In this document: positions 1 through 64,000 of the stretch, one piece after another | How the letters are laid out: each line of letters begins with the position of its first letter | How positions within the stretch are numbered: the first letter of the stretch is position 1 | Assembly: GCA_964428315.1 (NCBI GenBank) | Contig: CAYRXT010000012.1 | Location: 562 to 64,561, forward strand | Direction: 5' to 3' | DNA length: 64,000 nt | Origin: an uncultured Planctomycetales bacterium | GTDB lineage: Bacteria > Omnitrophota > Gorgyraeia > Zapsychrales > CAYRXT01 | Made by a program: the position numbers and the translations under genes | The notes under the pieces: generated by a model | What the model was told of the DNA's origin: nothing | Databases searched by the model: none | What the model saw: the letters and a program-made list of their open reading frames with translations, nothing else

Positions 1-580
1 CCCGGAGGACGGAGGCCTTGAAATTCAGGAACTCCGATCGCGGACGGTGGAGGGGGAGGGAACGAACGCTTCTTGAGATCTCCGGAAACCAGTTGGCCAA
101 AAGGGGGTAAGTGCCGTAAGTGTCGACCAGGCTTTTTGCGCTGTACTTGTCCCCGGTGCCGAAGTCACCGATGGCGATGTCAGGCCCCTGGAGTTCGATA
201 AAGGTCCCGAGGTTGTCGTAAAATTCTACGTCCTCATTGACGTAATCCAGGTCGCCGGGAAGCTGGACGATCCTCCCGACATCGGGGTAATTGTCGAGAA
301 CGTGGCCCCAGCCGGCCAGCCAGGTCTGACAGGTGTCGACGGACCATGTCTGCACGACCTCGAGCGAGGGGTACCGTTCATCCTTCAGGAAAGAAACGGC
401 CCCTCCGCGTATGATCGTGTCCCGGGGCACCACGACAACGGGACGGGGGTCGATCTGTTTGCACCGGTCTACCGTCCACCAGAAATACCATTCGCACTGC
501 TCGTTGTTCTCATAGCCGCGGTAGGGAAAGATGATGACCGGTTTCGACTTGCTGTTGTCAGGGGCGTGTCCTTTTGACAT
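1..580 (-). CDS. Hypothetical protein, 3' end truncated by the window edge. It lies directly downstream of the GPH transporter on the same strand and may be a glycoside-hydrolase-like partner. Function is not recognised.
   Basis: The reverse-strand ATG at 578-580 opens a frame (MSKGHAPDNSKSKPVIIFPYRGYENNEQCEWYFWW...) that runs off the window start with no stop. It begins 20 nt downstream of the transporter stop, so is likely co-operonic. It is absent from the ORF track only because no stop falls within the window. Confidence 0.4.
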   Translation of the reverse strand, partial: MSKGHAPDNSKSKPVIIFPYRGYENNEQCEWYFWWTVDRCKQIDPRPVVVVPRDTIIRGGAVSFLKDERYPSLEVVQTWSVDTCQTWLAGWGHVLDNYPDVGRIVQLPGDLDYVNEDVEFYDNLGTFIELQGPDIAIGDFGTGDKYSAKSLVDTYGTYPLLANWFPEISRSVRSLPLHRPRSEFLNFKASVLR

Positions 581-599
581 GATGACTCTCAGTTCCCGG

Positions 600-2078
600 T
601 TACGCTTTTCCCCGTCGTTCCTCGAGCTGGCGGCGGATATCGTAGGCCTTGTCTTCCGTGAGGGTGATGGTCATGACGATGAAAAGCGCGGCGATGGACG
701 TCACGATGGGGATGCAGACATCGAAGATCCTCATCCACAGGAGCGTTTCGTTGGCCTGTCCCAGTCCGATTTCCTGCCTGAACCCGGTCCCGGTCAGGAG
801 CGCGCCCCCGATGAAGGAGGCGAGCGCCAGCCCCAGCTTGACCATCCACCAGTAGACCGCGCTGAACACCCCTTCGCGTCGCTCTCCGGTTTGAAGCTCG
901 TCGAGGTCGCAGACGTCGGCGACCATGGACAGACAGAGCGTAAAAAGAGATCCGAGTCCGAAGACAATGAAAGGCGCGCACATCAGCAGCAGGTAGGGCG
1001 TTTCCTGGTTGTAGCCGATCCATTTCATGGCGTAGCCGACGACCGAAATGGGTATCGTGATAAAAAAGGTGTTCCTCTTGCCGAGCTTTCCGGATATCCA
1101 CGGGATCAGGGCTATGACACCCACGGTGCAGACCGCGCTGAAGGTCCCGTACCATCCCAGGAGCTGGCCGCCCTGGGAATACGCCGAATCGAGGGTGGGG
1201 GCATGCTGGAAGACGTAGAAGAATATGACATACGCGATAAAGGTGGAGCTGAGCATGAAGCCGTTAAAGATGAGGAACGTGATCGCGCAGAGCTTGACGA
1301 ATTCCTTGTTCTTGAAGGTTATGCCGATGCCCCTGAACATATTGGCGATGACGTCCAGGAAGCTTTTCCCTTTCACGGGTTTGGGAAATTTGTCGAAGTG
1401 CTCCTTGTTATAGATGCCGGGGAGGATTCCCCCCAGGAGGACAACGGCCCCGATAATGACGGCCAGCACGCGCCCTCCCAGCACGATATCCGGCCCCCCG
1501 GTCTCGGGGTCGGGGAACCAGTTTTTGTTGTGCATGATCGCCCAGCACCAGGGCGCGACCAGCCAGGGGATCTGGGCGAATATCTTGCTGACGCTCTGCA
1601 GGCGGGTCCGTTCATGGTAGTCGGGGGTGAGCTCATACCCCAGCGCGATCCAGGGGATGGAATAACACGTGAACGCGGCGAAAAAGAGGATCTGGAAGAT
1701 CAGGAAATACCAGAAATAATACACCTCGCTGTGCCCCCGGTACAGCTGAAACATCAACGCGTAGCAGATGCCCGCCGCGATCGCGCCGAAGAATATGAAC
1801 GGCCTGCGGCGACCGTATCTCGTGCGCGCGTTATCCGAACTGTAACCGATTATGGGATCCAGGACAGCGTCGAAGATGCGCGGGATGCATCCGATAACCC
1901 CGACGAGAAATGGATTCACCCCCAGGCCGAGGTTCAGGACGATGATCATCTGTCCGATAAAAGCGGCCTGGCTGTCGTTGGCCAGGGAACCCATCCCGTA
2001 TATGAACTTCTGAAAGAGGGGGATGCGGTCCTCCGGTGCGGTAACGTGGCGGGTTGACGGGGTTTGAGACTGAGCCAT
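600..2078 (-). CDS. MFS transporter of the GPH (glycoside-pentoside-hexuronide) cation symporter family, MelB/YihO-like
   Basis: 492 aa with 12 predicted TM helices. The N-terminal segment (PLFQKFIYGMGSLANDSQAAFIGQM..DPIIGYSSDNARTRYGRRRPFIFFGAI) is typical of GPH symporters. Antisense ORFs 531-2057 and 589-1155 are judged spurious. Confidence 0.85.
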   Translation of the reverse strand: MAQSQTPSTRHVTAPEDRIPLFQKFIYGMGSLANDSQAAFIGQMIIVLNLGLGVNPFLVGVIGCIPRIFDAVLDPIIGYSSDNARTRYGRRRPFIFFGAIAAGICYALMFQLYRGHSEVYYFWYFLIFQILFFAAFTCYSIPWIALGYELTPDYHERTRLQSVSKIFAQIPWLVAPWCWAIMHNKNWFPDPETGGPDIVLGGRVLAVIIGAVVLLGGILPGIYNKEHFDKFPKPVKGKSFLDVIANMFRGIGITFKNKEFVKLCAITFLIFNGFMLSSTFIAYVIFFYVFQHAPTLDSAYSQGGQLLGWYGTFSAVCTVGVIALIPWISGKLGKRNTFFITIPISVVGYAMKWIGYNQETPYLLLMCAPFIVFGLGSLFTLCLSMVADVCDLDELQTGERREGVFSAVYWWMVKLGLALASFIGGALLTGTGFRQEIGLGQANETLLWMRIFDVCIPIVTSIAALFIVMTITLTEDKAYDIRRQLEERRGKA

Positions 2079-2334
2079 TGAGACCTCCGTTTAAATGAGT
2101 TCAAGAAACATAAAATTAAAGCGGCGCAATAAGTTGCAGCGGAATCGGGACCCGGTGCGCTGTCCCGATCAGAATGAGGATGGCAGGTGCCGGCAACGCC
2201 CGATTTTTTCCAGCAGCGCCGCATTATAACAAAAAAATAAGTCATAAACAATATTATTTCGAAAACAACTCACGTATAATTATAGAATAATTCGGAGAAA
2301 CCTTATTAATTATGCAACTTTCTGCCCCCCGCAA

Positions 2335-2943
2335 ATGTCTAATATAAATGAAGACGCCATCAAAGACGATATGCGCCGCGTGAACAGGGACATCCCCGAA
2401 GACATCATCCGCCGGGCGCAGGCCGGCGATGTTCGCGCCTTCGAGGAGGTTTACCGCCGTTACGGCAGGGACGTTTACGCGATCAGCCTGAGGATCCTGG
2501 CGAACACCTCCGACGCGCAGGACGTGACACAAGACGTGTTCGTGACGCTTTTTCGCAAATTGAAGGATTTCCGGTTCAAGGCGGCGCTTAGGACATGGAT
2601 CTACCGCGTCGCAATCAATGCCGCGCTTAATTGCCGGAAAAAGCGGGCGAGGACCGCCGGCCGCCAGGTCAACCTGGAAGATTACCCCGCGGCGGGCGCG
2701 GGCGCGCCCGAGGCGCAAAACCAGGCGGACAATGAGGCTCGCATGCGCCTTGCCGCCGCGCTCATGGACAGGCTTAACCCCGGACAAAAGGCCTGCCTTG
2801 TCCTGCGCAGTATTGAAGGGATGAGTTACCGGGAAATCGCCCAGACGCTCAATATCGGCATCAACACGGTGCGCTCCCGGATCCGGCGGGCGCGCCTGAC
2901 CCTGCTGGCCTTAAGACATGAGGAGACGGAAGGTGAACTGTAG
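2335..2943 (+). CDS. ECF (extracytoplasmic function) sigma-70 family RNA polymerase sigma factor
   Basis: 202 aa. Region 2 (FEEVYRRYGRDVYAISLRIL..AQDVTQDVFV) and region 4 HTH (EGMSYREIAQTLNIGINTVRSRIRRAR) are both present. The cognate anti-sigma gene overlaps its end. Confidence 0.9.
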   Translation: MSNINEDAIKDDMRRVNRDIPEDIIRRAQAGDVRAFEEVYRRYGRDVYAISLRILANTSDAQDVTQDVFVTLFRKLKDFRFKAALRTWIYRVAINAALNCRKKRARTAGRQVNLEDYPAAGAGAPEAQNQADNEARMRLAAALMDRLNPGQKACLVLRSIEGMSYREIAQTLNIGINTVRSRIRRARLTLLALRHEETEGEL

Positions 2944-3424
2944 AAAGGCACGGAATATAATATTGACAGATTATATCGACGGCGCGCTCTCCAAAAAAGA
3001 CGATGATGCCCTTGAGTCGCATCTGTCCGCGTGCGAAAAATGCCGTGTCCTGGCCGCGGAAGCCCGGCGGACGCTCCGAGATCCGTTTCCGGAAGCGTAT
3101 AACCCCGTACCGCCGGAGGCCATCTGGCGGAACATCGAAAGACAGATCATCGCGGAGCCGCGTGCCGCCTTCCGGCGCCAAGGTATACCGGTATGGGACC
3201 GGCTGGCCGGTCTTCGTCTGCCGTCCGTGTACCGTTGGGCACTGGCATCCGCCCTGGCGTTTTTGGTTGCCTTGACCGTTTTTCACCGGCCGGCACCGCG
3301 GCAGACGGCAGACGTAGAAGAGATGGACAAGGAGATTTCATACATCGCCTATATGCTGGATGAGGCCGCGCCGGAAGAATCCACCGAGGGTTACGGGACG
3401 GTCATTGAAGAATATTTCCTTTAG
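2918..3424 (+). CDS. Membrane-anchored anti-sigma factor with N-terminal zinc-binding ZAS motif
   Basis: Overlaps the sigma factor stop. The HLSACEKC (H-x3-C-x2-C) zinc-binding anti-sigma signature is followed by a single TM helix (WALASALAFLVALTVF) and a periplasmic tail. Start could be the GTG at ~2930 instead of the ATG at 2918. Confidence 0.7.
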   Translation: MRRRKVNCRKARNIILTDYIDGALSKKDDDALESHLSACEKCRVLAAEARRTLRDPFPEAYNPVPPEAIWRNIERQIIAEPRAAFRRQGIPVWDRLAGLRLPSVYRWALASALAFLVALTVFHRPAPRQTADVEEMDKEISYIAYMLDEAAPEESTEGYGTVIEEYFL

Positions 3425-3485
3425 GGGCGGACGCGGCCCTGGGAGAAACGGCCTGAATCAAGTGACGAAACAAAAGGAGGCCCTC

Positions 3486-3962
3486 ATGAAAAGAAAAATC
3501 GTGATTCTGTGTGTTCTGTCTGGATTCGCGGGACTGACCCTATTGACGGCCCCGGCCGGCGCCGGTGAATGGATGACCCGGGACCGGAAGGCCCGGTGGG
3601 AAAAGAAGAGGAGCGCCCTCTACGCCGAAATCGGTCTTAGCCCGGAACAGGAGTCCGCGCTTAAGGAGAACCGCAGGACCTATCTAGCCGAGATGAAGAA
3701 GATCTACGCCGGGATAAAGGACAAAAGAGAAGCCGTGCGACGTGAATTGCGTAAACCCGAACTGGACCTGCAGCGCGTCAGGCAGCTGCACGGTGAGTTC
3801 AAGGAGCTCAAGGCGCAGAAGGATGACCGCCGCCTGGAAGGGATCCTGGAGGTCCGCGGCATCCTGACGGCCGAACAGTTTTCCCGTTTTCTGGACATGA
3901 AGGACAGGGCCAAAGAGGGGAGACAACAGAAACGATACGACCGAAAAGGAGGCGTACAATGA
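3486..3962 (+). CDS. Periplasmic LTXXQ-motif protein (Spy/CpxP/CnrX Metal_resist family)
   Basis: Strong RBS AAGGAGG 5 nt before ATG 3486. The ORF-track start at 3360 is an N-terminal over-extension. Has a signal peptide (MKRKIVILCVLSGFAGLTLLTAPAGA). Helical, K/E-rich body with LSPEQESALKE and LTAEQFSRFLD (LTXXQ-like) motifs. Confidence 0.65.
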   Translation: MKRKIVILCVLSGFAGLTLLTAPAGAGEWMTRDRKARWEKKRSALYAEIGLSPEQESALKENRRTYLAEMKKIYAGIKDKREAVRRELRKPELDLQRVRQLHGEFKELKAQKDDRRLEGILEVRGILTAEQFSRFLDMKDRAKEGRQQKRYDRKGGVQ

Positions 3963-4450
3963 GGAGATTCTCGCTTATTCTTTTTTTGTCGGCCGCGATA
4001 TGCGCGCTGACGGTGAACACGGCCTCGGCCAGGGATTGGGGAAGACAAGGCAAAGCACACGGCCTATCACTCGAGCACAAGGTCTACAAGAAAGTCATGA
4101 TGATCAAGCATAGACAGGACGAACTGAAATTTTCCGATGAGGACGTCCAGAAGGCGTATGACCTGAAGACCGCGCTTAAGAAGGACCTCATCAAACTCGA
4201 GACCGATCTGGACATTGTGGCGCTGGACATCGACAAGGCCATGAGGGCCAAGACCCCTGACGCGCAGGCCATCAGCAAATTGATCGACGAAAAGTATGAG
4301 ATCAAGAAAAAGAAGGCCAAGCGCGCCCTGGAGGCCTACATTGCCGTGAAGGCCATGTTCAGCGAAGAGCAGAGGGCGAAGCTCAGGAGCCTCTACAAGC
4401 AAAAGAAGTTCGGGAATAAAGCCCCGGGCCGGCGTTCATCAGGAAAATGA
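3959..4450 (+). CDS. Second periplasmic LTXXQ-like protein, a paralogue of the upstream gene
   Basis: ATGA start/stop overlap with the upstream gene, and an RBS AAAAGGAGG. Signal peptide, helical K/E-rich body, and motifs FSDEDVQKA and FSEEQRAKL. Confidence 0.55.
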   Translation: MRRFSLILFLSAAICALTVNTASARDWGRQGKAHGLSLEHKVYKKVMMIKHRQDELKFSDEDVQKAYDLKTALKKDLIKLETDLDIVALDIDKAMRAKTPDAQAISKLIDEKYEIKKKKAKRALEAYIAVKAMFSEEQRAKLRSLYKQKKFGNKAPGRRSSGK

Positions 4451-4459
4451 CAGTATTAA

Positions 4460-4519
4460 GGGGCAGACGTTTTTATGCTGATAATTTCACGCAAAATACA
4501 TGTAAAAGACGTCTGCCCC
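4460..4519 (+). terminator. Stem-loop between the chaperone-like genes and the RND gene: 11-bp perfect stem (GGGGCAGACGT/ACGTCTGCCCC) with a 38-nt AT-rich loop. Candidate attenuator or partial terminator.
   Basis: Perfect inverted repeat read directly in the sequence. No U-tract follows, so a regulatory or processing role is as likely as termination. Confidence 0.4.
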
Positions 4520-4536
4520 TGATATTATAAAGAATT

Positions 4537-7500
4537 ATGCTCACGAAGATCATCGCCTATTTTGTCGACAGGCACCTGTTGACCAACCTCATCTTCATCG
4601 CCGTCATCGTCGGGGGGATCGTCAGCTGGCGGCACATTAAAAAAGAAGAGATGCCCGACGTCACCTTCGACCGGGTGCGCATCTCCGCCGCCTATCCCGG
4701 GGCCACGGCCGAAGAGGTCGAGCACTTTGTGACGAAGGAGATCGAAGAGTCCGTCGAGGGCCTCGACGGGGTTTACCGGGTGACCAGCAGCGCGAGCCAG
4801 GGGGCGACCTCCGTTACCGTCGAGCTGGAACAGGGGTACCCCAGGAGAGACGAGGCCATCACCGAGATCCGCAACGCCGTTCTGGACGTGGCCCTGCCCG
4901 AAGACGTCCGTGATGACCCCTCGGTGCGGGTCTTCGAGACCTCCAAAAAGGCCATCCTTGATGTGGTCCTGCTGTACAAAGACGCCCACCTGATGTCCAC
5001 CGAGCAACGCCAGGTCCTTCAGACTTACGCGGCCGCCCTGGAAAACCATCTCCTGAACCTGCCGCAGGTCAACAGCGTCAACCGCTCCGGTTATTTTCAG
5101 GAAGAGATCCAGATCAAGGTGGATCCCCAGAAGCTGATCCGCTACGACATCCCCCTAAGCCAGGTCAGAAACGAGGTCACCGCCAACCATGCCCGCCAGC
5201 CCGCCGGGCACATCGAGGTCAAAGACGAACCGAAGGTCACCATCAGCGCACAGCTGGATACGCCGGAGAAGCTTGAAGGGCTCTTCATCCAGGCCGGTTT
5301 CGAGGGCAAGGCGGTCCCCTTGAAGGAGATCGCCGAGGTGCGTTACGGTTTCAACAAGGAGAAAGAGATCATCAAGGTCAACGGCCACGAGGCGGTGATC
5401 TTTAACGTGGTCAAGAACACCTCCTACGGGATCCTTGAGTCGCTCGAGGCGGTCAAGAAAGTCACGCGGCGTTTCCGGGAGACCCATCTGAAGGACGCTC
5501 CCGTCGATCTCGCGCTTCTGGACGATGAATCCATCGACGTGCGTAACCGCCTTAACATTATTTCTCAGAACGGTCTTATCGGTTTTTTTCTGATCCTGGC
5601 CCTGCTGTTCCTGTTTCTGAACAGACGTTCGGGTTTTTGGGTGGCGATGGGGATCCCGTTCACTGTCTGTTTTACGCTGATCATGGCCGTGATCCTTGGA
5701 TACACCATCAACAACACGACGCTGGCGGCGGTGATCATCGTTATGGGGATGGTCGTGGACGACGCCATTGTGGTCGCCGAAAACATCGCGCGTCTGCGCG
5801 CCGGGGGCATGCCGTCGCGCGAGGCCGCGATCGAGGGCACGGCCAAGGTCTTCCTGCCGGTTGTGGCCAGCATCGTCACGACCTGCGTCGCGTTTATCCC
5901 GCTGTTTTATTTTTCCGGACGTTTCGGGCAGATCAACAGCTTTATCCCGCCCATCATCTTCATGATGCTCGGCGCGAGCCTTTTCGAATCTCTGATCATC
6001 CTTCCCGGGCACCTTCATTTTGAGGGCTTTAGTTTCAAAAAACGGAATACCCCGGCCGGCATGGCCAACCCCGCGGTCAAACACTGGTTTGATGCCGTCG
6101 AGGACAGGTACGGACGGATTTTACAAAAAGTTCTGCCTTTGAAACATTTTGTGTTTTTGGGTTTTATTTTTCTGCTGGCCCTGTCTTTCTGGATCATGAC
6201 TGCGAGGATGAAGTTCGTCATGTTCCCCCATGAGGAGACAAGGGACATCGTGATCTCCGGCAAGGCCGGACCTCAGGCCGACCGGTTTGAAACCGCGGCT
6301 ATGACTCAACAGATTGAAGAGATGCTCAGGCCGTATTTGGGCAAAGAGGTCGTGGGCTACCGCACACAAATCGCGCGCAGCCGCCGGGGCGGGGCCGTCG
6401 AGGAGAACAAGTTCCGCATGCTCGTCGAGATCGTGCCCAGGGAAAAACGGCAAAAGAGCGCGGACCAGCTGGTCAGGCGGTGGGAGCCGCAGGCGCAGGC
6501 GATCGAAGGCATGACGGAGCTTGTCGTGCAGAAAAGCCGGTGGGGCCATTCCAGCGGCAGTCCGATCGAGGTCCTGATCCAGGAGAACAATGACGCCCTG
6601 CGCGCGAGGGCCGCCGATAGTCTTTCCGAGGCGATGAAGAGGCATCCCGCCCTGGAGAACGTGGAGATCGAGGCCCCGATCCGGATCCCGGAATACAAGA
6701 TCGATTTCAGGCGCGAGAAGATCAAGCGGCTTTCCATCAGCCCGTCGACCCTGACATCGACCTTCCGCAGCGCGCTGGAAGGCTCGATCCTTTACGAATT
6801 CCCCAGGGGCGATGAGGAGGTGGACGTGCGGCTTTCGGCGAAAGATGAATCCAAGACGGACATCGGGACCATCCTTCAGATCCCGGTCGAGAATAACCGC
6901 GGATACCTTGTGCCGCTGGGGGATCTCGTCAATGTTCAGGAAACCACGACGCCCAACTCGATTTCACGGCGGGACGGCAAACGGACGACCACCGTTTACG
7001 CCGACATCAGACCGAAGGCGGGGATGACGCCGCTTGAAGTGGCCGAAGACCTGGAGCAAACAGCCTTTGTCGAAATGGCCAACGAACAGCCGACCTCGAC
7101 GCTGTCCTTCGCCGGCGAGATTTACGATACGCGGGAGTCCCAGGGAGATTTCAGCAACGCGGTTATCCTTGTCCTCCTTTTGATCTTCGCGATCCTGGCG
7201 GTCCTGTACAATTCCCTGACCCGGCCGCTGATCATCATGCTGGCGATCCCCTTCGGCGTGGTAGGCGTGATACTGGCCTTTTTACTTCACGGAAAGATCC
7301 TTTACGGGTTCTTCGCCGCGGTCGGCGCCCTTGGTCTGGCGGGGGTGGTCATCAACGATTCGATCATCATGCTCGCCAAACTCGACGAAGAGGTGTATGC
7401 CAAAAACAGGGAGGAGGCCCGCGGGCAGATCCCGGACGTCGCCAAGACGCGTCTTCGCGCCGTGGTCCTGACCACAGTGACCACTGTCGCCGGCGTTTTT

Positions 7501-7665
7501 CCGACGGCGTACGGCCTGGCGGGCTATGACGCCATGCTGGCGGAGATGATGCTGGCCCTGGGATGGGGACTCATATTCGGAACGCTCATCACCCTGGTCC
7601 TGGTCCCGTGCATGTACAGCGCGATCCTGGACATGCGTTTTAAAATGGAGAAGGCATTGACATGA
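4537..7665 (+). CDS. RND efflux transporter permease subunit, HAE1 (AcrB/AcrD/AcrF) type
   Basis: 1042 aa with 12 TM helices and two large periplasmic loops. The TM4 motif MGMVVDDAIVVAENI matches the AcrB-type DDAIVV proton-relay motif, not the HME DFG-D-E motif. The N-terminus is AcrB-like. Confidence 0.9.
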   Translation: MLTKIIAYFVDRHLLTNLIFIAVIVGGIVSWRHIKKEEMPDVTFDRVRISAAYPGATAEEVEHFVTKEIEESVEGLDGVYRVTSSASQGATSVTVELEQGYPRRDEAITEIRNAVLDVALPEDVRDDPSVRVFETSKKAILDVVLLYKDAHLMSTEQRQVLQTYAAALENHLLNLPQVNSVNRSGYFQEEIQIKVDPQKLIRYDIPLSQVRNEVTANHARQPAGHIEVKDEPKVTISAQLDTPEKLEGLFIQAGFEGKAVPLKEIAEVRYGFNKEKEIIKVNGHEAVIFNVVKNTSYGILESLEAVKKVTRRFRETHLKDAPVDLALLDDESIDVRNRLNIISQNGLIGFFLILALLFLFLNRRSGFWVAMGIPFTVCFTLIMAVILGYTINNTTLAAVIIVMGMVVDDAIVVAENIARLRAGGMPSREAAIEGTAKVFLPVVASIVTTCVAFIPLFYFSGRFGQINSFIPPIIFMMLGASLFESLIILPGHLHFEGFSFKKRNTPAGMANPAVKHWFDAVEDRYGRILQKVLPLKHFVFLGFIFLLALSFWIMTARMKFVMFPHEETRDIVISGKAGPQADRFETAAMTQQIEEMLRPYLGKEVVGYRTQIARSRRGGAVEENKFRMLVEIVPREKRQKSADQLVRRWEPQAQAIEGMTELVVQKSRWGHSSGSPIEVLIQENNDALRARAADSLSEAMKRHPALENVEIEAPIRIPEYKIDFRREKIKRLSISPSTLTSTFRSALEGSILYEFPRGDEEVDVRLSAKDESKTDIGTILQIPVENNRGYLVPLGDLVNVQETTTPNSISRRDGKRTTTVYADIRPKAGMTPLEVAEDLEQTAFVEMANEQPTSTLSFAGEIYDTRESQGDFSNAVILVLLLIFAILAVLYNSLTRPLIIMLAIPFGVVGVILAFLLHGKILYGFFAAVGALGLAGVVINDSIIMLAKLDEEVYAKNREEARGQIPDVAKTRLRAVVLTTVTTVAGVFPTAYGLAGYDAMLAEMMLALGWGLIFGTLITLVLVPCMYSAILDMRFKMEKALT

Positions 7666-9116
7666 AAAGGCTCCGATTGAGAATCCGACCGCTTGTTCTT
7701 TTGCTGACACTGGGACTGCTGGCGGGAGGCGGCGGTCAGGCCGCCGACGGCCCGCTTCCGGGACAGGAAGGCACGCCTGCGGTTAAACCTGAACCCGCAG
7801 AAGATCAGGACAACGTCCTGGGGCTTGACGAATTTATTGTGCTGGCCACGGGCAGGGACACGGAGTTTGAGGAGATCCTGATCGACGAGCTGACCCTGCA
7901 GTACCAAAAGGCCCTGCTCCTCCCGGCCGGGGATATCGTGCTTTCGGTCAAACACCAGCATGAATTTTTTCTCAGCCAGGACCGTGATTCGCCCGACACG
8001 ACAGTCTCGTTAAGCAAACTCTTTCCCTTTACGGGCACGGAGATCGGCGTGGACTATGAGGCCGGGGCCGGTGTCTCATCGGCGTCGATTTCATCGAGCG
8101 CCGGCTTTTCCATCAGCCAGCCGGTCGCCCGGAACGCCTTCGGCCGCTCCACGCGCCTGCTCGACAAGATCATCGGGCTGGAGGTGGAGGTCGCGCGCCA
8201 CCAGGTCATCGAGGCCTATGAGGATTACATGGCCGTGATCCTGACGGCCTACTATAACTGGTATGAAGACTACGAGAGCCTCAAGGTCGGCAGGTCCGCC
8301 TACCGGTCGAATGTTCAGCTTTTGGACAACATGTTCGAGCGACAGAGGCAGAAGATCGCCCTGCCCGTCGACGTCAACAAAGTCAGACTGCAGGTCCTTG
8401 CCAAGCAAGAGCGGCTCATCGAACTTGAGGAACAATATCAGAACAGCCTCAATGTCATCGAACGCATCATCCGCTACGAGGGAGATCCTCCTCTGGCGCC
8501 CGCCGTCCCCCGGGCGATGGGTTCACGGGAAGAGGGCTTCGGACCGGCGTTCGAGGCCTTCCGCGAAGAGAGCCGCACGTTCGACATCCTGGGCCGGCTG
8601 GAGGAGCGGTCTTCTCTCCAGGTCGAACGGGACGCCGACGCGCTCCTGCCCTCCATCAATCTGCTGGCCGGTTACGAACTCAGCGGGGAGGAATACGGCG
8701 TCACCGGTGAAGAAGACTTTGTTTACGCCGGGGTGGAGGTGGACTGGCCGCTTCCCGACCGGGTCGACCGCGCCCGGTTCGAGACTTCAAAGATACTAGA
8801 GCGCCGCACGCGGCTTTCCACGGTCAATACGTACCACCGTCTTTACACGCAGCTGCGCAACCTCTACCTCCAGATGGAGCGCGAGGAAAAGCTTATCCGG
8901 ATCGCCGATGAACGCATCGCGCTGGCGGAATCGGTGCTCGAAGACGAGGCGGAAAATTATTCCTTCGGCAAGATCACGTTGAACGACTACATCCAGGCCG
9001 TCAACGCGCTGGATACCAACCGGTTCAACAAGATCACCCACGAATCCCTCCACAAAAAGCTCCTCGTCGAATGGCTGAGGCTCACCGACCGGCTGGTCCG
9101 TGACGCGGATAGATAG
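7662..9116 (+). CDS. Outer membrane efflux protein (TolC/OprM-like OMF)
   Basis: ATGA-coupled to the RND gene. Has a signal peptide and repeated coiled-coil OEP-like halves (LSKLFPFTGTEIGVDYEAG...; LLAGYELSGEE..VYAGVEVDWPL). 484 aa. Confidence 0.8.
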   Translation: MKRLRLRIRPLVLLLTLGLLAGGGGQAADGPLPGQEGTPAVKPEPAEDQDNVLGLDEFIVLATGRDTEFEEILIDELTLQYQKALLLPAGDIVLSVKHQHEFFLSQDRDSPDTTVSLSKLFPFTGTEIGVDYEAGAGVSSASISSSAGFSISQPVARNAFGRSTRLLDKIIGLEVEVARHQVIEAYEDYMAVILTAYYNWYEDYESLKVGRSAYRSNVQLLDNMFERQRQKIALPVDVNKVRLQVLAKQERLIELEEQYQNSLNVIERIIRYEGDPPLAPAVPRAMGSREEGFGPAFEAFREESRTFDILGRLEERSSLQVERDADALLPSINLLAGYELSGEEYGVTGEEDFVYAGVEVDWPLPDRVDRARFETSKILERRTRLSTVNTYHRLYTQLRNLYLQMEREEKLIRIADERIALAESVLEDEAENYSFGKITLNDYIQAVNALDTNRFNKITHESLHKKLLVEWLRLTDRLVRDADR

Positions 9117-9130
9117 AAACAGGGCCAGCC

Positions 9131-9610
9131 CTATTTATTAAACCGCCGCCGGATCTCCCGCGCCCGGCGGCGGTTTTTGTTCCAGTCCCAAAACCCTATC
9201 CCGGCCGAGGCGGAGGAGGAATAATGGATGGTCTTGGTCTCCTCGTCAAACAGGAATTCCACGTCGTCGGACCACCCCAGCGAATCGGAAACCTCGAACT
9301 CCGCGTGGATATAGTCCGGCTCCCGCACGATGATCTTGGCGTTGCCCATGTCCCGCAGGACGTCAATGACCCGTCCGTAAGCCTCCTCTTTTGAGCCCGT
9401 ATAGTTCAAGGGCTCGATGTGGTGTATGCCTTCCTTATAATAGGACGAAACGCATTTAGGCGCCGGAGGGCACGGGCGCAGTTTGCCGTCTTTCAATCCC
9501 GTCTCTTTCGGAAGGAACGCGGAGCATCCCCCCAGGAGGATGGCCACAAGCCATAGGAGGACCGCGGCTTTTCGTGTTTTGTCGATGCGGTCATTCATAA
9601 CGAAAGACAT
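9131..9610 (-). CDS. Small lipoprotein, DUF1499-like
   Basis: Lipobox LLGGC after an N-terminal hydrophobic segment. The RPCPPAPKCVSS motif is reminiscent of the DUF1499 family. 159 aa. Confidence 0.55.
   Translation of the reverse strand: MSFVMNDRIDKTRKAAVLLWLVAILLGGCSAFLPKETGLKDGKLRPCPPAPKCVSSYYKEGIHHIEPLNYTGSKEEAYGRVIDVLRDMGNAKIIVREPDYIHAEFEVSDSLGWSDDVEFLFDEETKTIHYSSSASAGIGFWDWNKNRRRAREIRRRFNK
9142..9181. terminator. GC-rich hairpin (ACCGCCGCCGG...CCGGCGGCGGT) followed by TTTTGTT. Candidate bidirectional terminator.
   Basis: Inverted repeat plus T-run immediately after the OMF stop. It overlaps the last codons of the convergent minus-strand gene. Confidence 0.4.
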
Positions 9611-9861
9611 TATAGGACATCAAAGCCCCTAAAGGCCAGACTTTCTTGTCCGGCGAGCCGGCGGCCCGGCGGGCGGGGTTTTCCCTTCGGGCATGGACTG
9701 CGTCATACAGGATCCATACCGGGTTTAAGCGGGTTGACGGCCGGACGGTGCGGTTTAAACTTGGTTGAAAGGCGGCGGTTCGTCCGCGCGTCGCGGTCGG
9801 GACGTGCCAATACAAAATCCTTGTCAACCGGCAGGAAGCCGCTTACAATGGAGATGCTTTT

Positions 9862-10716
9862 GTGACCTTTCAGACGGAAGATTTTATCCCTATGGATAAA
9901 TACAACCAAAGACTGCAGGTCGACGAAAGAATCCTTTCGGCGGCCGTGCATTTTTCCCAGGATTCGGTGGTCATTACCACTAAAGACCTCGACCTCCCCG
10001 GACCGCATATCATTTACGTCAATCCCAAGTTCACGAAGATGACGGGCTATGAACCCGAAGATGTCCTGGGCAAGACGCCCCGGATCCTCCAGGGGCCCAA
10101 GACGGACCGTTCGGTTTTACAGAGACTCCGGAGCACTCTCGAGGCCGGGGGAGTCTTTTTCGGCCAGGCCGTCAATTACAGGAAAGACGGGACGGAGTTC
10201 TGGAACGAGTGGCACATCGAGCCCATCCGCGACGGACAGGGCAACGTGACCCATTACTTGTCCATCCAGCATGACGTGACCGACCGCAAAAAGGCCGAAG
10301 AGATTATCGCTCAAAAAAATAGCGCCTTAAAGGAGATTATCGAACAAATCGAAATCGAAAAAAGGACCATCAAAGAAGACGTACGTTTGAACGTCGAAAA
10401 AGTCCTCCTGCCGGCCCTCAGCAGGCTGTACCGGAAGGGGACCCGCCTGGACAAAAAATATATCGGCATTCTTGAAAACAGCTTGAAAGACCTGGCTTCG
10501 TCTTTCGGGAGCAGTGTGTCGGCCGACAAGAGCGCGCTTTCTCCCCGTGAAGTGGAAATCGCCAACCTCATTAAAAACGGCGTAAGCAGTAAAGAAATCA
10601 GCGGCCTACTTAATATCTCATTCAAGACCGTAGAGACTCACCGCAATAAAATCCGCAGAAAATTTGGGCTTCTCAATAAAGAGGTCAACCTAACTACTTA
10701 TTTGAGAAGTCTTTAA
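9862..10716 (+). CDS. PAS-domain transcriptional regulator with C-terminal LuxR-type HTH
   Basis: N-terminal PAS/PAC (IIYVNPKFTKMTGYEPEDVLGKTPRILQGPKTD...FWNEWHIEPIRDGQGNVTHYLSIQHDVTDRKKAE). C-terminal LuxR/GerE HTH (LSPREVEIANLIKNGVSSKEISGLLNISFKTVETHRNKIRRKFG). There is no receiver domain. Start is uncertain: GTG 9862 or ATG 9892. Confidence 0.75.
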   Translation: MTFQTEDFIPMDKYNQRLQVDERILSAAVHFSQDSVVITTKDLDLPGPHIIYVNPKFTKMTGYEPEDVLGKTPRILQGPKTDRSVLQRLRSTLEAGGVFFGQAVNYRKDGTEFWNEWHIEPIRDGQGNVTHYLSIQHDVTDRKKAEEIIAQKNSALKEIIEQIEIEKRTIKEDVRLNVEKVLLPALSRLYRKGTRLDKKYIGILENSLKDLASSFGSSVSADKSALSPREVEIANLIKNGVSSKEISGLLNISFKTVETHRNKIRRKFGLLNKEVNLTTYLRSL

Positions 10717-10843
10717 GATTCATTGGCACAAGTTTTGTGCCATCTATATATGCATACATGATGTCTAAGCTATTAAGAGGCGTTGACCGTCTTCTCCTTT
10801 CTGGTAATCTTAGAGTGCGTCACAGGAAAGAAAGGAGAAAGAA

Positions 10844-11443
10844 ATGCTTAAGGCCGTAAACACAACAGGGAAAAGAATGGGAACTGCATTGATCTGCCTG
10901 AGCCTCTGGGCCGCCACGGCCCGGACGGCAGCCGCGCAAGAGACCTCCGCGGCCCCCTTCGAGCCAAGCCACCGGGAGGGGAGCTTTGAAATGGCGCTTC
11001 AGGGCACCGGCGTCAAGACCATGGTCTTCTTCAAGGCCTTTGCCGCGGCCTTTTACATGAATCCGGAAGACGGCCGCAATCCGCTCGATGAGGTCGCCAA
11101 ACGCATAGAAGTGGAATACTTTGTCCGGATACCGGCAAAGAAGCTCAGCGATTACACGGTGGAACGCATGAAGGTCAATGTCCTCGAAGACGAGCTTGCC
11201 CAGATCCGGGATGAGATCGAGATGATGCGGCAGTACTTCGTCGATCTGAAACCCGGAGACAGGTTCGCGTTGACCTTTATACCGGGCGAGGGCACCAAGT
11301 TCGCCTACAACGGCCGGCTGACGGGGGTCATCGAGGGGGACCTGTTCGCCAGGGCCCTGTTCTCCGTGTGGATCGGAGAGAGGCCTTTTGATGAAAGATT
11401 AAAGAGGCAGATCCTCGGGCGGGACAGGAAAGAGCCATCGTAA
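10844..11443 (+). CDS. Chalcone-isomerase-like (CHI-fold, fatty-acid-binding type) secreted protein
   Basis: Signal peptide. The VKTMVFFKAFAAAFYM motif is characteristic of bacterial Chalcone_3/CHI-like proteins. It is the first gene of the lipid-modification operon. Confidence 0.65.
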   Translation: MLKAVNTTGKRMGTALICLSLWAATARTAAAQETSAAPFEPSHREGSFEMALQGTGVKTMVFFKAFAAAFYMNPEDGRNPLDEVAKRIEVEYFVRIPAKKLSDYTVERMKVNVLEDELAQIRDEIEMMRQYFVDLKPGDRFALTFIPGEGTKFAYNGRLTGVIEGDLFARALFSVWIGERPFDERLKRQILGRDRKEPS

Positions 11444-11482
11444 GACCGCTGGTTTCATCACGATAAAAAAGGAGAAGGAGAC

Positions 11483-11938
11483 ATGCCGCACAAACCCCTT
11501 AACGCGATAGAGTTTTTTGAGAACCTCCGTAAAGATTCGATGCACCTTGTCGAGGAGTTTTATGACGAGAACGTCCGGTTCAGCGATCCCATCGTCAATT
11601 TGACCAACCGCCGGCAGGTCAAAGATTACTATGTCAACCTGTACGCCAACGTCGAGTCGATTTCCTGGACATTCCCCGATGTGGTCTCGGAGAAAGACCG
11701 CTGCGCGCTCGCCTGGACCATGACCCTGAGGGCAAAAAACTTCAACGGCAACAGGCCGGTTATCGTCGACGGTGTTTCCGTCATCAAGTTCGGGGGCCGG
11801 GACGGAAAGGCCGTTTATCACCGCGATTATTTCGACATGGGCGCCTTCGTTTACGAGGGCCTGCCGGTTTTGGGCGGCCTGGTGCGTTTCGCCAAACGAA
11901 AGATGGCCGATTACCACAAGGCAGGGCGGCATGGGTGA
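11483..11938 (+). CDS. SnoaL-like / NTF2-fold protein
   Basis: 151 aa with an RBS AAGGAGAAGGAG. Size and pattern fit the NTF2-like superfamily. The end overlaps the next gene. Confidence 0.55.
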   Translation: MPHKPLNAIEFFENLRKDSMHLVEEFYDENVRFSDPIVNLTNRRQVKDYYVNLYANVESISWTFPDVVSEKDRCALAWTMTLRAKNFNGNRPVIVDGVSVIKFGGRDGKAVYHRDYFDMGAFVYEGLPVLGGLVRFAKRKMADYHKAGRHG

Positions 11939-12740
11939 ATATCTGAACATTATCCTGACGGGTTATCTGATCCTGGCGGCCGTCCAGACGGTGCTGTGGA
12001 TTATTCAGAATTTCACCAAAGACGCCTCAACGACCGATGTCGGCTGGTGCCTGGGGATGCCGGTCCTGGCGGGCTGGTATTTTATCAACCTCGAAGGGTT
12101 CGCGCTCAGGAAACTGCTGATCTTTGTCCCGCTTGTCATCTGGTCGCTGCGTTTGTCCTTCCATCTGGTCCGCCGCATGCGCCACGCCGGGAAGGAGGAC
12201 AGCCGCTACGCCCAGCTCAGGGATGAATGGGGCGGGCACGCCGGCCGGAATTTCTTTTTCATCTACCAGATCCAGCCGGTCTTTGACCTTATTTTGTCGG
12301 TACCTTTTTTTATCGTCTTTATGAACCCGGACCCGGCCATCAAGGGCGTTGAGATCGCCGCGTTGTTTTTGTGGGCCGGCGGACTCGCCGGAGAGACGCT
12401 GGCCGATGAACAGTTACGGCGTTTCACGGCAAATCCGGCCAACAAGGGGAGAGTATGCCAAAACGGCTTGTGGCGGTATTCGCGCCATCCCAACTTCTTT
12501 TTTGAATGGGTCATGTGGGTGGCCTACTTTGTCTTTGCCCTGGGTAGCCCTTACGGTCTGTACGGAGCCGTCGCACCAGCGCTGATGCTTGTTCTGCTCC
12601 TCAAGGTCACGGGGATCCCGATCATGGAAGAGCGGGCCCTGAAAAAAAAGGGTGAGGCCTTCAGGGAATATCAGGGGGCCACCAGCTTTTTCTTCCCGAT
12701 GCCGCCCCGAAAAAAAGCGAGGGAGTCCGATGAGAATTAA
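11931..12740 (+). CDS. DUF1295 family membrane protein (steroid 5-alpha-reductase / ICMT-like fold)
   Basis: The true start is ATG 11931, overlapping the previous stop. The ORF-track start at 11772 is an over-extension. Multi-TM. The conserved C-terminal block (GLWRYSRHPNFFFEWVMWVAYFV) is typical of the DUF1295 methyltransferase/reductase-like membrane family. Confidence 0.8.
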   Translation: MGEYLNIILTGYLILAAVQTVLWIIQNFTKDASTTDVGWCLGMPVLAGWYFINLEGFALRKLLIFVPLVIWSLRLSFHLVRRMRHAGKEDSRYAQLRDEWGGHAGRNFFFIYQIQPVFDLILSVPFFIVFMNPDPAIKGVEIAALFLWAGGLAGETLADEQLRRFTANPANKGRVCQNGLWRYSRHPNFFFEWVMWVAYFVFALGSPYGLYGAVAPALMLVLLLKVTGIPIMEERALKKKGEAFREYQGATSFFFPMPPRKKARESDEN

Positions 12741-13344
12741 GCGGTTGACAAAGTCCAGACGATTTGTCCGGTCCGCATTAGCCGGCGTCTTGTTTGTCCT
12801 GGTTGCGGCCGGACCGGGTTTCGCATCCGGGGTGGTCGAATTCGGCCCCGGGGAGACAACGATCGAGGGTTCGATCCGGTACACCGTGATCGGTCATTAC
12901 GAATTCGAATTCGACAGGTTCAAGGGGGAGATCGCGGTGGATGAAGACTCACGGGAGATCCTGGATGTCTATCTGGAGATCGAGGCGGAGAGCATAGGTT
13001 CAGAGTGTTTGTGGTGCGACAAGATCGTGCGTTCCGAACAGCTTCTGCACACGGAAAAACACCCCCTCATCGTCTTCAAGAGTCAAAAGATCTTCCGGGA
13101 CGAAGAAGGGTATCAGGTGACAGGCATTCTGGATATGCACGGAAAGACGAAGGAGATGACCTTTCCTTTCTCGGCGGAGTTCATCACGGACGAGCAGACC
13201 GGGGAAAACGGGATTGCCGTGAACGGCCGGTGGGTCATCAACCGGAAAGACTTCGATATCATATGGAACAGGCTGCTCGACGTCGGCGGGGTCCTTGTGG
13301 GCAACCATATTACGGTGGAATGGGGGATCCGGTCCGCAATCTAG
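12730..13344 (+). CDS. YceI-like (polyisoprenoid/lipid-binding) periplasmic protein
   Basis: Start ATG 12730 (MRIKRLTKSRR.., signal peptide) overlaps the DUF1295 stop. The beta-barrel YceI pattern (EGSIRYTVIGHYEFEFDRFKGEIAVDED...ITVEWGI) is present. Confidence 0.65.
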   Translation: MRIKRLTKSRRFVRSALAGVLFVLVAAGPGFASGVVEFGPGETTIEGSIRYTVIGHYEFEFDRFKGEIAVDEDSREILDVYLEIEAESIGSECLWCDKIVRSEQLLHTEKHPLIVFKSQKIFRDEEGYQVTGILDMHGKTKEMTFPFSAEFITDEQTGENGIAVNGRWVINRKDFDIIWNRLLDVGGVLVGNHITVEWGIRSAI

Positions 13345-13358
13345 AAAGACAGGAGATC

Positions 13359-13730
13359 ATGATGAACAAGATGTTTACGATGTCAGTGGCGGTGATGATT
13401 TTGTCCCTGCTGATTGTTCCCGGCGCGCAGGCCGAAGACGGCCCCGTCAAGAAGCTTGCCAGAGGCGTGGTCAACGTCGTGACGGCCCCGATCGAGATCC
13501 CCAAGCAGGCCAGGGCCTACTGGGTCGAGGGGGCGCGGGAGACCGACCATATCCTGGTCTGGATCGCCTCGGGAACGGTGTGGGGCATCATTCAGACAGT
13601 CAAAAGGGCGGGCTCGGGGGTGTGGGATATCGTGACCTTCCCGGTTGAAAAGCCCGCGGATTATGCCCCCCTGCTTGAACCGGATTACGTGTTCGAACAA
13701 TGGCCCCGGAACCCGGACAGCGGGAGATAA
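13359..13730 (+). CDS. Small secreted protein. Low-confidence resemblance to TIGR04073-type exosortase-system-associated small proteins.
   Basis: RBS AGGAG. Signal peptide (MMNKMFTMSVAVMILSLLIVPGAQA). The KLARGVVNVVTAPIEIP motif resembles the KLxRGxxNxxTxxxEIP signature of that family. The ORF-track 13005 start is an artefact. Confidence 0.5.
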   Translation: MMNKMFTMSVAVMILSLLIVPGAQAEDGPVKKLARGVVNVVTAPIEIPKQARAYWVEGARETDHILVWIASGTVWGIIQTVKRAGSGVWDIVTFPVEKPADYAPLLEPDYVFEQWPRNPDSGR

Positions 13731-13733
13731 GGC

Positions 13734-14429
13734 ATGAAATATTCCGTCATCATCCCGACGTACAACGCCCAGCGTCACCTTGAAGGATGTATCCGGTCCG
13801 TGTGTGCGGCCCTGCCGGAGAGCGAGATCATTGTGTCCGACGGCGGCAGTCTGGATAAGACGCGGGACATAGGCGTTAGGGAGAAAGCGAGGGTGATCGA
13901 TTCCCCCAAAGGAAGAGGAGTACAGCTGAACCGGGGCGCGGCCCGCGCGGCCGGAAAGATATTCCTCTTTTTGCACTGCGATTCCCGGCTGGATCCGGAG
14001 GCCGGCCGGGTTCTGGAGACATGGTTTGCCCGCGGAGACGTTCAGTCCGGAAAGTTTACCTTGAAATTCGACCGGGATTCGCGTCTGTTGGGGCTTTACG
14101 CGGCCCTGGCAAGGTTTGATTCTTTCCTGACGAGTTTTGGGGACCAGGGCATTGTGGTGAGAAAAGAATTATTTTGGAGGTTGGACGGATTTCCGGAATG
14201 GCCTCTTTTGGAAGACGTGAGATTTCTTCAAAAGGCCAGGAGGATAACCAAGATCCATACCCTTCCGGCGGTCGTGACGACATCGGCGGAACGCTTCCTT
14301 CAAAACGGCGTTATCAGACAGCAATGGCTTAATGCAGGTATTCTGATGAAGTACCGGCTCGGGCATTCGCCGGCGCGCCTCGCTTCGCAATACGAAAAAG
14401 GAGGGACGAGGGATGAAGGCATTCTTTAG
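13734..14429 (+). CDS. Family 2 glycosyltransferase (TIGR04283-like small GT2)
   Basis: MKYSVIIPTYNAQRHLEGCIRSV...SDGGSLDKT is a GT-A N-terminal nucleotide-binding region. Starts 3 nt after the previous stop. 231 aa. Confidence 0.75.
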   Translation: MKYSVIIPTYNAQRHLEGCIRSVCAALPESEIIVSDGGSLDKTRDIGVREKARVIDSPKGRGVQLNRGAARAAGKIFLFLHCDSRLDPEAGRVLETWFARGDVQSGKFTLKFDRDSRLLGLYAALARFDSFLTSFGDQGIVVRKELFWRLDGFPEWPLLEDVRFLQKARRITKIHTLPAVVTTSAERFLQNGVIRQQWLNAGILMKYRLGHSPARLASQYEKGGTRDEGIL

Positions 14430-15201
14430 AGCGGCAATCATAGGAACAGGTCTTTTTATTTTCGGAGGGTTGAACGCCATGAGTTACGCCCAGGAAATGA
14501 ACCATGAGCTCTTCAGCGGGGTGCTCGGTGATCACGTGGAAAAGGGTCTGGTCGATTACCCGGGCTTATGCGGCGACAAGCGCCTGGAGGCCTACCTGGG
14601 GCAACTGGAAGGCACCGATCCAAGCGCTCTTTCGCGAGATGAAGCCATGGCCTTCTGGATCAACGCCTACAACGCCTTCACCCTGGAACTGATCTGCGGG
14701 AATTATCCTCTGAAGAGTATCAACGAACTGCATACGGGGGGACTGATTCTCGGCTCCATCTTGAAGAAGACCGCGTGGGACAGGGGTTTTATCGAGATCA
14801 ACGGGCGGGACTACAGCCTGGGGCAGATAGAGCACAAGATATTGCGGCCGCGGTTTGACGATCCAAGGATCCACTTCGCCATTGTGTGCGCTGCGCGCAG
14901 TTGTCCGCCTCTGCGTTCCGAGGCTTATGAGGCCGGGGCGCTTGACCGGCAGCTGGATGACCAGGGCAGGCTATTCCTGGCTGAACGAAGCGATCTGAAC
15001 GATTACGATCTGGACAAGAAGATCGCGTATCTCTCGCCGATATTTTCCTGGTTTAAGAAAGACTTCGGGGAAGACAGGACGGACCGGCTTCTCTTTCTGG
15101 CGGACTACATGCCACCGGAGGCGGCGCGGTCCGTCAGGGCGGCCCCGGAGGAGTGGACGATACGATACAAGACTTATGATTGGAGCCTGAATGAACAGTA
15201 G
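14413..15201 (+). CDS. DUF547 domain protein
   Basis: Classic DUF547 block (EAMAFWINAYNAFTLELI...HFAIVCAARSCPPLR). Has a signal peptide. Overlaps the GT2 end. Confidence 0.8.
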   Translation: MKAFFRAAIIGTGLFIFGGLNAMSYAQEMNHELFSGVLGDHVEKGLVDYPGLCGDKRLEAYLGQLEGTDPSALSRDEAMAFWINAYNAFTLELICGNYPLKSINELHTGGLILGSILKKTAWDRGFIEINGRDYSLGQIEHKILRPRFDDPRIHFAIVCAARSCPPLRSEAYEAGALDRQLDDQGRLFLAERSDLNDYDLDKKIAYLSPIFSWFKKDFGEDRTDRLLFLADYMPPEAARSVRAAPEEWTIRYKTYDWSLNEQ

Positions 15202-15985
15202 ATGCGTTATTACGGTCTTTGTCTTTCTGATCGCGGCTCTTCCCTTGTCCGGCCCGGCCGCGGAGTCCTTCAGCGGCGAAACCCGGGAGAGGGTGGTGAC
15301 GGTAGACGAGGAGACCGGCGAGGCCCGTTCGGTTTCCCAGGTCCGAATCAAGGGCGTTCCGGATGCGCCGGATTCTTACATCCTCCGCGTCCGGGGCCGG
15401 GGCCGGCACAAGACGCTGGAAGAGGCCCGGTGGATGAGCGAAGCATTGTTAACCAAAGAGGACGGCCGCGTGCGTGTTCAAAACAGCGTCAAGACGGTTT
15501 ATTCCGGCGGGGAGATCGTTTTCCGGGCGAGTAAACGTTACGACTATGAGAACAAGACAGTATCCCTGGAGATAGAGGACAAGGGGAAGGGCCCGACGCT
15601 TACAAAGGAATTTCCCATCCGGGGGGCTATCTGCGACGACGTGACGCTTGTCCACGTCCTGGACGCGGTTGTCCCCGCGTCGCCGGAAGGCGGTCCCGGC
15701 CGGTTTTATCTGTTGACCAATGAACCCAGGCTTTACCATGTCATGGTCAAAAACAGGGGCAAAGACACCCTGAACCTGCCCCAGGGCAAAAAGGAGGCGG
15801 ACAAGATCCAGCTTATGGCCGACCTGGGGCCTTTGACGGAGATGGCCGCGAAATGGGTGCCGGCGACGTATGTCTGGATGGACCGGGGCCATTCCGAACG
15901 CTGGCTGCAGTATCAGGGGATGGAGGCCGGATACGGCTCGGCCTATATCAAGGCTTTTGTTACTGAAAGGGAGAAACAGCCATGA
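15191..15985 (+). CDS. Secreted hypothetical protein
   Basis: Signal peptide (VFVFLIAALPLSGPAAE). Translationally coupled to flanking genes. No motif recognised. Confidence 0.5.
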   Translation: MNSRCVITVFVFLIAALPLSGPAAESFSGETRERVVTVDEETGEARSVSQVRIKGVPDAPDSYILRVRGRGRHKTLEEARWMSEALLTKEDGRVRVQNSVKTVYSGGEIVFRASKRYDYENKTVSLEIEDKGKGPTLTKEFPIRGAICDDVTLVHVLDAVVPASPEGGPGRFYLLTNEPRLYHVMVKNRGKDTLNLPQGKKEADKIQLMADLGPLTEMAAKWVPATYVWMDRGHSERWLQYQGMEAGYGSAYIKAFVTEREKQP

Positions 15986-16905
15986 GAAAGATCCTTGTCA
16001 TGGGAGCCACCGGTTTTGTGGGCTCAAGACTCGTGGCCCGATTGATGGAAAAAGGCTTTTCGGTCAGGGCCGCCGGACGCTCCCGGCATAAACTCGAAAA
16101 ACGTTTGGGGAGCGGACGAAACAACCTGGAGTTGGTTGAGGCCGATGTACTTGACGCCGTCTCCCTCGGGAAGGCGTTGCAGGGAGTGGATACCGCTTTT
16201 TATCTTGTTCACTCCATGAATCCCCAGAACCCGGACTTCGCCGGGGCGGACAGGAAAGCGGCCGGGAACATGGCCCGTTTGAGCGGGGAGTGCGGAGTCA
16301 AAAAGATCATTTATCTGAGCGGACTGGGGGAAGAAGGAGAAGGTCTCAGCAAACACCTCCGGTCCCGGCATGAAGTCGAAGAGATCCTGCGCTCGGGCAC
16401 AGTCCCGGTGACCGTTCTGCGGGCGGCGATGATCATTGGCGCGGGCAGCGCCTCTTTCGAGATCATGAGGCATCTGGTCAACCGTCTTCCGGTCATGATC
16501 ACCCCCCGCTGGGTCAGTACGCCTTCCCAGCCCATTGCCGTCGATAACGTTATCCATTATCTATGCGGGTGCATCGACCGGGAGCAGACCTGGGGACAGA
16601 CTTATGATATCGGAGGAGATGATATCGTCTCTTACCGCGATCTCATGCGTGTTTATGCCGAGGAGGCCGGTCTTCGGAAAAGGTTCGTAATCCCCGTCCC
16701 GGTCCTGACGCCCTGGCTGAGCGCCTTATGGATCCATCTGGTCACGCCGATGCCCTCTTATATCGCAAGGCCGCTGGCCGAGGGGCTAAGGAATCCCGTT
16801 ATCTGTCAGGACCGGCGCATCACAGAGGTTATCCGCCAGGACCTCCTGGACTGCCGGGAGGCGATCCGCAGGGCGTTAAACGATATTCATAATAAGGAAA
16901 GGTGA
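15982..16905 (+). CDS. NAD(P)H-binding NmrA/SDR-family oxidoreductase (atypical SDR with C-terminal DUF2867-like region)
   Basis: MRKILVMGATGFVGSRLVARL is a Rossmann GxxGxxG motif. About 300 aa. RBS AAAGGGAGA. Confidence 0.8.
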   Translation: MRKILVMGATGFVGSRLVARLMEKGFSVRAAGRSRHKLEKRLGSGRNNLELVEADVLDAVSLGKALQGVDTAFYLVHSMNPQNPDFAGADRKAAGNMARLSGECGVKKIIYLSGLGEEGEGLSKHLRSRHEVEEILRSGTVPVTVLRAAMIIGAGSASFEIMRHLVNRLPVMITPRWVSTPSQPIAVDNVIHYLCGCIDREQTWGQTYDIGGDDIVSYRDLMRVYAEEAGLRKRFVIPVPVLTPWLSALWIHLVTPMPSYIARPLAEGLRNPVICQDRRITEVIRQDLLDCREAIRRALNDIHNKER

Positions 16906-16911
16906 GCTTCC

Positions 16912-17961
16912 ATGAGAAGATTTATGAGTGCCGGTCAGTTTTTACTGGAGAAGGGATGCGTGCCCGACGGACTGGTCCGGATCGGCATCCGCGGACTCTT
17001 GAAGGACAAACTCAAAGAGGAAAGACGGCTCGAGAAGACGGCGGGGGCGAGGCGTAAGAGCGACCTGGTCGGTTTTTTGCGTTCATCCCCTATCGCCGTG
17101 AACACTCAGGACGCCAATGCCCAGCATTATGAGCTTCCCACGGAGTTTTTCCGTCTGGTTATGGGAAGACACATGAAATACAGCTGCGGTATCTGGAATG
17201 AAGGGACCGCTGATCTGGACACCGCGGAACGCGATATGCTGGAACTCACCGTCCGCAGGGCGGAGGTGGCGGACGGACAGAGGATACTTGAACTGGGATG
17301 CGGATGGGGTTCCTTGACCCTTTATTTGGCGGAAAAGTTTCCCGCCAGCCGTATCACCGGTGTCTCCAACTCTTCAACGCAGAAAGAATACATCCTGAGG
17401 GAGGCCCGTTCCAGGGGGCTGGACAATGTCCGCATCATCACGGCGGACATGAATGATTTCACGATCGATGAACAATTCGACCGGGTCGTCTCGGTCGAGA
17501 TGTTTGAGCATATGCGCAATTACGGCCGGCTTTTCGAAAAGATCGCCGGTTTCCTGGATGACGGCGGCAAGCTGTTTGTCCACATCTTTGCCCACCGGAA
17601 ATTCGCCTACCTGTATGAGGAACGCGACCCCCATGACTGGATAGGCCGGTATTTTTTCACCGGCGGTCTCATGCCCAGCGAAGACCTGTTCACGTTCTTT
17701 CAGGAGTATTTCTCCATCGAGAGGCAGTGGCGTGTCCCGGGGCATCATTATCAGAAGACAGCGGAGGCCTGGCTGAAGAACACGGACAGGAACAAGGCCA
17801 GGATCCTGCCTATTTTGCGGGAGACGTACGGCCCTGATCAGTTCAAGACGTGGTGGATATACTGGCGCGTGTTTTTCATGTCCTGCGCCGAGCTCTGGGG
17901 CTACCAAAAAGGGACCGAATGGGTTGTCTGTCATTACCTGTTCACAAAAAGGGGGGCATAA
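16912..17961 (+). CDS. SAM-dependent methyltransferase of the cyclopropane-fatty-acyl-phospholipid synthase (CMAS) family, copy 1
   Basis: SAM-binding motif I (ILELGCGWGSLTLYLA) and motif (RVVSVEMFEHM) are typical of the CFA/mycolic-acid cyclopropane synthase family. 349 aa, shorter than canonical Cfa. Confidence 0.85.
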   Translation: MRRFMSAGQFLLEKGCVPDGLVRIGIRGLLKDKLKEERRLEKTAGARRKSDLVGFLRSSPIAVNTQDANAQHYELPTEFFRLVMGRHMKYSCGIWNEGTADLDTAERDMLELTVRRAEVADGQRILELGCGWGSLTLYLAEKFPASRITGVSNSSTQKEYILREARSRGLDNVRIITADMNDFTIDEQFDRVVSVEMFEHMRNYGRLFEKIAGFLDDGGKLFVHIFAHRKFAYLYEERDPHDWIGRYFFTGGLMPSEDLFTFFQEYFSIERQWRVPGHHYQKTAEAWLKNTDRNKARILPILRETYGPDQFKTWWIYWRVFFMSCAELWGYQKGTEWVVCHYLFTKRGA

Positions 17962-19245
17962 ATGGAAAGAATAGCCGTCATCGGCACCGGGATCGCGGGG
18001 ATGGGCGCCGCCTATTTTTTAAGGGACCGCTATGACGTCACGTTTTACGAGAAGAACGATTATCCCGGCGGGCATACCAACACGGTATCGGTGAATGAGG
18101 GCGGACGTGAGGTCCGCATGGACACGGGTTTCATGGTCTATAACGAGGTGACCTACCCCAACCTTACGAGGCTTCTGGGGGAACTGGACGTCAGGACGAA
18201 GCCGACCACGATGTCCTTCAGCGTCCAGCATATCCCCACGGGTCTGGAATACCGCGGGACGGGTCTGAACAATCTTTTTTGTCAGCGTAAAAATATGTTC
18301 AAGGCGTCTTTCATCAGGATGCTCTGGGAAGTGCACCGTTTCAGGATGGAAGCGGACGAGGTCCTAACCGGGGAGCGGTATCACGACTATACGCTGGCAC
18401 GGTATGTCCGGGAGAAGGGTTACAGTGAGGACTTCCTGACGAAGTTCCTGGTCCCGATGAGCTCGGCGGTCTGGTCCACACCTCCCGGGATGATGCTGGA
18501 GTTTCCCGCCATGGCACTGGTCATGTTTTTCAAAAATCACGGTTTTCTGGGTTTGAAGACCCAGCACCAGTGGTTTACCGTCGATGGGGGGAGCCGGCAT
18601 TACCGCGATAAAATCATGGACCTTTTCCCCGGGAAGGTGAGGCTCAACACCCCGGCAAAAAAAGTCGCCTTACGCGACGGGAGAGTCTTTGTGGAAGACG
18701 GCAAAGGGGAAAGCGGGGCTTACGACAAGGTCATCATCGCCTCGCACGCGGACGAGGCCCTGGCCCTGCTCGAGAAGCCGACCTCCGCCCAGAAAGACCT
18801 GCTGGGGCGATTTGCGTACCAGGCCAATCCCACGGTCTTGCATACCGATACGGCCCTCATGCCGCGCATTAAACGCGCCTGGTCGTCGTGGAATTACCGT
18901 ATAGGTCCCGACAGGACGGGACAAATGCAAACCACGACCATCTACGACATGAACAGCCTTCAGAAGGTGTCGGAGCGGGAGAATTATTTTGTCTCGATCA
19001 ACGACCCCGGCTGGATCGATCCCGGAAAGATACTCTGGAAGACCGAGTATACCCATCCCGTCTATACTGTCGGGGCGCTTGAGGCGCAGAAGGGACTCGG
19101 CCGGCTGAACGACGCGGGGCCCGTCTATTTTTGCGGGAGTTACTTCCGTTACGGTTTCCACGAAGACGCCCTGACCTCGGCTGTCGAGGCCGTCCGGGCG
19201 CTCACGGGACGTTATCCGGATGGCTACGGGGGGTTTGCGCCATGA
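17962..19245 (+). CDS. NAD(P)/FAD-dependent oxidoreductase (amine-oxidase/phytoene-desaturase-like), homologous to the UfaD-type fatty-acyl desaturase of the DUF1365-Cfa locus
   Basis: N-terminal dinucleotide-binding motif (IAVIGTGIAGMGAAYFL). 427 aa. Sits immediately before DUF1365 with ATGA coupling. Confidence 0.85.
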   Translation: MERIAVIGTGIAGMGAAYFLRDRYDVTFYEKNDYPGGHTNTVSVNEGGREVRMDTGFMVYNEVTYPNLTRLLGELDVRTKPTTMSFSVQHIPTGLEYRGTGLNNLFCQRKNMFKASFIRMLWEVHRFRMEADEVLTGERYHDYTLARYVREKGYSEDFLTKFLVPMSSAVWSTPPGMMLEFPAMALVMFFKNHGFLGLKTQHQWFTVDGGSRHYRDKIMDLFPGKVRLNTPAKKVALRDGRVFVEDGKGESGAYDKVIIASHADEALALLEKPTSAQKDLLGRFAYQANPTVLHTDTALMPRIKRAWSSWNYRIGPDRTGQMQTTTIYDMNSLQKVSERENYFVSINDPGWIDPGKILWKTEYTHPVYTVGALEAQKGLGRLNDAGPVYFCGSYFRYGFHEDALTSAVEAVRALTGRYPDGYGGFAP

Positions 19246-20033
19246 ATTCGTGCCTTTACGAAACCCGGATCATGCATTCACGTCTCGAGCCGAAGAAACA
19301 CCGTTTCGCGTACGGATTCTTTTCCTTTTATCTGGACCTGGACGAGATCGATGAACTGGCGAGGAAAATACCGGGATTCAGCCGAAACCGCTGGGACCTG
19401 TATTCCTTCCACGACCGGGATCATGTCGACATGGGACGGGGCAGCGTCAAGCATAATATCCTCGCCTTTCTCGGCGAACACGGGATCGGTCTTGACGGCG
19501 GCCGGATTATGCTGTTGACCTATCTCCGGACATTCGGTTATCTTTTCAATCCCGTATCCTTCTTTTTCTGTTTCGATGCCGAGGAGAGGCCGGTCTGCGT
19601 CGTGGCCGAAGTGGGCAATACCTTTGGAGAAATGAAGCTGTTCCTGATCCGGGACGGCGCCTTTAAGGACGGCCGTTTCCGCGACAGGCATGACAAATAC
19701 TATTATGTTTCTCCTTTCACAAAGCTGGACGACCAGCTGGATTTCCGGATCGCCGTCCCGGAGGAGAAGATGACCGTCGGGGTGGACACATCCCGAAACG
19801 GGAAGAAGGTCCTGGTGGCGTCGATGACCGGCGAAAGACGCGAGTTGACCGGGGGCAATCTTTTGCGCCTGAGCCTGAAATTCCCCTGGATCACCCTTAA
19901 GGTCATTGTCCTGATACACTGGCATGCCCTCTTACTCTGGATCAAGAAGATACCTTATGAACTGAAGACAAGCAATCCCCATTTGCAGAAGGAGGTCCAC
20001 CGTGTCCGGCGTAAACACTCTCGCTCTGCCTGA
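19242..20033 (+). CDS. DUF1365 family protein (UfaO-like)
   Basis: The true start is ATG 19242 (MNSCLYETRIMHSRLEPKKHRFAY..), which shares ATGA with the upstream stop. The ORF-track start at 19131 is an over-extension. The motif and size fit DUF1365, which is always found between amine oxidase and Cfa. Confidence 0.85.
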   Translation: MNSCLYETRIMHSRLEPKKHRFAYGFFSFYLDLDEIDELARKIPGFSRNRWDLYSFHDRDHVDMGRGSVKHNILAFLGEHGIGLDGGRIMLLTYLRTFGYLFNPVSFFFCFDAEERPVCVVAEVGNTFGEMKLFLIRDGAFKDGRFRDRHDKYYYVSPFTKLDDQLDFRIAVPEEKMTVGVDTSRNGKKVLVASMTGERRELTGGNLLRLSLKFPWITLKVIVLIHWHALLLWIKKIPYELKTSNPHLQKEVHRVRRKHSRSA

Positions 20034-21264
20034 TACGCGGCGAAATGAAGCCAAGGGCGGTCTCTATGAGAACATCGTTGATCACCTCATGCGCCCTATG
20101 CGTCTGGGACGGCTCGAGGTGCGCCTGCCCGGCGGCCGTGTTGTGGCCTACGGCGGAGGAGTCCAAGGCGTGCACGCGCGCATGACGGTTCATCGTCGCG
20201 ATTTTTTCCGGAAATGCGTCCTTTTCGGCGACGTCGGCTTCGGGGAATCGTACGTGGACGGGGACTGGGACACGGACAGCGTCACGAAGGTCATCGAATG
20301 GATGATCCTCAACGTGGAAAGTCATCCGACGCTGATGTCGGACAGAGAGAAGCGTTCTCCGGTCAATCTTTTGAAATTTCTCAACAATCTCCTCATCCCG
20401 CTCAGAACAAACACGCTGTCCGGCAGCCGGCGGAATATCCACAGCCATTATGATCTGGGCAACGAATTTTTCCGTCTGTTCCTTGATCCGTCCATGACGT
20501 ATTCTTCCGCCTTTTTCAGGACGGAGGAAGACACCCTGGAGGAGGCCCAGTATCAGAAGTATGAAACGTTGTGCCGCAAGATAAGGCTGAACAAGGACGA
20601 TCACGTCCTGGAGATCGGGAGCGGGTGGGGCGGTTTCGCACTCTATGCCGCCAGACGATACGGGTGCCGCGTCACCACGATCACGGTCTCGCGGCAGCAG
20701 TACGATTTTGTCCGCGACCGGATAGAGCGGGAAGGGCTGGAGGAAAGAGCCCGGGTCGCCATGAAAGATTACCGGGAAATTGACGGCCGGTTCGACAAGA
20801 TCGTATCCATCGAAATGCTGGAGGCGGTCGGCCACGCGTATTACGAAGCCTATTTCCGGCAGTGCCACCGTCTGCTCAAGAAGGACGGCATACTTGGTCT
20901 GCAGGTTATCCTCTCGCCGGACAACCGTTACGATTCATTCCGCAGGAATGTGGACTGGATTCAGAAACACGTCTTCCCGGGAAGCCTTCTGCCTTCTTTC
21001 GCCGTGCTCCAGCGGGCCGTTAACAGGACCGGGGATCTGTGCCTGCACGATTTCGAGGACATGACGCAGTCCTACGCCCGGACTCTGCGCCAGTGGTTTG
21101 ATAATTTCAACGGCCGGCTGGACGAGGCGCGTTCTCTGGGGCTGTCAGAGGCCTTTATCAGGAAATGGAATTATTATTTGTGTTATTGCGAGGCGGCGTT
21201 CAGGATGAGGAACATCGCGGCGGCCCAGATCGTGTTCAGCCGTCCGAACAACGCCATGTTATGA
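20002..21264 (+). CDS. cfa: Cyclopropane-fatty-acyl-phospholipid synthase-like SAM-dependent methyltransferase (UfaM/Cfa-like), copy 2
   Basis: 420 aa. HVLEIGSGWGGFALYAARRYG is SAM motif I. FDKIVSIEMLEAVG and the C-terminal YYLCYCEAAFR are hallmark Cfa blocks. Confidence 0.9.
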   Translation: MSGVNTLALPDTRRNEAKGGLYENIVDHLMRPMRLGRLEVRLPGGRVVAYGGGVQGVHARMTVHRRDFFRKCVLFGDVGFGESYVDGDWDTDSVTKVIEWMILNVESHPTLMSDREKRSPVNLLKFLNNLLIPLRTNTLSGSRRNIHSHYDLGNEFFRLFLDPSMTYSSAFFRTEEDTLEEAQYQKYETLCRKIRLNKDDHVLEIGSGWGGFALYAARRYGCRVTTITVSRQQYDFVRDRIEREGLEERARVAMKDYREIDGRFDKIVSIEMLEAVGHAYYEAYFRQCHRLLKKDGILGLQVILSPDNRYDSFRRNVDWIQKHVFPGSLLPSFAVLQRAVNRTGDLCLHDFEDMTQSYARTLRQWFDNFNGRLDEARSLGLSEAFIRKWNYYLCYCEAAFRMRNIAAAQIVFSRPNNAML

Positions 21265-21274
21265 GGACCGAAAT

Positions 21275-21784
21275 GTGAAGGCCAGGACGGTCGTCGTCAA
21301 CGATAAGATGCAGAAGAATTACCGTTATTGTCGGACGGAGCCGGCCGGGAGACATTTCGCCGCGGAATTCCGGCCCGATCTCACGCCGAGAGAGATGCTC
21401 GCGCTCGGGGTGTTCGGGGGCAAATACATGACCGACTGCGGTGCGGAATTTCCCTCAAGCTGGTTCCGCGGGGCGAAATTATGCGCCGAACGCCATGATC
21501 CAAGGCTCAATCATTTCGGTGTCAGTGCCAGCCAGCCGCTCAGGGTGTGGGAGAGGAAGGGCTGGATCCATCCGGCGGACCCCCGGGGCTGGTTCCAGTG
21601 GTACTGTCGCTATTATATGGGCCGGCGCATGCCCGAGGAAGATCGGCGTCAGATCAAACGGTGGAAGGCCATGAAGCGCCATGCGGCCCAGATCAGAAAG
21701 CACTGCCCCCCGGGAGACGGCGGCTGCCGGCCGAGACAGCGCCAGGCCCTGCTGCACTGGGCCTACGACAGCCGGGCCATCTGA
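21275..21784 (+). CDS. Conserved hypothetical Cys/Trp/Arg-rich protein, last gene of the operon
   Basis: 169 aa, 10 nt after the Cfa stop. No family recognised. Confidence 0.45.
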   Translation: MKARTVVVNDKMQKNYRYCRTEPAGRHFAAEFRPDLTPREMLALGVFGGKYMTDCGAEFPSSWFRGAKLCAERHDPRLNHFGVSASQPLRVWERKGWIHPADPRGWFQWYCRYYMGRRMPEEDRRQIKRWKAMKRHAAQIRKHCPPGDGGCRPRQRQALLHWAYDSRAI

Positions 21785-21930
21785 GTACAGCGTAAGGCTC
21801 TTTATCCTTTTGTCCGAGTTTCTTTGACACGGACACAAGGGCATAGTAATATGATATCCACTAAGTGAAAGACAAGCTTGTGTCGGCATAACGGTTCATC
21901 ATGGAAGACCATAAAAAGGAGGTTGGACCA

Positions 21931-22356
21931 ATGGATAAAGCGACATTGATCAAAAACCTGAACGAGGACCTGGCTCACGAGTACAGCGCCATCGTCCAGT
22001 ACATCACCTACGCGGCCAAGGTGACGGGGCCCTACAGGCCTCAGCTGACGCAGTTTTTTCTCGCCGAGGTGGCGGACGAGCAGGGGCACGCGCAGTTCCT
22101 GGCGAACAAGATCGTGGCCCTTGGCGGAGAGCCCACCACGACGCCCGCCCCGGTCAAGGCCGCGAACACGGACCGCGAAATGGTGGGGGCCGTCCTGGAG
22201 GCCGAGCGCCTGGCCGTGAAGAATTACACGAAGAGGGCCAAAGAGGCGGATGAATTCGGCGACAAGGGACTGGTCGTCCAGATAGAGGACATGATCCGCG
22301 ATGAGAGCGGTCACTCGGAAGAGAGCGAGAGGATTTTAAAAGACTGGCCGATTTAA
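21931..22356 (+). CDS. Ferritin-like domain protein (bacterioferritin/Dps-like four-helix bundle)
   Basis: RBS AAGGAGG 7 nt before ATG 21931. Ferritin-like di-iron ligand pattern (LNEDLAHEYSAIVQYI....EQGHAQFLANKI...EAERLAVKNY). Confidence 0.7.
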   Translation: MDKATLIKNLNEDLAHEYSAIVQYITYAAKVTGPYRPQLTQFFLAEVADEQGHAQFLANKIVALGGEPTTTPAPVKAANTDREMVGAVLEAERLAVKNYTKRAKEADEFGDKGLVVQIEDMIRDESGHSEESERILKDWPI

Positions 22357-22399
22357 TCAGGGGTAAGGGGTAAGGGATTCGTGGCAGGAGATAAGAAAA

Positions 22400-22454
22400 G
22401 GGGGGACAGGCTGCTTTGAAGATAAGACAGAAGCAGCCTGTCCCCCCTTTTTTG
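22400..22454 (+). terminator. Rho-independent terminator
   Basis: GGGGGGACAGGCTGCTT..AAGCAGCCTGTCCCCCC is a 16-17 bp stem, followed by TTTTTTG. Confidence 0.75.
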
Positions 22455-22473
22455 ATTATCCATACCTCAGGGC

Positions 22474-24342
22474 ATGAGCAAGCGCAAAAAGAAAAAAAGA
22501 GAAAGATCCGGGAAACGGCCGGTACAGGAAAAGGGTGCCGGTGACGCCGCGTTGCGCGCGCCTTCCGGTACGGCGCGCTGGATCTTTCCCGTCCTCCTGG
22601 TCCTGGTCACCGCGGTCTGTTTCTCTCCCTCTCTACGGGGCGACATAAACACATGGGATGACCAGGTCCATCTTTCCCGCCACAAGACCGTGCGCTCCCT
22701 TGAGCCGGAGAATATCCGGCGCATGTTTACCGAAACCGTCAACCGCACGTACATCCCCCTCACGACCCTGTCCTTCGCACTGGAATATCATTTCTTCGGC
22801 TACGATCCGTTCATCTATCACCTGGACAATATCCTGCTGCATATCGGTGTGGTCCTCTTGCTTTACGGGCTCGGGATCAGGCTCGGACTCGCGCCTCCAG
22901 CGGCCTTCGCGGGGTCGCTGATCTTCGCCGTCCATCCCATGCACGTCGAGTCTGTGGCCTGGGCCACGGAACGCAAGGATGTTCTGTATGCCTTCTTTTA
23001 TATTTTGTCCCTCCGGCTTTACACGGAATACGCGATAAGCGGAAGGAGGCGTCCTTATATTTTGAGCGTGCTCTGCGCGCTCTTGAGCATCCTGGCCAAG
23101 GCCATGGCCTTAAGCCTGCCACTGGTTTTGTTTGTGATTGACTGGTTTCTCAAGCGGCGGCGCGGCATCCGGCTGTTTCTTGAAAAGGTCCCCCACATGG
23201 CCGCGGTTTTCCCGATCGCATGGATCACGTATTCCCTCCATGCCCGGCCGGTAGGGGAGACCGGAGGCCAGGCCTTTTTGATCTGGGTATGGACGGCGGT
23301 TTTTTATCCCTGGAAATTTTTCTTTCCGGCCACCCTGGTCCCCCTATACGAAATGCCCCGGCCGGTCACGGTGACGAATCCCGTCTTCGGGGGAGCCCTG
23401 GCGCTCTTTGTCCTTCTTTTGGCGGCGGTTGTGCGCTTGCGCCGGCACCGGTTGTTTCTTTTCGCCGTGTTTTATTATTTTTGCTCGATATTTTTCCTTT
23501 TGCGTTACGATGATACCGTCGATCTGAATATCGTCGCCGACCGTTTTATGTATCTTCCCAGCGCCGGGATTTGTCTGTGGCTGGGCCATCTGGTTATCCG
23601 GGGCTTCAAGGAGATCAAGGCCCGACGGCCGGCCTTTTTCCCCGTGGTCCTCGCGCTTTGCGCGGCCGCGGCGGCCTGGCTTGGTCTCAAGACGTACCGG
23701 CTGACGTCCGTCTGGGAAAACAACAAGGCTTTATGGACGTATGTCAGCCGGCATTATCCCGAAAACCCGCATGCCCTGTTCGGGCTGGGGCAGGTCAGTC
23801 TCCGCGAAGGCGACCGGGAGGGCGCTTTGCGCTATTACCAGCGGGCTTACCGGAACAATTACCGTTCACCGAAAATTTTTAATAACCTCGGTGAGCTCTA
23901 TTACACGGAAGGAAAAAAAGAAAGGGCCTTCCGCCATTTCCAGACCGCCCTGAGGTATAATCCCGACTACATCCCCGCATTGAACAACCTCGGCGCTATG
24001 CTTATGGAAAAAGGCCGGTGGGCCGAAGCTTACGCCCTGATCAATCAGGGTCTGTCGATCGAGCCGGACTCCCTGGTCCTTCACCTGACCCTGGGCGACT
24101 GGTATTTGTACCGCGGAAGGGTACAGGAAGCGGTAGAGACCTTCCGCAGGGGGGCCGAAGGCACGAGGGATGTTGATCCTGAAAACGTCGCCAAACTTTA
24201 CAATCACTTGGGCGCGGCCCTTCTCAAAGAGGGGGAATCCGGAGAAGCGAAGGAGGCGTTTGAAAAGGCGCTCGAGATCCGGCCGGACTTTGAGAACGCC
24301 AGGCATAACCTGAAACAGATGGAGGCGTCCGGGAACCCTTGA
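22474..24342 (+). CDS. GT-C-fold membrane glycosyltransferase with C-terminal TPR repeats (TMTC/PMT-like, DUF1736-type)
   Basis: N-terminal polytopic domain with an acidic first-loop motif (INTWDDQVH) and a YIPLTTLSFALEYHFFG block. C-terminal ~230 aa of TPR repeats (ALFGLGQVSLREGDREGALRYYQRAY..NNLGELYY..ALNNLGAMLMEKG). 622 aa. Confidence 0.7.
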   Translation: MSKRKKKKRERSGKRPVQEKGAGDAALRAPSGTARWIFPVLLVLVTAVCFSPSLRGDINTWDDQVHLSRHKTVRSLEPENIRRMFTETVNRTYIPLTTLSFALEYHFFGYDPFIYHLDNILLHIGVVLLLYGLGIRLGLAPPAAFAGSLIFAVHPMHVESVAWATERKDVLYAFFYILSLRLYTEYAISGRRRPYILSVLCALLSILAKAMALSLPLVLFVIDWFLKRRRGIRLFLEKVPHMAAVFPIAWITYSLHARPVGETGGQAFLIWVWTAVFYPWKFFFPATLVPLYEMPRPVTVTNPVFGGALALFVLLLAAVVRLRRHRLFLFAVFYYFCSIFFLLRYDDTVDLNIVADRFMYLPSAGICLWLGHLVIRGFKEIKARRPAFFPVVLALCAAAAAWLGLKTYRLTSVWENNKALWTYVSRHYPENPHALFGLGQVSLREGDREGALRYYQRAYRNNYRSPKIFNNLGELYYTEGKKERAFRHFQTALRYNPDYIPALNNLGAMLMEKGRWAEAYALINQGLSIEPDSLVLHLTLGDWYLYRGRVQEAVETFRRGAEGTRDVDPENVAKLYNHLGAALLKEGESGEAKEAFEKALEIRPDFENARHNLKQMEASGNP

Positions 24343-24504
24343 AAAACCGGCGGAGGGTTCCCGTTGTTCATAAAAAATTTTGTCACGGCGCCGGCAGTAT
24401 GGTATACTCAATCCATACAACCTGAAACCGCGCGGCGTTGCAGCCGCGACGATCACCCATCCAACTGAATATCCAAAACAGGGGGATGGGATTTTTTTTG
24501 CCTT

Positions 24505-25950
24505 ATGGAGACAAAAACAAAGATCGCCTTTCTCTTGGTTCTCGCTCTGGCTGTCTGGGCGCGGACCGCTTCTCTGCCGGGAGAGGCCCTGTGCACCGAC
24601 GAGCTTTTTACCCGGCAGGCGGGGCTGGAGTTTTTCGGTTCGGGTCTGGACGCCGTGCGGTCGGACCTGGTCCACCCGCCGGTTTATTACGTCCTCGTCC
24701 ATTTGTTTTTGAGGGTTTTCGGCGATCATGCCTTAGGCCTGCGGCTGGTGTCTTTGCTCAGCGGCGTGGCATGCGTCGCCGTTACAATGTTCTGGACGGA
24801 GCGGAAAACGGGAAGGCCGTCGGCCGGCATGCTTGCCGGCGCGCTCCTGGCGGTTTCTTCTCCCATGATCTTCTACAGCCAGCAGGCGCGCAGTTACGCC
24901 CTGTACGCGCTGTTGTTCTTTCTTGTCATGGCGGCGGCGGATTGGGCATTGAGTTTCCCCGGACAAAGAGGACGCTGGTTAACGCTCTCTTTGCTTATCG
25001 CGCTGTTCGTGTTCACCCACTATATCGCGGTCCTGTATCTCGCGGCTCTGGGTCTGGGGATCCTGCTCAACGGCAGGACAAGGATCCGGCTTATCCTAAA
25101 ATATTTTCTGTCATGTCTCCCCGCGGCAGTACTGATCGGGGCCTGGATGTGTTTTCTCTGGCCGTCTTTCCAGGAAAGGGGAGGACTGGAAGGAAACCTT
25201 TCCTGGATCGAAACACCCTTGATTCATTCTCTCGCTTATGTGTTCGGGACGTTCAACGGCGCGCCGCCGGTCAATCACGGAACAGTGTTTTCTCTATTGG
25301 TCCTTTTTGGCCTGACGGCTGCTGTGGTCTGCCAAATGTTCATTCTAAGGACGGATGACCGGGCGGGGATCGACCGGCCGATCAAATTCTGCCTGGCGGC
25401 CGCCTTTTTTCCGCCGGCCGCGTTGTTTCTCCTGGCCCGGCCGCCGTTTTCCCTCCCGATCTGGGGGTTGAGGCATCTCCTTCCTTCCCAGGCCGCCCTG
25501 GTCGTTTTTCTTGTCCTGGGCCTTTGGCGTTTTTTCGGGGAAAGGAAAAAGATCCTGGTGCCGGCATGCGCGCTCCTTATCGGGCTTCAGGCGGGGGGCA
25601 GCGCGATGTGGCTTAATCCTCCCGTAAGAATGCCTTATGATAAGGTAGCCCGGGTCCTGGAGGACGGATATCCCCGGAGTTTCGAGGTTTTGGCCGCGTG
25701 GGACGGCATCGCCGGACCGGTCAATTATTATTTGAAGGAAAGGCCGTCCGTACAATTGATCCCCGAAAACGCGGACGGCCTGCCGGCAAGTTTCATCTTG
25801 CTGTACCGTCCGGCGATCGAGCGGGAGATGGCGTTTTATGAAAGGGCGCGCGACGCAGGATGGGAGGATATGGAAACGAAAGAATTCGACGCTTCTTACG
25901 GCCGCAAGGTCCTGCTGAAATTGATGAGCAACCCCCGGAGTGGACGATGA
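24505..25950 (+). CDS. GT-C-fold membrane glycosyltransferase, ArnT/PMT (GT39/GT83)-like
   Basis: About 13 TM helices. An early loop DE motif (CTDELF). Hydrophobic periodicity typical of undecaprenyl-phosphate-sugar-dependent transferases. 481 aa. Confidence 0.7.
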   Translation: METKTKIAFLLVLALAVWARTASLPGEALCTDELFTRQAGLEFFGSGLDAVRSDLVHPPVYYVLVHLFLRVFGDHALGLRLVSLLSGVACVAVTMFWTERKTGRPSAGMLAGALLAVSSPMIFYSQQARSYALYALLFFLVMAAADWALSFPGQRGRWLTLSLLIALFVFTHYIAVLYLAALGLGILLNGRTRIRLILKYFLSCLPAAVLIGAWMCFLWPSFQERGGLEGNLSWIETPLIHSLAYVFGTFNGAPPVNHGTVFSLLVLFGLTAAVVCQMFILRTDDRAGIDRPIKFCLAAAFFPPAALFLLARPPFSLPIWGLRHLLPSQAALVVFLVLGLWRFFGERKKILVPACALLIGLQAGGSAMWLNPPVRMPYDKVARVLEDGYPRSFEVLAAWDGIAGPVNYYLKERPSVQLIPENADGLPASFILLYRPAIEREMAFYERARDAGWEDMETKEFDASYGRKVLLKLMSNPRSGR

Positions 25951-26696
25951 CAAGACAGAAGGCCGTGATTGTCGTGCCATGTTTTAACGAGGCCAAACGC
26001 CTTCCGGTTGCAACATTCCGCAGATTCATGGGCATGAACAGGCATATCCGGTTTATATTCGTGGATGACGGGAGCACGGATGGAACGCTTTCGGTCCTCA
26101 GGGAACTCGCCGCGGACTCCCCGGACCGGGCCCTTGCGCTGCATCTCAAGCGGAATGCCGGCAAGGCCGAGGCGGTGCGGCAGGGGATGCTCAGGGCCGT
26201 GGAATACGGTCCGGATATTGTCGGATTCTGGGACGCGGACCTGGCCACGCCCCTGGAGGCTGTCCCTGAGCTGTTGGCTGTTTTCGCAAAACGGCCCATG
26301 GTCGAATGGATATTCGGCGCGAGGGTCCAGCTTCTCGGACGCAATATCCGGCGCCGGTCAATGAGGCATTACTCGGGACGAATTTTCGCCACCCTGGCCT
26401 CGCTGACGCTGGGGCTTGCCGTCTACGATACCCAGTGCGGCGCCAAGCTTTTCCGCTGCGACAATCTTTTGAAAGCCGTCATCCGCGAAAAATTCCGCAC
26501 GCGTTGGATCTTCGACGTGGAGCTGATCGCCCGCATGCGCAAGACATTCCGCGACGTCTTTGCGCCCCAGGAGGTCATCTTTGAGTATCCCTTGACGGAA
26601 TGGATCGATATCGAAGGTTCGAAAGTGAAGGCGCTGGATTTTCTCAGGGCCTTCGGCGATTTGCTGAAGATATGGATTTATCTTTTGAAGCGGTAA
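25947..26696 (+). CDS. GT2 polyprenyl-phosphate glycosyltransferase (Dpm1/ArnC-like)
   Basis: ATGA overlap with the GT-C gene. AVIVVPCFNEAKRL....FIFVDDGSTDGT...DADLATP...YDTQCGAKLF are the canonical DXD/ED motifs of dolichol-/undecaprenyl-phosphate sugar synthases. The ORF-track 25860 start is an over-extension. Confidence 0.8.
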   Translation: MTRQKAVIVVPCFNEAKRLPVATFRRFMGMNRHIRFIFVDDGSTDGTLSVLRELAADSPDRALALHLKRNAGKAEAVRQGMLRAVEYGPDIVGFWDADLATPLEAVPELLAVFAKRPMVEWIFGARVQLLGRNIRRRSMRHYSGRIFATLASLTLGLAVYDTQCGAKLFRCDNLLKAVIREKFRTRWIFDVELIARMRKTFRDVFAPQEVIFEYPLTEWIDIEGSKVKALDFLRAFGDLLKIWIYLLKR

Positions 26697-27900
26697 GCTC
26701 ACTGAGCAGTGATCTGTACAAGGCGTGCGTCTCCCTGGCGACGTGGGCCCAGCTGAAGGACTTGAGGACGCGCCGGCGGCCGGCCTTGCCCATCCGGCGG
26801 CGCAGGGCCTTATCGTCGACGAGCTGGTTGATGGCCCGGGCCAGGTCCTTTTCAAAGGCCTTCGCGGATTCGGCCTTCATCTGGGCTGAGTCGCCGTTTT
26901 TCACCGGCACCAGAATGCCGGTCTCCCCGTCCGCCACGGCCTCTTTGATGCCTCCCACCGCGCTGGCCACCACGGGCGTTTCGCAAGCCATGGCCTCGAG
27001 GTTGATGATCCCGAAAGGCTCGTAGACAGACGGACAGCAGAAGACCGCGGCGTGGGAATACAGCGCGACCTTAGCCTGCAGGTCGATGATATTTTTGATC
27101 CAGATGATGCCGCCTCGGGCCTTTTCGACCGCCGCCACATGCTCTTCCATCTCGAGCAGGATCTGGGGGGTGTCGGCGGCGGAGGCGCAAAAGACGACCT
27201 GTATCTCCTCCTTAAGATAAGGGATCGCGTTCAAAAGATGGAAGATGCCTTTTTGCCGGGTGATCCGACCGACAAAGAGAACATAGGGGCGCGAAAGGTC
27301 AATGCCGAGGGATTCGATTGCCCGGGGCGACCGGGTCGGCGTATATTCTTTCGGGTCGATGCCGTTGTGAATGATATGGATTTTTTCCGGCGAGACTTGG
27401 AAATGGCCCAGGATGTCTTGACGGGTTTCCTCTGATACGGCCACGACGGCGTCGGCCATCTCAAGGGCGGTCTTTTCAACCCAGCAGCTGAAATCGTATC
27501 CTCCGCCGAGCTGTTCCCGTTTCCACGGCCGAAGCGGTTCCAGGGAATGCGTGGTGACGACCAGGGGAATAGAATAATTGAGTTTGGCCAGGATGCCGGC
27601 GAAATGGGTGTACCAGGTGTGGACGTGCACGATATCGGCGTCGATCCGGCTCATGTTGAATGCGTTATTTCTCTGGACGGCGTCGAACACGCTCTTCAAG
27701 GGTTTGGGAGCCGAGCCCTTGCGTCTGGAGGGCGGAAATCCCCTCACCTTAAGGGTTTTTTCGTGAACCTTCTGTTTGCCGAAACAGCGGACCTCGACCC
27801 TGCAGAGCTTGGCCAGCTCGCGGCTGAGATAAGACACGTGAATGCCAGCCCCGCCGTAGATATGGGGCGGATACTCGTTGGATAAAAGAAGGACTTTCAT
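26644..27900 (-). CDS. GT4 family glycosyltransferase (glycogen-synthase/MshA-like retaining GT-B)
   Basis: MKVLLLSNEYPPHIYGGAGIHV is the GT4 N-terminal signature. The EX7E-type C-terminal region (PSVYEPFGIINLEAMACETPVVASAVGG) is present. The 3' end overlaps the convergent GT2 by ~50 nt. Confidence 0.85.
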   Translation of the reverse strand: MKVLLLSNEYPPHIYGGAGIHVSYLSRELAKLCRVEVRCFGKQKVHEKTLKVRGFPPSRRKGSAPKPLKSVFDAVQRNNAFNMSRIDADIVHVHTWYTHFAGILAKLNYSIPLVVTTHSLEPLRPWKREQLGGGYDFSCWVEKTALEMADAVVAVSEETRQDILGHFQVSPEKIHIIHNGIDPKEYTPTRSPRAIESLGIDLSRPYVLFVGRITRQKGIFHLLNAIPYLKEEIQVVFCASAADTPQILLEMEEHVAAVEKARGGIIWIKNIIDLQAKVALYSHAAVFCCPSVYEPFGIINLEAMACETPVVASAVGGIKEAVADGETGILVPVKNGDSAQMKAESAKAFEKDLARAINQLVDDKALRRRMGKAGRRRVLKSFSWAHVARETHALYRSLLSELTASKDKSISSANRRRP

Positions 27901-28103
27901 ATTCGGGGTCCCGCAGCTTGAATGCTATTTTATAATAAAATATTCCGGCTGTCCCAAAGTATTTTGTCAAACTTCCGGAAAATGAGAGAATAATGCGAGT
28001 AAGGGGAGGGGCTTATGTGAACGAAGAAATCCCTTGTTGTTCAATAAAGGAAGACCTAAAATAAACACAACATTCGACGAAGCCATTAGGACGGGAGGTG
28101 AGC

Positions 28104-28307
28104 ATGGCGTTCCTGCAATGGGTCAACACAAAGATCAGCAAAATGACGTATTGGGATATCGGCATTCTCAAGCTGTGCCTGGTCGCCTTTACGCTCATGA
28201 TCGCGAGTCTTTTTCCACGTCTGACGCAGGTGTCCTGGCCCTGGTACGGCGCGGTGTTTTTCGTGAGTTATCTCTATTTGATGTATAAATTATTCATTAA
28301 GAATTGA
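28104..28307 (+). CDS. Small two-TM membrane protein
   Basis: RBS GGGAGG 5 nt before ATG 28104. 67 aa with two hydrophobic helices. Confidence 0.35.
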   Translation: MAFLQWVNTKISKMTYWDIGILKLCLVAFTLMIASLFPRLTQVSWPWYGAVFFVSYLYLMYKLFIKN

Positions 28308-28322
28308 CCGGGACAAAAGGCC

Positions 28323-28835
28323 ATGCACGTGTCCGCGCACTTTACCTGCAATTTGACCATTCTGGTCCTCGGCGTTTCTCTTGTCCTGGCTTTGGTCTGG
28401 GTGATGCTTCTGCGCAGATCCCTGCGACGGGAGAGGCGCCGGCAGTTTTTCCCCTTTCTTGGCATGTATTTTGACGACGGTCTTATGGGTTTCTATCTCG
28501 TTAATGAAAGTCAGCATCCGGCCCGGTCTGTCGTGATCGAGGATATCCCCGTGACTGTGGATTACGGGTTCAAGAAGCACCTGCTTCTGAAGTTCGAGGC
28601 CATCGATCTGCTCAAACCGGGTGAGACGATGAAACTGGATTACCGGGTCTGGGAAGGCGACGCCCCTTTTGCGGAGGGCGTCTCGGAGGATCTGGCCGGC
28701 CAGCTGACGGCCTCACTCCAGGAGGTGAGGATTCATTACCGCAATTTGAGCCGCGCCGGTTTTCGCGCCGTCCTTTCCAAACAGGGAAAACGTCTGGTCA
28801 TCGACCGTATCATTCCCGATAAACAAGACAATTGA
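28323..28835 (+). CDS. Hypothetical membrane-anchored protein
   Basis: N-terminal TM (LTILVLGVSLVLALVWVMLL) followed by a soluble domain. No family recognised. Confidence 0.4.
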   Translation: MHVSAHFTCNLTILVLGVSLVLALVWVMLLRRSLRRERRRQFFPFLGMYFDDGLMGFYLVNESQHPARSVVIEDIPVTVDYGFKKHLLLKFEAIDLLKPGETMKLDYRVWEGDAPFAEGVSEDLAGQLTASLQEVRIHYRNLSRAGFRAVLSKQGKRLVIDRIIPDKQDN

Positions 28836-28916
28836 CAACAGGAGTGTGTCCCGTGACGGACATGGTCTGTCTGCGCGGATACCCAAGTATGGGGGGCTTT
28901 ATCAGCAGCCGTTATC

Positions 28917-30761
28917 TTGAGAAAACAGACACTTGAAAGAACCGTTATCCTTTGCTTAAGCCTCCTTGTCTCCTATCTGGTCGGTGTGGCGTGGCGCATG
29001 GAGGTGAACTATTTCGACAGTTACAGCATTCTCATCAACGCACGCATTTTGGCCCACGGGACGAACCTGCCGTATGCCTGGATCCGCCCGCCGCTTCTGC
29101 CGGCCTTGCTGATACCTTTCTTTCTGATTGAGAACATGACGGGCCTGCCGGAATTTGGCTATACGGCCGCGCATCTTTTCATGGCGGGGATATTCGCGGT
29201 TTTTGTCTATATGGCCAAGGAGTTCTTTGTTCTCTTCCTGGAGAGGCCCTGGCCGTGGATCACCGCGGGGTTGTTGTCGCTCAATCCTGTCCTCGTTCAC
29301 CAGGCTCCCTTTATTAAAGAAGATCTGCTGGCGGCGTTTCTGGCAGCGGCGGCCTTGTTCTCTTTCCTGCGCTGGAAACAAAAAGGGGGGGGCGTCCGTC
29401 TTTGCGCGACCAGCTCCTTGATCGCGTTTTCTCTCTTGGCCCGTTATAACATCGCGCCGGTCCTTTTTTTCCTGGTCGTTGTCTTTACACTTATCCCGCG
29501 GCAGAGGCCTCTGCCCTGGAGAGAGCTCTGGCAGGTTCTCGTCTTTCTCATCATTATCCCGGCGGGGATTTTCGCCGGGACGCAGGTTTTCATTTATGCG
29601 GCACTGGATATCGCGCCGCTTCACCGGGCGCCGGCGCAGGCCTGGACCGACCTCAGGCATTTTTTCATGACGACGCGGACGTCCGAATCCCCCCTTGAGA
29701 ATTTCGGGTTTCTTTTCTATTCGGTTTCCTGGCCGCTGTGCCTCAGCGCGTTATACGGGGCCGTTGTGGCCCTGCGGCACAAGGCGCGCGGGGCGGTCTT
29801 CTGCGGGTTGTGGTTCCTCGCCGTTTTCTTGCTTCAAACATATTTTTTCGGCCATAAGGAGGCCAGGTACCTGATGCCCGGGCTCATACCGTTGTATTTT
29901 TTTGCGGTATTGGGTTTGAAATCCTTCATGGAGATAATGGGGCAAAAGAATGTCCGCGGCTGTTTTCGCGCGGTGTTCTTTATCGCGCTGTTGATGATTC
30001 CCCTTAACAATGCCCTGCGCGAGTGCGCGAAATTCCTCGACCCATTCTACGCGAAACCGGCCGCGGAAAATGTCAGCCTCATGGCCCGGCAGGTCGCCGG
30101 GCCCGGGAAAGCTGTCTACTGGGTGGGGGAAGGGTATCCTCTTGTCCCCGCTGATTATGCTTTCCTGCCTGCCGACGATTACGGTTACATTTATCATCTG
30201 GATACCAATGCCCTCATGTATTATCTCGGAGAGAAGGTCCAGGGGTTCAGGGGGGCGTTCTTTTTTCCGTCATCCCTGGAGGCGCAGGCGCGGCCAAGGG
30301 TGTCAGGACAGAGCCTGAAACGGCACGGGATATTTGTACGGGGCGTCAAAAATTACGTGGACGATGGCGATGTCCTGGTGGTGAACATCGAGCCGCGGCC
30401 CTACACGGCGGCAACCCGGCCCAAGACCCTCGATCCGCTTTATATCCAGAAGGTCCGCCGTCTTTCATTCAGTCTGTCGAAAGGGCCGGTTGGCCGGTCT
30501 CTGGTATTTGCCTCTGATGCCGGCGGAGGGGCGGTCTTTCTGTCAAAAAAAAGAAACGGTTTCCAGCTTCGGGTCGAAGGACTGCCGGAAGGCTATTATG
30601 AGCCTTATCTGCGTGTGCCCGGAAGTAAGAATGATCCGAGCTTCCGTCCGTTTTCCGTTAAAGACGGCGTGGGACAGGCCTTTTTCGCGCATCCACTTCC
30701 CGGGGACGTGGGACGCGTCATCCTCCTCACGTACGATCTCGTCCGGGCGTATTTTCCTTAA
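28917..30761 (+). CDS. Large polytopic membrane protein, probable GT-C-fold glycosyltransferase (PMT_2/ArnT-like)
   Basis: 614 aa with more than 10 TM helices in the N-terminal two-thirds and a C-terminal soluble domain. Early loop motif NYFDSY. Architecture as for the 24505 gene. Confidence 0.55.
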   Translation: MRKQTLERTVILCLSLLVSYLVGVAWRMEVNYFDSYSILINARILAHGTNLPYAWIRPPLLPALLIPFFLIENMTGLPEFGYTAAHLFMAGIFAVFVYMAKEFFVLFLERPWPWITAGLLSLNPVLVHQAPFIKEDLLAAFLAAAALFSFLRWKQKGGGVRLCATSSLIAFSLLARYNIAPVLFFLVVVFTLIPRQRPLPWRELWQVLVFLIIIPAGIFAGTQVFIYAALDIAPLHRAPAQAWTDLRHFFMTTRTSESPLENFGFLFYSVSWPLCLSALYGAVVALRHKARGAVFCGLWFLAVFLLQTYFFGHKEARYLMPGLIPLYFFAVLGLKSFMEIMGQKNVRGCFRAVFFIALLMIPLNNALRECAKFLDPFYAKPAAENVSLMARQVAGPGKAVYWVGEGYPLVPADYAFLPADDYGYIYHLDTNALMYYLGEKVQGFRGAFFFPSSLEAQARPRVSGQSLKRHGIFVRGVKNYVDDGDVLVVNIEPRPYTAATRPKTLDPLYIQKVRRLSFSLSKGPVGRSLVFASDAGGGAVFLSKKRNGFQLRVEGLPEGYYEPYLRVPGSKNDPSFRPFSVKDGVGQAFFAHPLPGDVGRVILLTYDLVRAYFP

Positions 30762-31086
30762 GCCTCGTTAATAGAATCTGTGGGTGCCTAAATAGCCAAA
30801 CATGGCTTAAGTCATTGATAATAAACAACTTGCCAATAAATAAACCTCTGAATTTTTTGAGTTCAGATTCAAGAATAGCCGTAGGGGCCGTGGGATCTGT
30901 GGGAAACCTTCGAGAGTTTCGGTTTTCCACAGATTCCATGGCCCATTTTAGTCGATTATTACCCACAGATTCTGAGAAAGAGCCTTCCTTAAATATGTTT
31001 CGCACCGGCTCTTTTCCGTTTAACGCATTCCGGATCCCGCCGACGATTCCGGCAACGGTATCTTTGCGGGGTATGAGGGAACCTTA

Positions 31087-32646
31087 TTACGGCACGGGTG
31101 GTTTTTTTACGGGGGGATTCTTTACTTTGGGCAGGACACAGAAGATCCCGTAAAGGATAAAGGGAATCAAATAGAGGACTGCCATCTTGACCGCCACTAC
31201 GGGATCGAAGGATTTGTATTTTTGCAGGACTTGCGCGGGAAGGGCCTGCGCCGTGTGTGTGGCCCGGGTCAGGAGGTAGATGACATAAAGCGGTCCCGCC
31301 TTGAAAACCGCCTTGGCCATTTCCGCGGGATGGAAGAGAAGGGTTTTCCAGATCTCGGCCTGATAGGTGTTGTTCGACCAGTCATGAACGCCGAAGTACT
31401 GTTCGGTCAGGGTCATGGTCAGGTTAGTGGCGTTGCCTTCGAAAGCGAGCATTGACATCATCGGCAGGATCGCCAGCGTAATCATCACCCGCCGCAGCAC
31501 AGGTTTACTTTCCACGGATTGAAGAAGGGCGCAGAAAGGATAGACCACAAGGGGGATGGCGGCCGCGAGGATATACCGGTAACCGTACCATCCGCCCTGA
31601 GTCCGGTACATAATAATGCCGTAAAGATTGAATACAAGCGGAATAAGAAGGACCAAAAGATATCTTTTAAGGGGAGAGCGCGGTATAAAGAAAAGATAGC
31701 CAAGCCCGATAAGAAGGAAAGGCGCCGTGAAGACAAGCCCCCAGTCTATGCCGATGAGGATGTGCGCAAGACGCCGGATATAGAACAGGGGTTCTTTGAT
31801 CATGTAAAACTGGGAGATCAGTCTGGAAGCGTATCCTTCGGTATAAGTATACATTGAAGGCCAGATTTTGAAGACCAAGATTAGGGTGAAGGCCACTGCG
31901 AAGACGGCGCCCAGACCCTGTAGGACCATGCCGCGGTTCCGCCCGCGGTTTTTCTGGATCAGGAGGACCACGGGCCAGAAGACGGCAAGGGCGATGTTAT
32001 TGAGCCTCACCAGGACCGTCAGGCCGCTGAGGATGCCCACAAGGACCGCGTAGCCTGATCCGATTCCGGAAGACACCCGGTTTTTCTTGATCTCGGCGAA
32101 GTTTTTAAGAAGAAGGAACACGAAAACGCATTGTATGAAGAATTCATAAATATGGGAGAACAGCGGACGCCTGAAAGCAAAAAGCGGCAGGCCCTGTGCA
32201 AGGACCATCAGGATGACGCACAGCGCGGCATGCTTTCGGGAGAAGTGGAAACCGAGGCCTTCAAAGAGCAGGAAACACCCCAGCCAGAAATAGACCACGG
32301 AGGATACGATGAACCCGAATTCGGTGAAACTGAGCATGGTATTTTTTTTCGTCCGCTCTTCAAAGATGCCGGGATTCCCGATCCGGTCGAACTGGGAAAA
32401 AGCCAGGACAAAGGGCGAGGCCATGAGGCCGGCCCCGATGGAGCATTCCGGACCGTCGGCGCGGTAGCCTTTCTCGGCGAAGGCCATCTCTTTGTCGTAT
32501 GAAGGAAATTCCCCGAAGACCAGGGCCGTGGAATGCGCCAGATAATCGTAATCGTCGTGGGTGTACATCAGGCCGTTGTACTGAAGCTTGTACGGCCGAA
32601 GGAGGAGGAAGAGACAAAGAAAAAAGAAGAGGGTGATTCTTTTCAC
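31087..32646 (-). CDS. Polytopic membrane protein, possible GT-C-fold glycosyltransferase
   Basis: 519 aa and multi-TM. The first-loop acidic motif YTHDDYDY is GT-C like. The start codon is uncertain: GTG 32646 or an internal ATG. Confidence 0.5.
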   Translation of the reverse strand: MKRITLFFFLCLFLLLRPYKLQYNGLMYTHDDYDYLAHSTALVFGEFPSYDKEMAFAEKGYRADGPECSIGAGLMASPFVLAFSQFDRIGNPGIFEERTKKNTMLSFTEFGFIVSSVVYFWLGCFLLFEGLGFHFSRKHAALCVILMVLAQGLPLFAFRRPLFSHIYEFFIQCVFVFLLLKNFAEIKKNRVSSGIGSGYAVLVGILSGLTVLVRLNNIALAVFWPVVLLIQKNRGRNRGMVLQGLGAVFAVAFTLILVFKIWPSMYTYTEGYASRLISQFYMIKEPLFYIRRLAHILIGIDWGLVFTAPFLLIGLGYLFFIPRSPLKRYLLVLLIPLVFNLYGIIMYRTQGGWYGYRYILAAAIPLVVYPFCALLQSVESKPVLRRVMITLAILPMMSMLAFEGNATNLTMTLTEQYFGVHDWSNNTYQAEIWKTLLFHPAEMAKAVFKAGPLYVIYLLTRATHTAQALPAQVLQKYKSFDPVVAVKMAVLYLIPFILYGIFCVLPKVKNPPVKKPPVP

Positions 32647-32995
32647 TTAAACCGTCATGATCCTGTTTGTCCGGTGTTTGGTGACCATCATAACATAAAT
32701 TAAGCTTGAGTTGGGCGAAAATATTTAGGTCTGTGATTTGAGTCTGTCTTTGAGTCTGTCATTTAAGCCCTATATTTCCGTGATGGTTCAAAGAGCGCTC
32801 CCGTACTTCCCGTCCTGGATGTCCAGGCATCCCGGCGGAGTGGGCAGGTCCCGAAAACGTAATGGGTTCCTTGTTATACAATAAACGCCCCTTCAATCTT
32901 CACATGCAATTTTCTCTTCTCCCTCAATTTTCCCTTGCCTTTCTTTGACTAAAGAGATAACATACATTCTCGTTTTGGATTATGAATCAAGGAGG

Positions 32996-35494
32996 ATGAA
33001 AATGCCTGACCTCGATAGATTATTTCGTATCCGTCCCCGCATTGTGCTTGTCATGTGGTTCCTCTCGTTATGCGCTGTTTGTTTGAAGGCGGAAGCCTTT
33101 GAAAACATTGAATATATCGGCCAGTTTTCGCCGTCATTATCCAGTCCCGTTGATATCGCCCTCCTGGATAACCAGGAGATTATCATCCTTGATGAACAAG
33201 ACGCGAGGATCATCTTCCTGGATCCCCAGGGGCAGACAATGCGCATTATCGGGGCCCGGGGATCCCGAACGGGGCAGTTCCGCAGGCCCCGCTCATTAGC
33301 CGTTTCACCGCGGGGCACGATCATTGTGGCCGATACCGGCAACGACAGGATCCAGGTCTTCGATACCAAGGGTGATTTCCTTTTCGCTTTCGGGAACAGC
33401 GGTTCCCGCAGCGGTGAATTCAGCGGGCCTGCGGGAGTGGCCGTGGACCCGGACGGCTACATCTATGTTGCGGATTATGGCAACAAGAGGATTCAAAGTT
33501 TCACGCCCCGCGGGGTCTTTATCAGCGCCTTGGCGACCGATGAGCGGCCGCTTGATATTGAACTGGACTTGCAGAAAAATATTTATGTCCTGCAGCCGGA
33601 AACCGGCGTCATCGCGGTCTATTCTCCCGACGGGGAAAAGAAGGAGGCCGTATCTTTTAAGACGAAAGGCCGTAATTTCGTCAAAAGGGGCAGGGCCATC
33701 GCCGTCGACCGGCGCGGGGATCTTTACATGACCGAGAGGGGCGAGCATAGCGTCAAAAAGACGGACGGGCAGAACCTTCTTCTGTCTTTCGGCTCACAGG
33801 GAGAAGGCCGGGGGCAGTTCGAAGATCCCGCCGGCCTGGCCGTGGACAAGACGGACAGGATTTTTGTGGCCGACGCCGCCAACCAACGCATTCAGGTGTT
33901 CAAGGTCAGCGGGACGCAAAAGAAGCCCTTAGAGACCGGAGCCGCGCTGGAAATGCCCGTCATTGAATTCGCTTCGGTCATTCCTTCGGGTGAGGGGATT
34001 GCCGACCTCTTCTATCAACCGGGAAAAGGTCTCTTTGCCTTGTCGGATGAGCGCGACGCCGTCTTAAGCTTTGATGCCGACCGCAAGGTCTTCGGCCGGG
34101 AGGGCCGTGAATCGGGAGAATTCCGCGGTCCGGAGGCCTTATTTGTGGATCACGAGGGAAGACTATTTGTCGCGGACAGCCAAAACCAGCGTGTCCAGAT
34201 TTTGTCTCCGGAAGGCCGTCCTCTTCATGCGTTCGGGACGGGCGGAGACCTGAATGGCCAGTTCCGCTATCCCAGAGGGATAGCGGTCAATTCGAGAGAA
34301 AGGATTTATGTCGCGGACACCTTAAACGACAGGATCCAGATTTTCAGCAAAGACGGTATTTTTCTTAAAGCCTTCGGCGATGAACTGCTACCCGGTGGAG
34401 AAAAGACCCTTCAGTCGCCCGAAGCCCTGGCCGTCGATTCGCGTGACCGGATTTATGCCGTGGATACCGAACATCACCAAATATCGGTGTTTGACGAGCT
34501 CGGTACGAGGCTGATGGTCTTGGGCAAACGCGGGGGAGGCCCGGGAGAATTCAATCAGCCGGTGGACGTGGCGGTGGACGAAAAGGACTTCCTTTATGTC
34601 GCCGACCGGGGGAACAACCGGGTCCAGGTTTTTGACCCGCGGGGACGCTGGCTGTTCGCTTTCGGTGCCTATGGCCAGGGGCCGAGCTTTTTCCCGTCCC
34701 TGTCGGGGGTTGAAGCCGCTTCTGGCAAGATCTATGTAGCCAATGAAGGAATGGAACAGATCAAGGTCTTTGATTTTGAACGGGAAAAGTTCGGATTAAC
34801 CGGTTCGACGGATCAAGAGGTTGTGCCCCTGGGGAAAAAGACGGAAGGGGATGCGAACGAGACAACGGCTGCAGTTCACGAGAAGAAAGTCCCCGAAAAG
34901 GATGTCCCCAGTACAGAGGATCCAGTTCAGGAAGAGAAAGCATCCGTAGCCGTAGAGCCCGAGGTTAAAGAAAAGGCCCGGCGGCAATCCGTTCAGTCAG
35001 AAAATGAAACGGAAAAAGCAACGGAAAAAGTGTCAGAAAAGAAAGCGGAAAAAGTAATGGAAGAAGAAGCGGCAAACGAAGCGGAAAAAGAAACGGACGC
35101 GTCTCTGGCCGCGGAAGACGATATCCGAAGAGTGCTGGATGAAACCCGTGTTTATGTCACCAAGACTTTTTACCTCCCGCCAAGCGGTTCCCCTCCCGCG
35201 GATGCCATAATGCAGAAAGTCCGGCTCCTTACGACGAACGAAGCCCTGAAGACCCTGGCCGAGAAGACGGGCATGCCCATAGAGAAAGTGAAAAACTACG
35301 CTAAGGTCGAACATGAGGAAATGGACGATGGCGGCACGTTCAAGCTGACCTTGAGCGTTCCCAAGGATCTGAGGGAGAAAGAGCACAGATCTTCCGGACC
35401 CGAGAAGAGAAGGAAGGCCGGGAATTCGCCGCAGGAAGACGATGTCCTGTCCCAAGACGGTCCGCCGTCCGTCGGAACGCGGCTGACCCCTTAG
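32996..35494 (+). CDS. NHL-repeat beta-propeller protein with a C-terminal Glu/Lys-rich low-complexity region
   Basis: RBS AGGAGG. Start is ATG 32996 or 33002. Signal peptide. Multiple NHL repeats (GQFRRPRSLAVSPRGTIIVADTGNDRIQVFD, GEFSGPAGVAVDPDGYIYVADYGNKRIQSF, and so on, at least 10 copies). Followed by an E/K/A-rich segment and a C-terminal domain. Confidence 0.8.
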   Translation: MKMPDLDRLFRIRPRIVLVMWFLSLCAVCLKAEAFENIEYIGQFSPSLSSPVDIALLDNQEIIILDEQDARIIFLDPQGQTMRIIGARGSRTGQFRRPRSLAVSPRGTIIVADTGNDRIQVFDTKGDFLFAFGNSGSRSGEFSGPAGVAVDPDGYIYVADYGNKRIQSFTPRGVFISALATDERPLDIELDLQKNIYVLQPETGVIAVYSPDGEKKEAVSFKTKGRNFVKRGRAIAVDRRGDLYMTERGEHSVKKTDGQNLLLSFGSQGEGRGQFEDPAGLAVDKTDRIFVADAANQRIQVFKVSGTQKKPLETGAALEMPVIEFASVIPSGEGIADLFYQPGKGLFALSDERDAVLSFDADRKVFGREGRESGEFRGPEALFVDHEGRLFVADSQNQRVQILSPEGRPLHAFGTGGDLNGQFRYPRGIAVNSRERIYVADTLNDRIQIFSKDGIFLKAFGDELLPGGEKTLQSPEALAVDSRDRIYAVDTEHHQISVFDELGTRLMVLGKRGGGPGEFNQPVDVAVDEKDFLYVADRGNNRVQVFDPRGRWLFAFGAYGQGPSFFPSLSGVEAASGKIYVANEGMEQIKVFDFEREKFGLTGSTDQEVVPLGKKTEGDANETTAAVHEKKVPEKDVPSTEDPVQEEKASVAVEPEVKEKARRQSVQSENETEKATEKVSEKKAEKVMEEEAANEAEKETDASLAAEDDIRRVLDETRVYVTKTFYLPPSGSPPADAIMQKVRLLTTNEALKTLAEKTGMPIEKVKNYAKVEHEEMDDGGTFKLTLSVPKDLREKEHRSSGPEKRRKAGNSPQEDDVLSQDGPPSVGTRLTP

Positions 35495-35676
35495 TTTTGC
35501 GTCTTAAGAATCCATTACACCGTGGAAACCCGTAAAAGCCATATGTCCGCTGGCGGGTGGTGCGGGCTGCTTTGATGTCCGGCCCGTGAAGCCGCGTGAA
35601 CATAGTCCTGTTGACGATCGGCCGTCCTATTCCGTATCCCGGATTGCCGGCAGGAGAACATTGTCGGAATAAAACC

Positions 35677-36765
35677 ATGAAACCTCAGACGACACAACTT
35701 CGGGACAAAACCGCGATTCTTGCCATCGGCGATAAAAGCGATTTTGACTCCTTCCAGAAGCTGCAATTCAATAAGCGGGATTTCCGCCGGTGCGGATTTA
35801 TTTATCATTCCACTGATTACGAACGCGTCATGAACGGAGTCCTGCCTTCAATCGGGCCGGAAAGGATCGTCATCTTCCTGTTTTTTCCCTTCACTTACTG
35901 GAATGATCATATCGAACACAAGAACTATCGCGGCGTGTACGGGAACCGCACGTTCCACCGGAAATTTGTCCGGTTCTGGAAAGCGGTCGAGGATAAGATC
36001 CGCAGACAATATGCCCACAAGCGGATCTTTTTCATAAACCGCCCCCATTTGTGTGCGGCCTACCGTGACAAACTTAACGTCATCAACACCCTCAGAGAGG
36101 AGAAGATCCCTCAGCCCACCGTTTATGACTATACGTATCACGATATCCGCCGGAATCTGACCAACGGCCAGCGCTATTATCTGAAGCCGCGTTTCGGCTC
36201 CATGGGCAAGGGCATTACGTTTCTCAGCCGGAAGATATGGAAAACGAATTTTATTTATCAGAAGAACCGCATCGTCAGCCTGAAGTCCGATTACGGGTGG
36301 CGTTTTGAGGACATCACCGGAAATGATAATTTCCTGAAGGCCCTCTTGGGCAAAGATATTATCGTCGAGCGCGGCATGAACCACTTCCGGTTCAACGGAG
36401 ACATCGTGGATTTGAGGGTCTATGTATTTCTCAATGAAGTGATCTTTATTTATCCCCGCCGTAACAGGGCCGACCGGGTGACCACGAATATTTCCCAGGG
36501 CGGACGCGGGGCGCCGCGTCTGGTGCGCAAGCTCCCCAGGGATCTTCTCGAAAAGACGCGCCGCGAAGCGCGCAGGACGACCACCTCACTGGACATCGGT
36601 TTCGTGGGCATGGACATTATCCCTGACCCGGTTACGCGCACCGCCTATGTGATTGACGTCAATCTCTTTGCCGGTTTTCCACGCCGGCAGACCTTCAACA
36701 TGGCCCGCCACCTGGCCGAATCCCTGCGCCGGGAAATCAAATCCGGCCGCCTGCGCTTTACCTGA
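35677..36765 (+). CDS. ATP-grasp family protein (RimK / YheC-YheD-like ligase)
   Basis: ATP-grasp core (YYLKPRFGSMGKGITFL ... DIVDLRVYVF ... GFVGMDIIPDPVTRTAYVIDVN). Start is uncertain: ATG 35677 or GTG 35596. Confidence 0.6.
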   Translation: MKPQTTQLRDKTAILAIGDKSDFDSFQKLQFNKRDFRRCGFIYHSTDYERVMNGVLPSIGPERIVIFLFFPFTYWNDHIEHKNYRGVYGNRTFHRKFVRFWKAVEDKIRRQYAHKRIFFINRPHLCAAYRDKLNVINTLREEKIPQPTVYDYTYHDIRRNLTNGQRYYLKPRFGSMGKGITFLSRKIWKTNFIYQKNRIVSLKSDYGWRFEDITGNDNFLKALLGKDIIVERGMNHFRFNGDIVDLRVYVFLNEVIFIYPRRNRADRVTTNISQGGRGAPRLVRKLPRDLLEKTRREARRTTTSLDIGFVGMDIIPDPVTRTAYVIDVNLFAGFPRRQTFNMARHLAESLRREIKSGRLRFT

Positions 36766-37423
36766 TGCCTTTTTTGAGCGGACTGGATTGCATAAGACGA
36801 CGGCAGAGCTCGATATTTTTCCGCGGGCGGACGGCCTGTGGATCCAGAAAGGATGCCCTCTCGAAACAGCGGAGGGCCTTTTCGTAACGGCCTTCTTCCA
36901 TGAATACCACGCCCAGGTCATTAAGGACCGACATGCCGGCAGGATTAAGGGCAAGACTCAGGCGGTACATCTTTTCTGCTTCACGGTTGTTCCGGCGCAT
37001 GCGGAAGTTTTTCCCGATGGCGTAATAGGTCTCCGCCCTCCCCGGGTCCCGGAGCCCGAGAGGAATGAACGAAGCGAGCAGGGACGTGAGGCCGATGAGA
37101 CACAGAGCCAGCCCCACGGTTTTCCAGTTTTTCCGGCGGATGTCAGCGCAGAGGGTGAGCAGGCAGAAGGCGGAGAAGATCATCACGAACGGCATGGCCG
37201 GCATAAGATAGTGCGTTTTCATCTGGAAGAAAAAGATGAACGATTCTCCGAAGAGAAAGGCGTAAGCCAGAAGGAACCGCCGCGGCGTCCGCAGAGACAG
37301 GATCAGGCCTGGCAGGGAAAGGGTGAAGACGAGCGCTGAGGACAAGAGGGCAAAAGGTGTCATGCGGATATAGCGCTCAAAGGCATAAACGTCTTCGGTC
37401 CGCAGGAACTCGCGTCCGGTCAC
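36758..37423 (-). CDS. Membrane protein with C-terminal TPR repeats
   Basis: Four TM helices, then TPR (AETYYAIGKNFRMRRNNREAEKMYRLSLALNPAGMSVLNDLGVVFMEEGRYEKALRCFERA). The ORF-track N-terminus (to 37621) overlaps the PP2C gene and is probably an artefact. Start is set at GTG 37423 (RBS AGAGGA) or ATG 37363. Confidence 0.5.
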   Translation of the reverse strand: MTGREFLRTEDVYAFERYIRMTPFALLSSALVFTLSLPGLILSLRTPRRFLLAYAFLFGESFIFFFQMKTHYLMPAMPFVMIFSAFCLLTLCADIRRKNWKTVGLALCLIGLTSLLASFIPLGLRDPGRAETYYAIGKNFRMRRNNREAEKMYRLSLALNPAGMSVLNDLGVVFMEEGRYEKALRCFERASFLDPQAVRPRKNIELCRRLMQSSPLKKGIR

Positions 37424-37446
37424 GACGGTCAGGATTTTTCCTCTGC

Positions 37447-38226
37447 TTAATTTATAAAACGTAAGACAACGGCGGTGACGTTGTCGGCGGCGAAGTTTGC
37501 CAGCCGCCAGTCCACGAGGGTCCGCGCGTCGGCGCCCTGTTCCAGCAGGCGGATGATGTTTTCGGTCTCCCGGGCGGACCCGAAGTGTCCGGGGTCGGAT
37601 AACCCGTCGGTGGCCACGCAAATGAAACTGTTTCCGTTTAAAGGGATCTCGGCTGTTGCGGGAGAACGCGTGAGGATCTCATCGAGATGCCGGTCGCCGA
37701 GGGCCCGGCTCAACTGAAGGCCGTGGCTGCCGCGGATGGTTTGCACGAAGATATAGCTTCCGTCATAAACAGCGCCGCGTGAGACGGCGATCTTCCGTTC
37801 TTCTTCGTTGGTGCGGACGTTGTGGTCAGGGCCGGTATAGATCCGGCCGGAGGCGTCTTTGATGATAATCGGGGAATCGCCCAGCACGGCCGTATAGGCC
37901 TGCCGGCCGTTTCCGGGTACAAAGACCATGCTGAGCGATGATCCGGATCTTTCTTCTTTTGTCAGGTGGTGGAGTTCGGCCGTTGTGCGGATCATGACCT
38001 TGTCCATATCTTCGCCGATGATTGGGGCAAGGCGGTTATCAAAACAGGAAGGCAGGTGTTTTTGGATGAGCTCGGCAGTTTCGTATCCTCCGTGCCCGTC
38101 CATGACAGCCAGCAGCCACCCGCCCTCCGGGGCGCTTGGAGCGGGGGACACATGGTGCACCGCCAATCGGTCTTCCTGGCAGGGGCGTGGCCCCTGTTCG
38201 CTGGCGTGGGTGATCTGAAATACCAT
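37447..38226 (-). CDS. PP2C-family Ser/Thr protein phosphatase
   Basis: PP2C metal-binding motifs (LLAVMDGHGG; ICVATDGLSD) and size (259 aa). Confidence 0.85.
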   Translation of the reverse strand: MVFQITHASEQGPRPCQEDRLAVHHVSPAPSAPEGGWLLAVMDGHGGYETAELIQKHLPSCFDNRLAPIIGEDMDKVMIRTTAELHHLTKEERSGSSLSMVFVPGNGRQAYTAVLGDSPIIIKDASGRIYTGPDHNVRTNEEERKIAVSRGAVYDGSYIFVQTIRGSHGLQLSRALGDRHLDEILTRSPATAEIPLNGNSFICVATDGLSDPGHFGSARETENIIRLLEQGADARTLVDWRLANFAADNVTAVVLRFIN

Positions 38227-38381
38227 GGCGTCTCTCCGTGCCCATTGTACTACAAAAGCGGGTATTTGAAAGCCCTATAAAAGCCCTATAATAGAGAAGC
38301 TTTGTGCTGGAGAATTTGCGTTTGCAAAATGCGCACACGGTTTTAGAATAGGGCGTAATGTTGAAAAAGGAGGAGAAGGAT

Positions 38382-38528
38382 ATGGCCGAGGAACGATCAC
38401 AGGATACAGTCGAGCTTCTTCATGCGGTGAAGGCCGTGCACCGTAAGGTACGGTTTATTTATATTTCCAATCTTGTGTTATGGGTGCTGGTCATTCTTAT
38501 CGGGCTGTGCTTTATATTCAAACGCTGA
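38382..38528 (+). CDS. Small tail-anchored membrane protein (48 aa)
   Basis: Strong RBS AAAAAGGAGGAG 6 nt before ATG. Hydrophilic N-terminus and a single C-terminal TM helix (FIYISNLVLWVLVILIGLCFIF). It is below the ORF-track size cutoff. Confidence 0.35.
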   Translation: MAEERSQDTVELLHAVKAVHRKVRFIYISNLVLWVLVILIGLCFIFKR

Positions 38529-38548
38529 GGCAAAACGCTGGGGCCGTA

Positions 38549-38576
38549 TTGCGGATTTCGGAATTCGCGGTATAAT
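38549..38576 (+). promoter_or_regulatory. Candidate sigma-70 promoter, TTGCGG-N16-TATAAT
   Basis: The hexamers were read directly. It lies about 55 nt upstream of the dehydrogenase start. Confidence 0.4.
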
Positions 38577-38629
38577 AAACACCTGTCTTCCGCCTTATAA
38601 CCGTTAAAAGAAAGACTAAAGGAGCTGTT

Positions 38630-39838
38630 ATGCATGACGCATTGATTGAACAGGCGAAAGAGAAATTCGGGAATCTCGTCCGGGAACAACTTGAACGCGT
38701 TGAACACATGAAGGCCCACCGGGAGAAGACGGATTTTGCCACGCTGAAGCCCCTTTTTATCGGGGTCTGTTTTGGGGACGGGATCGGCGAGTTCATATCC
38801 AAACAGGCCGAACGCCTGCTCGCGCATGTCCTTCAAAAAGAGGTGGCCGCCGGCAAGGTGCAGTTCCGGGATATCAGAGGTCTGACCATCGAAAACCGCG
38901 CCCGGCACAAGAAGGCGATTCCCGACGGCGTTCTGGAGGAGATCAAGGCCTGCCATGTGATTCTCAAGGGGCCGACGACGACGCCCCAGGCGGGAGACGA
39001 ATGGCCGAACATCGAGAGCGCGAATGTGGCCATGCGCCGGCATCTGGACCTGTTCGCCAATGTCCGGCCTGTCAAGATCTCTAAAGAAGGGGTCGACTGG
39101 ACCTTTTTCCGGGAAAACACCGAAGGCGCCTATGTCCTGGGCTCGAGGGGATTCGACGTCTCGGAGGATTTGAGTTTTGATTTTAAGGTCATCACCGAAC
39201 AGGGGGCGGAGCGCATCATCCGGATGGCCTTTGAATACGCCAGGGCGAACGGCAAACAACGTGTCACGGCGGTCACCAAGAGCAACGTGGTCAAGACAAC
39301 AGACGGTCGGTTTTCGCGGGCGGCCAAACGGATCGCCGGTGAATACAAGGACATTGTACTCGATGAGTGGTACATCGACATCATGACGGCCAAGCTGATT
39401 GATCCGGCGCGGCGCCGGGAATTTCAGGTGATGGTCATGCCGAACCTTTACGGGGACATCCTTACCGACGAGGCCGCCCAGCTTCAGGGCGGGGTCGGGA
39501 CCGCCGGCAGCGCCAACATCGGCTGGCGGTGGGCGATGTTCGAGGCCATCCACGGCAGCGCGCCGCGCATGGTCAAAGAAGGCCGCGCCCGCTATGCCGA
39601 CCCCTCCTCCATGATCCGGGCGGCGGCCATGCTTTTGCGCCATATCGGTCATTCCGAGCAGGCCCGGAAAGTGGAGATGGCCCTGGAGGTGTGCGGGCAG
39701 TTCGAAAAAAAGGTGCAGATCACCGGGCGCGATAACGGCGCGGCCGGAGACGAATATACGGACTATCTTATTTCCTGGGTTGACAATCCCGGATTGCAAG
39801 ACCGCTGGAGCGAAGGCGCCGGACAGTCGCAATCATGA
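38630..39838 (+). CDS. Isocitrate/isopropylmalate dehydrogenase family protein (NAD-dependent IDH-like) with a ~40 aa N-terminal extension
   Basis: Conserved blocks are present: substrate-binding R/Y region, the metal-binding LYGDILTDEAAQLQGGVGTAGSANIG, and IHGSAP. Confidence 0.85.
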   Translation: MHDALIEQAKEKFGNLVREQLERVEHMKAHREKTDFATLKPLFIGVCFGDGIGEFISKQAERLLAHVLQKEVAAGKVQFRDIRGLTIENRARHKKAIPDGVLEEIKACHVILKGPTTTPQAGDEWPNIESANVAMRRHLDLFANVRPVKISKEGVDWTFFRENTEGAYVLGSRGFDVSEDLSFDFKVITEQGAERIIRMAFEYARANGKQRVTAVTKSNVVKTTDGRFSRAAKRIAGEYKDIVLDEWYIDIMTAKLIDPARRREFQVMVMPNLYGDILTDEAAQLQGGVGTAGSANIGWRWAMFEAIHGSAPRMVKEGRARYADPSSMIRAAAMLLRHIGHSEQARKVEMALEVCGQFEKKVQITGRDNGAAGDEYTDYLISWVDNPGLQDRWSEGAGQSQS

Positions 39839-39942
39839 GCGGACGTTGTCCCGTCGGGTCCGCGGGGACATCCGTCGGGAATTTTGTCCAATTAAAGAAG
39901 AACTTTTGATACGCCCGGCCGTTTCGTGATTTTTCTGCCTGC

Positions 39943-39970
39943 TTTACATCGAAAACCGTTATGGTAAAAT
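39943..39970 (+). promoter_or_regulatory. Candidate sigma-70 promoter, TTTACA-N16-TAAAAT
   Basis: Read directly. It lies about 57 nt upstream of the Na/Pi cotransporter start. Confidence 0.4.
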
Positions 39971-40026
39971 GGAATCAATCAAATCCCTGCCAAAATAATG
40001 TAGTGAATTAAGGAGAATCACGCGCA

Positions 40027-41709
40027 ATGAAAGAGATTGTGTTCGGACTCGCGGGCGGGCTCGGGCTGTTTGTTTTCGGTATGAAGTATCTGTCGGACGG
40101 CATGCAGAAGGTCGCCGGCACGAAGCTCCGCCGCATTTTGAGATCCTTGACGCAGAACCGTTTACGCGGCGCAGCCCTGGGGACGATGGTCACAAGCGTA
40201 ATCCAGAGCAGCAGCGTGACAACCGTCATCCTAGTCGGCTTGATCAATGCCGGAGTTATCAGCCTCATGCAGTCGGCCAGCGTCATTATCGGAGCCAATA
40301 TCGGGACGACCATTACGGCGCAGATCATTGCCTTTAAGATTTCCCAGTACGCCCTGCCCGCCATCGGGGTCGGCGTGGCCATGATGCTGATGTCTCGGAA
40401 GAAAAAGACGCAGTTCTGGGGGCAGGTCATCCTGTCTCTCGGCATGGTCTTTTTGGGCCTGTCGACGATGTCGGGCGTTATGAAACCGATGAAAGATTAT
40501 CCTGCTGTCCTGGATTTCTTTGTTTCTCTCAGCGACAAACCGGTCCTGGCCATACTCCTGGGAGTCGTCTTTACGGTGATGGTCCAGTCCAGCAGCGCGT
40601 CCATCGGGCTGGTCCTGGCACTGGCCAGCGCGGGACTGATCGATTTCCAGGCCTCGCTCTTTCTGATCCTCGGCGACAACATAGGAACGACGGTGACGGC
40701 CTGGCTGGCGAGCATCGGGGGGAGCACTTCGGCCAAACGCATGGCATGTTTTCACAGCATCTTCAATATCGTCGGTGTGGCCTATTTTGCTTTCCTTGTC
40801 TATTCTGGTGTTTATCCCAAATTCATTGATTTGATCACACCGGGCGCGGTGACGAGCGAGACGATCGCGCGGCATATCGCCAACGCGCATACCTGCTTCA
40901 ATGTCTTTAACGGCATGGTGTTTATTTTTGTTATGGGGCCGATCGTGCGTTTTATCGAGCGGATTATTCCCGGCCGAGATATGTATGTCTCGACGGAATT
41001 CAAATATCTCCAGGACAAGCTGTTGTCGAGCCCGGAAATCGCCATCGACAGCGCCAAAAAGGAGCTGGCTGTTATGGGACAGCTGGTTCAGAAGACGGTG
41101 AAGACGGGGGTGGAGGGATTTTTCTCGCGGGATAACAAGTCCATACCGCATGTCCATACCCAGGAAAGCGCGACGGATCATCTCCAGCATGACATAACTT
41201 TCTATCTGGCGAAGCTGGCTACCCAAGAGCTGACGAGCGAGCTGGGCGGACAGCTGCCCGCGTTGCTGCATTCAATCAATGACATGGAACGGATTGGCGA
41301 TCATGCCATGAACATCGCCGAGTTAACCGAACGCGTCTATTCCGACAACCTGGTCTTTTCCAATAAGGCCATGGCGGAGATGCGCACCTTTTACGGCAAG
41401 ATCGAAGACATGTTCGATGACGCGCTGAGGACACTCGAGAAGGGTGACAGAAATGCGGCCGACAGGGTGATGCATTACGAAGGCCAGGTGAACATGATGC
41501 AGCGAGAATTCCTTGACAACCATTCACAGCGCCTCTGTCAGGGTAAATGCGATCCGCACAGCGCGCTGGTCTTTGTCGATTTTGTCAACAACTTGGAGAA
41601 GATCGGGGATCATCTGACCAATGTCGTCCAGGCCTCACGCGGCGGGTTCGCGATGGAGGGTATGGGAGACGAGGACGAGCAATACACGCCGGTAGGCTCT
41701 TCCGGCTGA
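40027..41709 (+). CDS. Na+/phosphate cotransporter family protein (NptA-like) with C-terminal PhoU-like domains
   Basis: Duplicated Na_Pi_cotrans repeat (QSSSVTTVILVGL...; QSSSASIGLVLAL...). The cytoplasmic C-terminus has PhoU-like helical repeats (INDMERIGDHAMNIAEL; VNNLEKIGDHLTNV). Confidence 0.85.
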   Translation: MKEIVFGLAGGLGLFVFGMKYLSDGMQKVAGTKLRRILRSLTQNRLRGAALGTMVTSVIQSSSVTTVILVGLINAGVISLMQSASVIIGANIGTTITAQIIAFKISQYALPAIGVGVAMMLMSRKKKTQFWGQVILSLGMVFLGLSTMSGVMKPMKDYPAVLDFFVSLSDKPVLAILLGVVFTVMVQSSSASIGLVLALASAGLIDFQASLFLILGDNIGTTVTAWLASIGGSTSAKRMACFHSIFNIVGVAYFAFLVYSGVYPKFIDLITPGAVTSETIARHIANAHTCFNVFNGMVFIFVMGPIVRFIERIIPGRDMYVSTEFKYLQDKLLSSPEIAIDSAKKELAVMGQLVQKTVKTGVEGFFSRDNKSIPHVHTQESATDHLQHDITFYLAKLATQELTSELGGQLPALLHSINDMERIGDHAMNIAELTERVYSDNLVFSNKAMAEMRTFYGKIEDMFDDALRTLEKGDRNAADRVMHYEGQVNMMQREFLDNHSQRLCQGKCDPHSALVFVDFVNNLEKIGDHLTNVVQASRGGFAMEGMGDEDEQYTPVGSSG

Positions 41710-41728
41710 GGGGATTAAAGTAATAAAC

Positions 41729-41777
41729 GGCCCCCTTCCCCTCCGCTTAAAGCGGAGGGGTAGGGGGCCGTTTTTTT
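41729..41777. terminator. Bidirectional rho-independent terminator
   Basis: GGCCCCCTTCCCCTCCGC-TTAA-GCGGAGGGGTAGGGGGCC followed by TTTTTTT. It sits between convergent genes. Confidence 0.75.
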
Positions 41778-41787
41778 AACAGCCAGC

Positions 41788-44133
41788 TTAGTAATGTCTC
41801 CGGGGCCTTCGGGTCAAGAGGGCCGTCAGTGCCAGGAGGCTCAGGAACGAAACAGCTATCCCCCAATAAAACGCGACGGGAACGAACCGGAAACGGATGA
41901 CATGCGTCCCGGACGGGACGAAGACGGCCCGCAGGAGATGATTGGCGGGGAAAACCCGCGTCTCCTTGCCGTCGAGGGCGGCCCGCCAGTCGGGATGGTA
42001 GGTGTCCGCCAAGACGACAAACCCGGAATTCTCCATATCCGCGGCGAGAACGACTTCATTGGGCGAATACTGGACTAAGGTGACTTTCGAGTTGTCTTTG
42101 AGCGGCGCGCGGAGTGTGTCCCGAATGATGGCGGGGACGGGAGGATGCGTGACCACGATGCCTTTGGAAAAATTCCCGAACAATCTTTTCATATGGTTGA
42201 ATGCCGATGTCTTTGATTCGACGAAGACGGCCCGGTGGACAATAAATGCCCGGGGAAAACTGGAGTTGTGGCGGTAGATATTGACTTCCCGCGAGTAAAT
42301 GGGAGTGTCCTGAAGCGGCGGCATTTTTTCCATGATCTCTCTTGCCGAAGGGGAAGGCGAGACGGTGTATTTAAGATTCAGGATGTCCAGAAAGGCATGT
42401 TTGTCCGATGGGCGACTGAGCGGGACAACAAAAAAGGCGCTGCGTTCGGTATCTTTATCGAAATAATCGGGAAAGATAAATTCGTTGACGTATTCGACGA
42501 ATCTTTTCATTAAAAGCCCTTGGTTGATGCTGAGATCATCGATACGGTATCCGGTGGCCGTATTGGGATAGAGCGTCCAGAGGATCCCGTAGACCCGCTC
42601 GCGTTCGGCTAGCGTCTTGAGGCGCTCGATATACGGAACCCGGGGAAATGAATCGTAGCGCTTCACCCGTCCGCCCGGAATATAGAGGAAGATTTCCGCG
42701 AGGAGCAGGAAAACGATGATCCAGGAAGCCGAACCCGCGACTCTTCCGCGAAAAACGACGGCGGCGTTAAAGGCGGCCAGAATGATCAATCCCGTCACGG
42801 TAGCTTTGACCGAAAGCATAAAGTGTCCGGCTCCCCGGTAATGAACAAGTCCCTCAAGGGCGAGGGCGAGGAGGATCGCGCTGAAAACGGCCGCCGCCGG
42901 CCAAAGACGGAATCGTTTCGCCATCCATACGCGTATCCCCATGCCGGCCAGGATAGAGAATGAAAAGGCAAAGAGGTGTGGGGTGTGAAAATAAAAACGC
43001 AGTATCCGCAGGACAGGAAGATGTCCGACCCAGTTGGTCAACGGGAAGTCAAGATAATTCTTGGCGAAGAGAAGAAAAACAGCTGCGGCAAAAAAATAGT
43101 TCAGCCCCTGGCGCTGGCGTCTGACCAGGCTGATGGCTGCCAGCCCCGATGGAAATATCCCGATATACCCCCACCAGTTCGGCCGGGAGAAATCAAGCGT
43201 CACCGGCACGTCCTGGACGAAATGGGGGAAAAAGAATCCCAGGACGGATTCCCGTATAATGGGCTGGCCCTCCACCTCTGCCCCCATAAAGGGCTGATGG
43301 GCGTGCCAGAACGCAACCAGCCAATCCCGCAGAAAAGGGAAAAAGACCGCCGCGCCCAGGCCGATACCCAGGGCGTAAGCGCCTCCCAGACGAAGAACGG
43401 CCTTGGCGCGCCGCGGCCTCGGGCGGACGGTTAACGACCGGAACCAGAAGTAAAGAAAGCCCATGCCGTTGACCAGAAGGACATGCTCGGGATGTCCCGC
43501 ATAAAATGTCATGGCCACGCCTGCGGCGGCCAGCCCCATACGGCGGTTGTCGGGCGAGCGGATAAGCCGTTCAATAAAGAGAAGAAGGAGGGGAGTGAGG
43601 ATCTCCACGTTGGCAAAACCGTACTGGAGAACCACCATCGGACCGCTGAGCATATAACAGACGCCTGCGCCGAAAGAAGGGATGCGGCCGAAACGGAGCC
43701 CCCGCATGAAAAGATAAGTGAAAAGACCGGCCAGGAGGAACCGGCAGAGGATCAGGGCGTCCCACCCGTAGGCCGACGGCAGAAAATAAAGCAGGAAATT
43801 CAGCGGCCAGAAAAAACCCAGGTGCATCATGCTGATGAAAGGATACCCGCAGCCCTGATGGGGATTCCATAACGGAAAGAAGCCTTCCCGGAGGCAACCC
43901 TTGATAAAGGCGTACATCGGCTCTTCCATGAAAGAGGTCGTTGTGCTCTGGACGGGGAAAAAGGCGGGCTTGTTGTCCTCCTGGCCCAAGGGACCTGAAT
44001 AGAGCGCCTGCGGATTGCCGGTTCCGATCTTAAAGGTGTGTCCCGAAAAGACAACGTCCGAGAAACAAAGGGCCAGAACAAAAGCGAAAAGGAGGACTAT
44101 GAGGCTGTATTCTTTGAAAAGGGAACGTTTCAT
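41788..44133 (-). CDS. YfhO-family GT-C-fold membrane glycosyltransferase
   Basis: 781 aa. About 14 TM helices, then a periplasmic C-terminal domain and a final TM. The C-terminal block LADTYHPDWRAALDGKETRV resembles the YfhO YyPGWkA motif. Architecture matches YfhO. Confidence 0.65.
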   Translation of the reverse strand: MKRSLFKEYSLIVLLFAFVLALCFSDVVFSGHTFKIGTGNPQALYSGPLGQEDNKPAFFPVQSTTTSFMEEPMYAFIKGCLREGFFPLWNPHQGCGYPFISMMHLGFFWPLNFLLYFLPSAYGWDALILCRFLLAGLFTYLFMRGLRFGRIPSFGAGVCYMLSGPMVVLQYGFANVEILTPLLLLFIERLIRSPDNRRMGLAAAGVAMTFYAGHPEHVLLVNGMGFLYFWFRSLTVRPRPRRAKAVLRLGGAYALGIGLGAAVFFPFLRDWLVAFWHAHQPFMGAEVEGQPIIRESVLGFFFPHFVQDVPVTLDFSRPNWWGYIGIFPSGLAAISLVRRQRQGLNYFFAAAVFLLFAKNYLDFPLTNWVGHLPVLRILRFYFHTPHLFAFSFSILAGMGIRVWMAKRFRLWPAAAVFSAILLALALEGLVHYRGAGHFMLSVKATVTGLIILAAFNAAVVFRGRVAGSASWIIVFLLLAEIFLYIPGGRVKRYDSFPRVPYIERLKTLAERERVYGILWTLYPNTATGYRIDDLSINQGLLMKRFVEYVNEFIFPDYFDKDTERSAFFVVPLSRPSDKHAFLDILNLKYTVSPSPSAREIMEKMPPLQDTPIYSREVNIYRHNSSFPRAFIVHRAVFVESKTSAFNHMKRLFGNFSKGIVVTHPPVPAIIRDTLRAPLKDNSKVTLVQYSPNEVVLAADMENSGFVVLADTYHPDWRAALDGKETRVFPANHLLRAVFVPSGTHVIRFRFVPVAFYWGIAVSFLSLLALTALLTRRPRRHY

Positions 44134-44290
44134 AGGATCAAAGTGAAGAGCATGATTTTGAATGACTTTATATTACAAGGCGAAGAGTTGTCTTTCAAGC
44201 CGATTCTTCGGGACGAAAAGAACATATTTTTTATGCAATTTTTCCCGAAATGTTTTACAATGAGCAATAGGTCATATCGCTTACGGCTCA

Positions 44291-45532
44291 ATGGGATGTT
44301 GCGGCGTAACACTTGACGCCCTCCCGCTGAGATTTTCGGGCAATCCCAAAAAACATTCTGTCGTGAACCAAAAAGACGCAAGACCCGCAAATTACAATTA
44401 TCTGAAAATCCTGAAAGACTTTCTGGGCGGCAGTCTGGATAGGGTCTTCAACGGTGAGATCGTCTATCCCCGTCAGCTCGAGATCCATCTGCCCTCTAAC
44501 AAGAAGGTCGCCTGCGATTTCCACTGTTACTGGTGCCAGGGCGGCAAACTCGACCAGACCCTGGCGATGGATGAAGAGAAGGCCCTGCGGTTGGTCGATG
44601 AGATCGGTCCGGGGAAATGCGAGTATTACATTTACGGGGGTGCCTATACCGAGCCGCTGTTGAATCCGTACATGATGGATTTCCTGCGTGTCACCAAAAA
44701 GCATAAGGTGCTTTTCGGCATCCATACCAACGGCTCTCAGCTTAAACCCCTGGAGGAAAAGAGCGGTTTTCTCAGCGAGGCCTTTGCGATGATGGAGCAT
44801 AAGGACTATATCTCTGTGAGCCTGGACGCCGGCCGGCCCGAGAGCCACATGAAGACCAAAAATCTCAAACACAACGTCTTTGACCAGATCATTGAGGGCA
44901 TCCGTATGATGACCGAACGCCGTGACCGCAATCCCGAGCGGCCGGCGGTGCGCGTATGTTATTTGCTGAACAAGTTCAATTCATCAGCAGGGGAGCTGGA
45001 GGGCATGGTGCGGCTCGCCCGTGAACTGCGGGTGGACTCCCTGCGGTTCTCCATCCCCTACGACCATTACGGGAAGAATTTCGGGAAGGTCCGTGACTAC
45101 AAAAAAAACGTGGAGATCCCGCAGAACGAAATCTACGAAGAACGTCTGCGGCCCATTGTCTCCCGGAGCCCTTCGGAACGTCCGTATGTTTTTTATTTCC
45201 CCCCGGAGAACCAGGACGTCGACCGGATGAATTTCAGGCAGTGCGTGTACACGTATTACCAGATCACCCTGGCCGCCGACGGCAATGTCTACCGGTGTTC
45301 CAGCATCGCGTCACCGACTTTTTCTCACGGCATCGTCGGCCCTATCCCGGATTCCAAACGTGAATTCGAGGAAATGATCATACGCGCCCAGGATGCCCGG
45401 TTCGACTGTAATACATGCTGGAAGGCCGGCGCCCGCTGCAACCGTATGGCCCTGGAGATCAACAGCGCCTTCAATGCCGGGAGGGAGGAGCAGGAACCCG
45501 AACCCCTATCGCAAGATCCCGCTTATCGATGA
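44291..45532 (+). CDS. Radical SAM enzyme (sugar/cofactor-modifying type, with additional C-terminal Cys cluster)
   Basis: CDFHCYWC is a CxxxCxxC 4Fe-4S/SAM motif. A GGE-like SAM motif (YIYGGAYTEPLL) is present. C-terminal CNTCWKAGARCN suggests an auxiliary (twitch/SPASM-like) cluster. Confidence 0.75.
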   Translation: MGCCGVTLDALPLRFSGNPKKHSVVNQKDARPANYNYLKILKDFLGGSLDRVFNGEIVYPRQLEIHLPSNKKVACDFHCYWCQGGKLDQTLAMDEEKALRLVDEIGPGKCEYYIYGGAYTEPLLNPYMMDFLRVTKKHKVLFGIHTNGSQLKPLEEKSGFLSEAFAMMEHKDYISVSLDAGRPESHMKTKNLKHNVFDQIIEGIRMMTERRDRNPERPAVRVCYLLNKFNSSAGELEGMVRLARELRVDSLRFSIPYDHYGKNFGKVRDYKKNVEIPQNEIYEERLRPIVSRSPSERPYVFYFPPENQDVDRMNFRQCVYTYYQITLAADGNVYRCSSIASPTFSHGIVGPIPDSKREFEEMIIRAQDARFDCNTCWKAGARCNRMALEINSAFNAGREEQEPEPLSQDPAYR

Positions 45533-46503
45533 CAAAACATCGCGTCGCCCTGATCGGGTACGGTTATTGGGGAAAAAAACTCTTCGGTTATCTTAAAGAA
45601 AACCAGGCGTCCCGCCCCGTCTTCGTGCATTTCCGGTCTCTCAAAAAAATGCCGCCGCGACAGATCGCCGCCGAGTACGGCCCGGAGTTCATCCCTTCAT
45701 GCGGACAGATCTGGGAAGACACGGCGGTCGACAGCGTCATTCTCGCCACCCCCATCGATTCTCATTACCGTTTGGTCAAGGAGGCCTTGTCCCGCGGCAA
45801 GCACGTGCTTTGCGAAAAACCTCTCGCCTTAAGGCGGACCGAGGCTGAGGAACTGCGGTCCCTGGCCCGCCGGAAAGGTCTCGTCCTTATGACGGATTAC
45901 ACGTACACCTTTTCCCGGGCCGTGCACAAGGCATTGGCGGTTATCCGGGATAACGGCATTGGCACGATGGAAAAAATCGCCGTACGCCTGCTTCAGCCGG
46001 GACGGTTTACGGGATTCGACGTCTTCGCCCTGCTTGGTGTCCACGCCCTTTCGGTCATAGGCATGACTGTGGACCTGGACGCGTGTGTTTTTAAAGACGT
46101 TAAACCATCCAGGTATCAGGACGGACTGGTTTCGGAGGCGGCGGTGCATTTCGAGAAAGACCATAAGCGAAGCCGAAGCCGGGTGTCCGGCGAGATCCGG
46201 CTCAGCCTCCATCATCCGCAGAAAGAAAAAACGTTTATCTTTACCGGATCTGAAGGAGAGATCCGGTATTCTCCTCTGCAAAAAAATCCATTGATGTTCC
46301 GACGGACAGCAGGGGTTGGCCGGTCTCCGGAAACCGGTGCCGCCGAAAACTCTGCATTTGACGAAGGACACAATCTCCGTTTCGCACTGGAAGAATTCTT
46401 CGCGGCGGTCAATGGGGAAAGGGCCGACAACCTGGATTTTTCAGTCGCCGTGACTGGCGCAATGGAGCGCATAGTCAAAAAGGCTTCACGTGGCAAGTGT
46501 TAG
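45529..46503 (+). CDS. Gfo/Idh/MocA family NAD(P)-dependent oxidoreductase
   Basis: ATGA overlap with the rSAM gene. HRVALIGYGYWGKK is a Rossmann motif. The EKPLA consensus block (VLCEKPLALR) is present. Confidence 0.8.
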   Translation: MTKHRVALIGYGYWGKKLFGYLKENQASRPVFVHFRSLKKMPPRQIAAEYGPEFIPSCGQIWEDTAVDSVILATPIDSHYRLVKEALSRGKHVLCEKPLALRRTEAEELRSLARRKGLVLMTDYTYTFSRAVHKALAVIRDNGIGTMEKIAVRLLQPGRFTGFDVFALLGVHALSVIGMTVDLDACVFKDVKPSRYQDGLVSEAAVHFEKDHKRSRSRVSGEIRLSLHHPQKEKTFIFTGSEGEIRYSPLQKNPLMFRRTAGVGRSPETGAAENSAFDEGHNLRFALEEFFAAVNGERADNLDFSVAVTGAMERIVKKASRGKC

Positions 46504-46570
46504 GTACATGCTTAAGCGGCAGGCCTTATGGAACCATGTCTCTTGAAATCGGACGCCTTCTGGTTATATT

Positions 46571-47563
46571 ATGCGGAAGAAGATAAAACATTGGTACTAT
46601 TTTGCCGGTCTTGCGGCGTTTCTCCTGCTTGTCGCCCGGTCGGATCCTTCAAAGATCAACGAGGCCCTTGCGGCGTCCGATACCGGCCTTCTGCTGGCAG
46701 CCGCGTTACTTTCCTTGGGTGTGCAGTTCGTCAAGACGCTTCGCTGGATGGCCTTGCTTCGGCTTTACGGCATCCTCCTGCCGCTGGGATCGGCCTTTTC
46801 CATTTATCTGACCGGCACCTTCCTGGGGACGGTTACGCCGGGACGCCTTGGCGATGCCAGCCGGATATTTTATCTGAAAAAAAGGCCGGGTGGCGATCTC
46901 CCGGCCGGACAGCTGTTGGCTAACATCGTGGCGGACCGGATAACGGACATCGTGACGGTGTTCCTGGTAGCCTTTACAGGGGTGGTTTACTACCTGAAGG
47001 ACCACCGGCTTTGGGTTATCCCGGCGGGGCTATTCACCGCGTGTTTAGTTCCCGCGCTCTATATTTTTCGGCACCGGGCACTGGATGTGATTGGCAGTTT
47101 GCTGAGACTCGCAGGGAAATCAATCCCGGGCATACACTGGGAGAACCACCTGGATGAATTTGTTGAAGGCCTGCGAAGGCTGCGCACAGCCGGGATCGCG
47201 TCCGCCGCGGGCTGGAACGCCGCGGCCTACGGTGTCTTCTACGCCGCCGTTGTGCTGATCGCCCGGTCGATTGGGATAACAACCCCCGTATTGTATTTGA
47301 TAACAGCCTTGTCCGCGGCGATGCTGGTGTCGGTCCTGCCGGTTTCTGTGGCCGGTATCGGCGTGAGGGACGCGGTCCTTTTGTTTTTCCTTTTCCTGCC
47401 GGGCGGTGTAAAATATGAAATGGTTTTGGTTTTTTCGATGATGTACCTGTTTCTTTTGCTTATCCTGCCGGCACTTTTGGGGGGCGTGCTGTATTTCGGT
47501 TGTTTTCCCGGAACCGAGGAGATTCGACACGGCTATAAACCATTGAAGGGAAAAGGGGGTTAA
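46571..47563 (+). CDS. Flippase-like domain membrane protein (lysylphosphatidylglycerol-synthase TM-region / UPF0104 family)
   Basis: 330 aa with 8 TM helices. Contains RWMALLRLYGI and GTFLGTVTPGRLGDASR motifs typical of the LPG_synthase_TM family. This family is frequently paired with GT2 polyprenyl-phosphate sugar synthases. Confidence 0.7.
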   Translation: MRKKIKHWYYFAGLAAFLLLVARSDPSKINEALAASDTGLLLAAALLSLGVQFVKTLRWMALLRLYGILLPLGSAFSIYLTGTFLGTVTPGRLGDASRIFYLKKRPGGDLPAGQLLANIVADRITDIVTVFLVAFTGVVYYLKDHRLWVIPAGLFTACLVPALYIFRHRALDVIGSLLRLAGKSIPGIHWENHLDEFVEGLRRLRTAGIASAAGWNAAAYGVFYAAVVLIARSIGITTPVLYLITALSAAMLVSVLPVSVAGIGVRDAVLLFFLFLPGGVKYEMVLVFSMMYLFLLLILPALLGGVLYFGCFPGTEEIRHGYKPLKGKGG

Positions 47564-47565
47564 AT

Positions 47566-48483
47566 ATGGATGTCCCGATGGTCTCAGTCGTGGTCCCACT
47601 GTATAACGAGGCAAAGAATCTGGAAGAGCTGGCAGAACGCTGCCGTGCTTCTCTGCAGAGGGAGGGCATGGCGTTCGAGCTGATTTTCGTCAATGACGGT
47701 TCCACGGATGAGAGCGAAGATGTCCTCGCCGGTCTGCACGGGGATCATGCTTGCGTATCGGTCGTTCATCTCAGGACGAGGACAGGCAAGGCCGGGGCCC
47801 TGGAGGCGGGGTTCCGTCTTGTCGGCGGCAAATACGTTGTCGTGATCGACAGCGACCTGCAGCACGCCCCCGAAGATATCCCCGTCATCATAAAAAAACT
47901 CGAAGATGGTTACGACGTGATCTCCGGAAAAAGACGCGACCGCCAGGACGCCTCCGGGAAACTCATGAGTTCCAGGCTGTTCAACGGGCTGATCCGCGTC
48001 ATGACGGGTTCCCGGCTGGAAGACCTCTTTTCCGGATTGAAGGGTTTTCGCATGGATGTGGTCAACGGACTGCGCCTGTACGGAGATCTTTACCGTTTTG
48101 TCCCGGTACTGGCGGCGCGGTACGGTTATCGCGTGAGGGAGATCCCCGTCGGACATTTTCCGCGCAAACACGGGGAGTCCCGTTATTCCTCCGGCGCGCG
48201 CTGGCGCAGGGCGCTGGGCGATCTGGCCATGGTGATGTTTACGGTGAATCTCAATCCGGAGAGATTGACGCATCTTTTTTTCTTCGGCGTCTTGTGCCTT
48301 GTGACGGCCTCGGCCCTGTATCTTGCCGGCGGATCGGGTGTTTCGTGCCAGGGTTTTGCAGGGCCTTTGGCCTGGCTTGGAGGAATCCTGGTTGTCCTGC
48401 GCGCGGCAGGTTATGCATTCCATAAAGTCCAGAGGAAGATGAAGGCCGTCCGTTCGGCCAATGTAAGGTGCGTTCTCCGATGA
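47566..48483 (+). CDS. GT2 polyprenyl-phosphate glycosyltransferase (GtrB/CsbB/ArnC-like) with C-terminal TM helices
   Basis: VSVVVPLYNEAKNL..IFVNDGSTDES..VVIDSDLQHAPEDI are canonical GtrB motifs. Two C-terminal TM helices. Starts 2 nt after the flippase-like stop. Confidence 0.85.
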   Translation: MDVPMVSVVVPLYNEAKNLEELAERCRASLQREGMAFELIFVNDGSTDESEDVLAGLHGDHACVSVVHLRTRTGKAGALEAGFRLVGGKYVVVIDSDLQHAPEDIPVIIKKLEDGYDVISGKRRDRQDASGKLMSSRLFNGLIRVMTGSRLEDLFSGLKGFRMDVVNGLRLYGDLYRFVPVLAARYGYRVREIPVGHFPRKHGESRYSSGARWRRALGDLAMVMFTVNLNPERLTHLFFFGVLCLVTASALYLAGGSGVSCQGFAGPLAWLGGILVVLRAAGYAFHKVQRKMKAVRSANVRCVLR

Positions 48484-49280
48484 AGACAATAAAGATCGGT
48501 ATTTCCAATATCACGCTGCAGGGTTGTCTTTTCCCCGACGTGTTTGACCAGTTGACGCGGCGCGGTATCTCCGGTCTTGAGATTGCGCCGACTCTCGTCT
48601 GGGATAAGCCTTTGGATGTCCCGCACAAGACGCGCAGGGCCTTCAGGCACCGTATCGAGGATTACGGCATGCGGGTCATCGGTCTGCAGTCCTTGTATTA
48701 CAACCGTCCGGATCTGCAGGTGTTCGGACCGCCCGCTGTCCGAAAGAAGTGTCTGGAGCACCTGGCCGGCATGATACGGCTCTGCCGCGACATCGGCGGA
48801 CGGATCGTGACCTTCGGGGCCTATAAAAACAGAAAAAGGGGAAAAAAGACCAGAAAGGAAGCCCGGATGATCGCCGCGGCATTTTTCGCTCAGGCGGCCG
48901 GCATCGCCCAAGACAACAATGTGGTCATCTGTTTCGAACCCATCGCGGCCGCGTACGGATGCGACTTCGCCACGACCCTGCACGAGGGCCGCCGTCTCGT
49001 CGAGACAGTCGGGCATCCGTATTTCCGTCTTCATCTGGACACGGGGAGCGTGATCCTTAACCGTAAAGACCCGGTGGCCGTTTTCGAAGACTGCGTTTGC
49101 GCCCTGGAGCATATCCATATTAACGATCCCCGACTTTACCCGCCTTTGAAGAAGATCGACCTGCCGCGATTTATGCGCGCCCTGAAAAGGAGCCCATACG
49201 AGAAGTGGGTCGCGCTGGAATTCCTGACACAGCCGGATATGCTGGGAAATATCCTCAATGACATCGCGAAACACTTTTAA
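48480..49280 (+). CDS. Sugar phosphate isomerase/epimerase (xylose-isomerase-like TIM barrel)
   Basis: ATGA overlap with the GT2. Size and pattern (GLEIAP...HLDTGSV...HIHINDP...WVALEF) fit the AP_endonuc_2/TIM-barrel family. Confidence 0.65.
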   Translation: MKTIKIGISNITLQGCLFPDVFDQLTRRGISGLEIAPTLVWDKPLDVPHKTRRAFRHRIEDYGMRVIGLQSLYYNRPDLQVFGPPAVRKKCLEHLAGMIRLCRDIGGRIVTFGAYKNRKRGKKTRKEARMIAAAFFAQAAGIAQDNNVVICFEPIAAAYGCDFATTLHEGRRLVETVGHPYFRLHLDTGSVILNRKDPVAVFEDCVCALEHIHINDPRLYPPLKKIDLPRFMRALKRSPYEKWVALEFLTQPDMLGNILNDIAKHF

Positions 49281-50697
49281 GACGAGGCAGAGAACGAAAA
49301 CACGATGTCTGCTTTTTTTGGCGGCAGGGATTCTTGTTTTTGCGCTGCTGTCGGGCGGGAGGGCGGCGCTCCCGGTCTTCGCGCAGTTGCTTAAAGAGGA
49401 CTTCCCCCTCCTGGAAGACCGGATCGTAGAAAAGATAAACCGCACCCGCGCAAAGAAGGCGGATGCGCTGAGCACGCAGGCCATGCGCCATATGCGCGAG
49501 GGGAACCCGAAAGCCGCCGCACGTTTGCTCCGGCAGGCCCTGGAGGTCTCCCCCAATTATTCCAAGGCTTATACCCTGCTGGCGCAGATCCATCTCATCC
49601 GCGGCGAGGACGATGAGGCGTGGAAGGTCCTGGAACAGTCGGGGCGTTATCCGACCAAATCGGATTTCATTTACGCGTTTCTCGAAGGCTACACATCCAG
49701 AACATCCCGCCGGAAAGAACACACCCGGATTTATCTGGCGCCCTTCAAGGATGACAAGGAGTGCGCTGTATCTTTAAGCTTTGATGACGGCTTCTCGACG
49801 ATTTTCACGGAGATCCTTCCGGTTTTCGACAAATACGGTTTCAAGGCAAGCTTGTTTATCAATCCCGGCGTTATCCCCGATGAACCGGTTGCCGGACAGG
49901 TGTGGAGGGGGAGCTGGGCGTACTGGCGGGATGCAAGGAAACGGGGGTTTGAGATCGGCAGTCATTCTTTGACCCACCGGGACCTTACAAAGGTCCCTCC
50001 TGGCGTGCTGGAGGAGGAGATCAGGGAAAGCCGCCGGCTCATTGAAGAGAAGGTTGGAGGACCGGCGGTATCCTTCGCCTTTCCCTTCGACCGTGCCAAC
50101 AGCCGGGTGATCAAAAAGGTTCGGCAATACTATGAGGCCGTCCGCGATCACGACGTGTTGAAAGAGACATATCCGCGTGTCTTCCTTCCGGTTTTCGGCG
50201 GAGAGCATTTTTCACTGAAGACCGCTGTGGACATAACCCGGCTGGCGATACAAAAGAACCTCTGGCTGATCCCTGAGCTGCACGCTTTGAAAATGGAGGA
50301 TATGCCGGCCTTTAAACCCGTCACCGTGCAGTTTATCGAGGATTATCTGGCGTTTTTGAGGGAGCGGGAGTCTTCCGTATGGGTGGACACGTTTATCAAC
50401 GTGTTCCGCTACTTGAGGACAAAAAAGGATGTGTCGCTGGATGTTATCGAGGAAACGGAGGATTCGGTTGTCTTTGCTCTTTGGGGTCCTCCAGAAGGCG
50501 GGTGGGCTGGCGAGCCCCTGACCGTGGTGATCCAAGAGCGTATACCATCTTTCAAGAATATCCGTGCCGTGTACGGAGACGGAACGCCCCTTGCGTCGCC
50601 CGATGTAAGGGGCTCCAAAGTCCTGCTGTCCGTGATTCCCGACGGCAGGAGGGTCAAAGTTAGCTGGAAAAAAGAAAAGAGGGAAGACCGGCAGTAG
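49258..50697 (+). CDS. Polysaccharide deacetylase (CE4, NodB-homology) with N-terminal TM anchor and TPR-like segment
   Basis: NodB motifs LSFDDG and HSLTH are present, followed by a C-terminal extra domain. N-terminal TM, then TPR-like helices (AARLLRQALEVSPNYSKAYTLLAQIHLIRGEDDEA). Confidence 0.75.
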   Translation: MTSRNTFKTRQRTKTRCLLFLAAGILVFALLSGGRAALPVFAQLLKEDFPLLEDRIVEKINRTRAKKADALSTQAMRHMREGNPKAAARLLRQALEVSPNYSKAYTLLAQIHLIRGEDDEAWKVLEQSGRYPTKSDFIYAFLEGYTSRTSRRKEHTRIYLAPFKDDKECAVSLSFDDGFSTIFTEILPVFDKYGFKASLFINPGVIPDEPVAGQVWRGSWAYWRDARKRGFEIGSHSLTHRDLTKVPPGVLEEEIRESRRLIEEKVGGPAVSFAFPFDRANSRVIKKVRQYYEAVRDHDVLKETYPRVFLPVFGGEHFSLKTAVDITRLAIQKNLWLIPELHALKMEDMPAFKPVTVQFIEDYLAFLRERESSVWVDTFINVFRYLRTKKDVSLDVIEETEDSVVFALWGPPEGGWAGEPLTVVIQERIPSFKNIRAVYGDGTPLASPDVRGSKVLLSVIPDGRRVKVSWKKEKREDRQ

Positions 50698-50862
50698 ACC
50701 GTCTTCCGGGGCTCCTCGCCTCTGTCCCGCCATTTCCATCGGGAGAGAGATCTGTTCTCAGACGGGGATGTCAAAAAACGCAACTATGACTTGTTTAGTG
50801 GACATTCACTCTTATAATGAAGGCAGGACACTTTTTATGCATCTAGTCTCCCAAATCCTGCG

Positions 50863-52140
50863 ATGAAAAAAGGCATAACGAGAACGGGTATCGTGTTTTT
50901 AAGTGCGGCCTTTTTTATGCTTTTCCGGTGTCCCGTCGCCCTCAGCCGGCCCCGGCCTTCTTTTGAATCCGATAATCAAAGGCAGATCCATATCGTCCAG
51001 CGCGAACTGGATTGCGTCGAAGCCTCCCGAATGAAAAATGTTCCTTGTTCATGGGAGGACATTTGTTATACGGGAACGGTGTATCACGGCGCGTCCCGCC
51101 AGCGAGCCGTCGAGGAGGCCCTGGATAAACAGGAATCCCGTCGCAGGACGTCCGTCAAGATACCCGGGGATCCCATATACGTCGAAAGCCCGGTAACCGA
51201 CATGCCGGTGACGCGTTTTGTGGGACGTTATGACTTTGCACGAGAAGACCTGCCCGCCCTGCCCCTGGATGAAGATTACGGCTACCTTGATTCCCCTTCG
51301 GGAGGGAACAAAAAGCCTTTCAGGATCGGGCCTTATATCTCGATGATTCAATACAAAGAGCCCGGCGTGATGAAAGAGACAGGCATGATGTGCGGTCTCC
51401 AGGGAGCCTACACACACCGCTTTCACGAGAACCCGGTTATCCGTTCTTTCAGGGATATCTTCACCTCCCAGAACAAGATTAACCTGGTGCGCGTCGACGG
51501 TCTTTTCAGCTGGGGGTATGTGGATTATGAGGGAAGTCACAACGAAGACGATATCCGGGACTATATGGTCGAGACCCGCGGCGTCTTCGGCTATGACATC
51601 AACATGCCGAAAGGTTTGCGCGTGACGCCTTATGTCGGATTCGGATACCGCTATCTCAACGATGGTTTCGACAAGACGCCCGCGAAGACGGTGAACGGGG
51701 TGAATTATTACAGCGGTTACGAGCGCGAGAGCCGGTATTATTATGTCCCATTCGGCTTCGAGGGGGAAAAGAAGATGAGGAACGACTGGGCCCTTGAGTT
51801 CATGTTTGAGTACGATTTCTTTTCCCAGGGCGAACAGAAAAGCCATCTCGAGGACCAGCAGTTCGGTGGAGTGAATCCGGGATATGACACGCTGACCAAT
51901 GACCAGTCCGAAGGCTATGGATTAAAAAGCAGTGTCGGGATGAAAAAGGAATCGGGAGATTATGATTTCTTTTTTGAGACCTTTCTGCGGTATTGGTGGA
52001 TCAATGATTCGAATGTGGAATTTCTGCGCAAAAACGGGGCCTTGGTGCCGGTGCCGGGTCAGCCGGGCTATTATGAGGCCGGTTATGAACCGGAAAACAA
52101 CTCGACCGAATTCGGCATACGTGTCGGGGCTAATTTTTAG
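50863..52140 (+). CDS. Probable outer-membrane beta-barrel protein of unknown function
   Basis: Signal peptide. Tyr/Gly-rich alternating strands. The C-terminal residue is Phe (..GIRVGANF), as in OM barrel proteins. Confidence 0.55.
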   Translation: MKKGITRTGIVFLSAAFFMLFRCPVALSRPRPSFESDNQRQIHIVQRELDCVEASRMKNVPCSWEDICYTGTVYHGASRQRAVEEALDKQESRRRTSVKIPGDPIYVESPVTDMPVTRFVGRYDFAREDLPALPLDEDYGYLDSPSGGNKKPFRIGPYISMIQYKEPGVMKETGMMCGLQGAYTHRFHENPVIRSFRDIFTSQNKINLVRVDGLFSWGYVDYEGSHNEDDIRDYMVETRGVFGYDINMPKGLRVTPYVGFGYRYLNDGFDKTPAKTVNGVNYYSGYERESRYYYVPFGFEGEKKMRNDWALEFMFEYDFFSQGEQKSHLEDQQFGGVNPGYDTLTNDQSEGYGLKSSVGMKKESGDYDFFFETFLRYWWINDSNVEFLRKNGALVPVPGQPGYYEAGYEPENNSTEFGIRVGANF

Positions 52141-52164
52141 GGATCAAGGGGAGGAAGGCGGGCC

Positions 52165-52323
52165 ATGAGAATCGGCAACAAGAAGGTGACGGTCTTTAAG
52201 ATCAAAAACCGGCGCGGGTTCGCGGCGGTGTGCGAGAGGCACCTGACGGAAGGCAAGGACCGCGGTGAGGCCGTGGAACGGTTGAAGAAGGCCCTGAAGC
52301 GGACGAAGAAACGGACAACATAG
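52165..52323 (+). CDS. Small basic protein (52 aa), hypothetical
   Basis: RBS GGGGAGGAAGG before ATG 52165. It is followed by a perfect terminator hairpin. It is antisense to a probably spurious 76-aa ORF. It is below the ORF-track size cutoff. Confidence 0.35.
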   Translation: MRIGNKKVTVFKIKNRRGFAAVCERHLTEGKDRGEAVERLKKALKRTKKRTT

Positions 52324-52340
52324 AAGGCGGAAGAAAAAAA

Positions 52341-52378
52341 GGGCCCTGCACCGTACGGTGCAGGGCCCTTTCACTTTT
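52341..52378 (+). terminator. Rho-independent terminator
   Basis: GGGCCCTGCACCG-TA-CGGTGCAGGGCCC is a perfect 13-bp stem, followed by TTTCACTTTT. Confidence 0.65.
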
Positions 52379-52442
52379 CATCAGCGCCCGATGTTGCTAT
52401 AATGGGAACCCGGTACGAACCGTCTGACACAAGGAGAAACGA

Positions 52443-53648
52443 ATGCGTCGAACGCGTGTCCTTATAACCCTGGCCGTCCTTTTGCTTTTTGCCGGATGCG
52501 CTCCCTCTGGTGAAAAGACCCTGCATGTCGCCATGAGCCTCACCGAACAGGAGTGGAAGGTGATGCGCGAAGACGTCTTCCCGAGGTTCGAGGAGGAAAC
52601 CGGATGGACCGTCCGCTCCTACCAGATCCAGTCCGGTCAGCTCGAGATGAAACTGGAGGCCCTGGCCAGGGCCGGAAAGGCCAAGATCGACGTCTTCGCA
52701 CAGGACAACATGAGCCTGGCGTCCCTGGTCAACAAGGGGCTGGTGGAAGACCTTTCGGCGTATGAAGAGGACATCGACGATCATGTGATGCCCAACATCA
52801 TCCTCGCCGGAAAGTTTGAGAAAAGACTGTTGTTCATGCCGTTCAGGCCCAATGTGCAGGTCGCATATTATAACGAGAATGCGTTTTCGAAGTACGGCCT
52901 GAATCCTCCGCGGAACTGGGAGGAACTTATTGAGACGGCCAGGACGTTTAAGGAAAAGGAAGGTGTCGGACGATTCGTGTTCAAGGCCTACGGCGGCAAT
53001 CCCACCGCGACCCAGGTTTACGAATTCATCCTCCAGGCCGGAGGGGACCCTTACAGCTTTGACGATGAGGGATGTGTCAGGGCCTTTGCCTTCCTTCAGT
53101 CGCTGAGGCCTTATTTTTCGCCGGACTCAAACCGGGCCAAGTGGGACACGGTCAACGATATCCTGGCCAAACAAAACGGTTATCTGGCGCAGAACTGGCC
53201 TTTCGGCGTCCTGATCCTCATCGATGAATACAAGCTGGATTTTATCAGGACATACAGCGGATGGAGCGGGCCGGCAGGAGAATATCATGTGATCGGGGGG
53301 GATGTCTTCGGGATCCCCAGGAAATCACGGCACAAACAGCAGGCCCTGGAGTTTATCCGGTTCATGCAGTCGAAAGACGTGCAGGAGGTCCTCGTCGCCG
53401 CACTCGGATGGCCGTCCATACGTGACGACGTTTACGCGCGGGTCGCGGACTGGCAGAAACCGTATTTCGACTCCGTCCAGAAGGCGCTTGCCAAAGGACA
53501 ATTCCGCAAGAACGTCACGTGGTGGCCCGCCTACACAAAGTATATCTCGCGCGCCTTTCAGAAAATCGTCTTGGAGGGCGCCGATGTGAGAACGACATTG
53601 GCTGATTATAAAGAGAAGCTTCAAAAAGAGAAAAGGACTCTCAGGTGA
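52443..53648 (+). CDS. ABC transporter substrate-binding lipoprotein (family 1, carbohydrate-type)
   Basis: Lipobox LLLFAGC. Size and pattern fit SBP_bac_1. First gene of a four-gene ABC operon. Confidence 0.85.
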   Translation: MRRTRVLITLAVLLLFAGCAPSGEKTLHVAMSLTEQEWKVMREDVFPRFEEETGWTVRSYQIQSGQLEMKLEALARAGKAKIDVFAQDNMSLASLVNKGLVEDLSAYEEDIDDHVMPNIILAGKFEKRLLFMPFRPNVQVAYYNENAFSKYGLNPPRNWEELIETARTFKEKEGVGRFVFKAYGGNPTATQVYEFILQAGGDPYSFDDEGCVRAFAFLQSLRPYFSPDSNRAKWDTVNDILAKQNGYLAQNWPFGVLILIDEYKLDFIRTYSGWSGPAGEYHVIGGDVFGIPRKSRHKQQALEFIRFMQSKDVQEVLVAALGWPSIRDDVYARVADWQKPYFDSVQKALAKGQFRKNVTWWPAYTKYISRAFQKIVLEGADVRTTLADYKEKLQKEKRTLR

Positions 53649-54511
53649 GCTTTCCCCCGCGATGGTTGTTTCGATACCGATTCGAGCTTTTCTGTTTGAC
53701 GCCCCTTGTCGTCTACCTGGCGGTATTTACGCTGGGGCCAGTCATCCGTGTTGTTCAGATCAGCTTCACGGATTCCCTCGCCGGGGGCTGGACGCTCAGC
53801 CATTACCAGGACCTCTTATCCAATGAGGAATTCCGCGGCGCGTTCCGGAATACCCTCGTCGTGGCGCTGGGATCCCTGACGCTGGAAATCACCGCCGGGC
53901 TCATCCTGGCGATGATCCTTTCCGCCCGTCCCGCCGGGATGGGACTCCTGCGTTCTCTGTTTATGCTGCCTCTGGCAATCCCGACGGTAGTGGCCGCGGT
54001 CATGATGAGCTACATGTTTTCCACGTCCGGATGGGTGAACCGGATTCTTACGGACACGGGCCTGATCTCCTCGTCTGTTAACTGGATGGAAGGCGGCGGC
54101 AAGAGCCTGTTCACCGTCATCGTGGCGGACAGCTGGAAGGTGACGCCCCTGGTGATGCTGATCCTCCTGGCCGGCCTGCAGTCCATTAACCGCGAACTCT
54201 ACCGCGCGGCCCGTATCGACGGCGCCGGTCCCCTGACGGTTTTCCGGAAGGTGACCCTGCCGCTTTTGATGCCGTCTTTAAGCGCGGCGATGATCGTGCG
54301 GGGGATCGACGCCTTCCGGATATTTTCCCTGGCCCTGGTCCTGATGGGGGAAAACCTCAAGGTGATCGGAACCTACGCCTATCTGGAGTACGCTGAATAC
54401 GACAACACGCATCTTTCGGCCGCCAGTTCGGTGATTCTTTTTGTCATCATCTTTGCGGCGGTGATGCTCTATATCCGCATCGTCGGCAAAAGAGGAGTTC
54501 AGGCGACATGA
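53645..54511 (+). CDS. ABC transporter permease (MalF/UgpA-type)
   Basis: Six TM helices and the EAA-like loop (ELYRAARIDGAGPLTVFRKVTLPL). Confidence 0.85.
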   Translation: MSFPPRWLFRYRFELFCLTPLVVYLAVFTLGPVIRVVQISFTDSLAGGWTLSHYQDLLSNEEFRGAFRNTLVVALGSLTLEITAGLILAMILSARPAGMGLLRSLFMLPLAIPTVVAAVMMSYMFSTSGWVNRILTDTGLISSSVNWMEGGGKSLFTVIVADSWKVTPLVMLILLAGLQSINRELYRAARIDGAGPLTVFRKVTLPLLMPSLSAAMIVRGIDAFRIFSLALVLMGENLKVIGTYAYLEYAEYDNTHLSAASSVILFVIIFAAVMLYIRIVGKRGVQAT

Positions 54512-55326
54512 GAGAAGGCCCCCGCACGTTAGCGATATGGTTGATCGCCCTTGTCTTCATCGCGTTTTCCCTTTTTCCTTTATACATCATGCTGAAGACG
54601 GCGCTCAGCGCGCCGGCGGATGTCTTCACGCAGAGGCCCCCGTATCTTATTGAGCACTTCACCTGGGACCATTTCCGTGATGTCCTGACATCCGGTGAAT
54701 CTTTTTACGGCCCTTTGAGAAAAAGTCTGTTGACGGCGTTTTGGGCCACGGTCCTCAGCCTGCTTATCGCGACGCCCGCGGCCTACGCCATCGCCCGGTT
54801 TCATTACCGCGCGCGATACGCCATCGTACTGGTCATCTTCATGAGCCGCATGATCCCGGAGGTCAGCATCGCGCTGCCCGTTTCCATAAGGTTCATCGAA
54901 CTGGGGCTGTTCGACACGACCCTAGGACTGGTGCTGGCTCATCTCATCCGGATCCTGCCGGTGAGCTGTTTCATTCTGGTCGGGGTTTTCAGCGAATTCC
55001 CGCGCGATATCGAGAACCAGGCGCGCATCGACGGCTATTCGCGCGTAAAGGCCGTGACGAAGGTGGTCCTGCCTTTGTCTTTGACCGGGATCAGTGTGGC
55101 GGGGATATTCTCGTTTCTTCTCTCCTGGGACGAGTTCATCTACGCGTCGTACCTGACGCTGGCCGAGCCGACGATGCCGATCAAGGTGTATTATTATGTC
55201 ACCCGGGGAAATCTCTTCCACTCGGCGACGTATGCGGTGATCATCACCCTCCCGGTCCTGGTCATGACGTTCGCCCTGCAGAGATATATACGTCCGGAAT
55301 ATCTATCCGGCTCGGTGAAAGGATAG
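54508..55326 (+). CDS. ABC transporter permease (MalG/UgpE-type)
   Basis: Six TM helices and an EAA-like loop (ENQARIDGYSRVKAVTKVVLPL). Confidence 0.85.
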   Translation: MREGPRTLAIWLIALVFIAFSLFPLYIMLKTALSAPADVFTQRPPYLIEHFTWDHFRDVLTSGESFYGPLRKSLLTAFWATVLSLLIATPAAYAIARFHYRARYAIVLVIFMSRMIPEVSIALPVSIRFIELGLFDTTLGLVLAHLIRILPVSCFILVGVFSEFPRDIENQARIDGYSRVKAVTKVVLPLSLTGISVAGIFSFLLSWDEFIYASYLTLAEPTMPIKVYYYVTRGNLFHSATYAVIITLPVLVMTFALQRYIRPEYLSGSVKG

Positions 55327-55329
55327 ACT

Positions 55330-56418
55330 ATGGGGTACCTTCGGCTTGAACATATTGAGAAACGCTTCGGAGGCCACGAGGTCCTTCGGGACATCAACCT
55401 GGATATCCGTCGGGAAGAGTTCTGCGTCATCCTCGGCCCGTCAGGCTGCGGAAAATCGACCCTGCTGAACATCGTGGCCGGGCTGGAAGAGCCCACATCA
55501 GGCCGGCTTATCATCGACGGAAGAGACGTGACGGAACTCCCGCCCCACAAGAGGAACATCGCCATGGTCTTCCAGAATTACGCTCTTTATCCGCACCTTT
55601 CGGTTTACGAAAACATGGCCTTTGGCCTGCGCATCAAGAAGATGCCGGAGCCGGATATCGAAAAAAAGATCAAAGAGGTCAGCCGGATCCTGGATATCGA
55701 AGACAAACTCGAGGCCTTCCCGCGCCAGCTTTCGGGCGGACAGCGTCAGCGGGTGGCCACCGGGCGCGCCATCGTAAGGGATCCAAGCCTGTTTTTGTTC
55801 GACGAGCCCCTGTCCAATCTTGACGCGCGCCTGAGGCTCGAGGTGCGCAAGGAATTCCTGAAGCTGCAGAAAAGACTGAAGACGACGTCTCTTTACGTGA
55901 CCCATGACCAGAGCGAGGCCCTGGCCTTGGGCGACACCGTCGTCGTGATCAAGGACGCCGGGATCCAGCAGGCATCTTCCCCGCAGGCGCTGTTTGACGA
56001 ACCCCGGAACCTTTTCGTCGCCGGCTTTATCGGTTCCATCCCGATGAATATCCTGGCCGGCCGGATCAAAAGGGAGGGAGGGGAGATGAAGGTCGCCGCG
56101 GGCGGCTTCGAACTGGCTGTACCAGCGAGGTTCCACGGCGCGCTTGAATCGCAAACGGGATCCGGGGTGTATTTCGGCATTCGGCCCGCCGCGATAAAAA
56201 TGGGGTGCGGAGGGTACACAGGCCGGGTGTCTTTGGTGGAGACGTTGGGGGAACAGAGCCTGGTTTACGTGCGTCTGGGAGAGGCGTGCGAGATCAAAAT
56301 AGTGGTTGAAGGAAAAGCGGGCGTGCGTCCGGAGGAGGCCACGGCCCTCTCTTTTCATGAGGACAGTATCTACCTGTTCGCGGAAGACGGCGAAAGGATC
56401 AGGCCGCATGGAGAGTAG
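55330..56418 (+). CDS. ABC transporter ATP-binding protein (MalK/UgpC-type with C-terminal TOBE domain)
   Basis: Walker A (GPSGCGKST), signature (LSGGQRQRV) and Walker B (LFLFDEP) are present, followed by a C-terminal regulatory domain. Confidence 0.9.
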   Translation: MGYLRLEHIEKRFGGHEVLRDINLDIRREEFCVILGPSGCGKSTLLNIVAGLEEPTSGRLIIDGRDVTELPPHKRNIAMVFQNYALYPHLSVYENMAFGLRIKKMPEPDIEKKIKEVSRILDIEDKLEAFPRQLSGGQRQRVATGRAIVRDPSLFLFDEPLSNLDARLRLEVRKEFLKLQKRLKTTSLYVTHDQSEALALGDTVVVIKDAGIQQASSPQALFDEPRNLFVAGFIGSIPMNILAGRIKREGGEMKVAAGGFELAVPARFHGALESQTGSGVYFGIRPAAIKMGCGGYTGRVSLVETLGEQSLVYVRLGEACEIKIVVEGKAGVRPEEATALSFHEDSIYLFAEDGERIRPHGE

Positions 56419-56806
56419 CCGGTACGCTCCGAAAAAGCCCCCGCGGCCCGTCATGATCTTCGACGGGGATTGTCCTTTCTGTCAAAGATGGATCGATATC
56501 TGGCGGTCTGTCACCGGCGATAAAATTGTTTATGTTCCTTATCAGGAAAAAGCCAGTGAATTCCCCCAGGTGTCGATAGAGGACTGCCGGAAGGCCGTTC
56601 AGCTGCTGATGCCCGACGGTGAAATGTTTGAGGCGGCGGAGGCCGTCTTCCGGTCACTGGCTGTTTCGGGCCGGCAGAGCGGTTGGCTGTGGTGTTACCG
56701 GCACTGCCCGGGCTTTCGTCAGGGTTCCGAAGCCCTCTACAGGTTTGTGGCCGGCCACCGGCCGTTTTTCTCTCGTTTGACAAACAGGTTTTTCGGCGCA
56801 CAATGA
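56408..56806 (+). CDS. DCC-family thiol-disulfide oxidoreductase (DUF393)
   Basis: VMIFDGDCPFCQRWI is the DUF393 CxxC signature. Start ATG 56408 overlaps the ATPase stop. The ORF-track 56306 start is an over-extension. Confidence 0.75.
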   Translation: MESSRYAPKKPPRPVMIFDGDCPFCQRWIDIWRSVTGDKIVYVPYQEKASEFPQVSIEDCRKAVQLLMPDGEMFEAAEAVFRSLAVSGRQSGWLWCYRHCPGFRQGSEALYRFVAGHRPFFSRLTNRFFGAQ

Positions 56807-56807
56807 A

Positions 56808-58088
56808 ATGAATCTGCACTGGGATAAAAAGGGCATCCGGGAATCGTTTCTAATTGTCTGCTGGGCGTTCTATGATCTGGCCAACCAGTTCTTCGCGCTC
56901 AATGTGATTTCGGTATATTTTCCCCGCTGGCTGACTTCGCAAAAACAGGCCCCGGCCGTGTTGTACAGCCTGGCGTTTGGGGCCTCCATGGTCATCGTCG
57001 CCGTGCTGGCCCCCGTTTTGGGCACGATCTCCGATCTTCAGAAGAAAAAGAAGAGCTATCTGACGGTCCTGACTCTTCTTTCGGTGGTGTTCACGATCCT
57101 ATTGAGCCGGACCGAGGACCTGCCTGTGGCCTTGTTCTGTTTTGTGGTCGCGAATATAGGATGCCAGTTGGCGATCGTATTTTATAACGCCCTCCTGGTC
57201 CGGGTCGCCGAAGCCAGGCGACTGGGTTTTGTCTCCGGTGTGGGACGGATGTTCGCCTATATGGGCGCGATCCTGGCGATGCTGCTGAGCAAACCGCTTA
57301 TCGCGCGCTATGGTTATTCGTCGACATTCCTTATGACAGGCGTTGCCTTTTTTATTTTTGCGCTTCCGGCGCTGATATTTATCAGGGAACCCAGACCCTC
57401 CCGCGCGGAGCCTTTCATCTCATTTTTGAACGCGGAAAACCTTATCCCGATCTGGGAAAAACTGAAGAGTGTCTTTCGGAAGAGCACGGAGTTCGCGGAA
57501 ATCCGCCGTTTCCTCATCGCCTTTTTTTACGGCCTGTGCGCCCTGCAGACCGTCATGCTTTTCATGTCCGTTTACGCCGGGGAGGCCTTCGGGTTAACCG
57601 AGACGGCCATTGTGGATCTTGTTATTTTCTCAACGCTGTTCGCGGTCGCCGGGAGCATCCTTTCAGGTGTTATCAGCGACCGCGTCGGCACCAAAAGGGC
57701 CATGGTTGGCGTGTTCGTTTTGTGGTTTGTGAGTTTTTTGGCGGGGGCCTTTCTTAAAGCGCCTTTCCACTGGCTGATCGGGGCTCTGGTGGGATTTGCG
57801 TTAAGTTCGACGTGGGTCGTGGCCCGGGCATGGGTCGTCCGCCTTGTGCCGGAAGACAATATCGGCGAGATTTTCGGATTTTTTAACCTCGTTGCCTATG
57901 TGGCGGGTGTTGTCGGTCCGTTATACTGGGGCGGGATGTTGCTTGTATTGTCTCCTTTCGGCCCCTGGCGTTACCGTCTGGCCTTACTGAGCCTGGTCGT
58001 ATTCATCATCCTGGCATTTTATCATTTAATCAAAATACCGAAGGAAAGGCAAAAGGAGGGATCACATGGATTGGATGAGCAGTCTTGA
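56808..58088 (+). CDS. MFS transporter, Atg22-like (UMF1) family
   Basis: N-terminal WAFYDLANQFFALNVISVYFP block is characteristic of the Atg22-like MFS family. 12 TM helices. Confidence 0.75.
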   Translation: MNLHWDKKGIRESFLIVCWAFYDLANQFFALNVISVYFPRWLTSQKQAPAVLYSLAFGASMVIVAVLAPVLGTISDLQKKKKSYLTVLTLLSVVFTILLSRTEDLPVALFCFVVANIGCQLAIVFYNALLVRVAEARRLGFVSGVGRMFAYMGAILAMLLSKPLIARYGYSSTFLMTGVAFFIFALPALIFIREPRPSRAEPFISFLNAENLIPIWEKLKSVFRKSTEFAEIRRFLIAFFYGLCALQTVMLFMSVYAGEAFGLTETAIVDLVIFSTLFAVAGSILSGVISDRVGTKRAMVGVFVLWFVSFLAGAFLKAPFHWLIGALVGFALSSTWVVARAWVVRLVPEDNIGEIFGFFNLVAYVAGVVGPLYWGGMLLVLSPFGPWRYRLALLSLVVFIILAFYHLIKIPKERQKEGSHGLDEQS

Positions 58089-58485
58089 TGCCGCCTTCCG
58101 TATCGCGGCGGCTTTTGTTTTGGGATCGATCATCGGTTACGAGCGGGAGGTCAAAGGACGGGCCGCCGGCCTGCGCACGCATGTTTTGGTATGTATCGGC
58201 TCGGCGGCATCAATGCTGATTTCTCTGCATCTGCAGCAGACCTATGCCTCGGGTCCCGCGCTGGACCCTTCCCGGATCGCCGCCGGTGTTCTGACCGGGA
58301 TCGGTTTTCTGGGTGCCGGGACAATCATCAAGACCCAGGAGAGGGCCATGGGGCTGACCACGGCGGCCACCATATGGGTGTCCGCCATCATCGGACTGGC
58401 GGTGGGCAGCGGCTATTACCTCGGCGGAGTATTGGCCTCGGTGCTGGCGCTGGCGGCCTTGCGCGGACTGAAGGTCTTTGAATAG
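58066..58485 (+). CDS. MgtC/SapB family membrane protein
   Basis: RBS AAAAGGAGGG. MgtC core (AFVLGSIIGYEREVKGRAAGLRTHVLVCIGSA...GIGFLGAGTIIK). Confidence 0.8.
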   Translation: MDWMSSLDAAFRIAAAFVLGSIIGYEREVKGRAAGLRTHVLVCIGSAASMLISLHLQQTYASGPALDPSRIAAGVLTGIGFLGAGTIIKTQERAMGLTTAATIWVSAIIGLAVGSGYYLGGVLASVLALAALRGLKVFE

Positions 58486-58612
58486 AATATTCCCAGAAAC
58501 CAGGGCCATTGAGGCGGGCATGATTCAGCAGTCAAATGATGAACACAAGGACCGGGGAGCCGCTTACGTCATGGCGGCATCCGGCTAGAACCGTGATGAT
58601 GAGGAGGGCTTA

Positions 58613-60235
58613 GTGAAAATCTCAAAAAAGATTTCTCTTCTTATACTATTCCTTTTGGCGGCGCTGGCGTCCAATACGCTGATCGGCCTTCATCAGCTGA
58701 ACCGGATCGCCCAGGAATTGAGGGATGTGGCACGGAAGGATATCGCCTTGAGAGAGTATGCCTCCGCCATCATGCAGCATCAGCTTGAGAGGGCCATCCT
58801 CTTTGAAAGGATGATCAGCATCGCGGAAGAGCTTGGTTTCGAAGATCCGGCTGAAACCCGGCGGGTTTACCTTTTGGATCAGCTTCAGTTGACCAAGGAG
58901 GGGTTTGGGAAAATCGCCGAACTCGGGGCCGTCAATATCCTCAAAGCGAGAGAGGTTATCGAACAAGGATTGTCGGCGGCCCGGAAAGATCCAAGGCGCG
59001 AAGAACTGGAAAAGCTCGGTGATTTCCTGGATGAGATCGAGCGGGCCCATATCGCGTATGACGCCACGGTTAGCAGGATTTTTAAGTTGATCAGTGCGGG
59101 CGACTATCAACTGAGCCTGGCGGACCTCAATGCCATTGAACGCAAACAACAGCTCTTGTCGGCTGAATTGAAGGGCCTCGTCGGAGAAGTACGCCGGCGC
59201 ACCGCGCGTTCACTCCGCCATGCCGAACAGGTGGAATCTCTCGCCAGAAACATCCTTCTTCTGGGACTGGCCATCAGCCTGGTCGTCGGGGCGGTCATAG
59301 CCGGTCTTATTGTCCGCGGCATAGTCCTTCCCCTGAGGGATCTCGAGAGGGCTGCAGGACAAATCGCCGAGGGGGATTTCGCGGTCCATCTGCCGGTGGT
59401 GTCCCGGGATGAGACCGGAGAGGTCAGCCGCGCCTTTAACACAATGTCGGACAAACTCGTGGAATTCCGCTCTCAGATCGAGCAGAAAAACCGGATGCTG
59501 GCCGCCAACCTGGAACTGACCGATTCCCAGAAAAAAGACCTGGAGCGGATTAACACGGAGCTGGACAGCTTTGTTTACACGGTCAGCCATGATATCGCCG
59601 CGCCGTTAACGGGCATCGCCGGCTACGGATCATATCTGGAAAAGAATTACCGGGATGTCCTGGATGAGAAAGGCATGCGTTCGGTCAAGGGCATCAGGCG
59701 CAGTGCCGAGCGGCTCAACGCCCTTATCAAGGATCTCCTGACATTGAGCCGCATATCCCGTATCAAGAACCCGTATGAGAACGCGAATATCCAGAGAGTG
59801 GCGGAGTCCGTGCTGGAGCGGCTGGAATTCAACATCCGTGAGGCTGACGTCGATGTGCATGTTCCGGAAAATCTTCCGGTGGTGCGCTGTGACCGTATCA
59901 AGATCACGGAGGTCTTTTTTAACCTGATCAACAACGCCGTCAAATTTTCCTCAAGAGACAACAAGACACGCCCGCGCGTGGAGATTGGCTATGCCGACCG
60001 CCACCATTATCATGAATTTTATGTCCGGGACAACGGAATCGGCATCGATCCCAAGGATCATAAGGAGGTCTTCGGAATGTTCAGGCGGCTGAACCCTTCC
60101 AGAGAGTATGAAGGGACGGGGGCGGGGCTGAGCATTGTCAAGAAGATCGTTGAAGACCACGGCGGCAAGATCTGGATAGATTCGCGGGTAGGTGAAGGGT
60201 CCGCTTTCTTTTTTACCATCCCCAAACACCTCTGA
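58613..60235 (+). CDS. Sensor histidine kinase (TM-periplasmic sensor-TM-HAMP-coiled coil-HisKA-HATPase)
   Basis: GTG start with RBS GAGGAGGG. HAMP region. H-box (VYTVSHDIAAPLTGIAGY). N, G1 and G2 boxes (FFNLINNAVKFS; RDNGIGID; GTGAGLSIVKKI). No adjacent response regulator. Confidence 0.85.
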   Translation: MKISKKISLLILFLLAALASNTLIGLHQLNRIAQELRDVARKDIALREYASAIMQHQLERAILFERMISIAEELGFEDPAETRRVYLLDQLQLTKEGFGKIAELGAVNILKAREVIEQGLSAARKDPRREELEKLGDFLDEIERAHIAYDATVSRIFKLISAGDYQLSLADLNAIERKQQLLSAELKGLVGEVRRRTARSLRHAEQVESLARNILLLGLAISLVVGAVIAGLIVRGIVLPLRDLERAAGQIAEGDFAVHLPVVSRDETGEVSRAFNTMSDKLVEFRSQIEQKNRMLAANLELTDSQKKDLERINTELDSFVYTVSHDIAAPLTGIAGYGSYLEKNYRDVLDEKGMRSVKGIRRSAERLNALIKDLLTLSRISRIKNPYENANIQRVAESVLERLEFNIREADVDVHVPENLPVVRCDRIKITEVFFNLINNAVKFSSRDNKTRPRVEIGYADRHHYHEFYVRDNGIGIDPKDHKEVFGMFRRLNPSREYEGTGAGLSIVKKIVEDHGGKIWIDSRVGEGSAFFFTIPKHL

Positions 60236-60422
60236 TTTCTATCCGTTTTTGTCTTCGGTTCATCACTCCGGCATTTTATAACTGAAGAACGCACTGTTTG
60301 TCGGACAAACAAACCGGCAAACCAGAAAAAAGTCAATAATTGGCAGAACCGGCCAATTGGTATTTTTGCGAAAGGTCTATATAAATAGGCAAGAAAGGAA
60401 AAGGGGGGTGCCGGTCGAGCAG

Positions 60423-61019
60423 ATGACCCAGCACAAGGCCGTTATTGTCCGCAAAAAACAGCAGGCCCGGGAAGCCCGGCCGGCGGGATGGGACTACAAT
60501 CCTTACCGGTGGAATTGCCGTGGACCAATCATTGTTATGGCCGTACTGGATGTCCTGGTCGCCGGATATCTGGCCCTTTACCAGTACCGCGTCATTCCGA
60601 CGGTATGGGAGCCGTTTTTCGGAGGAGGAAGCCGGACGGTGCTCAATTCCTGGCTGTCGCACGTCCTGCAGGTTTCCGATGCCGCGCTGGGGGCGTTGGC
60701 GTACACGGCCGATGCCGTCACGGGGTTGATCGGCGGGGAAGGCCGCTGGCGGACAAAACCGTGGGCGGTGATCGCCTTCGCGATTCTTGTCGGACCGGTG
60801 GGCGCGGTCAGTATCCTCTTGGTAATCGCCCAGCCGGCGGTGTTTAACGCCTGGTGCACGTCGTGCATCGTCTCGGCGATTTTGTCGATAGCGATGATCG
60901 GACCGGCCATGGAGGAGGCCCTGGCCTGTTTGCAGTTTTTAAGGAAGATAAAACGCGACCAAAAAGCCAACTTCTGGAATGTGTTTTGGGGGAGGGCTTA
61001 TGTGGGCGCAGATCGTTAA
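60423..61019 (+). CDS. Vitamin K epoxide reductase (VKOR)-like membrane thiol oxidoreductase
   Basis: Four or five TM helices with a membrane-embedded CxxC (NAWCTSCIVS) and a loop Cys. The ORF-track 60357 start is probably too early. Low-moderate confidence. Confidence 0.45.
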   Translation: MTQHKAVIVRKKQQAREARPAGWDYNPYRWNCRGPIIVMAVLDVLVAGYLALYQYRVIPTVWEPFFGGGSRTVLNSWLSHVLQVSDAALGALAYTADAVTGLIGGEGRWRTKPWAVIAFAILVGPVGAVSILLVIAQPAVFNAWCTSCIVSAILSIAMIGPAMEEALACLQFLRKIKRDQKANFWNVFWGRAYVGADR

Positions 61020-61335
61020 TATCTTTTTTGGCATCGCGGTCACGGCCGCGCCGGCCGTGACCCGTTACGGTCCGGCAGGGGCGACGAACAACTTCATCGC
61101 GGGCCCCCTGATTGCCTCCGCGGCCTGCATCGCGGTCTGGGAGGCCAACAGGGGTTTTCGGAAGGTCAACATTGCGCTTGGAGCCTGGCTGCTCGTCTCG
61201 GCTTTGCTGTTTGAGATGTCAGCCGCGGCAACGATCCTCAACGTTGATTCCGGACTAGTCATCGCGCTTTTGTCGTTCGTGGAAGGGAAGAAACGCCATT
61301 CGTATGCGGGCGGGTGGACAGCCGTTTGGAAATAG
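61000..61335 (+). CDS. Small multi-TM membrane protein, hypothetical
   Basis: RBS GGGAGG before ATG 61000. Three predicted TM helices. It overlaps the VKOR-like end by 20 nt, suggesting coupling. Confidence 0.4.
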   Translation: MWAQIVNIFFGIAVTAAPAVTRYGPAGATNNFIAGPLIASAACIAVWEANRGFRKVNIALGAWLLVSALLFEMSAAATILNVDSGLVIALLSFVEGKKRHSYAGGWTAVWK

Positions 61336-61352
61336 AAGAAGGAGGTGAAAAC

Positions 61353-62445
61353 ATGCCGCGCAAACAGGGAAACCGTCCAGTTATTGTCATCACGGGTTGC
61401 TGTGGATTTATCGGTCAGGCGGTCATGAAGGCCCTGCCGGATTCTTATGATATCTTCGGCGTTGACCTCGCCGAACCTAAAACCCCTTTTCCTGATAACG
61501 CCGAATACCATCAGATCGATCTGACCGATGATGACAGCGTGGAGGAGGTGCTGGATGTCCTTCACAAAAGAAAGGCCGCGGTGGCCTCGGTCATTCACCT
61601 GGCGGCCTATTACGATTTTTCGGGCGAGTCGAGCCCGATGTATGAGAAGCTCTCGGTCGCTGGCTCCGGGAGGATGGTCAGAAAGATGAGGGAATTCCCG
61701 GAGGAGCAGTTCCTTTTTACCAGCACGATGCTGGTCCATGAACCCTGCGCAAAGAACGAACACATAACCGAAGATTGGCTCCGCGAAGGCAAATGGCCTT
61801 ATCCGCAGTCCAAAATAAAAACCGAGGACCTTCTGATTCGGGAGCACGGGGCGACACCGCTTGTCATTATGCGGATTGCCGGCGTCTACGATAATTATTG
61901 CGATACCCCTCTCGCATCAGATCCAGCGTATTTACGAAAAGAGGCTGACCAGCCATGTCTACCCGGCGGACGCTTCATGCGGACAGTATTTCATGCATCT
62001 GGAGGATCTGGTGGACGTGATTGTCCGCGCTGTCGAACGACGGAAAAAGCTGGACAAAGAAACAGCCCTTCTCATCGGAGAGCCCGACACTTACAGCTAT
62101 GAGCGTATTCAGAACGAACTGGGACGATTAATCCACGATGTCCGCAGTTGGGAAACCTTCACAGTGCCCAAGACCATGGCCAGGGCCGGGACGTGGGTAG
62201 AGCAGAAGATCCCGGGCATTGAGGACCCTTTCATCAAGCCCTGGATGGTGGAAGTGGCGGACGACCATTATGTCCTGGATATCGCGAAGGCCAGGAGCCT
62301 TCTGGACTGGGAGCCAAGGCACAGGTTGATCGAGACCCTTCCCAGCATGATCAAGGCGCTGAAATCGGATCCGGAAGGATGGTACCGTCGTCATAAAATC
62401 CACATGCCCGGCAAAGTCAAAGAGGAGGTGCGCGCGGGCGAATAA
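61353..62445 (+). pseudogene. NAD-dependent epimerase/dehydratase family gene interrupted by a -1/+1 frameshift in a C4 run (61906-61909)
   Basis: RBS AAGGAGGTG before ATG 61353. The N-terminus (VIVITGCCGFIGQAV) is a Rossmann motif. Frame A carries ..RIAGVYDNYCD and then nonsense. Frame B continues the family-typical IPLSHQIQRIYEKRLTSHVYPADASCGQYFMHLEDLVD to 62445. Confidence 0.6.
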
Positions 62446-62502
62446 ATTTTGTTAAGGATAAAACCGGACAGGAAAACACAAAACGGAGGCTAAAATCGGA
62501 CC

Positions 62503-62970
62503 ATGAAATATTCTATTGAAGAAAAGATGACCAGCTTTGCCCAGGCTTACGGTCTTCATGCGCTGCGCTGGAGTCTTGGCGTCATTTACGTGTGGTTTGG
62601 ATGGCTCAAAATCATCGGGCAGAGTCCCGTCGAGGAGCTCTTAAGCCGTCTGCTTTTTTGGTTCCCGCCGCAGGCGAGCCTGATCTCGCTCGGCGTCGCC
62701 GAGGTGATCATCGGATTGGGCCTGTTGTGCCGTTACTTTTTGCGCGTCACATTGCTTGTCTTTTTTCTCCATATGATCGGGACATTTTTCGTCTTTCCCT
62801 TTGTGCCGGAACTTGCCTTTCAGAACGGCAATCCTTTACTGCTCACGGCCGAAGGCGAATTTGTCCTTAAGAACCTGGTCTTCCTTTCGGCGGGGCTTGT
62901 GCTGTGGGGCGGCCTGCCTGTCCTGAAGCGAAGACAAGGCCGGAATCAAAAGCAGGGCGGCGGTGAATAA
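62503..62970 (+). CDS. DUF417 (YkgB-like) / DoxX-like small membrane protein
   Basis: Four TM helices. The WSLGVIYVWFGWLKIIG motif resembles DUF417. Confidence 0.55.
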   Translation: MKYSIEEKMTSFAQAYGLHALRWSLGVIYVWFGWLKIIGQSPVEELLSRLLFWFPPQASLISLGVAEVIIGLGLLCRYFLRVTLLVFFLHMIGTFFVFPFVPELAFQNGNPLLLTAEGEFVLKNLVFLSAGLVLWGGLPVLKRRQGRNQKQGGGE

Positions 62971-63019
62971 GGCGGTTGGTTGCCGGAGGAGAATCTTGCA
63001 TAGATCGGGGGCATGAATA

Positions 63020-63418
63020 ATGAAAGACAACGTTCTTAAAAAGGCCGTCGAACTTTCGCAGAAGGGGTGTCTGTGCGTGGCCTCGCCTGAAGAAAAGGAA
63101 GCCCCGATGGTGGCCATCATCGGACGGCTGGATTTTCTTTCAAAACAGAGTGTGGCGATTTCCGGATCGTTTAACGATGAAGTCAGAGACATATTGAAAA
63201 AAACACGAAAGGTCCTCATCGAGATATGGGACGGCAATGAAATATTCGCCATTCAGATGGGCGGCGCCATAAAGGACATCAAGGATAAAGGGGTTCGCCG
63301 CCCTCGGGCGTCCGGAAGGACGGCCGTTTTTCCGAAGGAAGGGAAAAGGCGCATAATCGTGGAGATCCGCAGGATTTCCGAATTCCGTCACGTGAGTTGC
63401 CGGGAATTTGATCGTTAA
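63020..63418 (+). CDS. Hypothetical protein
   Basis: 132 aa, K/R-rich. No confident family assignment. Confidence 0.4.
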   Translation: MKDNVLKKAVELSQKGCLCVASPEEKEAPMVAIIGRLDFLSKQSVAISGSFNDEVRDILKKTRKVLIEIWDGNEIFAIQMGGAIKDIKDKGVRRPRASGRTAVFPKEGKRRIIVEIRRISEFRHVSCREFDR

Positions 63419-63830
63419 GGGAGACCGGAGGGATTGAAGGCGGACGTGTTGGGGGCCGACGGGAAACGTTTTGGAGATCCTATCCGGCAGAAGAAGGCGC
63501 GTATGGGAAACCCGGCCCGCCTGGAAAGTCTCGCGCGGCCGTCTGTTCTTTATCCCCGGGATGTCGGCGGGCGGTTGCGGAACTCGCCGGGCGGGGTTCC
63601 CCATGCGCGCGGGCTAATGTGAAAGTTGGAGAAATTTTACGGGTGTCCCGATTGCCTGCGGAGGCCGCACATGTTAGAATAGAACTGGATTCCCGCGGGC
63701 ATGCCCGCGGACTTCATCTTCCGAGCAAGGCAATCTTTCGACTCGCTTCTCACTGGCGTTCGGCGCTCGCTCAGGGTGGTTTGATGCGAGACGAACGATA
63801 AACGGAACCTGACAGACATGGACTATGAGA

Positions 63831-64000
63831 ATGACAAGCCTGATCATAACGCTTTGCCTATTGGGATTGCTTCAGATCCGCGGAGAGGCGGCTGAGATGA
63901 ACACGGGAAGGGAGACGCAAAAGGCCACTTTTGCCGGCGGGTGTTTCTGGTGCATGGAGCCTCCCTTCGAGAAACTGGAAGGCGTGAAGGAGGTCGTTTC
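63831..64000 (+). CDS. msrA: Peptide methionine sulfoxide reductase MsrA (secreted form), 3' end truncated by the window
   Basis: Signal peptide, then [22 protein letters not shown], the hallmark MsrA GCFWC active-site motif. Confidence 0.8.

Follow-up and report, generated by a model that had tools for sequence, protein, structure and literature searches.

An ECF sigma factor module followed by an RND-TolC-like cassette of a widespread family that almost always lacks an adjacent adaptor gene

What does an RND permease gene that is joined to a gene for a TolC-like outer-membrane factor (OMF), and to none for a membrane-fusion protein (MFP), do directly behind an ECF sigma factor operon? All structurally characterised RND-OMF pumps need an adaptor (reviewed in PMC8277102 and PMC13328181), and the first-pass annotation of this locus had called the arrangement non-standard, a judgement that our analysis supports. 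In the window, i.e. the whole 64-kb stretch of DNA analysed, the locus comprises six genes, all on the plus strand, and Pfam and NCBIfam profile matches agree with the content, order and functions originally described:

2314-2342, plus strand: sigma-E/ECF-type promoter (-35 GCAACTT at 2314-2320, 16-nt spacer, -10 GTCTAA at 2337-2342)
2371-2943, plus strand: ECF sigma factor, likely gene within the open reading frame 2335-2943 (Sigma70_r2 55 bits, r4_2 58.7 bits; NCBIfam sigma70-ECF 102.5 bits)
2933-3424, plus strand: ZAS (zf-HC2) anti-sigma factor, likely gene within the open reading frame 2918-3424 (zf-HC2 32 bits, H-x3-C-x2-C motif)
3486-3962, plus strand: LTX1, exported periplasmic protein of the CpxP/Spy/ZraP family (PF13801/LTXXQ; above the Pfam cut-offs, with 47.1 bits for Metal_resist and 31.9 bits for LTXXQ)
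3959-4450, plus strand: LTX2, second exported helical protein, its gene coupled to LTX1 by an ATGA overlap (Metal_resist 22.2 bits, under the cut-off of 29.2)
4452-4526, plus strand: strong hairpin (arms 4459-4474 and 4505-4520, 30-nt loop, no T-tract)
4537-7665, plus strand: RND permease of a distinct clade (ACR_tran 540 bits)
7662-9116, plus strand: TolC-like OMF (OEP 85.8 bits in two stretches; SPase-I signal peptide, no lipobox Cys)

The ATGA overlaps at LTX1/LTX2 and at RND/OMF are readable directly in the sequence. Opposite-strand genes flank the operon (MFS at 600-2078, DUF1499 at 9131-9610), and an MFP gene just outside the window, which had been considered earlier, can therefore not be part of it.

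The reading that we favour, held at about even confidence, is that two modules, each conserved independently, lie side by side and form a composite envelope-stress operon in which the efflux cassette is co-expressed. Module A (2314-4450) comprises a probably autoregulated RpoE-like ECF sigma factor, a membrane-spanning ZAS anti-sigma factor and two exported helical proteins of the CpxP/Spy family, and Module B (4537-9116) a self-contained two-gene cassette, in which the RND permease is translationally coupled to its own TolC-like channel. The two had previously been described as one fused module. This does not hold, as the cassettes of RND relatives at 72-77% identity have neither sigma nor LTXXQ genes beside them and lie in unrelated surroundings, and the sigma/anti-sigma/LTXXQ module stands alone, without a pump, in Scalindua (L087 and L088).

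In Module A, the sigma gene most likely starts at Met13 (2371), giving 190 residues in agreement with orthologues of 186-189; the ATG at 2335 is overlapped by the -10 element of the promoter, from which transcription is predicted to start at ~2348-2351. The protein is 42-43% identical to Scalindua sigma factors of 186-189 residues. For the anti-sigma factor, GTG 2933 is the most likely start, from which the N-terminus aligns with the orthologues, and a single transmembrane helix is followed by a periplasmic C-terminal tail of ~45 residues that is conserved with them (...YL..(Y/F)GT(V/S)IE(E/D)YFL). LTX1 occupies the +2 position of the module, which is kept in L087 and L088. In the AF2 model (pLDDT 76.6), LTX1 is a four-helix protein with ZraP, Spy, CpxP and CnrX as top PDB fold matches. 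LTX2, previously called an LTXXQ paralogue, is a distant relative within the same superfamily by profile comparison (81% probability, E = 1e-5 in hhalign with the LTX1 family); the two are not recent paralogues, as the direct BLASTP match has E = 0.97. Both LTXXQ proteins would be outputs of the regulon, neither metal sensors nor pump subunits, and may in addition feed back on the conserved tail of the anti-sigma factor, as CpxP does on CpxA or CnrX on CnrY.

A search for ECF-type promoters, suggested in the first-pass annotation, returned a sigma-E-type promoter at the sigma gene and the same motif before RND-OMF cassettes in other genomes. In 5.4 kb of upstream sequence, GTCTAA occurs 13 times compared to 0.77 expected, with GnAAC at a fixed spacing of ~16 nt in eight of ten occurrences, and the full GnAACtt-N16-GTCTAA promoter precedes the cassette in eight other genomes. 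With a position weight matrix trained only on sites upstream of RND genes in other genomes, no site on either strand of the 64-kb window scores higher than the promoter of the sigma gene (20.5; the next best has 13.9). Independent matches precede the sigma orthologues of L087 and L088 by 8-15 nt, and none was detected upstream of control pumps. The shared motif makes a regulatory link between sigma module and pump probable, in agreement with the functional tie proposed earlier. We note that the motif is present at only eight of 34 cassette loci, and that GGAAC/GTCTAA is common to several RpoE-like ECF groups, i.e. the sigma factor driving cassettes elsewhere need not be an orthologue.

A gap of 86 nt lies between LTX2 and the RND gene. 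The hairpin reported there is real (-32.4 kcal/mol, z = -6.5), yet it differs from the canonical T-tract terminators of the same genome (22391-22456 and 41722-41776), and neither a sigma-70-like nor an ECF-like promoter was matched in the gap. As the cassette has no ECF promoter of its own, lies 86 nt behind the sigma operon and follows a hairpin that is missing a T-tract, its most likely mode of expression is read-through of transcripts that start at the sigma-dependent promoter, and stress would then co-induce the periplasmic Spy-like proteins and the efflux pump. The hairpin could still terminate transcription, and a weak sigma-70 promoter could be missed.

Module B belongs to a widespread and undescribed family, for which 40 distinct loci, all from metagenome-assembled genomes or metagenomes, were compared. 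The cassette is spread across at least six phyla, with members in Omnitrophota, Elusimicrobiota, Gammaproteobacteria, Ratteibacteria, Verrucomicrobiota and Spirochaetales. Within the RND clade, identities are 43% or higher, compared to 28% or lower with other RND proteins, and the permease of this locus is closest to the solved structures of CmeB, MexB and AcrB (E ~1e-66), with a collinear alignment. The earlier assignment as HAE1-type stands only in part: the TM4 motif VVDDAIVVAEN, with its Asp-Asp pair, is present and invariant across the family, whereas Lys940 of AcrB and CmeB in TM10 is replaced by Asn-Asp, and the protein scores below every NCBIfam subfamily cut-off (HAE1 322.8, cut-off 940). 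The OMF likewise forms a discrete clade, with only 593 matches at E <= 1e-3 among 1.84 billion representatives, and its AF2 model (pLDDT 73) has TolC, OprM, CusC, CmeC and similar proteins as all of its top 38 PDB matches. An OMF homologue lies directly 3' of the RND gene in 35 of the 37 loci with downstream sequence, and the identities of both proteins to those of the window co-vary across loci (r = 0.91, n = 28). Four in-frame RND-OMF fusions were confirmed in two lineages, each kept through 11-19% divergence and with unfused nearest relatives; within the fused polypeptide (~1,500 residues), a signal peptide and its AXA cleavage site are retained at an internal position. Six further proteins of 1,479-1,534 residues among 150 cluster representatives, with the OMF part C-terminal, appear to be fusions judging from length and match position. 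The OMF is an obligate genomic partner of the RND gene, and generic two-component and ABC proteins aside, no other neighbour family recurs beside the cassette in more than three loci.

The adaptor gene, in contrast, is missing. The claim that the 64 kb hold none was borne out by a Pfam scan of all 58 open reading frames of at least 220 residues, spiked with five control MFPs, in which the matches to HlyD_3 (five) and HlyD_D23 (three) are taken as the controls, in agreement with custom MFP HMMs that had no match in the window; ten exported or unknown open reading frames scanned one by one include no MFP either. Across the family, an MFP-like open reading frame was detected in two of 40 loci, compared to 49 of 50 control RND loci in the same scan, 38 of which have an MFP that ends within 40 bp of the RND start. 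MFP absence is a trait of the whole RND-OMF family, not an oddity of one locus. The RND trimer and the TolC-like trimer might, with roughly even chances, form a stoichiometric pair without a dedicated HlyD-type adaptor; alternatively, the adaptor may be supplied in trans. We note that the helices of the OMF, at 70 and 69 residues, are as long as is normal for TolC, and that its tip motif YSFGKITLNDY is similar to that of canonical TolC, where the tip contacts adaptor hairpins. The RND protein is collinear with CmeB, and direct docking would therefore span ~60 Å less periplasm than AcrAB-TolC.

Supply in trans would make this a canonical tripartite pump that recruits an HlyD-family MFP, e.g. 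a MacA-like protein, from another locus. We regard this as a possible but tentative reading: adaptors are held to be indispensable in all studied systems, E. coli AcrD uses AcrA, T. pallidum TP0790 has been proposed to share an adaptor, TP0965 (PMC8407342), the OMF tips and helix lengths are canonical, and MFP genes lie near some cassettes, although these belong to other systems (L033, L084 and L032, where the RND gene follows MacA-MacB after 14 bp). However, no MFP lies within ~10 kb at 38 of the 40 loci, from six phyla or more, while the OMF is nearly always adjacent and sometimes fused, the reverse of what is usual in RND systems, where MFP and RND form the conserved core; the occurrence of the cassette in very different contexts and phyla rather fits a self-sufficient transferable unit. 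It is also conceivable, if extremely improbable, that the two LTXXQ proteins replace the adaptor or serve as dedicated chaperones or structural parts of the pump, as had been suggested. Their genes lie directly 5' of the pump genes, and LTX2 relatives are found near cassettes in L006 (LTXXQ 24.6 bits, above the cut-off) and L032; yet 37 of the 40 cassette loci, closest relatives included, have no LTXXQ genes, LTX1 orthologues accompany the sigma/anti-sigma pair where there is no pump, and the proteins have ~130 mature residues in a CpxP/Spy fold without MFP domains.

With respect to regulation, the modules could be mere neighbours, with the hairpin ending the sigma operon and the cassette transcribed from an unrecognised promoter of its own, independently of the ECF sigma factor. 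The unrelated upstream genes of the closest cassette relatives, the sigma modules without pumps, the high stability of the hairpin and a weak hexamer resembling a -10 element (TATTAT), 12 nt 5' of the RND start codon, are compatible with this. We nevertheless consider it unlikely, given the tight packing of six genes on one strand, the missing T-tract, the gap without a promoter match, the ECF-type promoters of cassettes elsewhere, and L032 (Elusimicrobia), in which an efflux supercluster with the cassette at its end is preceded by a sigma-ZAS-LTX2-like module. The previous description of the regulatory genes as CnrYXH-like is not supported, and a heavy-metal sensor of this kind that controls a metal efflux pump is very improbable. 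LTX1 does match PF13801 (heavy-metal resistance), CnrX and NccX are among its fold matches, and the original ECF20 gave rise to both ECF281 and the CnrH group (ECF291), with a relation to metal stress suggested for the two (PMC7826278). However, the anti-sigma factor is a ZAS protein at +1, not CnrY-type at -2, and LTX1, with a single His, lacks the three His of the CnrX metal site (His42/His46/Glu63/His119) and contains no Cys beyond its signal peptide. The RND protein carries the Asp-Asp TM4 motif and scores 253.8 bits with CusA/CzcA compared to 473 bits with multidrug-type models, and a CzcB/CusB-type adaptor is missing.

Compared to known systems, the composite operon that we favour has a regulatory counterpart in ECF281 (Casas-Pastor et al. 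2021, PMC7826278), in which the ECF sigma gene has a zinc-finger anti-sigma gene at +1 and, at +2, a gene for a PF13801 heavy-metal resistance protein. By the published description of the group, this layout is exactly that of 2371-3962, and it is here followed by a second, divergent LTXXQ protein and the same-strand RND-OMF cassette. The main text of that paper names no characterised ECF281 member, and cites experimental confirmation only for CnrH (ECF291). The promoter, GCAACTT-N16-GTCTAA, matches the E. coli sigma-E (RpoE) consensus GGAACTT-~16 nt-GTCAAA (Rhodius et al., PMC1312014), and autoregulation of the sigma gene would be a further likeness; the sigma factor scores 101.6 bits against an RpoE equivalog cut-off of 236, and its anti-sigma factor is ZAS rather than RseA. 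Orphan RND genes such as E. coli AcrD and T. pallidum TP0790 (PMC8407342) also lack an adjacent MFP gene, but are single cases without an adjacent OMF, whereas here the OMF is nearly always adjacent in a multi-phylum family.

The CnrYXH/NccYXH systems of Cupriavidus (ECF291, with cnrCBA) share with this locus an ECF sigma factor, a single-pass anti-sigma factor with a short periplasmic tail, a PF13801-fold periplasmic protein and an adjoining RND efflux operon, and differ in gene order, in having CnrY in place of ZAS, a His-rich metal site, and an HME-type pump with the CnrB adaptor. In E. coli, envelope-stress signals through BaeSR and CpxAR co-induce a Spy/CpxP-family protein (spy, cpxP) together with RND pumps (mdtABC, acrD), and CpxP feeds back on its own sensor; here, an ECF sigma factor and anti-sigma factor take the place of the two-component system, and the genes are contiguous. 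With AcrAB-TolC, MexAB-OprM and CmeABC, the cassette shares a 12-TM permease of the ACR_tran type, which is collinear with CmeB and AcrB and carries the TM4 Asp-Asp pair, as well as an OMF of TolC fold with two OEP repeats and ~70-residue helices, and operon coupling. It differs from them in the missing HlyD-family adaptor gene (operon, 64 kb and 38 of 40 family loci), in the Asn-Asp at the TM10 lysine position, in that the two proteins group in discrete clades, distant from any characterised member, and in the gene neighbourhood, where the constant companion of the RND gene, at times fused to it, is the OMF and not the MFP.

The object of interest here is the cassette formed by the RND permease gene and the TolC-like outer-membrane factor (OMF) gene that overlaps its end, considered together with its relatives in other genomes, and not the two LTXXQ proteins encoded upstream (LTX1 and LTX2). 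In the window, the cassette completes a run of six co-directional ORFs bounded on both sides by opposite-strand genes. Pfam and NCBIfam domain matches bear out the gene content and order described in the first-pass annotation, and ATGA overlaps are found at two junctions, LTX1/LTX2 and RND/OMF.

Features of the window (window coordinates)
600-2078, opposite strand: MFS_2 transporter, flank of the six-gene run
2314-2342, +: predicted RpoE-type promoter at the sigma gene, GCAACTT-N16-GTCTAA, top weight-matrix match
Start most likely 2371 (Met13), +: ECF sigma factor, Sigma70_r2 and r4_2; NCBIfam sigma70-ECF, 102.5 bits
ORF 2918-3424, start most likely GTG 2933, +: ZAS anti-sigma factor, zf-HC2, H-x3-C-x2-C motif
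3486-3962, +: LTX1, exported; Metal_resist PF13801 47.1 bits and LTXXQ 31.9 bits, both above cut-off
3959-4450, +: LTX2, exported; Metal_resist 22.2 bits and LTXXQ 14.3 bits, both below cut-off
4537-7665, +: RND permease; ACR_tran PF00873, 540.5 bits over residues 5-1029
7662-9116, +: OMF; OEP PF02321, 85.8 bits in two stretches (repeats)
9131-9610, opposite strand: DUF1499 protein, flank of the six-gene run
22391-22456 and 41722-41776, +: canonical terminators, long GC-rich hairpins with T-tracts

Elsewhere in the window, 13734-21264 holds a cluster with a GT2 glycosyltransferase (presumably 13734-14429), DUF547 and DUF3108 proteins and, by their likely position, two CMAS (cyclopropane-fatty-acid-synthase-like) and two epimerase-family matches. 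It is probably a membrane-lipid modification locus.

The permease aligns collinearly with CmeB, MexB and AcrB (E ~1e-66) and has the ACR_tran architecture, with 12 transmembrane helices and two large periplasmic loops. The TM4 pair D408/D409, equivalent to Asp407/Asp408 of AcrB, is invariant in the RND family, and in TM10 an invariant N940, followed by D941, takes the place of Lys940, which is essential in AcrB and CmeB. Replacement of the lysine by Asn940-Asp941 with the TM4 Asp-Asp pair kept suggests a different proton-relay network. The protein scores well under every NCBIfam subfamily cut-off, i.e. 253.8 versus 701.45 bits for the HME model TIGR00914 (CzcA/CusA), 473 versus 1250 for RND_permease_2 and 322.8 versus 940.35 bits for the HAE1 model TIGR00915. 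The earlier designation as HAE1-type is hence sound for TM4 and fails on TM10 and on the model score.

The OMF carries an SPase-I signal peptide without a lipobox, and its AF2 model (pLDDT 73) follows the pattern of TolC, the long helices measuring 70 and 69 residues. In a Foldseek search against the PDB the top 38 matches are all OMFs at probability 1.00, with TM-scores of only 0.33-0.41. The first beta region (~87-160) is ~30-35 residues longer than the second (~327-365), and the model gives it four strands, not two, with a pLDDT of 45-50; the extension could represent a long loop at the surface or one more hairpin. A HMMER pass with the OMF over 1.84 billion cluster representatives returned just 593 matches at E <= 1e-3 (187 at E <= 1e-30), which marks it as a member of a discrete TolC-like clade.

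No cognate HlyD-family adaptor gene is found in the six-gene operon or elsewhere in the 64 kb, in agreement with the first-pass annotation. The 58 window ORFs with a length of 220 aa or more, together with five spiked membrane-fusion proteins (MFPs) from ordinary RND loci, were scanned against Pfam. HlyD_3 matched exactly five members of this set and HlyD_D23 three; the first spiked member was confirmed as HlyD_3, and the other HlyD matches are presumably the remaining spikes. Neither an HMM built from 38 MFPs nor its iterated version matched anything in the window gene set or the six-frame ORFs, and none of ten exported or unknown window ORFs scanned one by one was an MFP. An adaptor gene immediately outside the window could not belong to the operon either, as the genes flanking the run on both sides lie on the opposite strand.

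The same pattern extends to the relatives of the cassette. RND relatives at 60-77% identity number in the hundreds; most belong to Candidatus Omnitrophota MAGs and others to Gammaproteobacteria. Among 185,579 species genomes scanned, two RND groups stood apart with a clean gap between them, one at 43-71% identity and one at <=28%, the latter being ordinary RND pumps that served as controls. By record title, the 43-71% group comprises Omnitrophota, Elusimicrobiota, Ratteibacteria, Verrucomicrobiota, Spirochaetales and a 'Deltaproteobacteria' MAG, as well as the gammaproteobacterial Thioalkalispiraceae and Acidiferrobacteraceae. Among the 40 distinct family loci, window included, an MFP-like ORF lies within ~10 kb in only two: a MacA beside MacB in L032 (loci from other genomes carry L numbers), and an opposite-strand ORF at a distance of 8.7 kb in L033. 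Control RND loci have an MFP-like ORF in 49 of 50 cases, in 38 of which the MFP ends no more than 40 bp from the RND start. A TolC-like homologue directly follows the RND gene on the same strand in 35 of the 37 family loci with downstream sequence, the exceptions being L013 and L027, the latter with OEP-like genes upstream of the RND gene instead. Across loci, the identities of RND and OMF to the window proteins co-vary (r = 0.91, n=28), a correlation that agrees with co-inheritance of the two genes but would also arise from shared phylogeny alone. Judged from gene content, absence of an adaptor gene near the pump is a trait of the RND-OMF cassette family, with the OMF as its near-constant neighbour.

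No hidden third partner emerged, as all-against-all clustering of neighbouring genes across the family loci led to nothing beyond generic clusters (two-component and ABC) and one LTX2 cluster of three loci. The upstream ORFs in L006, L007, L019, L022, L027 and L086 encode TrkH, a kinase-like protein, MatE, an FAD oxidase or OEP, or have no match. Some loci have distinctive surroundings. In the Spirochaetales MAG locus L027 (7666-13279), the RND gene is immediately preceded, with a 4-nt overlap, by a 335-aa all-helical ORF without Pfam match and a 444-aa OEP protein. L006 and L007 are two contigs of the Omnitrophota MAG M55B152, which has two paralogous cassettes in one genome; in L006 an LTX2-like gene (LTXXQ 24.6 bits) is located 660 bp downstream of the OMF gene. 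In the Omnitrophota loci L001/L002, a gene near the cassette (2064-6164, minus strand) encodes a 1,366-aa protein that combines four AAA domains with Peptidase_M41 and looks from its domains like a tandem FtsH-like protease.

The two cassette proteins also occur naturally fused. Four clusters among the 120 best RND matches are proteins of 1,517-1,523 aa, RND followed by OMF, and the fusions of L090 and L091 are continuous ORFs at the DNA level. They fall in two lineages, with 81% and 89% identity within each pair, and their nearest relatives are unfused, suggesting at least two fusion events, each kept through divergence. Among the top 150 OMF representatives, six further proteins of 1,479-1,534 aa have the OMF part at the C-terminal end and are, from length and match position, presumably RND fusions as well; four shorter ones (710-1,031 aa, OMF part again C-terminal) may be truncated fusions. 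In the four fusions examined, the junction has a basic n-region, a hydrophobic core and an AXA site, i.e. a complete signal-peptide-like segment, with only ~8-15 residues from there to the first conserved OMF helix. Given the topology of TolC, a tether that short would, if uncut, keep the channel from the outer membrane. Hence, we infer that the segment serves as a thirteenth transmembrane helix and is cut by signal peptidase.

The upstream half of the operon is of a known kind. In the ECF281 group, the sigma gene is followed by a zinc-finger anti-sigma gene at +1 and a heavy-metal resistance (PF13801) protein at +2, and ECF281 and the CnrH group ECF291 both derive from the original ECF20, with different anti-sigma classes (Casas-Pastor et al., PMC7826278). 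The layout is the same in the window and in the Candidatus Scalindua loci L087 and L088, where relatives of LTX1 (33-41% identity) occur in sigma/zf-HC2 anti-sigma/Metal_resist triplets with no pump nearby. The Scalindua orthologues are 42-43% identical to the window protein for sigma and 28-31% for the anti-sigma, and the last ~45 residues of the latter, a periplasmic tail (...ISYIAYML...YGTVIEEYFL), are conserved between the two and make a candidate site for docking of the LTXXQ protein. The LSPEQ and LTAEQ motifs of LTX1 are invariant. Its model consists of four helices, with ZraP (TM 0.77 on target), Spy, CpxP and CnrX as the best fold matches, so that LTX1, above the Pfam cut-offs, is by its modelled helical hairpin fold a member of the CpxP/Spy/ZraP (LTXXQ) superfamily and not of an unrelated family; a PDB sequence search with LTX1 and LTX2 profiles gave nothing significant (ZraP, E = 0.66). 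LTX1 and LTX2 are not recent paralogues, with a BLASTP E-value of 0.97, and are only remote kin by profile comparison (hhalign of LTX2 against the LTX1 family, 81% probability, E = 1e-5). The LTX2 relative of L006 barely exceeds the LTXXQ cut-off of 24.3, and the three N-terminal histidines of LTX2 are not conserved among relatives.

The proposed likeness to CnrYXH is not supported. The CnrY-type anti-sigma is placed at -2 (PMC7826278), whereas here the anti-sigma is of zf-HC2 type and downstream of sigma. Mature LTX1 has one histidine and, judged from this count, lacks the CnrX metal site (His42, His46, Glu63, His119). LTXXQ genes are absent from 37 of the 40 cassette loci, LTX2-like genes being restricted to the window, L006 and L032, and the LTXXQ proteins can therefore not be obligatory pump parts, contrary to the structural or chaperone role considered in the first-pass annotation. 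Its view of the sigma module as fused to the pump fares no better. The nearest RND relatives (72-77% identity) lie in unrelated contexts without sigma or LTXXQ genes, and the Scalindua triplets stand without a pump; the sigma/anti-sigma/LTXXQ module is ordinary alone and conserved separately from the pump. A search for further six-gene layouts returned none among the nearest RND relatives, and with LTX2 as query the metagenomes scanned yielded a single distant relative, whose surroundings are unrelated. The Elusimicrobia MAG locus L032 (3016-14579) has a parallel layout, in which one strand encodes an ECF sigma, a zf-HC2 anti-sigma, an LTX2-like protein, a TPR protein, a CsgG-like lipoprotein, OEP, MacA, MacB and the cassette, which starts 14 bp past macB. 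Overall, the observation made at first pass stands, and its interpretation does so in part.

The probable link between module and pump is a promoter motif. Upstream of RND genes, GTCTAA, a word picked after inspection and hence with an optimistic nominal P-value, occurs 13 times in 5.4 kb versus 0.77 expected from the same loci, and GnAAC stands at a fixed spacing of ~16 nt in 8 of 10 cases. This gives the motif G(G/A)AAC(T/A)(T/A)-N16-GTCTAA, in essence the consensus of E. coli sigma-E (GGAACTT / GTCAAA; PMC1312014). It is found in 8 of 34 cassette loci, i.e. L001, L004, L005, L090 and L091 of Omnitrophota and L012, L022 and L024 of Elusimicrobiota. A position weight matrix built exclusively from those eight sites upstream of RND genes has one outstanding match on either strand of the window (20.5 versus 13.9 for the next), located at the sigma gene. 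A predicted ECF-type site is thus present at the sigma gene, and sites of the same type precede cassettes elsewhere. In the control loci (1.8 Mb, counting both strands), seven matches reached the threshold, none upstream of a pump. The motif also stands 8-15 nt before the L087 and L088 sigma genes and precedes several of their neighbours, with G(G/A)AACTT-N15/16-GTCTAA copies (L087 1338-9223, L088 1985-2116) before a divergent small ORF beside a Gly-zipper lipoprotein gene, before DUF6515 and before a second LTXXQ gene, which outlines a putative small regulon of the sigma family. From its presence at the window, L087 and L088 sigma genes, the sigma family is predicted to be autoregulated. Several RpoE-like ECF groups have this motif in common. 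In three gammaproteobacterial loci, L003 (labelled Woeseiaceae), L013 and L015, the sequence TATATATAAAGA(A/G)TGGCATAAT, resembling an extended -10 element, stands ~50-70 nt upstream of the RND start in place of an ECF-type promoter.

The 86-nt gap before the window RND gene (4451-4536) has neither an ECF-type promoter nor a sigma-70 match; a sigma-70 promoter and terminator scan of 2000-9700 gave counts at chance and nothing in the gap. The hairpin noted there earlier is confirmed (-32.4 kcal/mol, z = -6.5). With a loop of 30 nt and without a T-tract, it differs from the terminators of this genome, and together with the lack of a promoter in the gap this suggests that RND-OMF is transcribed by read-through from the sigma promoter; the hairpin would then modulate the ratio or stabilise the upstream transcript. 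Rfam, applied with gathering thresholds, has no match anywhere in the window, hairpin and 5' region thus fitting no known RNA family. The hairpin arm GGGGCAGACG is no commoner than expected, which speaks against a dispersed repeat, and upstream of RND genes 34 loci have no common leader structure, only the promoter motif. The 41722-41776 hairpin lies between convergent genes with an A-rich 5' flank and may be a bidirectional terminator.

How the pair spans the envelope allows two readings, between which we see roughly even odds. Possibly, the RND trimer docks directly on a dedicated TolC-like trimer without an adaptor, a reading we put forward tentatively. This would agree with the reversed pattern of a near-constant adjacent, co-diverging and sometimes fused OMF and a near-absent MFP, and with the occurrence of the cassette in many phyla and contexts, both of which favour a self-sufficient pair. 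Alternatively, and with a comparable, less than even chance, the pair is served by an adaptor supplied in trans, as some of these genomes have MFPs of other systems. All pumps studied so far need an adaptor (reviews PMC8277102, PMC13328181), the OMF tips look canonical, and the normal-sized OMF helices and RND headpiece would span ~60 A less periplasm than AcrAB-TolC, which all count against direct docking. The full direct-docking proposal, i.e. a two-component trans-envelope pump whose fusions are cut by signal peptidase and which in Omnitrophota and Elusimicrobiota is an output of an RpoE-like envelope-stress sigma factor, is likewise a possibility that we hold with some doubt. If true, the rule that RND/OMF pumps need an MFP would have its first natural exception.

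Periplasmic adaptors are regarded as indispensable for RND-TolC coupling and are pursued as drug targets (PMC8277102, PMC13328181). One outcome would be an adaptor-free docking mode that brings back the old model of direct AcrB-TolC contact, the other a pump that has relied on a promiscuous trans adaptor over very long evolutionary time. In the searchable literature we found no description of adaptor-less or bipartite RND-OMF pumps, of RND-OMF fusions, of Omnitrophota efflux, or of the ECF-type promoter of this family. The sigma-E-type promoter common to sigma gene and cassettes represents a first regulon prediction for an ECF281-type layout, and ties efflux to envelope-stress signalling in phyla of which little is known, e.g. 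Omnitrophota and Elusimicrobiota.

In conclusion, we propose that envelope stress would inactivate the ZAS anti-sigma and that the freed sigma would transcribe its own operon from 2314-2342, so that both Spy/CpxP-like periplasmic proteins would be made and, through read-through, RND and OMF as well. Compared to tripartite RND systems, the permease and the TolC-family OMF are both present, while a cognate HlyD-family adaptor encoded with the pump is absent. The proposed logic is the same as in the Bae and Cpx regulons of E. coli, in which spy and cpxP are controlled together with mdtABC and acrD, i.e. Spy/CpxP-type periplasmic proteins and efflux form a joint output.

Follow-up and report, generated by a model that had tools for sequence, protein, structure and literature searches.

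The 14 genes at positions 10844-21784 of the window (the whole 64,000-nucleotide stretch of DNA that was analysed) are best read, with a probability of roughly 0.55, as a mosaic operon. It would combine a stress-lipid gene cluster with furan-type chemistry (module A, g1-g5 and g9-g13), an inserted three-gene block (module B, g6-g8) and an additional terminal gene (g14), under the control of a PAS-LuxR protein. Gene order, family membership, conservation and the division into modules are observed; the catalytic steps, the products and the regulator's target and signal are inferences. The operon itself is real. As claimed in the preliminary description, 14 open reading frames with the expected translations are tightly packed on the + strand, and for the seven genes looked up the models are identical to the existing protein annotations of the source contig. 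All 14 genes overlap or lie at most 39 nt apart. The start/stop overlaps reported at 11931, 12730, 14413, 15191, 15982, 19242 and 20002 are present, whereas g10 and g11 abut at 17962 with zero gap. A consensus scan detected no meaningful internal terminators or promoters in the operon; 22 terminator-like sites were counted (14.6 +/- 3.6 in shuffled sequences), all of them within coding sequence. The genes and the junctions that follow them are:

10844..11443, + strand: g1, exported chalcone-isomerase (CHI)-like, fatty-acid-binding-type protein with a signal-like N-terminus as read from the translation (Chalcone_3, 105.5 bits); 39-nt gap
11483..11938, + strand: g2, small SnoaL/NTF2-like protein (SnoaL_2, 52.3 bits); 8-nt overlap
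11931..12740, + strand: g3, DUF1295 integral membrane protein, steroid-5-alpha-reductase/ICMT-like (DUF1295, 224.7 bits); 11-nt overlap
12730..13344, + strand: g4, exported YceI-like lipid/polyisoprenoid-binding protein (YceI, 82.3 bits); 14-nt gap
13359..13730, + strand: g5, exported small TIGR04073-family protein (64.5 bits, cutoff 50); 3-nt gap
13734..14429, + strand: g6, GT2 glycosyltransferase of module B (TIGR04283, 212.7 bits, cutoff 182); 17-nt overlap
14413..15201, + strand: g7, exported DUF547 protein of module B (DUF547, 101.7 bits); 11-nt overlap
15191..15985, + strand: g8, exported protein of module B (DUF3108, 23.6 bits, below the cutoff of 26); ATGA junction
15982..16905, + strand: g9, NmrA-like atypical SDR, NAD(P)-binding (NmrA, 63.8 bits); 6-nt gap
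16912..17961, + strand: g10, short CMAS-family SAM methyltransferase of the coclaurine-N-methyltransferase-like branch (CMAS, 145.5 bits); abutting
17962..19245, + strand: g11, UfaD-like FAD-dependent amine-oxidase (AO)/phytoene-desaturase-like protein (Amino_oxidase, 71 bits; NAD_binding_8, 49.8 bits); ATGA junction
19242..20033, + strand: g12, UfaO-like DUF1365 protein (DUF1365, 245.6 bits); 32-nt overlap
20002..21264, + strand, GTG start: g13, long CMAS-family methyltransferase of the DUF1365-linked subfamily, in the UfaM/RSP1089 position (CMAS, 290.4 bits); 10-nt gap
21275..21784, + strand: g14, highly conserved 169-aa orphan

Families were assigned with the Pfam/NCBIfam curated cutoffs, the sub-cutoff DUF3108 match of g8 being the exception. 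The HMM searches proposed earlier place DUF1365, CMAS, amine oxidase, DUF1295, DUF547, Chalcone_3, YceI, TIGR04283 and TIGR04073 above their cutoffs, and g14 has no match in Pfam, NCBIfam or PDB.

The composition of module A was assessed over 85 related DUF1365 loci. Both the g11-type FAD enzyme and the g13-type long CMAS adjoin DUF1365 in 77 of them, the g10-type second methyltransferase in 76 (at least 40% identical in 60 of these 76) and the g3-type DUF1295 in 56. The second CMAS and DUF1295, earlier regarded as part of an expanded accessory set, are thus core components. The nearest loci share the order MarR-DUF1475-DUF1295-(Pyr_excise)-short CMAS-AO-DUF1365-long CMAS-g5-like-YceI-NmrA-CHI-lipocalin. 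Partners of the CHI-like, NTF2/SnoaL, SDR and lipocalin types are found repeatedly in Omnitrophota MAGs as well as on plasmids of Acinetobacter, Shinella and Azospirillum. YceI and the TIGR04073-like gene belong, with CHI, NTF2/SnoaL and SDR, to the set that recurs among relatives and proteobacterial plasmids. For the most part, the accessory set is thus no expansion. Homologs of g1 occur in seven DUF1365 loci and on one Acinetobacter plasmid. The related loci L001-L003 carry homologs of g4 (41-47% identity) and g9 (59-61%) in their operons, and of g5 (49-55%) after the long CMAS gene. For g12, 4241 homologs were found, the nearest at 63% identity. UV-repair genes are also embedded in relatives' operons, Pyr_excise in L001-L003 and UvdE in L006/L007.

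Annotated operons of other bacteria provide comparators. In Azospirillum, the order FAD oxidoreductase/DUF1365/CFA-synthase family/DUF3833 is accompanied by NTF2 and SDR genes and lies divergent from an ECF sigma gene and a cupin (ChrR-type) anti-sigma gene; its first three products are 42, 37 and 40% identical to g11, g12 and g13, respectively, over nearly their full length, and its NTF2 gene resembles g2 from end to end (E 9e-11). The Shinella arrangement is sigma and ChrR-DUF1295-short CMAS...DUF2177...DUF1365, and that of Acinetobacter is lipocalin-desaturase-FAD oxidoreductase-DUF1365-CFA synthase-DUF1295-methyltransferase, plus CHI and NTF2; in both, DUF1295 directly precedes the g10-type methyltransferase. 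The module A families are also co-induced by singlet oxygen in Chlamydomonas, where CFA1, the CNMT-like CFA2/CPLD27, DUF1365, DUF1295 and DUF2177 are among the singlet-oxygen/SAK1 genes (PMC4067076). LitR, together with a short LOV protein, mediates light induction of the Pseudomonas cluster (PMC9758184), and ChrR/sigma-E acts in Vibrio cholerae under blue light (PMC5241685). Module A would accordingly be a member of a widespread photo-oxidative-stress lipid-remodelling cluster.

UfaM, UfaD and UfaO make methylated and furan fatty acids; the substrates of these enzymes and of FufM are phospholipid acyl chains, and the furan oxygen is derived from O2 (PMC7380195). By analogy, module A most likely acts on phospholipid-bound monounsaturated acyl chains: the UfaM-like g13 would carry out a SAM-dependent methylation, g11 would use FAD to desaturate the product to a conjugated diene, g12 would close the furan ring with O2 and the FufM-like g10 would possibly add a second methyl group. 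The exported CHI-like, YceI and TIGR04073 proteins would serve in handling or traffic of modified or oxidised envelope lipids. The suggested homology of g11-g13 to UfaD/UfaO/UfaM is drawn from Pfam families and from the alphaproteobacterial operon proteins at 37-42% identity. The preliminary description had equated the core with a Rhodobacter sphaeroides trio, and its family chemistry holds; the contiguous ufaD-ufaO-ufaM genes, necessary and sufficient for synthesis of furan fatty acids (FuFA), are those of R. palustris, whereas UfaM of R. sphaeroides is RSP2144, encoded outside the operon (PMC7380195). The Cfa-like RSP1089 inside that operon is dispensable, and neither it nor two further operon genes had a detectable role in FuFA synthesis (PMC7380195); g13 may therefore do something else. 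A further reservation is the O2 requirement of UfaO chemistry, the nearest relatives being Omnitrophota-type MAGs.

It is conceivable, though unlikely, that module A instead makes cyclopropane, cyclopropene-type or mid-chain methyl-branched chains, the long CMAS being a cyclopropane synthase like the plant oxidase-CMAS enzymes and the FAD enzyme and DUF1365 having other redox roles, possibly without O2. The best PDB and NCBIfam similarities of g13 are indeed to CFA synthases, RSP1089 in the same operon position is not needed for FuFA, and the host lineage may be oxygen-poor. In its active site g13 has the signature S169/E274/A275/Q301/Y358, which recurs in the Azospirillum CFA-synthase-family gene; E274, A275, Q301 and Y358 are common to 73-75 of the 77 DUF1365-linked homologs and S169 to 50 of the 77, the rest having A, G or C. 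This signature does not discriminate a methylase from a cyclopropane synthase, since active cotton cyclopropane synthases carry the same bicarbonate-site substitutions, Cys139 to Ser and His266 to Gln (PMC3132707). Against such products, g13 falls short of every CFA-synthase equivalog cutoff (285 bits vs 400, 287 vs 600), the AO-DUF1365-CMAS linkage is the very arrangement that suffices in R. palustris, and the UV-repair genes and flavin-sensor regulator fit a setting of oxygen and light stress. For g10, the best PDB matches (247.6 bits to plant CNMT 6gkv vs 108 bits to CFA synthases) place it, by similarity, nearer to the plant coclaurine N-methyltransferases than to Cfa.

Module B has a different distribution. 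No homologs of g6, g7 or g8 adjoin DUF1365 in the 85 DUF1365 loci, and no lipid-core genes adjoin DUF547 in the 83 DUF547 loci surveyed for module B. Among the latter, DUF547 is accompanied by GT2 in 21 loci, by DUF2064 in 16 and by an ArsS-like radical SAM gene in 15. The GT2 genes upstream of DUF547 in L086-L088, L175 and L177 are 47-54% identical to g6. In L086, L175 and L177 the gene immediately after DUF547 is a homolog of g8 (43-44% identity), and L088 has a more divergent one (29%) next to its GT2 gene. In L175, the closest DUF547 context, the order is TIGR04283-DUF547-g8-like-x-x-TIGR04282-ArsS, and the ArsS gene there scores 447 bits against TIGR04167 (cutoff 300). Judged from these neighbourhoods, g6-g8 are a separately conserved trio whose usual home is the ArsS/TIGR04282 ("arsenosugar") cluster, and which would have been spliced between g5 and g9 here. 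Its translational coupling implies co-expression with module A and does not require a common substrate.

This usual home raises the rather improbable prospect that module B cooperates with an ArsS/TIGR04282 set elsewhere in the genome to yield an arsenosugar-type (5'-deoxyribosyl) conjugate that may be lipid-linked, the place of module B in the operon reflecting co-regulation only. The equivalog-level TIGR04283 match of g6 and the recurrence of ArsS-like or DUF2064 genes agree with such a role. However, no ArsS, DUF2064 or FA_hydroxylase homologs were found within the 64-kb window, the trios of L086 and L177 lack ArsS within the sequence covered, and TIGR04282 and TIGR04283 seem to owe their "arsenosugar" names to gene neighbourhood. 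A literature search yielded no biochemical work on these two families or on DUF547.

Still more doubtful is a single pathway of all 14 genes, in which GT2, DUF547 and g8 act on the core product to give an acyl chain that is glycosylated, oxygenated or methylated. In its favour, the trio is embedded and probably co-translated, no GC break was found at g6-g8, some of the trio's neighbours elsewhere are lipid enzymes, for example an FA_hydroxylase with a weak OlsE-like match, and in L177 a MarR-DUF1475-lipocalin remnant typical of module A stands 3.4 kb away from the trio, a hint of a possible functional link between the modules. However, the mutual absence of the two gene sets from each other's loci and the trio's recurrent partners, TIGR04282 and ArsS, point to separate functions, and g7 and g8 appear exported from their signal-like N-termini, whereas acyl-modifying enzymes are cytoplasmic or membrane-associated. 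From the preliminary description, the amine oxidase/DUF1365/Cfa core survives as a UfaD/UfaO/UfaM-type module and the integrated 14-gene reading is unlikely; the "possibly glycosylated" chain is speculation, because the trio is independently conserved and never found with lipid genes in the other loci. The terminal gene g14 had been counted among the operon's genes, and none of the 85 DUF1365 loci carries a homolog. Its homologs number 8000 or more, the top 120 of them sharing 69-78% identity, and in three genomes they stand in unrelated neighbourhoods; although probably co-transcribed with the operon, g14 is a hitch-hiking conserved orphan outside the lipid module.

The elements relevant to regulation are:

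2335-2943: ECF sigma factor (Sigma70_r2/r4)
2918-3424: zinc anti-sigma factor, ZAS (zf-HC2)
9821..9849, + strand: sigma-70-like promoter upstream of the PAS-LuxR gene, TTGTCA-17-TACAAT, a consensus match only (10/12)
9862..10716, + strand: PAS-LuxR candidate regulator (PAS_9, 75 bits; GerE, 49 bits), its true start probably the ATG at 9892
10724..10742, no strand assigned: perfect palindrome TGGCACAA-GTT-TTGTGCCA between the PAS-LuxR gene and g1

The ECF/ZAS pair, about 8 kb upstream, exists as described, and ChrR/sigma-E directly adjoins the homologous operons in Azospirillum and Shinella, but a ChrR/sigma-E-type control of the lipid operon by this pair, as in Rhodobacter and Caulobacter, is very improbable: the anti-sigma has no cupin domain and resembles Azospirillum ChrR only over a 36-residue N-terminal stretch including the zinc-finger region, the sigma factor shows 26% identity in the same comparison, the genes that follow on the same strand are two of the Metal_resist/LTXXQ type, an RND pump gene and an OEP gene, the space up to the operon holds a DUF1499 gene in opposite orientation and the PAS-LuxR gene, and no TGATC-N15-20-CGTA motif precedes g1, all five matches in the window (two expected) lying elsewhere. 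From its gene context, the pair is taken to head an efflux operon.

The directly upstream PAS-LuxR gene is most likely the better candidate. Its product combines a LOV-like PAS domain of the flavin type, in which the adduct cysteine is missing (motif GKTPRILQGPKTD), with a LuxR/GerE HTH; the best PDB matches of the PAS domain are the MmoS FAD-PAS domain, followed by many LOV domains. A homolog with 69% identity lies directly upstream of the homologous Omnitrophota operon in L007, on the same strand, the linkage being sampled in these two genomes. The palindrome occurs once in the window and is absent from L007; it could be a candidate operator or a weak hairpin. The PAS-LuxR protein most likely controls expression of the mosaic operon, and would be a flavin-based sensor of light or redox state in place of ChrR/sigma-E, LitR or MarR. 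The core of the operon is a widespread, already described gene set for membrane fatty-acid remodelling in bacteria and algae under light or oxidative stress; what is new here is the insertion of a foreign three-gene block and the adjoining regulator of a different, flavin-sensor type.

Fourteen open reading frames of the + strand fill positions 10844-21784 of the window, and the junctions between them are either overlaps of 4-32 nt or gaps of 0-39 nt. In order of transcription, they encode the following proteins.

g1, + strand: CHI-like protein
g2, + strand: SnoaL/NTF2 protein
g3, + strand: DUF1295 protein
g4, + strand: YceI protein
g5, + strand: TIGR04073 protein
g6, + strand: GT2 glycosyltransferase of TIGR04283
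g7, 14413-15201, + strand: DUF547 protein with a signal-like N-terminus
g8, + strand: exported protein
g9, + strand: NmrA SDR
g10, + strand: short CMAS-family methyltransferase
g11, + strand: FAD amine-oxidase
g12, + strand: DUF1365 protein
g13, + strand: long CMAS-family methyltransferase
g14, 21275-21784, + strand: orphan of about 169 aa

Seven of our gene models, six of these genes and the PAS-LuxR gene upstream of them, were looked up and agree with existing protein calls of the 66,931-bp source contig, all of them singletons at 90% identity. The tight packing, a uniform GC content over the region and the lack of a credible internal promoter or terminator in a consensus scan confirm the single same-strand operon proposed in the preliminary description, whose list of start/stop overlaps was also correct except at 17962, where g10 and g11 abut. 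At gathering thresholds, no Rfam family matched in the window, and the intergenic RNAs up- and downstream of the operon fold no better than shuffled sequences (z = -0.58 and -1.15). The proposed families all passed the curated Pfam or NCBIfam cutoffs, namely Chalcone_3, SnoaL_2, DUF1295, YceI, TIGR04073, TIGR04283, DUF547, NmrA, CMAS (twice), Amino_oxidase and DUF1365. Among them, g6 scores 212.7 bits against the equivalog cutoff of 182 for TIGR04283, which NCBIfam names arsenosugar biosynthesis glycosyltransferase, and g5 scores 64.5 bits against 50 for TIGR04073 (exosortase-system-associated protein). The g8 product falls under the Pfam gathering score for DUF3108 (23.6 vs 26 bits), and g14 has no match in Pfam or NCBIfam.

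The locus is an authentic operon and truly belongs to the lipid-remodelling clusters of the UfaD/UfaO type. In furan fatty acid biosynthesis, UfaM methylates cis-vaccenate on phospholipids to 11Me-12t-18:1, the FAD enzyme UfaD (RSP1091) desaturates this product to a conjugated diene, the DUF1365 protein UfaO (RSP1090) closes the furan ring with O2, and FufM (RPA0924) adds a second methyl group to 9M5-FuFA (Lemke et al. 2020, PMC7380195). The contiguous genes RPA2571-2569 (ufaD-ufaO-ufaM) of R. palustris are necessary and sufficient; the UfaM of R. sphaeroides, RSP2144, is encoded away from the RSP1091-1087 operon, in which RSP1089 (Cfa-like), RSP1088 and RSP1087 are dispensable (PMC7380195). 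The statement of the preliminary description on the Rhodobacter trio has to be amended accordingly.

The window operon shares with the R. palustris ufaD-ufaO-ufaM and R. sphaeroides RSP1091-1087 loci the order FAD oxidoreductase, DUF1365, CMAS-family enzyme. The g11 protein is of the UfaD type (Amino_oxidase, 71 bits; NAD_binding_8, 49.8 bits) and g12, whose gene lies immediately downstream with an ATGA overlap at 19242, is of the UfaO type (DUF1365, 245.6 bits), whereas g13 (CMAS, 290 bits) occupies the position of R. palustris ufaM and also that of the dispensable RSP1089. Both systems include a second, distant CMAS-family protein, FufM being 26% identical to UfaM (PMC7380195) and g10 about 25-28% identical to g13, and both carry small extra genes of unknown role. 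However, the second methylase of R. palustris is encoded elsewhere, whereas g10 lies inside the window operon; the R. palustris and R. sphaeroides operons are under ChrR/sigma-E control, apparently unlike that of the window, and lack the GT2-DUF547-g8 genes, YceI and the TIGR04073 gene.

Both methyltransferases score under every NCBIfam CFA-synthase equivalog cutoff: PRK11705 (cutoff 400), CPFASynBruc (600) and CfaB (650) gave 285, 287 and 235 bits for g13 and 161, 122 and 118 bits for g10, respectively. The bicarbonate site of E. coli Cfa consists of C139, E239, H266, I268 and Y317 (PMC3132707, citing Courtois and Ploux 2005). Mapped onto this enzyme (6bqc), g13 departs from the canonical set, with S169 for C139 and Q301 for H266, while E274, I303 and Y358 keep E239, I268 and Y317; in addition, the His following E239 is replaced by Ala. 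Among 77 DUF1365-linked g13 homologs, the Gln is present in 74 (three could not be aligned at this position) and the Ala in 75, that is, in every alignable one, and the CFA-synthase-family protein of Azospirillum has the same Gln and Ala. The Gln/Ala signature is a marker of the oxidase/DUF1365-linked CMAS subfamily. The cyclopropane synthases of cotton are fused to a FAD-oxidase-like domain. The Ser/Gln changes leave the product of g13 undecided, since active cotton cyclopropane synthases carry them too; we therefore rejected them as evidence against cyclopropane synthase activity (PMC3132707).

Among PDB sequences, plant N-methyltransferases of the coclaurine, pavine and tetrahydroprotoberberine types are much more similar to g10 (247.6 bits for 6gkv) than CFA synthases are (108 bits for 7qos). 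Its E-x-x-E-H motif, VEMFEHM, aligns with IELFEHM of the plant enzyme, and E196, E199 and H200 are kept in 59 of 60 homologs, the remaining one not being alignable. These similarities place g10 in the coclaurine-N-methyltransferase-like branch of the CMAS family, and by analogy it might have a FufM-like role. The SAK1-dependent singlet-oxygen regulon of Chlamydomonas shares with the window CFA1, CFA2 (= CPLD27, coclaurine N-methyltransferase), DUF1365, DUF1295 and SDR genes, and also includes DUF2177 (PMC4067076). There, the genes are dispersed in the nucleus under a eukaryotic phosphoprotein regulator rather than assembled in an operon. Since the two kinds of methyltransferase occur there together with DUF1365 and DUF1295, their pairing is old and linked to stress.

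To assess conservation of the cluster, every window protein was searched against 85 DUF1365 loci with at most 10 kb of flank per side.

Homologs of the window proteins in 85 DUF1365 loci
FAD oxidase g11: 77/85
Long CMAS g13: 77/85
Short CMAS g10: 76/85, 60 of them with at least 40% identity
DUF1295 g3: 56/85
CHI-like g1: 7/85
YceI, TIGR04073-like g5 and NmrA: 3/85 each, the closest relatives
PAS-LuxR: 1/85
g2, g6, g7, g8 and g14: 0/85

The nearest DUF1365 homologs (59-63% identity) belong to Omnitrophota, a Planctomycetales MAG and similar uncultured bacteria, followed by those of Bacteroidota, Verrucomicrobiota, Leptospira and Cyanobacteriota. By Pfam domains, the nearest relatives have the order MarR-DUF1475-DUF1295-(Pyr_excise)-short CMAS-oxidase-DUF1365-long CMAS, continued by g5-like-YceI-NmrA-(DUF1731)-CHI-x-lipocalin. 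The set recurs on annotated plasmids of cultured bacteria. That of Acinetobacter sp. WY4 carries lipocalin-desaturase-FAD oxidoreductase-DUF1365-CFA-synthase-family-DUF1295-SAM methyltransferase and, close by, chalcone-isomerase and NTF2 genes, and that of Shinella has sigma-ChrR-DUF1295-short CMAS...DUF2177...DUF1365. In Azospirillum, FAD oxidoreductase-DUF1365-CFA-synthase-family-DUF3833 is divergent from genes for an ECF sigma factor and a cupin anti-sigma factor and is accompanied by NTF2 and SDR genes; its operon proteins are 42% (over 420 aa), 37% and 40% identical to g11, g12 and g13, respectively, and its NTF2 protein aligns with g2 from end to end.

Since this extended gene set recurs in the surveyed loci, MAG relatives and plasmids, what had been described as an expanded accessory set is mostly the ordinary extended form of the cluster. 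The operons of Omnitrophota-type and other MAGs (L001-L007) and the Acinetobacter plasmid cluster share with the window DUF1295, both CMAS genes, the amine oxidase and DUF1365, as well as CHI-like, g5-like, YceI, NmrA and NTF2 genes, with identities of 34-67% for the genes compared, which are those other than NTF2 and, from Acinetobacter, g10 (49%). One of them, L007 from Omnitrophota, also has a PAS-LuxR gene upstream of the operon. In contrast to the window, these loci have their accessory genes on the 3' side of the core and contain genes for DUF1475, lipocalin and UV repair, but neither the GT2-DUF547-g8 block nor g14. The UV-damage repair genes inside the relatives' operons encode a T4-endonuclease-V-like Pyr_excise protein (7239-7691 in L001/L003) or UvdE (14777-15685 in L007, and in L006); the window operon has no such gene. 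The distinctive features of the locus are the spliced-in TIGR04283-DUF547-g8 trio, the cysteine-less LOV-like PAS-LuxR regulator candidate and the rearranged gene order.

The trio g6-g8 is an independently mobile block inserted between g5 and g9, since it is conserved elsewhere and none of 83 DUF547 loci contains a lipid-core gene. The g5-like-YceI-NmrA order of the relatives reveals the neighbourhood that it interrupts. In the contexts of the closest DUF547 homologs (L086, L175 and L177), a TIGR04283-type GT2 gene immediately precedes DUF547 and a g8 homolog (43-44% identity) immediately follows it, and partners among the 83 DUF547 loci include GT2 (21), DUF2064 (16) and ArsS-like (15) genes. 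Of these loci, L175 runs on to TIGR04282 and ArsS (TIGR04167, 447 bits vs a cutoff of 300), and two others (L087 and L088) also carry genes for DUF2064, for an ArsS-like radical SAM protein and for a member of the fatty-acid-hydroxylase family. As a TIGR04283 member, g6 resembles this arsenosugar neighbourhood (ArsS/TIGR04282/TIGR04283), in which DUF547 and g8-like genes accompany TIGR04283 in L175. However, ArsS, DUF2064 and hydroxylase homologs and an association with TIGR04282 were not found in the 64-kb window, where the trio sits in a lipid operon instead, the only such case among 168 loci examined.

The L177 locus has the trio 3.4 kb downstream of a MarR-DUF1475-lipocalin remnant with 71-83% identity to L001; this proximity may reflect some functional or regulatory association of the trio with lipid genes in this lineage. 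The remnant (2584-3980 of L177) retains 42 residues of DUF1295 between its genes and is apparently a collapsed version of the L001 lipid operon; a SOUL-domain gene is located near it. The literature searched contained no biochemical work on DUF547 or TIGR04283. The structure of g7 is predicted confidently (pLDDT 89.5), with no neighbour among solved folds, and neither g8 nor the DUF1365 profile has solved relatives among those searched. The alignment of DUF547 proteins shows an invariant VCAxxSCPPLR with two cysteines, and invariant His, Arg and Trp.

The last gene, g14, is probably co-transcribed with the operon, from which it is separated by a 10-nt gap, but it is outside the lipid module. 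It belongs to a very large family with at least 8000 homologs, the best 120 of which, from many metagenomes and MAGs, are 69-78% identical to it and have no Pfam domain; g14 is thereby far more conserved than every other operon gene. In three genomes, its contexts bear no relation to one another or to lipid genes, and neither sequence nor fold comparison revealed a relative in the PDB. Several Cys and Trp residues are invariant, as is the DPRGWFQWYCRY motif, and a PF01541 domain is present in one longer homolog (P0341).

Other features of the window, outside the operon, are the following.

531-2057, 28917-30761, 31087-32646 (- strand) and 50863-52140: four long ORFs (425-614 aa) without a Pfam match
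2335-9116, one strand throughout: ECF sigma and zf-HC2 anti-sigma genes (2335-3424), two Metal_resist/LTXXQ (CpxP-like) periplasmic proteins, an RND transporter (1042 aa) and an outer-membrane efflux protein
9862-10716, + strand: PAS-LuxR protein (PAS_9 and GerE), directly upstream of g1 at 127 nt
10724-10742: perfect 8+3+8 palindrome (TGGCACAAGTTTTGTGCCA), just past the stop codon of the PAS-LuxR gene and unique in the window
21901-22356: ferritin/rubrerythrin-like gene immediately 3' of the operon, with a sigma-70-like promoter TTGACA-17-TAATAT at 21824-21852; a ferritin-like gene and catalase are near the Shinella cluster too
22474-27900: envelope glycan/lipid group with TPR, PMT_2, GT2 and GT4 genes
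44291-50697: second envelope glycan/lipid group with radical SAM (not ArsS-like), GFO_IDH_MocA, LPG_synthase_TM, GT2, sugar-phosphate isomerase-like and polysaccharide deacetylase genes

The ECF sigma and anti-sigma (ZAS) genes are real by Pfam and had been proposed as regulators of the lipid operon, a link that our results do not support: the pair lies about 8 kb away and heads the 2335-9116 run, which has the appearance of an independent efflux operon for envelope or metal stress. ChrR proteins combine an N-terminal ZAS domain with a C-terminal cupin; the anti-sigma factor (2918-3424) has zf-HC2 but no cupin domain, and aligns with the Azospirillum cupin anti-sigma factor over only 36 residues around the zinc motif, while the sigma factor is 26% identical to its Azospirillum counterpart. 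The pair is therefore not ChrR-like. The search for an ECF-type promoter upstream of 10844 recommended in the preliminary description was run with the ChrR/sigma-E consensus TGATC-N15-20-CGTA (PMC5241685), and the motif scan found no match upstream of g1.

The PAS-LuxR protein is the candidate regulator. A gene 69% identical to it occupies the same position in L007 (5611-6435), in an operon that ends with UvdE, whereas other relatives have MarR in this position (6 of 85 loci) or carry Pyr_excise. Its PAS domain is LOV-like: its closest matches in the PDB are the FAD-binding PAS domain of MmoS (3ewk) and dozens of LOV domains (E-values of 1e-20 to 1e-27), and it contains the motifs RILQGPKTD, NYRKDG, FWN and SIQHDVT, of which RxLQGPxTD, NYRKDG, FWN and the Q of SIQHDVT are what we take to be flavin-pocket positions of LOV domains. 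LOV-HTH one-component regulators such as EL222 have the same architecture, a PAS domain followed by a LuxR-type HTH. However, in the motif GKTPRILQGPKTD of the window protein and in L007, Pro replaces the photoadduct cysteine, the counterpart of GXNCRFLQ being GKTPRILQ and GKTPGILQ, respectively. With Pro for the adduct Cys and Thr for the preceding Asn, classical LOV photochemistry is excluded, and only photoreduction or redox sensing is possible.

The homologous phrB-SDR-FAD oxidoreductase-ufaM cluster of Pseudomonas is light-inducible via LitR and a short LOV protein, coupling lipid genes to flavin/LOV-type light input and DNA photorepair genes (PMC9758184). In that system, a separate short LOV protein acts through the MerR-type LitR, in contrast to the single PAS-LuxR protein without the photoadduct cysteine in the window (PMC9758184). 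Together, the LOV-like PAS domain and the Pseudomonas precedent make a flavin-based light or redox input to the window operon plausible, with a target and a signal that we infer. Use of the 10724-10742 palindrome as a shared operator is unsupported, as it is absent from L007. One half of the palindrome resembles the -24 element of a sigma-54 promoter (TGGCAC-N5-TTGT), but the GC of the -12 element is missing, and this interpretation was rejected.

The most far-reaching reading is that the splice of the trio into a furan-fatty-acid-type operon is functional. The trio would then be a portable envelope module that adds a sugar-like group to modified membrane lipids, or processes them, and that works either with ArsS (arsenosugar lipids) or with a UfaD/UfaO-type core; a LOV-like flavin sensor without the cysteine would switch the entire unit and report light or redox stress in an Omnitrophota-like bacterium that is not phototrophic. 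We consider this reading unlikely, with a probability of roughly 15%. If true, it would for the first time open a way to the function of DUF547 and TIGR04283 and would be a natural case of LOV signalling without the Cys.

Work on Rhodobacter, Rhodopseudomonas, Pseudomonas, Vibrio and Chlamydomonas has already tied the core cluster to furan and methylated fatty acids and to stress by light or singlet oxygen, and the locus mainly widens its known range to an uncultured lineage. It also compactly displays the accessory genes that travel with the core, namely DUF1295 and the CNMT-like methyltransferase, CHI-like, NTF2, YceI and NmrA, provides a rare physical link between the lipid cluster and the uncharacterised DUF547/TIGR04283 module, and makes a LOV-like PAS-LuxR protein without the cysteine a candidate for a new type of regulator of this stress response.

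Follow-up and report, generated by a model that had tools for sequence, protein, structure and literature searches.

Four large polytopic proteins lie within 10 kb, at positions 22474-32646 of the window (the whole 64-kb stretch of DNA analysed, probably of an Omnitrophota-like, uncultivated bacterium), together with a GT2 gene of the Dpm1/ArnC type, which raises the question whether these genes make up one dedicated pathway. The original prediction had taken them for a single PMT/TMTC-like system for protein O-mannosylation in the periplasm. Re-derivation of the ORF list recovered every gene named for this region and placed P7, for which no strand had been given, on the minus strand. The features are:

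22474-24342, plus strand: P1, 622 aa, GT-C glycosyltransferase with about six C-terminal TPRs predicted to be periplasmic, TMTC/TfpW-like architecture
24380-24408, plus strand: promoter-like site, TTGTCA-17-TATACT with TG, scoring 10/12 in a consensus scan
24505-25950, plus strand: P2, 481 aa, ArnT/PMT_2-type GT-C
25947-26696, plus strand: GT2a, 249 aa inside the ORF 25860-26696, TM-less GT2 of the ArnC/GtrB/DPMS clade
26644-27900, minus strand: GT4, 418 aa, glycogen-synthase-type glycosyltransferase (TIGR02149)
28323-28835, plus strand: P5, 170 aa, single-TM protein
28917-30761, plus strand: P6, 614 aa, TTG start, GT-C of the PMT_2 superfamily
31087-32646, minus strand: P7, 519 aa, GTG start, GT-C-fold protein of a family without Pfam or NCBIfam model

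Strand changes and gaps divide P1-P7 into at least four transcription units. The promoter-like site sits inside the 163 bp that separate P1 from P2 and suggests that P2 and GT2a form a unit of their own; it is a consensus pattern match only, from a scan that returned 9 sites in total versus 6.2 +/- 2.5 in shuffles, i.e. no excess. GT2a is translationally coupled to P2, as had been proposed: stop and start codons overlap in ATGA, with GGAG 8 nt upstream. P5, with one TM at residues 11-29, immediately precedes P6 in the same orientation, and neither homologues nor a Pfam or NCBIfam match were found for it. GT4 is convergent with GT2a, as described before, their 3' ends overlapping by 53 bp, and its identity could be refined through TIGR02149 (520.8 bits versus a cutoff of 302.4) next to GT4/GT1 Pfam domains; this cytoplasmic enzyme is probably unrelated to the GT-C genes. 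P1, P6, P7 and GT2a have homologues elsewhere and are therefore real genes.

P1, P2, P6 and P7 represent four different sequence families, all of the GT-C superfamily. P2 matches PMT_2 with 28.9 bits (gathering score 26.1, E 1.6e-6, model positions 2-154 of 160), while NCBIfam Pmt and Agl23 match weakly and far under cutoff. Scanning the sequence collection with P2 found no homologues, and its class therefore depends on one Pfam match just over threshold. P6 itself has no Pfam match; a search with it returned 276 representatives at E<=0.001, and among 41 aligned homologues PMT_2 matches 37 (best 1e-13), PMT 12 and Glyco_transf_22 eight. In hhalign comparisons the P6 family also aligns with those of P1 (92.6%, E 4.6e-7) and P7 (95.3%, E 2e-8). 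In both, the acidic motifs (YFDSY/WDD/GDDxSY) line up, and P6-P7 additionally pairs a conserved Arg (HKEARYL versus GWYGYRYL).

Each of the four proteins carries an acidic residue or pair right behind TM1, as foreseen by the original prediction: D62-D63 in P1 (invariant across 25 homologues), D33-E34 in P2, D34 in P6 (DYFDSY; invariant in the 41 homologues, as are R317 and G281) and D31-D32 in P7 (invariant in 33 homologues, together with Y354-G355-Y356-R357). Conservation thus applies to the P1, P6 and P7 families, the P2 motif being read from a single sequence. Basic N-termini and positive-inside charges place these motifs in a predicted periplasmic loop 1. For P2, hydropathy predicts ~9-10 TM segments, followed by a C-terminal tail of ~110 aa in the periplasm, and P6 ends in a ~250-aa predicted periplasmic domain without fold assignment. 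The invariant Asp pairs and the conserved Arg argue for catalysis and speak against the idea that at least one of these proteins is no polyprenyl-P-monosaccharide transferase, but a non-catalytic subunit (as PIG-U/GAB1), a polyprenyl-PP-glycan oligosaccharyltransferase or a polymerase. P7 homologues do adjoin Wzy_C and Bac_transf, which are Und-PP-glycan pathway genes; however, the best matches are the monosaccharide transferases ALG12, ArnT and Pmt4, and neither an STT3 Pfam match nor an STT3/PglB-type WWDYG periplasmic domain was found, leaving this idea very improbable.

What could P1 act upon? Its membrane domain (residues ~34-413) is followed by the C-terminal TPRs that had been noticed earlier (residues ~417-618); Pfam TPR_2 (E=1.4e-28) and its relatives match at residues ~420-620. 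Residues 1-35 hold 13 K/R and the cytoplasmic-side loops are basic (RRRP, RLRRHR, KEIKARRP), which is why loop 1 is predicted to be periplasmic; hydropathy and loop charges predict 11 TM helices, with an amphipathic helix formed by loop 4 and the TPRs on the outside. The model of TMTC likewise comprises an 11-TM GT-C domain, an amphipathic helix in loop 4 and lumenal TPRs (PMC7801869), so that P1 shares with TMTC1-4, the metazoan GT105 protein O-mannosyltransferases, the order of 11-TM GT-C domain and lumenal or periplasmic TPRs. Five TMTC motifs have equivalents in P1 at comparable spacing (PMC7801869): M1 (DD, loop 1), M2 (SYRPL versus TYIPL), M3 (RxD; R167-K168-D169), M4 (Lys; K209...S214) and M7 (ERxxY versus D356-R357-x-x-Y360). 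However, M5 (DW, loop 4) and M6 (PxxP, TM9) are absent, and the DUF1736 model does not match P1.

A Gram-negative precedent also exists, and the earlier statement to the contrary was too strong. TfpW of P. aeruginosa is a characterised GT-C+TPR pilin O-glycosyltransferase for D-arabinofuranosyl residues, an inner-membrane GT-C of 646 aa with a cytoplasmic N-terminus, 11 predicted TM helices, DDX in periplasmic loop 1, C-terminal periplasmic TPRs and a polyprenyl-P-sugar donor (bioRxiv 10.1101/2020.04.19.049825). In architecture, P1 has the TfpW layout. The tfpW gene immediately follows pilA, which encodes its substrate, and is close to the D-Araf donor genes, whereas P1 adjoins no pilin gene and has no conserved neighbour. 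By analogy with TMTC and TfpW, the acceptor of P1 is probably a protein or other macromolecule gripped by the TPR domain.

GT2a is the likely enzyme for making a lipid-linked sugar donor. PF00535 matches it (E 1.7e-18), and the single sequence retrieves ArnC (1.9e-8) and DPMS (1e-4) from the PDB. With the family profile the best solved relatives are ArnC (4e-17), GtrB (4e-14) and DPMS (4e-13), which assigns GT2a by sequence to the polyprenyl-phosphate glycosyltransferase clade, in keeping with its earlier designation as Dpm1/ArnC-type; its DAD motif parallels DADLQNP of ArnC. No TM segment was found in GT2a (maximum hydropathy 1.21), and its 12 orthologues (39-51% identity) are all TM-less. 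Mycobacterial Ppm1 likewise has a catalytic domain devoid of TM helices. A processive synthase was rejected, as there is neither a TM helix nor a conserved QxxRW. Counting against the donor role, the TM hairpin with which ArnC and GtrB end is missing from GT2a; the protein reaches 47 bits with the ArnC equivalog (cutoff 529) and also matches, more weakly, soluble GT2/GT81 enzymes such as GpgS. Nor is the ArnC/ArnT system, which makes undecaprenyl-P-L-Ara4N and transfers its sugar to lipid A, reproduced as such: arnA, arnB, arnD and arnE/F are absent here, and P2 remains under every ArnT- or Pmt-specific NCBIfam cutoff. Elsewhere, a large polytopic protein adjoins GT2a orthologues at 8/9 informative loci, Pfam assigning four of the neighbours to the GT-C clan (YfhO twice, PMT_2 and PTPS_related once each).

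The original prediction had proposed to look for conserved linkage with the Dpm1-like gene, and around GT2a orthologues the adjacency recurs. Around P1 the clustering is not conserved: P2, P6 or P7 relatives occur beside P1 homologues in 0/80 genomic loci, a GT2a-like gene is near in only 2-3, and no neighbour family is common to more than 10. P6 homologues neighbour GT2, YfhO and GT87/MptA_B genes, sharing operons either with YfhO and GT87 or with a GT2 and GT-Cs of the MptA_B family. Homologues of P7 are embedded among WecG, Bac_transf, Wzy_C, epimerase, NeuB and GT2 genes, i.e. in O-antigen/EPS-type polysaccharide loci, with a small GT2 and an epimerase immediately upstream at two of them (L004, L005). 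Because of these contexts, the acceptor of P7 is probably an O-antigen-like glycan or a polysaccharide of the cell surface. For P2 and P6 the acceptor may be glycan, lipid or protein.

The contexts of P6 and P7 would also suit GT-Cs acting in sequence on one non-protein envelope glycoconjugate (a polysaccharide or glycolipid that is built or decorated in the periplasm), as in mycobacterial lipomannan/arabinan synthesis (MptA/B, PimE, Emb/Aft) or the lumenal ALG3/9/12 steps, with the TPRs of P1 as scaffold or polymer-binding module. One GT2a orthologue (locus L091) indeed lies amid up to six polytopic membrane proteins, and the window carries a further YfhO/flippase-like/GT2/deacetylase cluster. 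We nevertheless regard this pathway as rather unlikely: the four genes are never together elsewhere in the loci compared and occupy separate transcription units here, genes for an initiating phosphoglycosyl transferase, for Wzx/Wzy or for export are absent at 22-33 kb, and the characterised GT-C+TPR families found, TMTC and TfpW, both act on proteins.

The single O-mannosylation system, in which GT2a would make polyprenyl-P-mannose and all four GT-Cs would mannosylate envelope proteins, e.g. the adjacent NHL-repeat protein, appears less probable still. In its favour, some P1 homologues bear the JGI name 'protein O-mannosyl-transferase', a DPM1/ArnC-like GT2a is coupled to a PMT_2 protein, and beside TfpW there are streptococcal GtrB/PgtC2 or Pgf, where GT2-made polyprenyl-P-hexose serves a GT-C that O-glycosylates exported proteins (PMC11092751), and actinobacterial Ppm1/Pmt protein O-glycosylation by the same scheme (see also PMC12331936). 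However, among the families by which the proposal was to be judged, PMT_2 matches P2, but PMT, DUF1736 and YfhO match none of the four; PMT-family enzymes carry PF02366, and eukaryotic PMTs MIR too, neither of which is present in P1, P2, P6 or P7. TMTC motifs are missing in P1, the clustering is not conserved and is split over several units, and P6 and P7 homologues reside in multi-GT-C or polysaccharide loci. Actinobacterial and streptococcal systems glycosylate exported proteins, and no Ser/Thr-rich candidate substrate was found here. The NHL-repeat protein carries a signal peptide, but a Ser/Thr-rich region is missing, so that nothing marks it as a substrate. Finally, no evidence picks mannose as the sugar. 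The region is not a demonstrated protein O-mannosylation system; its acceptors, like its sugar, are ones that we infer.

In three-component systems, a polyprenyl-P-sugar synthase in the cytoplasm works with a flippase and a GT-C to modify periplasmic or extracellular glycan (PMC11127046; see also PMC5836110 and PMC7389260). GtrA/B/C, CsbB/GtcA/YfhO and PPPRS/MATE/GT136 follow the same logic, which the P7-family contexts fit. These systems encode a flippase, whereas none (GtrA-like or MATE) was found at 22-33 kb. The second cluster, at 41.8-48.5 kb and thus outside 22474-32646, includes:

41788-44133, minus strand: fifth GT-C of the window, YfhO family, 781 aa (PF09586 YfhO, E 5e-18, 65.3 bits)
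46571-47563, plus strand: flippase-like membrane protein (LPG_synthase_TM 1.5e-37; TIGR00374 58.8 bits)
47566-48483, plus strand: GT2b (GT2 9.3e-33; ArnC NCBIfam 147.3 bits; PgfS 106 bits)

GT2b is far more ArnC-like than GT2a, to which it is 32% identical, and has a C-terminal TM at 237-255. These three genes form a more canonical three-component set and are a possible alternative donor source.

Taken together, the observation of clustered GT-Cs was confirmed, and its interpretation is partly supported: the region is a loose, non-conserved neighbourhood of known kinds of enzymes and not a single operon. Our comparisons turned up no genome closely related to this one and would therefore miss a lineage-specific pathway, and the four GT-Cs in 10 kb could share such a pathway. 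With moderate confidence, we favour four periplasm-facing GT-Cs in separate units, most likely with different acceptors, and GT2a as a soluble or peripheral enzyme. At the cytoplasmic face, GT2a would load polyprenyl (undecaprenyl) phosphate with a single sugar taken from a nucleotide sugar, and the lipid-linked monosaccharide would be flipped by a flippase encoded outside 22474-32646. P2 would then pass the sugar to a periplasmic acceptor, its loop-1 Asp/Glu being catalytic or acceptor-binding, and P1, P6 and P7 would work in the same mode, expressed separately and most likely on different acceptors. TfpW, TMTC, streptococcal GtrB/PgtC2 and the three-component systems are precedents.

The cluster at positions 22474-32646 comprises four polytopic membrane proteins (designated P1, P2, P6 and P7), the glycosyltransferases GT2a and GT4, and a small ORF, P5; a gene for an NHL-repeat protein adjoins it. 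Every ORF of the original prediction was recovered with identical coordinates in our ORF list:

22474-24342, + strand: P1, polytopic membrane protein, 622 aa
24505-25950, + strand: P2, polytopic membrane protein, 481 aa
25947-26696, + strand: GT2a, Dpm1/ArnC-type family 2 glycosyltransferase, 249 aa
26644-27900, - strand: GT4, convergent with GT2a
28323-28835, + strand: P5, 170-aa ORF with one TM segment
28917-30761, + strand: P6, polytopic membrane protein, TTG start
31087-32646, - strand: P7, polytopic membrane protein, GTG start
32945-35494, + strand: NHL-repeat protein

The ATG of GT2a and the stop codon of P2 overlap as ATGA and a GGAG sequence is located 8 nt upstream, in agreement with the presumed translational coupling of both genes. 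This is the only tight coupling within the cluster. P1 and P2 are separated by a gap of 163 bp, which contains a near-consensus promoter-like site (TTGTCA-17-TATACT), and this gap together with the strand changes and the remaining gaps indicates at least four transcription units. At their 3' ends, the convergent GT2a and GT4 genes overlap by 53 bp (26644-26696). The region 28001-36000, which carries P5, P6, P7 and the NHL protein gene, exhibits a G+C content of 0.529-0.539 as compared to 0.56-0.58 in the flanks, and this lower G+C raises the possibility that the block was acquired independently of P1-P2-GT2a.

All four polytopic proteins are almost certainly GT-C enzymes, as initially proposed, and each was recognized by a different route. 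P2 matches the Pfam model PMT_2 over nearly its full length (28.9 bits, gathering score 26.1, E 1.6e-6). P6 itself has no Pfam match, but an exhaustive HMMER search yielded 276 representative homologues, of which 41 were aligned; PMT_2 is present in 37 of these, PMT (PF02366) in 12 and an Alg9-like family in 8. Profile-profile alignments using hhalign then connected the P6 family with the P1 family (92.6% probability, E 4.6e-7) and with the P7 family (95.3% probability, E 2e-8). In these alignments the motifs YFDSY, WDD and GDDxSY coincide, and a conserved Arg is superposed between the P6 and P7 families (HKEARYL versus GWYGYRYL). The direct alignment of the P7 and P1 families was not significant (0.6%), and the link between these two therefore runs via the P6 family. 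No significant hhalign match was obtained between the P6 family and the single P2 sequence, for which no relatives were found in scans of genome and metagenome contigs, and phmmer searches of the single P1 (N-terminal domain), P2, P6 and P7 sequences against PDB sequences returned noise only. A heuristic count of "GT-C-like" ORFs (at least 6 TM segments and an acidic motif after TM1) lacked specificity, as it missed P6 and P7 and picked up an RND pump, and was kept out of the evidence.

The GT-C membrane fold, i.e. a conserved N-terminal TM module with a long first extracytoplasmic loop, is likewise recognizable. An acidic first-loop motif, as claimed for all four proteins, is indeed present following TM1: D62-D63 is invariant in 25 P1 homologues, D34 in 41 P6 homologues and D31-D32 in 33 P7 homologues, while D33-E34 of P2 is seen in a single sequence. 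Short basic N-termini in all four proteins, with 13 K/R among residues 1-35 of P1, would place these acidic residues in a periplasmic loop 1 according to the positive-inside rule. For P1, the AF2 helices and the charge clusters in the loops (RRRP, residues 190-194; KRRRGIR, 226-232; RLRRHR, 321-326; KEIKARRP, 379-386) suggest an arrangement of 11 TM helices in which loop 4 harbors an amphipathic helix and the TPRs face the periplasm. The same topology has been proposed for the TMTCs (PMC7801869) and was in part demonstrated experimentally for TfpW (bioRxiv 10.1101/2020.04.19.049825). An assignment as O-antigen ligases or Wzy-type polymerases, which would have contradicted a GT-C identity, is at odds with the absence of a Wzy_C (PF04932) match in P1, P2, P6 and P7.

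Classification of these enzymes as PMT-type did not hold. Neither PF02366 nor MIR, a domain of the eukaryotic PMTs, is matched by any of the four proteins at E<=0.01, and both are still absent at E<=10 from the P1 N-terminal domain, P2, P6 and P7. Apart from the 12 of 41 P6 homologues, PF02366 matches only 1 of 120 P1 homologues, and the NCBIfam Pmt model scores 27.9 bits with P2 at a cutoff of 800. Among the families named beforehand (PMT_2, DUF1736, PMT, GT39/83 and YfhO), PMT_2 was thus confirmed for P2, whereas DUF1736, PMT, GT39/83 and YfhO remained without Pfam match in P1, P6 and P7 even at E<=10.

For P1, a TMTC architecture had been put forward. TPRs are matched by Pfam at residues 420-620, and a predicted 11-TM GT-C module followed by C-terminal TPRs accords with this view, while DUF1736 and the motifs M5 and M6 are lacking. 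Table 4 of PMC7801869 lists seven TMTC motifs, against which P1 was checked. Counterparts with comparable spacing exist for M1 (DD in loop 1; D62-D63), M2 (SYRPL; TYIPL, residues 92-96), M3 (RxD; R167-K168-D169), M4 (Lys; K209 ... S214) and M7 (ERxxY; D356-R357-x-x-Y360). In contrast, no counterpart was found for M5 (DW in loop 4, the DUF1736 segment) and M6 (PxxP in TM9). In the P1 family, loop 4 shows a Pro-rich sequence (PLYxxPxPVxLxNP) devoid of DW, in agreement with the absence of a DUF1736 match at E<=10. P1 thus has the architecture and most donor-binding motifs in common with TMTCs, but since one defining feature failed it was not filed as a member of the TMTC family. The second relevant comparison is TfpW, a Gram-negative GT-C enzyme with TPRs that O-glycosylates pilin (bioRxiv 10.1101/2020.04.19.049825). 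The tfpW gene is located directly downstream of its pilin substrate gene, whereas P1 has no such neighbor: the two ORFs upstream (21275-21784 and 21901-22356) exhibit neither a TM segment nor a pilin-like N-terminus.

GT2a carries the GT2 domain PF00535, and its assignment as a Dpm1/ArnC-type enzyme was corroborated. Its closest solved relatives in single-sequence searches are ArnC (1.9e-8) and Pyrococcus DPMS (1e-4), the family profile retrieves ArnC (4e-17), GtrB (4e-14) and DPMS (4e-13) from the PDB, and these three proteins account for the top seven distinct PDB sequences. DAD at residues 98-100 aligns with DADLQNP of ArnC. The score against the ArnC equivalog is 47.3 bits (cutoff 529). 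Unlike ArnC and GtrB, GT2a lacks the C-terminal TM hairpin; no TM segment was detected (maximum 19-residue hydropathy 1.21). In this respect, it resembles the TM-less DPM1-type enzymes. The same end point is shared by all 12 orthologues found in metagenomes, which are 39-51% identical, ~245 aa in length, and also TM-less. Conserved motifs of the family are VVPCYNE, FVDDGSTD, GKAEAVR, FWDADLATP, YDTQCGAK and FDVEL. QxxRW is not conserved in the alignment, in which only W187 is retained and the preceding residues vary. Lack of a conserved QxxRW, along with the absence of TM helices, argues against the alternative that GT2a is a processive synthase.

A role of GT2a in making a lipid-linked sugar donor is best supported by the recurrent pairing of the family with different GT-C families. 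Of the orthologue loci, 9 are long enough to judge, and in 8 of them a large polytopic membrane protein is encoded directly beside the GT2. By Pfam, these neighbors belong to YfhO (L095 and L098), PMT_2 (L100, 62.5 bits) and PTPS_related (L101), the latter of which we take to be a family of the GT-C clan; the remaining ones have no Pfam match. On these grounds, GT2a is probably a polyprenyl-phosphate sugar synthase. Two orthologue loci deserve mention on their own. In L091 (1193-9912 of the locus, on a 569-kb contig), the GT2a orthologue (50% identity) has six polytopic membrane proteins (318-535 aa) around it, four of which were scanned and gave no Pfam match, and this may be another multi-GT-C cluster of unannotated families. 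In L097 (5763-8276, a high-GC metagenomic contig), the GT2a-like region is part of a longer ORF (837 aa, 7 predicted TM segments), which may represent a GT2-membrane-domain fusion or an artefact of ORF calling in high-GC DNA.

The best homologues of the window proteins are found in Omnitrophota MAGs and do not exceed 51% identity, which suggests an Omnitrophota-like source; the collections searched yielded no close relative. The P1 family is very large: more than 2900 matches were obtained among 8000 candidates scored in the protein search (best ~50% identity), and at least 572 loci were detected among species-representative genomes, distributed over Omnitrophota, "Planctomycetales" MAGs, Bacteroidota, Elusimicrobiota, Spirochaetes, Ignavibacteriae, Chlorobiota, Cloacimonadota and Planctomycetota. 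To assess conservation of the gene neighborhood, the ORFs within 10 kb on each side of 80 P1 homologues (L007-L086) were searched. Relatives of P2, P6 or P7 were present in none of the 80 loci, as judged by phmmer and family HMMs, and merely 2-3 GT2a-like genes were found, so that no conserved linkage of P1 homologues with the Dpm1-like gene is apparent in these loci. The original prediction had united the cluster into one protein O-mannosylation system. The enzymes indeed lie side by side with a putative donor synthase, and P1 carries TPRs, but given the missing linkage and the absence of PMT domains we consider such a unified system improbable.

Tandem paralogy is common in the P1 family, as the 80 loci contain 37-41 additional paralogues, amounting to 117-122 P1-like ORFs in total; in a further locus (L006) three P1-like ORFs follow each other in a row. 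All-against-all clustering detected no neighbor family in more than 10 of the 80 loci, and the commonest neighbors are generic (LacI, ABC-F, histidine kinases, PRTase, sigma-70, T2SSE/PilB ATPase). The T2SSE/PilB-type ATPase occurs near P1 homologues in 6 of the 80 loci, weakly recalling the link of TfpW with pilin. In two other Omnitrophota loci (L009 and L018), different, unrelated polytopic proteins with DD motifs are encoded beside P1 paralogues together with small GT2s. In L018, a divergent operon (2285-9797) adjoins the P1 homologue. Besides a 559-aa polytopic protein with HIDD following TM1, it encodes a PRK-kinase fusion of 687 aa, a HAD phosphatase, a double nucleotidyltransferase (578 aa), a GT2a-like GT2 of 237 aa that is TM-less, and a further ORF of 201 aa, and it looks like a complete pathway from sugar activation to the GT-C. 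Multi-GT-C neighborhoods thus recur in the phyla examined, while the particular P1/P2/P6/P7 combination of the window does not.

The P7 family, which has no Pfam model, occurs in a different setting. In four independent contigs (L001, 10001-11539; L002, 10001-11518; L004, 10001-11515; L005, 10001-11560), the homologues reside in polysaccharide loci of the O-antigen/EPS type. In three of the four, they adjoin WecG-family and Bac_transf genes with Wzy_C close by, the Wzy_C proteins being encoded by separate genes, and the flanks also contain epimerases, NeuB, radical-SAM enzymes and GT2s. Directly upstream of the P7 homologue, L004 and L005 carry a 253-260-aa GT2 and an SDR epimerase, a gene order that suggests a GT2-epimerase-GT-C side-chain module. 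The small GT2s upstream of P7 homologues (L004, L005 and L002) were rejected as GT2a orthologues, being only 21-24% identical. One P7 homologue (P0128), which is 734 aa long and matches 94% of P7 at 46% identity, possesses C-terminal TPR domains, indicating that TPR fusion arose in more than one GT-C family. Homologues of P6 also have glycosyltransferase neighbors: one with PMT_2 adjoins a GT2 (L087), and another is located near a GT2 and a MptA_B-family GT-C (L089). In L088 (505-6163), a P6 homologue with PMT_2 (642 aa) forms an operon with a YfhO/DUF6541 protein (714 aa) and GT87 (528 aa); on this metagenomic contig, three different GT-C families are thus encoded consecutively.

The remaining genes within the cluster offer few clues. 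GT4 matches TIGR02149 (glycogen synthase, Corynebacterium type) over its full length with 520.8 bits (cutoff 302.4) and was treated as not related to the GT-C genes. In the NHL protein, previously named as a candidate substrate, a signal peptide (…CLKAEA/FENI) is followed by ScyF-like NHL repeats, and the tail is rich in E/K. Neither a Ser/Thr-rich region nor PEP-CTERM was detected, and no feature singles the protein out as a substrate. Directly downstream, an ATP-grasp protein (YheC/D-like, STM4014-like) is encoded at 35596-36765. In contrast to three-component systems, a dedicated flippase (GtrA-like, MATE or similar) is not encoded with GT2a and P2: between 22 and 33 kb, the four GT-Cs are the only ORFs with at least 3 TM segments, and neither a flippase nor a GtrA-like or other small polytopic ORF was found. 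A second set of genes in the window, outside the cluster, looks closer to a canonical three-component system:

41788-44133, - strand: YfhO-family protein, the fifth GT-C of the window
44291-45532: radical-SAM enzyme
45415-46503: GFO/IDH oxidoreductase
46571-47563: flippase-like LPG_synthase_TM protein, the only flippase-like gene, adjoining GT2b
47566-48483: GT2b, a second GT2 with C-terminal TM, much closer to ArnC than GT2a is (ArnC 147 bits, PgfS 106 bits)
49258-50697: TPR and polysaccharide deacetylase

These genes could supply donor to the GT-Cs at 22474-32646. The stretch just upstream of the cluster holds lipid-modification genes (16912-21264; CMAS-type methyltransferase, flavin amine oxidase, DUF1365 and cyclopropane-fatty-acid synthase). 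Further upstream, the span 13005-15201 encodes an exosortase-system-associated TIGR04073 protein (13005-13730), a GT2 matching TIGR04283 ("arsenosugar biosynthesis glycosyltransferase"; 13734-14429, 212.7 bits, cutoff 182), and thereafter a DUF547 protein.

Taken together, we lean towards the following scheme. At the cytoplasmic face, GT2a would load polyprenyl phosphate with one sugar, a flippase encoded by an unlinked gene would carry the lipid-linked sugar across the membrane, and P2 would pass it on to an acceptor in the periplasm. P1, P6 and P7 would be independent GT-Cs that use the same donor class for different acceptors. A polyprenyl-phosphate donor is suggested indirectly by the adjacent ArnC/GtrB/DPMS-like GT2a and by the conserved Arg at which the P6 and P7 families align. 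For P1, protein is the most plausible acceptor because the characterized GT-C enzymes with TPRs that we found, i.e. TMTC1-4 and TfpW, act on proteins, although by this analogy a role of P1 in protein glycosylation is slightly less than an even bet. For P7, the gene contexts of its family make surface polysaccharide the most plausible acceptor.

GT-C enzymes determine which structures bacteria expose on their envelope, a field that to our knowledge is almost unexplored for Omnitrophota and neighboring uncultivated phyla as far as glycobiology is concerned. Pairs of GT2 and GT-C enzymes are established for lipid A (ArnC/ArnT) and for protein glycosylation in Actinobacteria. They are likewise established in three-component systems for O-antigens and teichoic acids (PMC11127046), and for streptococcal proteins via GtrB/PgtC2 and Pgf (PMC11092751). 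Three points are new. First, a very large bacterial family whose only annotation is "tetratricopeptide repeat protein" contains a GT-C catalytic domain with TMTC-like motifs and lacks a conserved genomic partner. Second, the Pfam-less "hypothetical proteins" of the P7 family are recognized as GT-C enzymes, whose usual setting is O-antigen/EPS-type loci. Third, diverse GT-Cs recurrently accompany a TM-less ArnC/GtrB/DPMS-like GT2 family, which marks this family as a likely synthase of lipid-linked sugar donors. As GT2/GT-C pairs are already established for several acceptor classes, the novelty is modest, and what the present result offers for now is soundly improved annotation, not a system of a new kind. 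Read jointly, these points would permit a further-reaching and rather doubtful interpretation: the P1-type family might be a bacterial counterpart of TMTC/TfpW that O-glycosylates proteins of the periplasm or the cell surface, using single sugars supplied by polyprenyl-phosphate donors made by TM-less DPM1/ArnC-like GT2s, Omnitrophota might have expanded it into paralogue families with different protein clients, and P7 might represent a further new GT-C family. If TPR-bearing enzymes of this kind do act on proteins, protein O-glycosylation of the TMTC/TfpW type would reach many phyla, and if this applies to P1, the window would contain part of a largely unrecognized capacity for general protein glycosylation in uncultivated diderm phyla.
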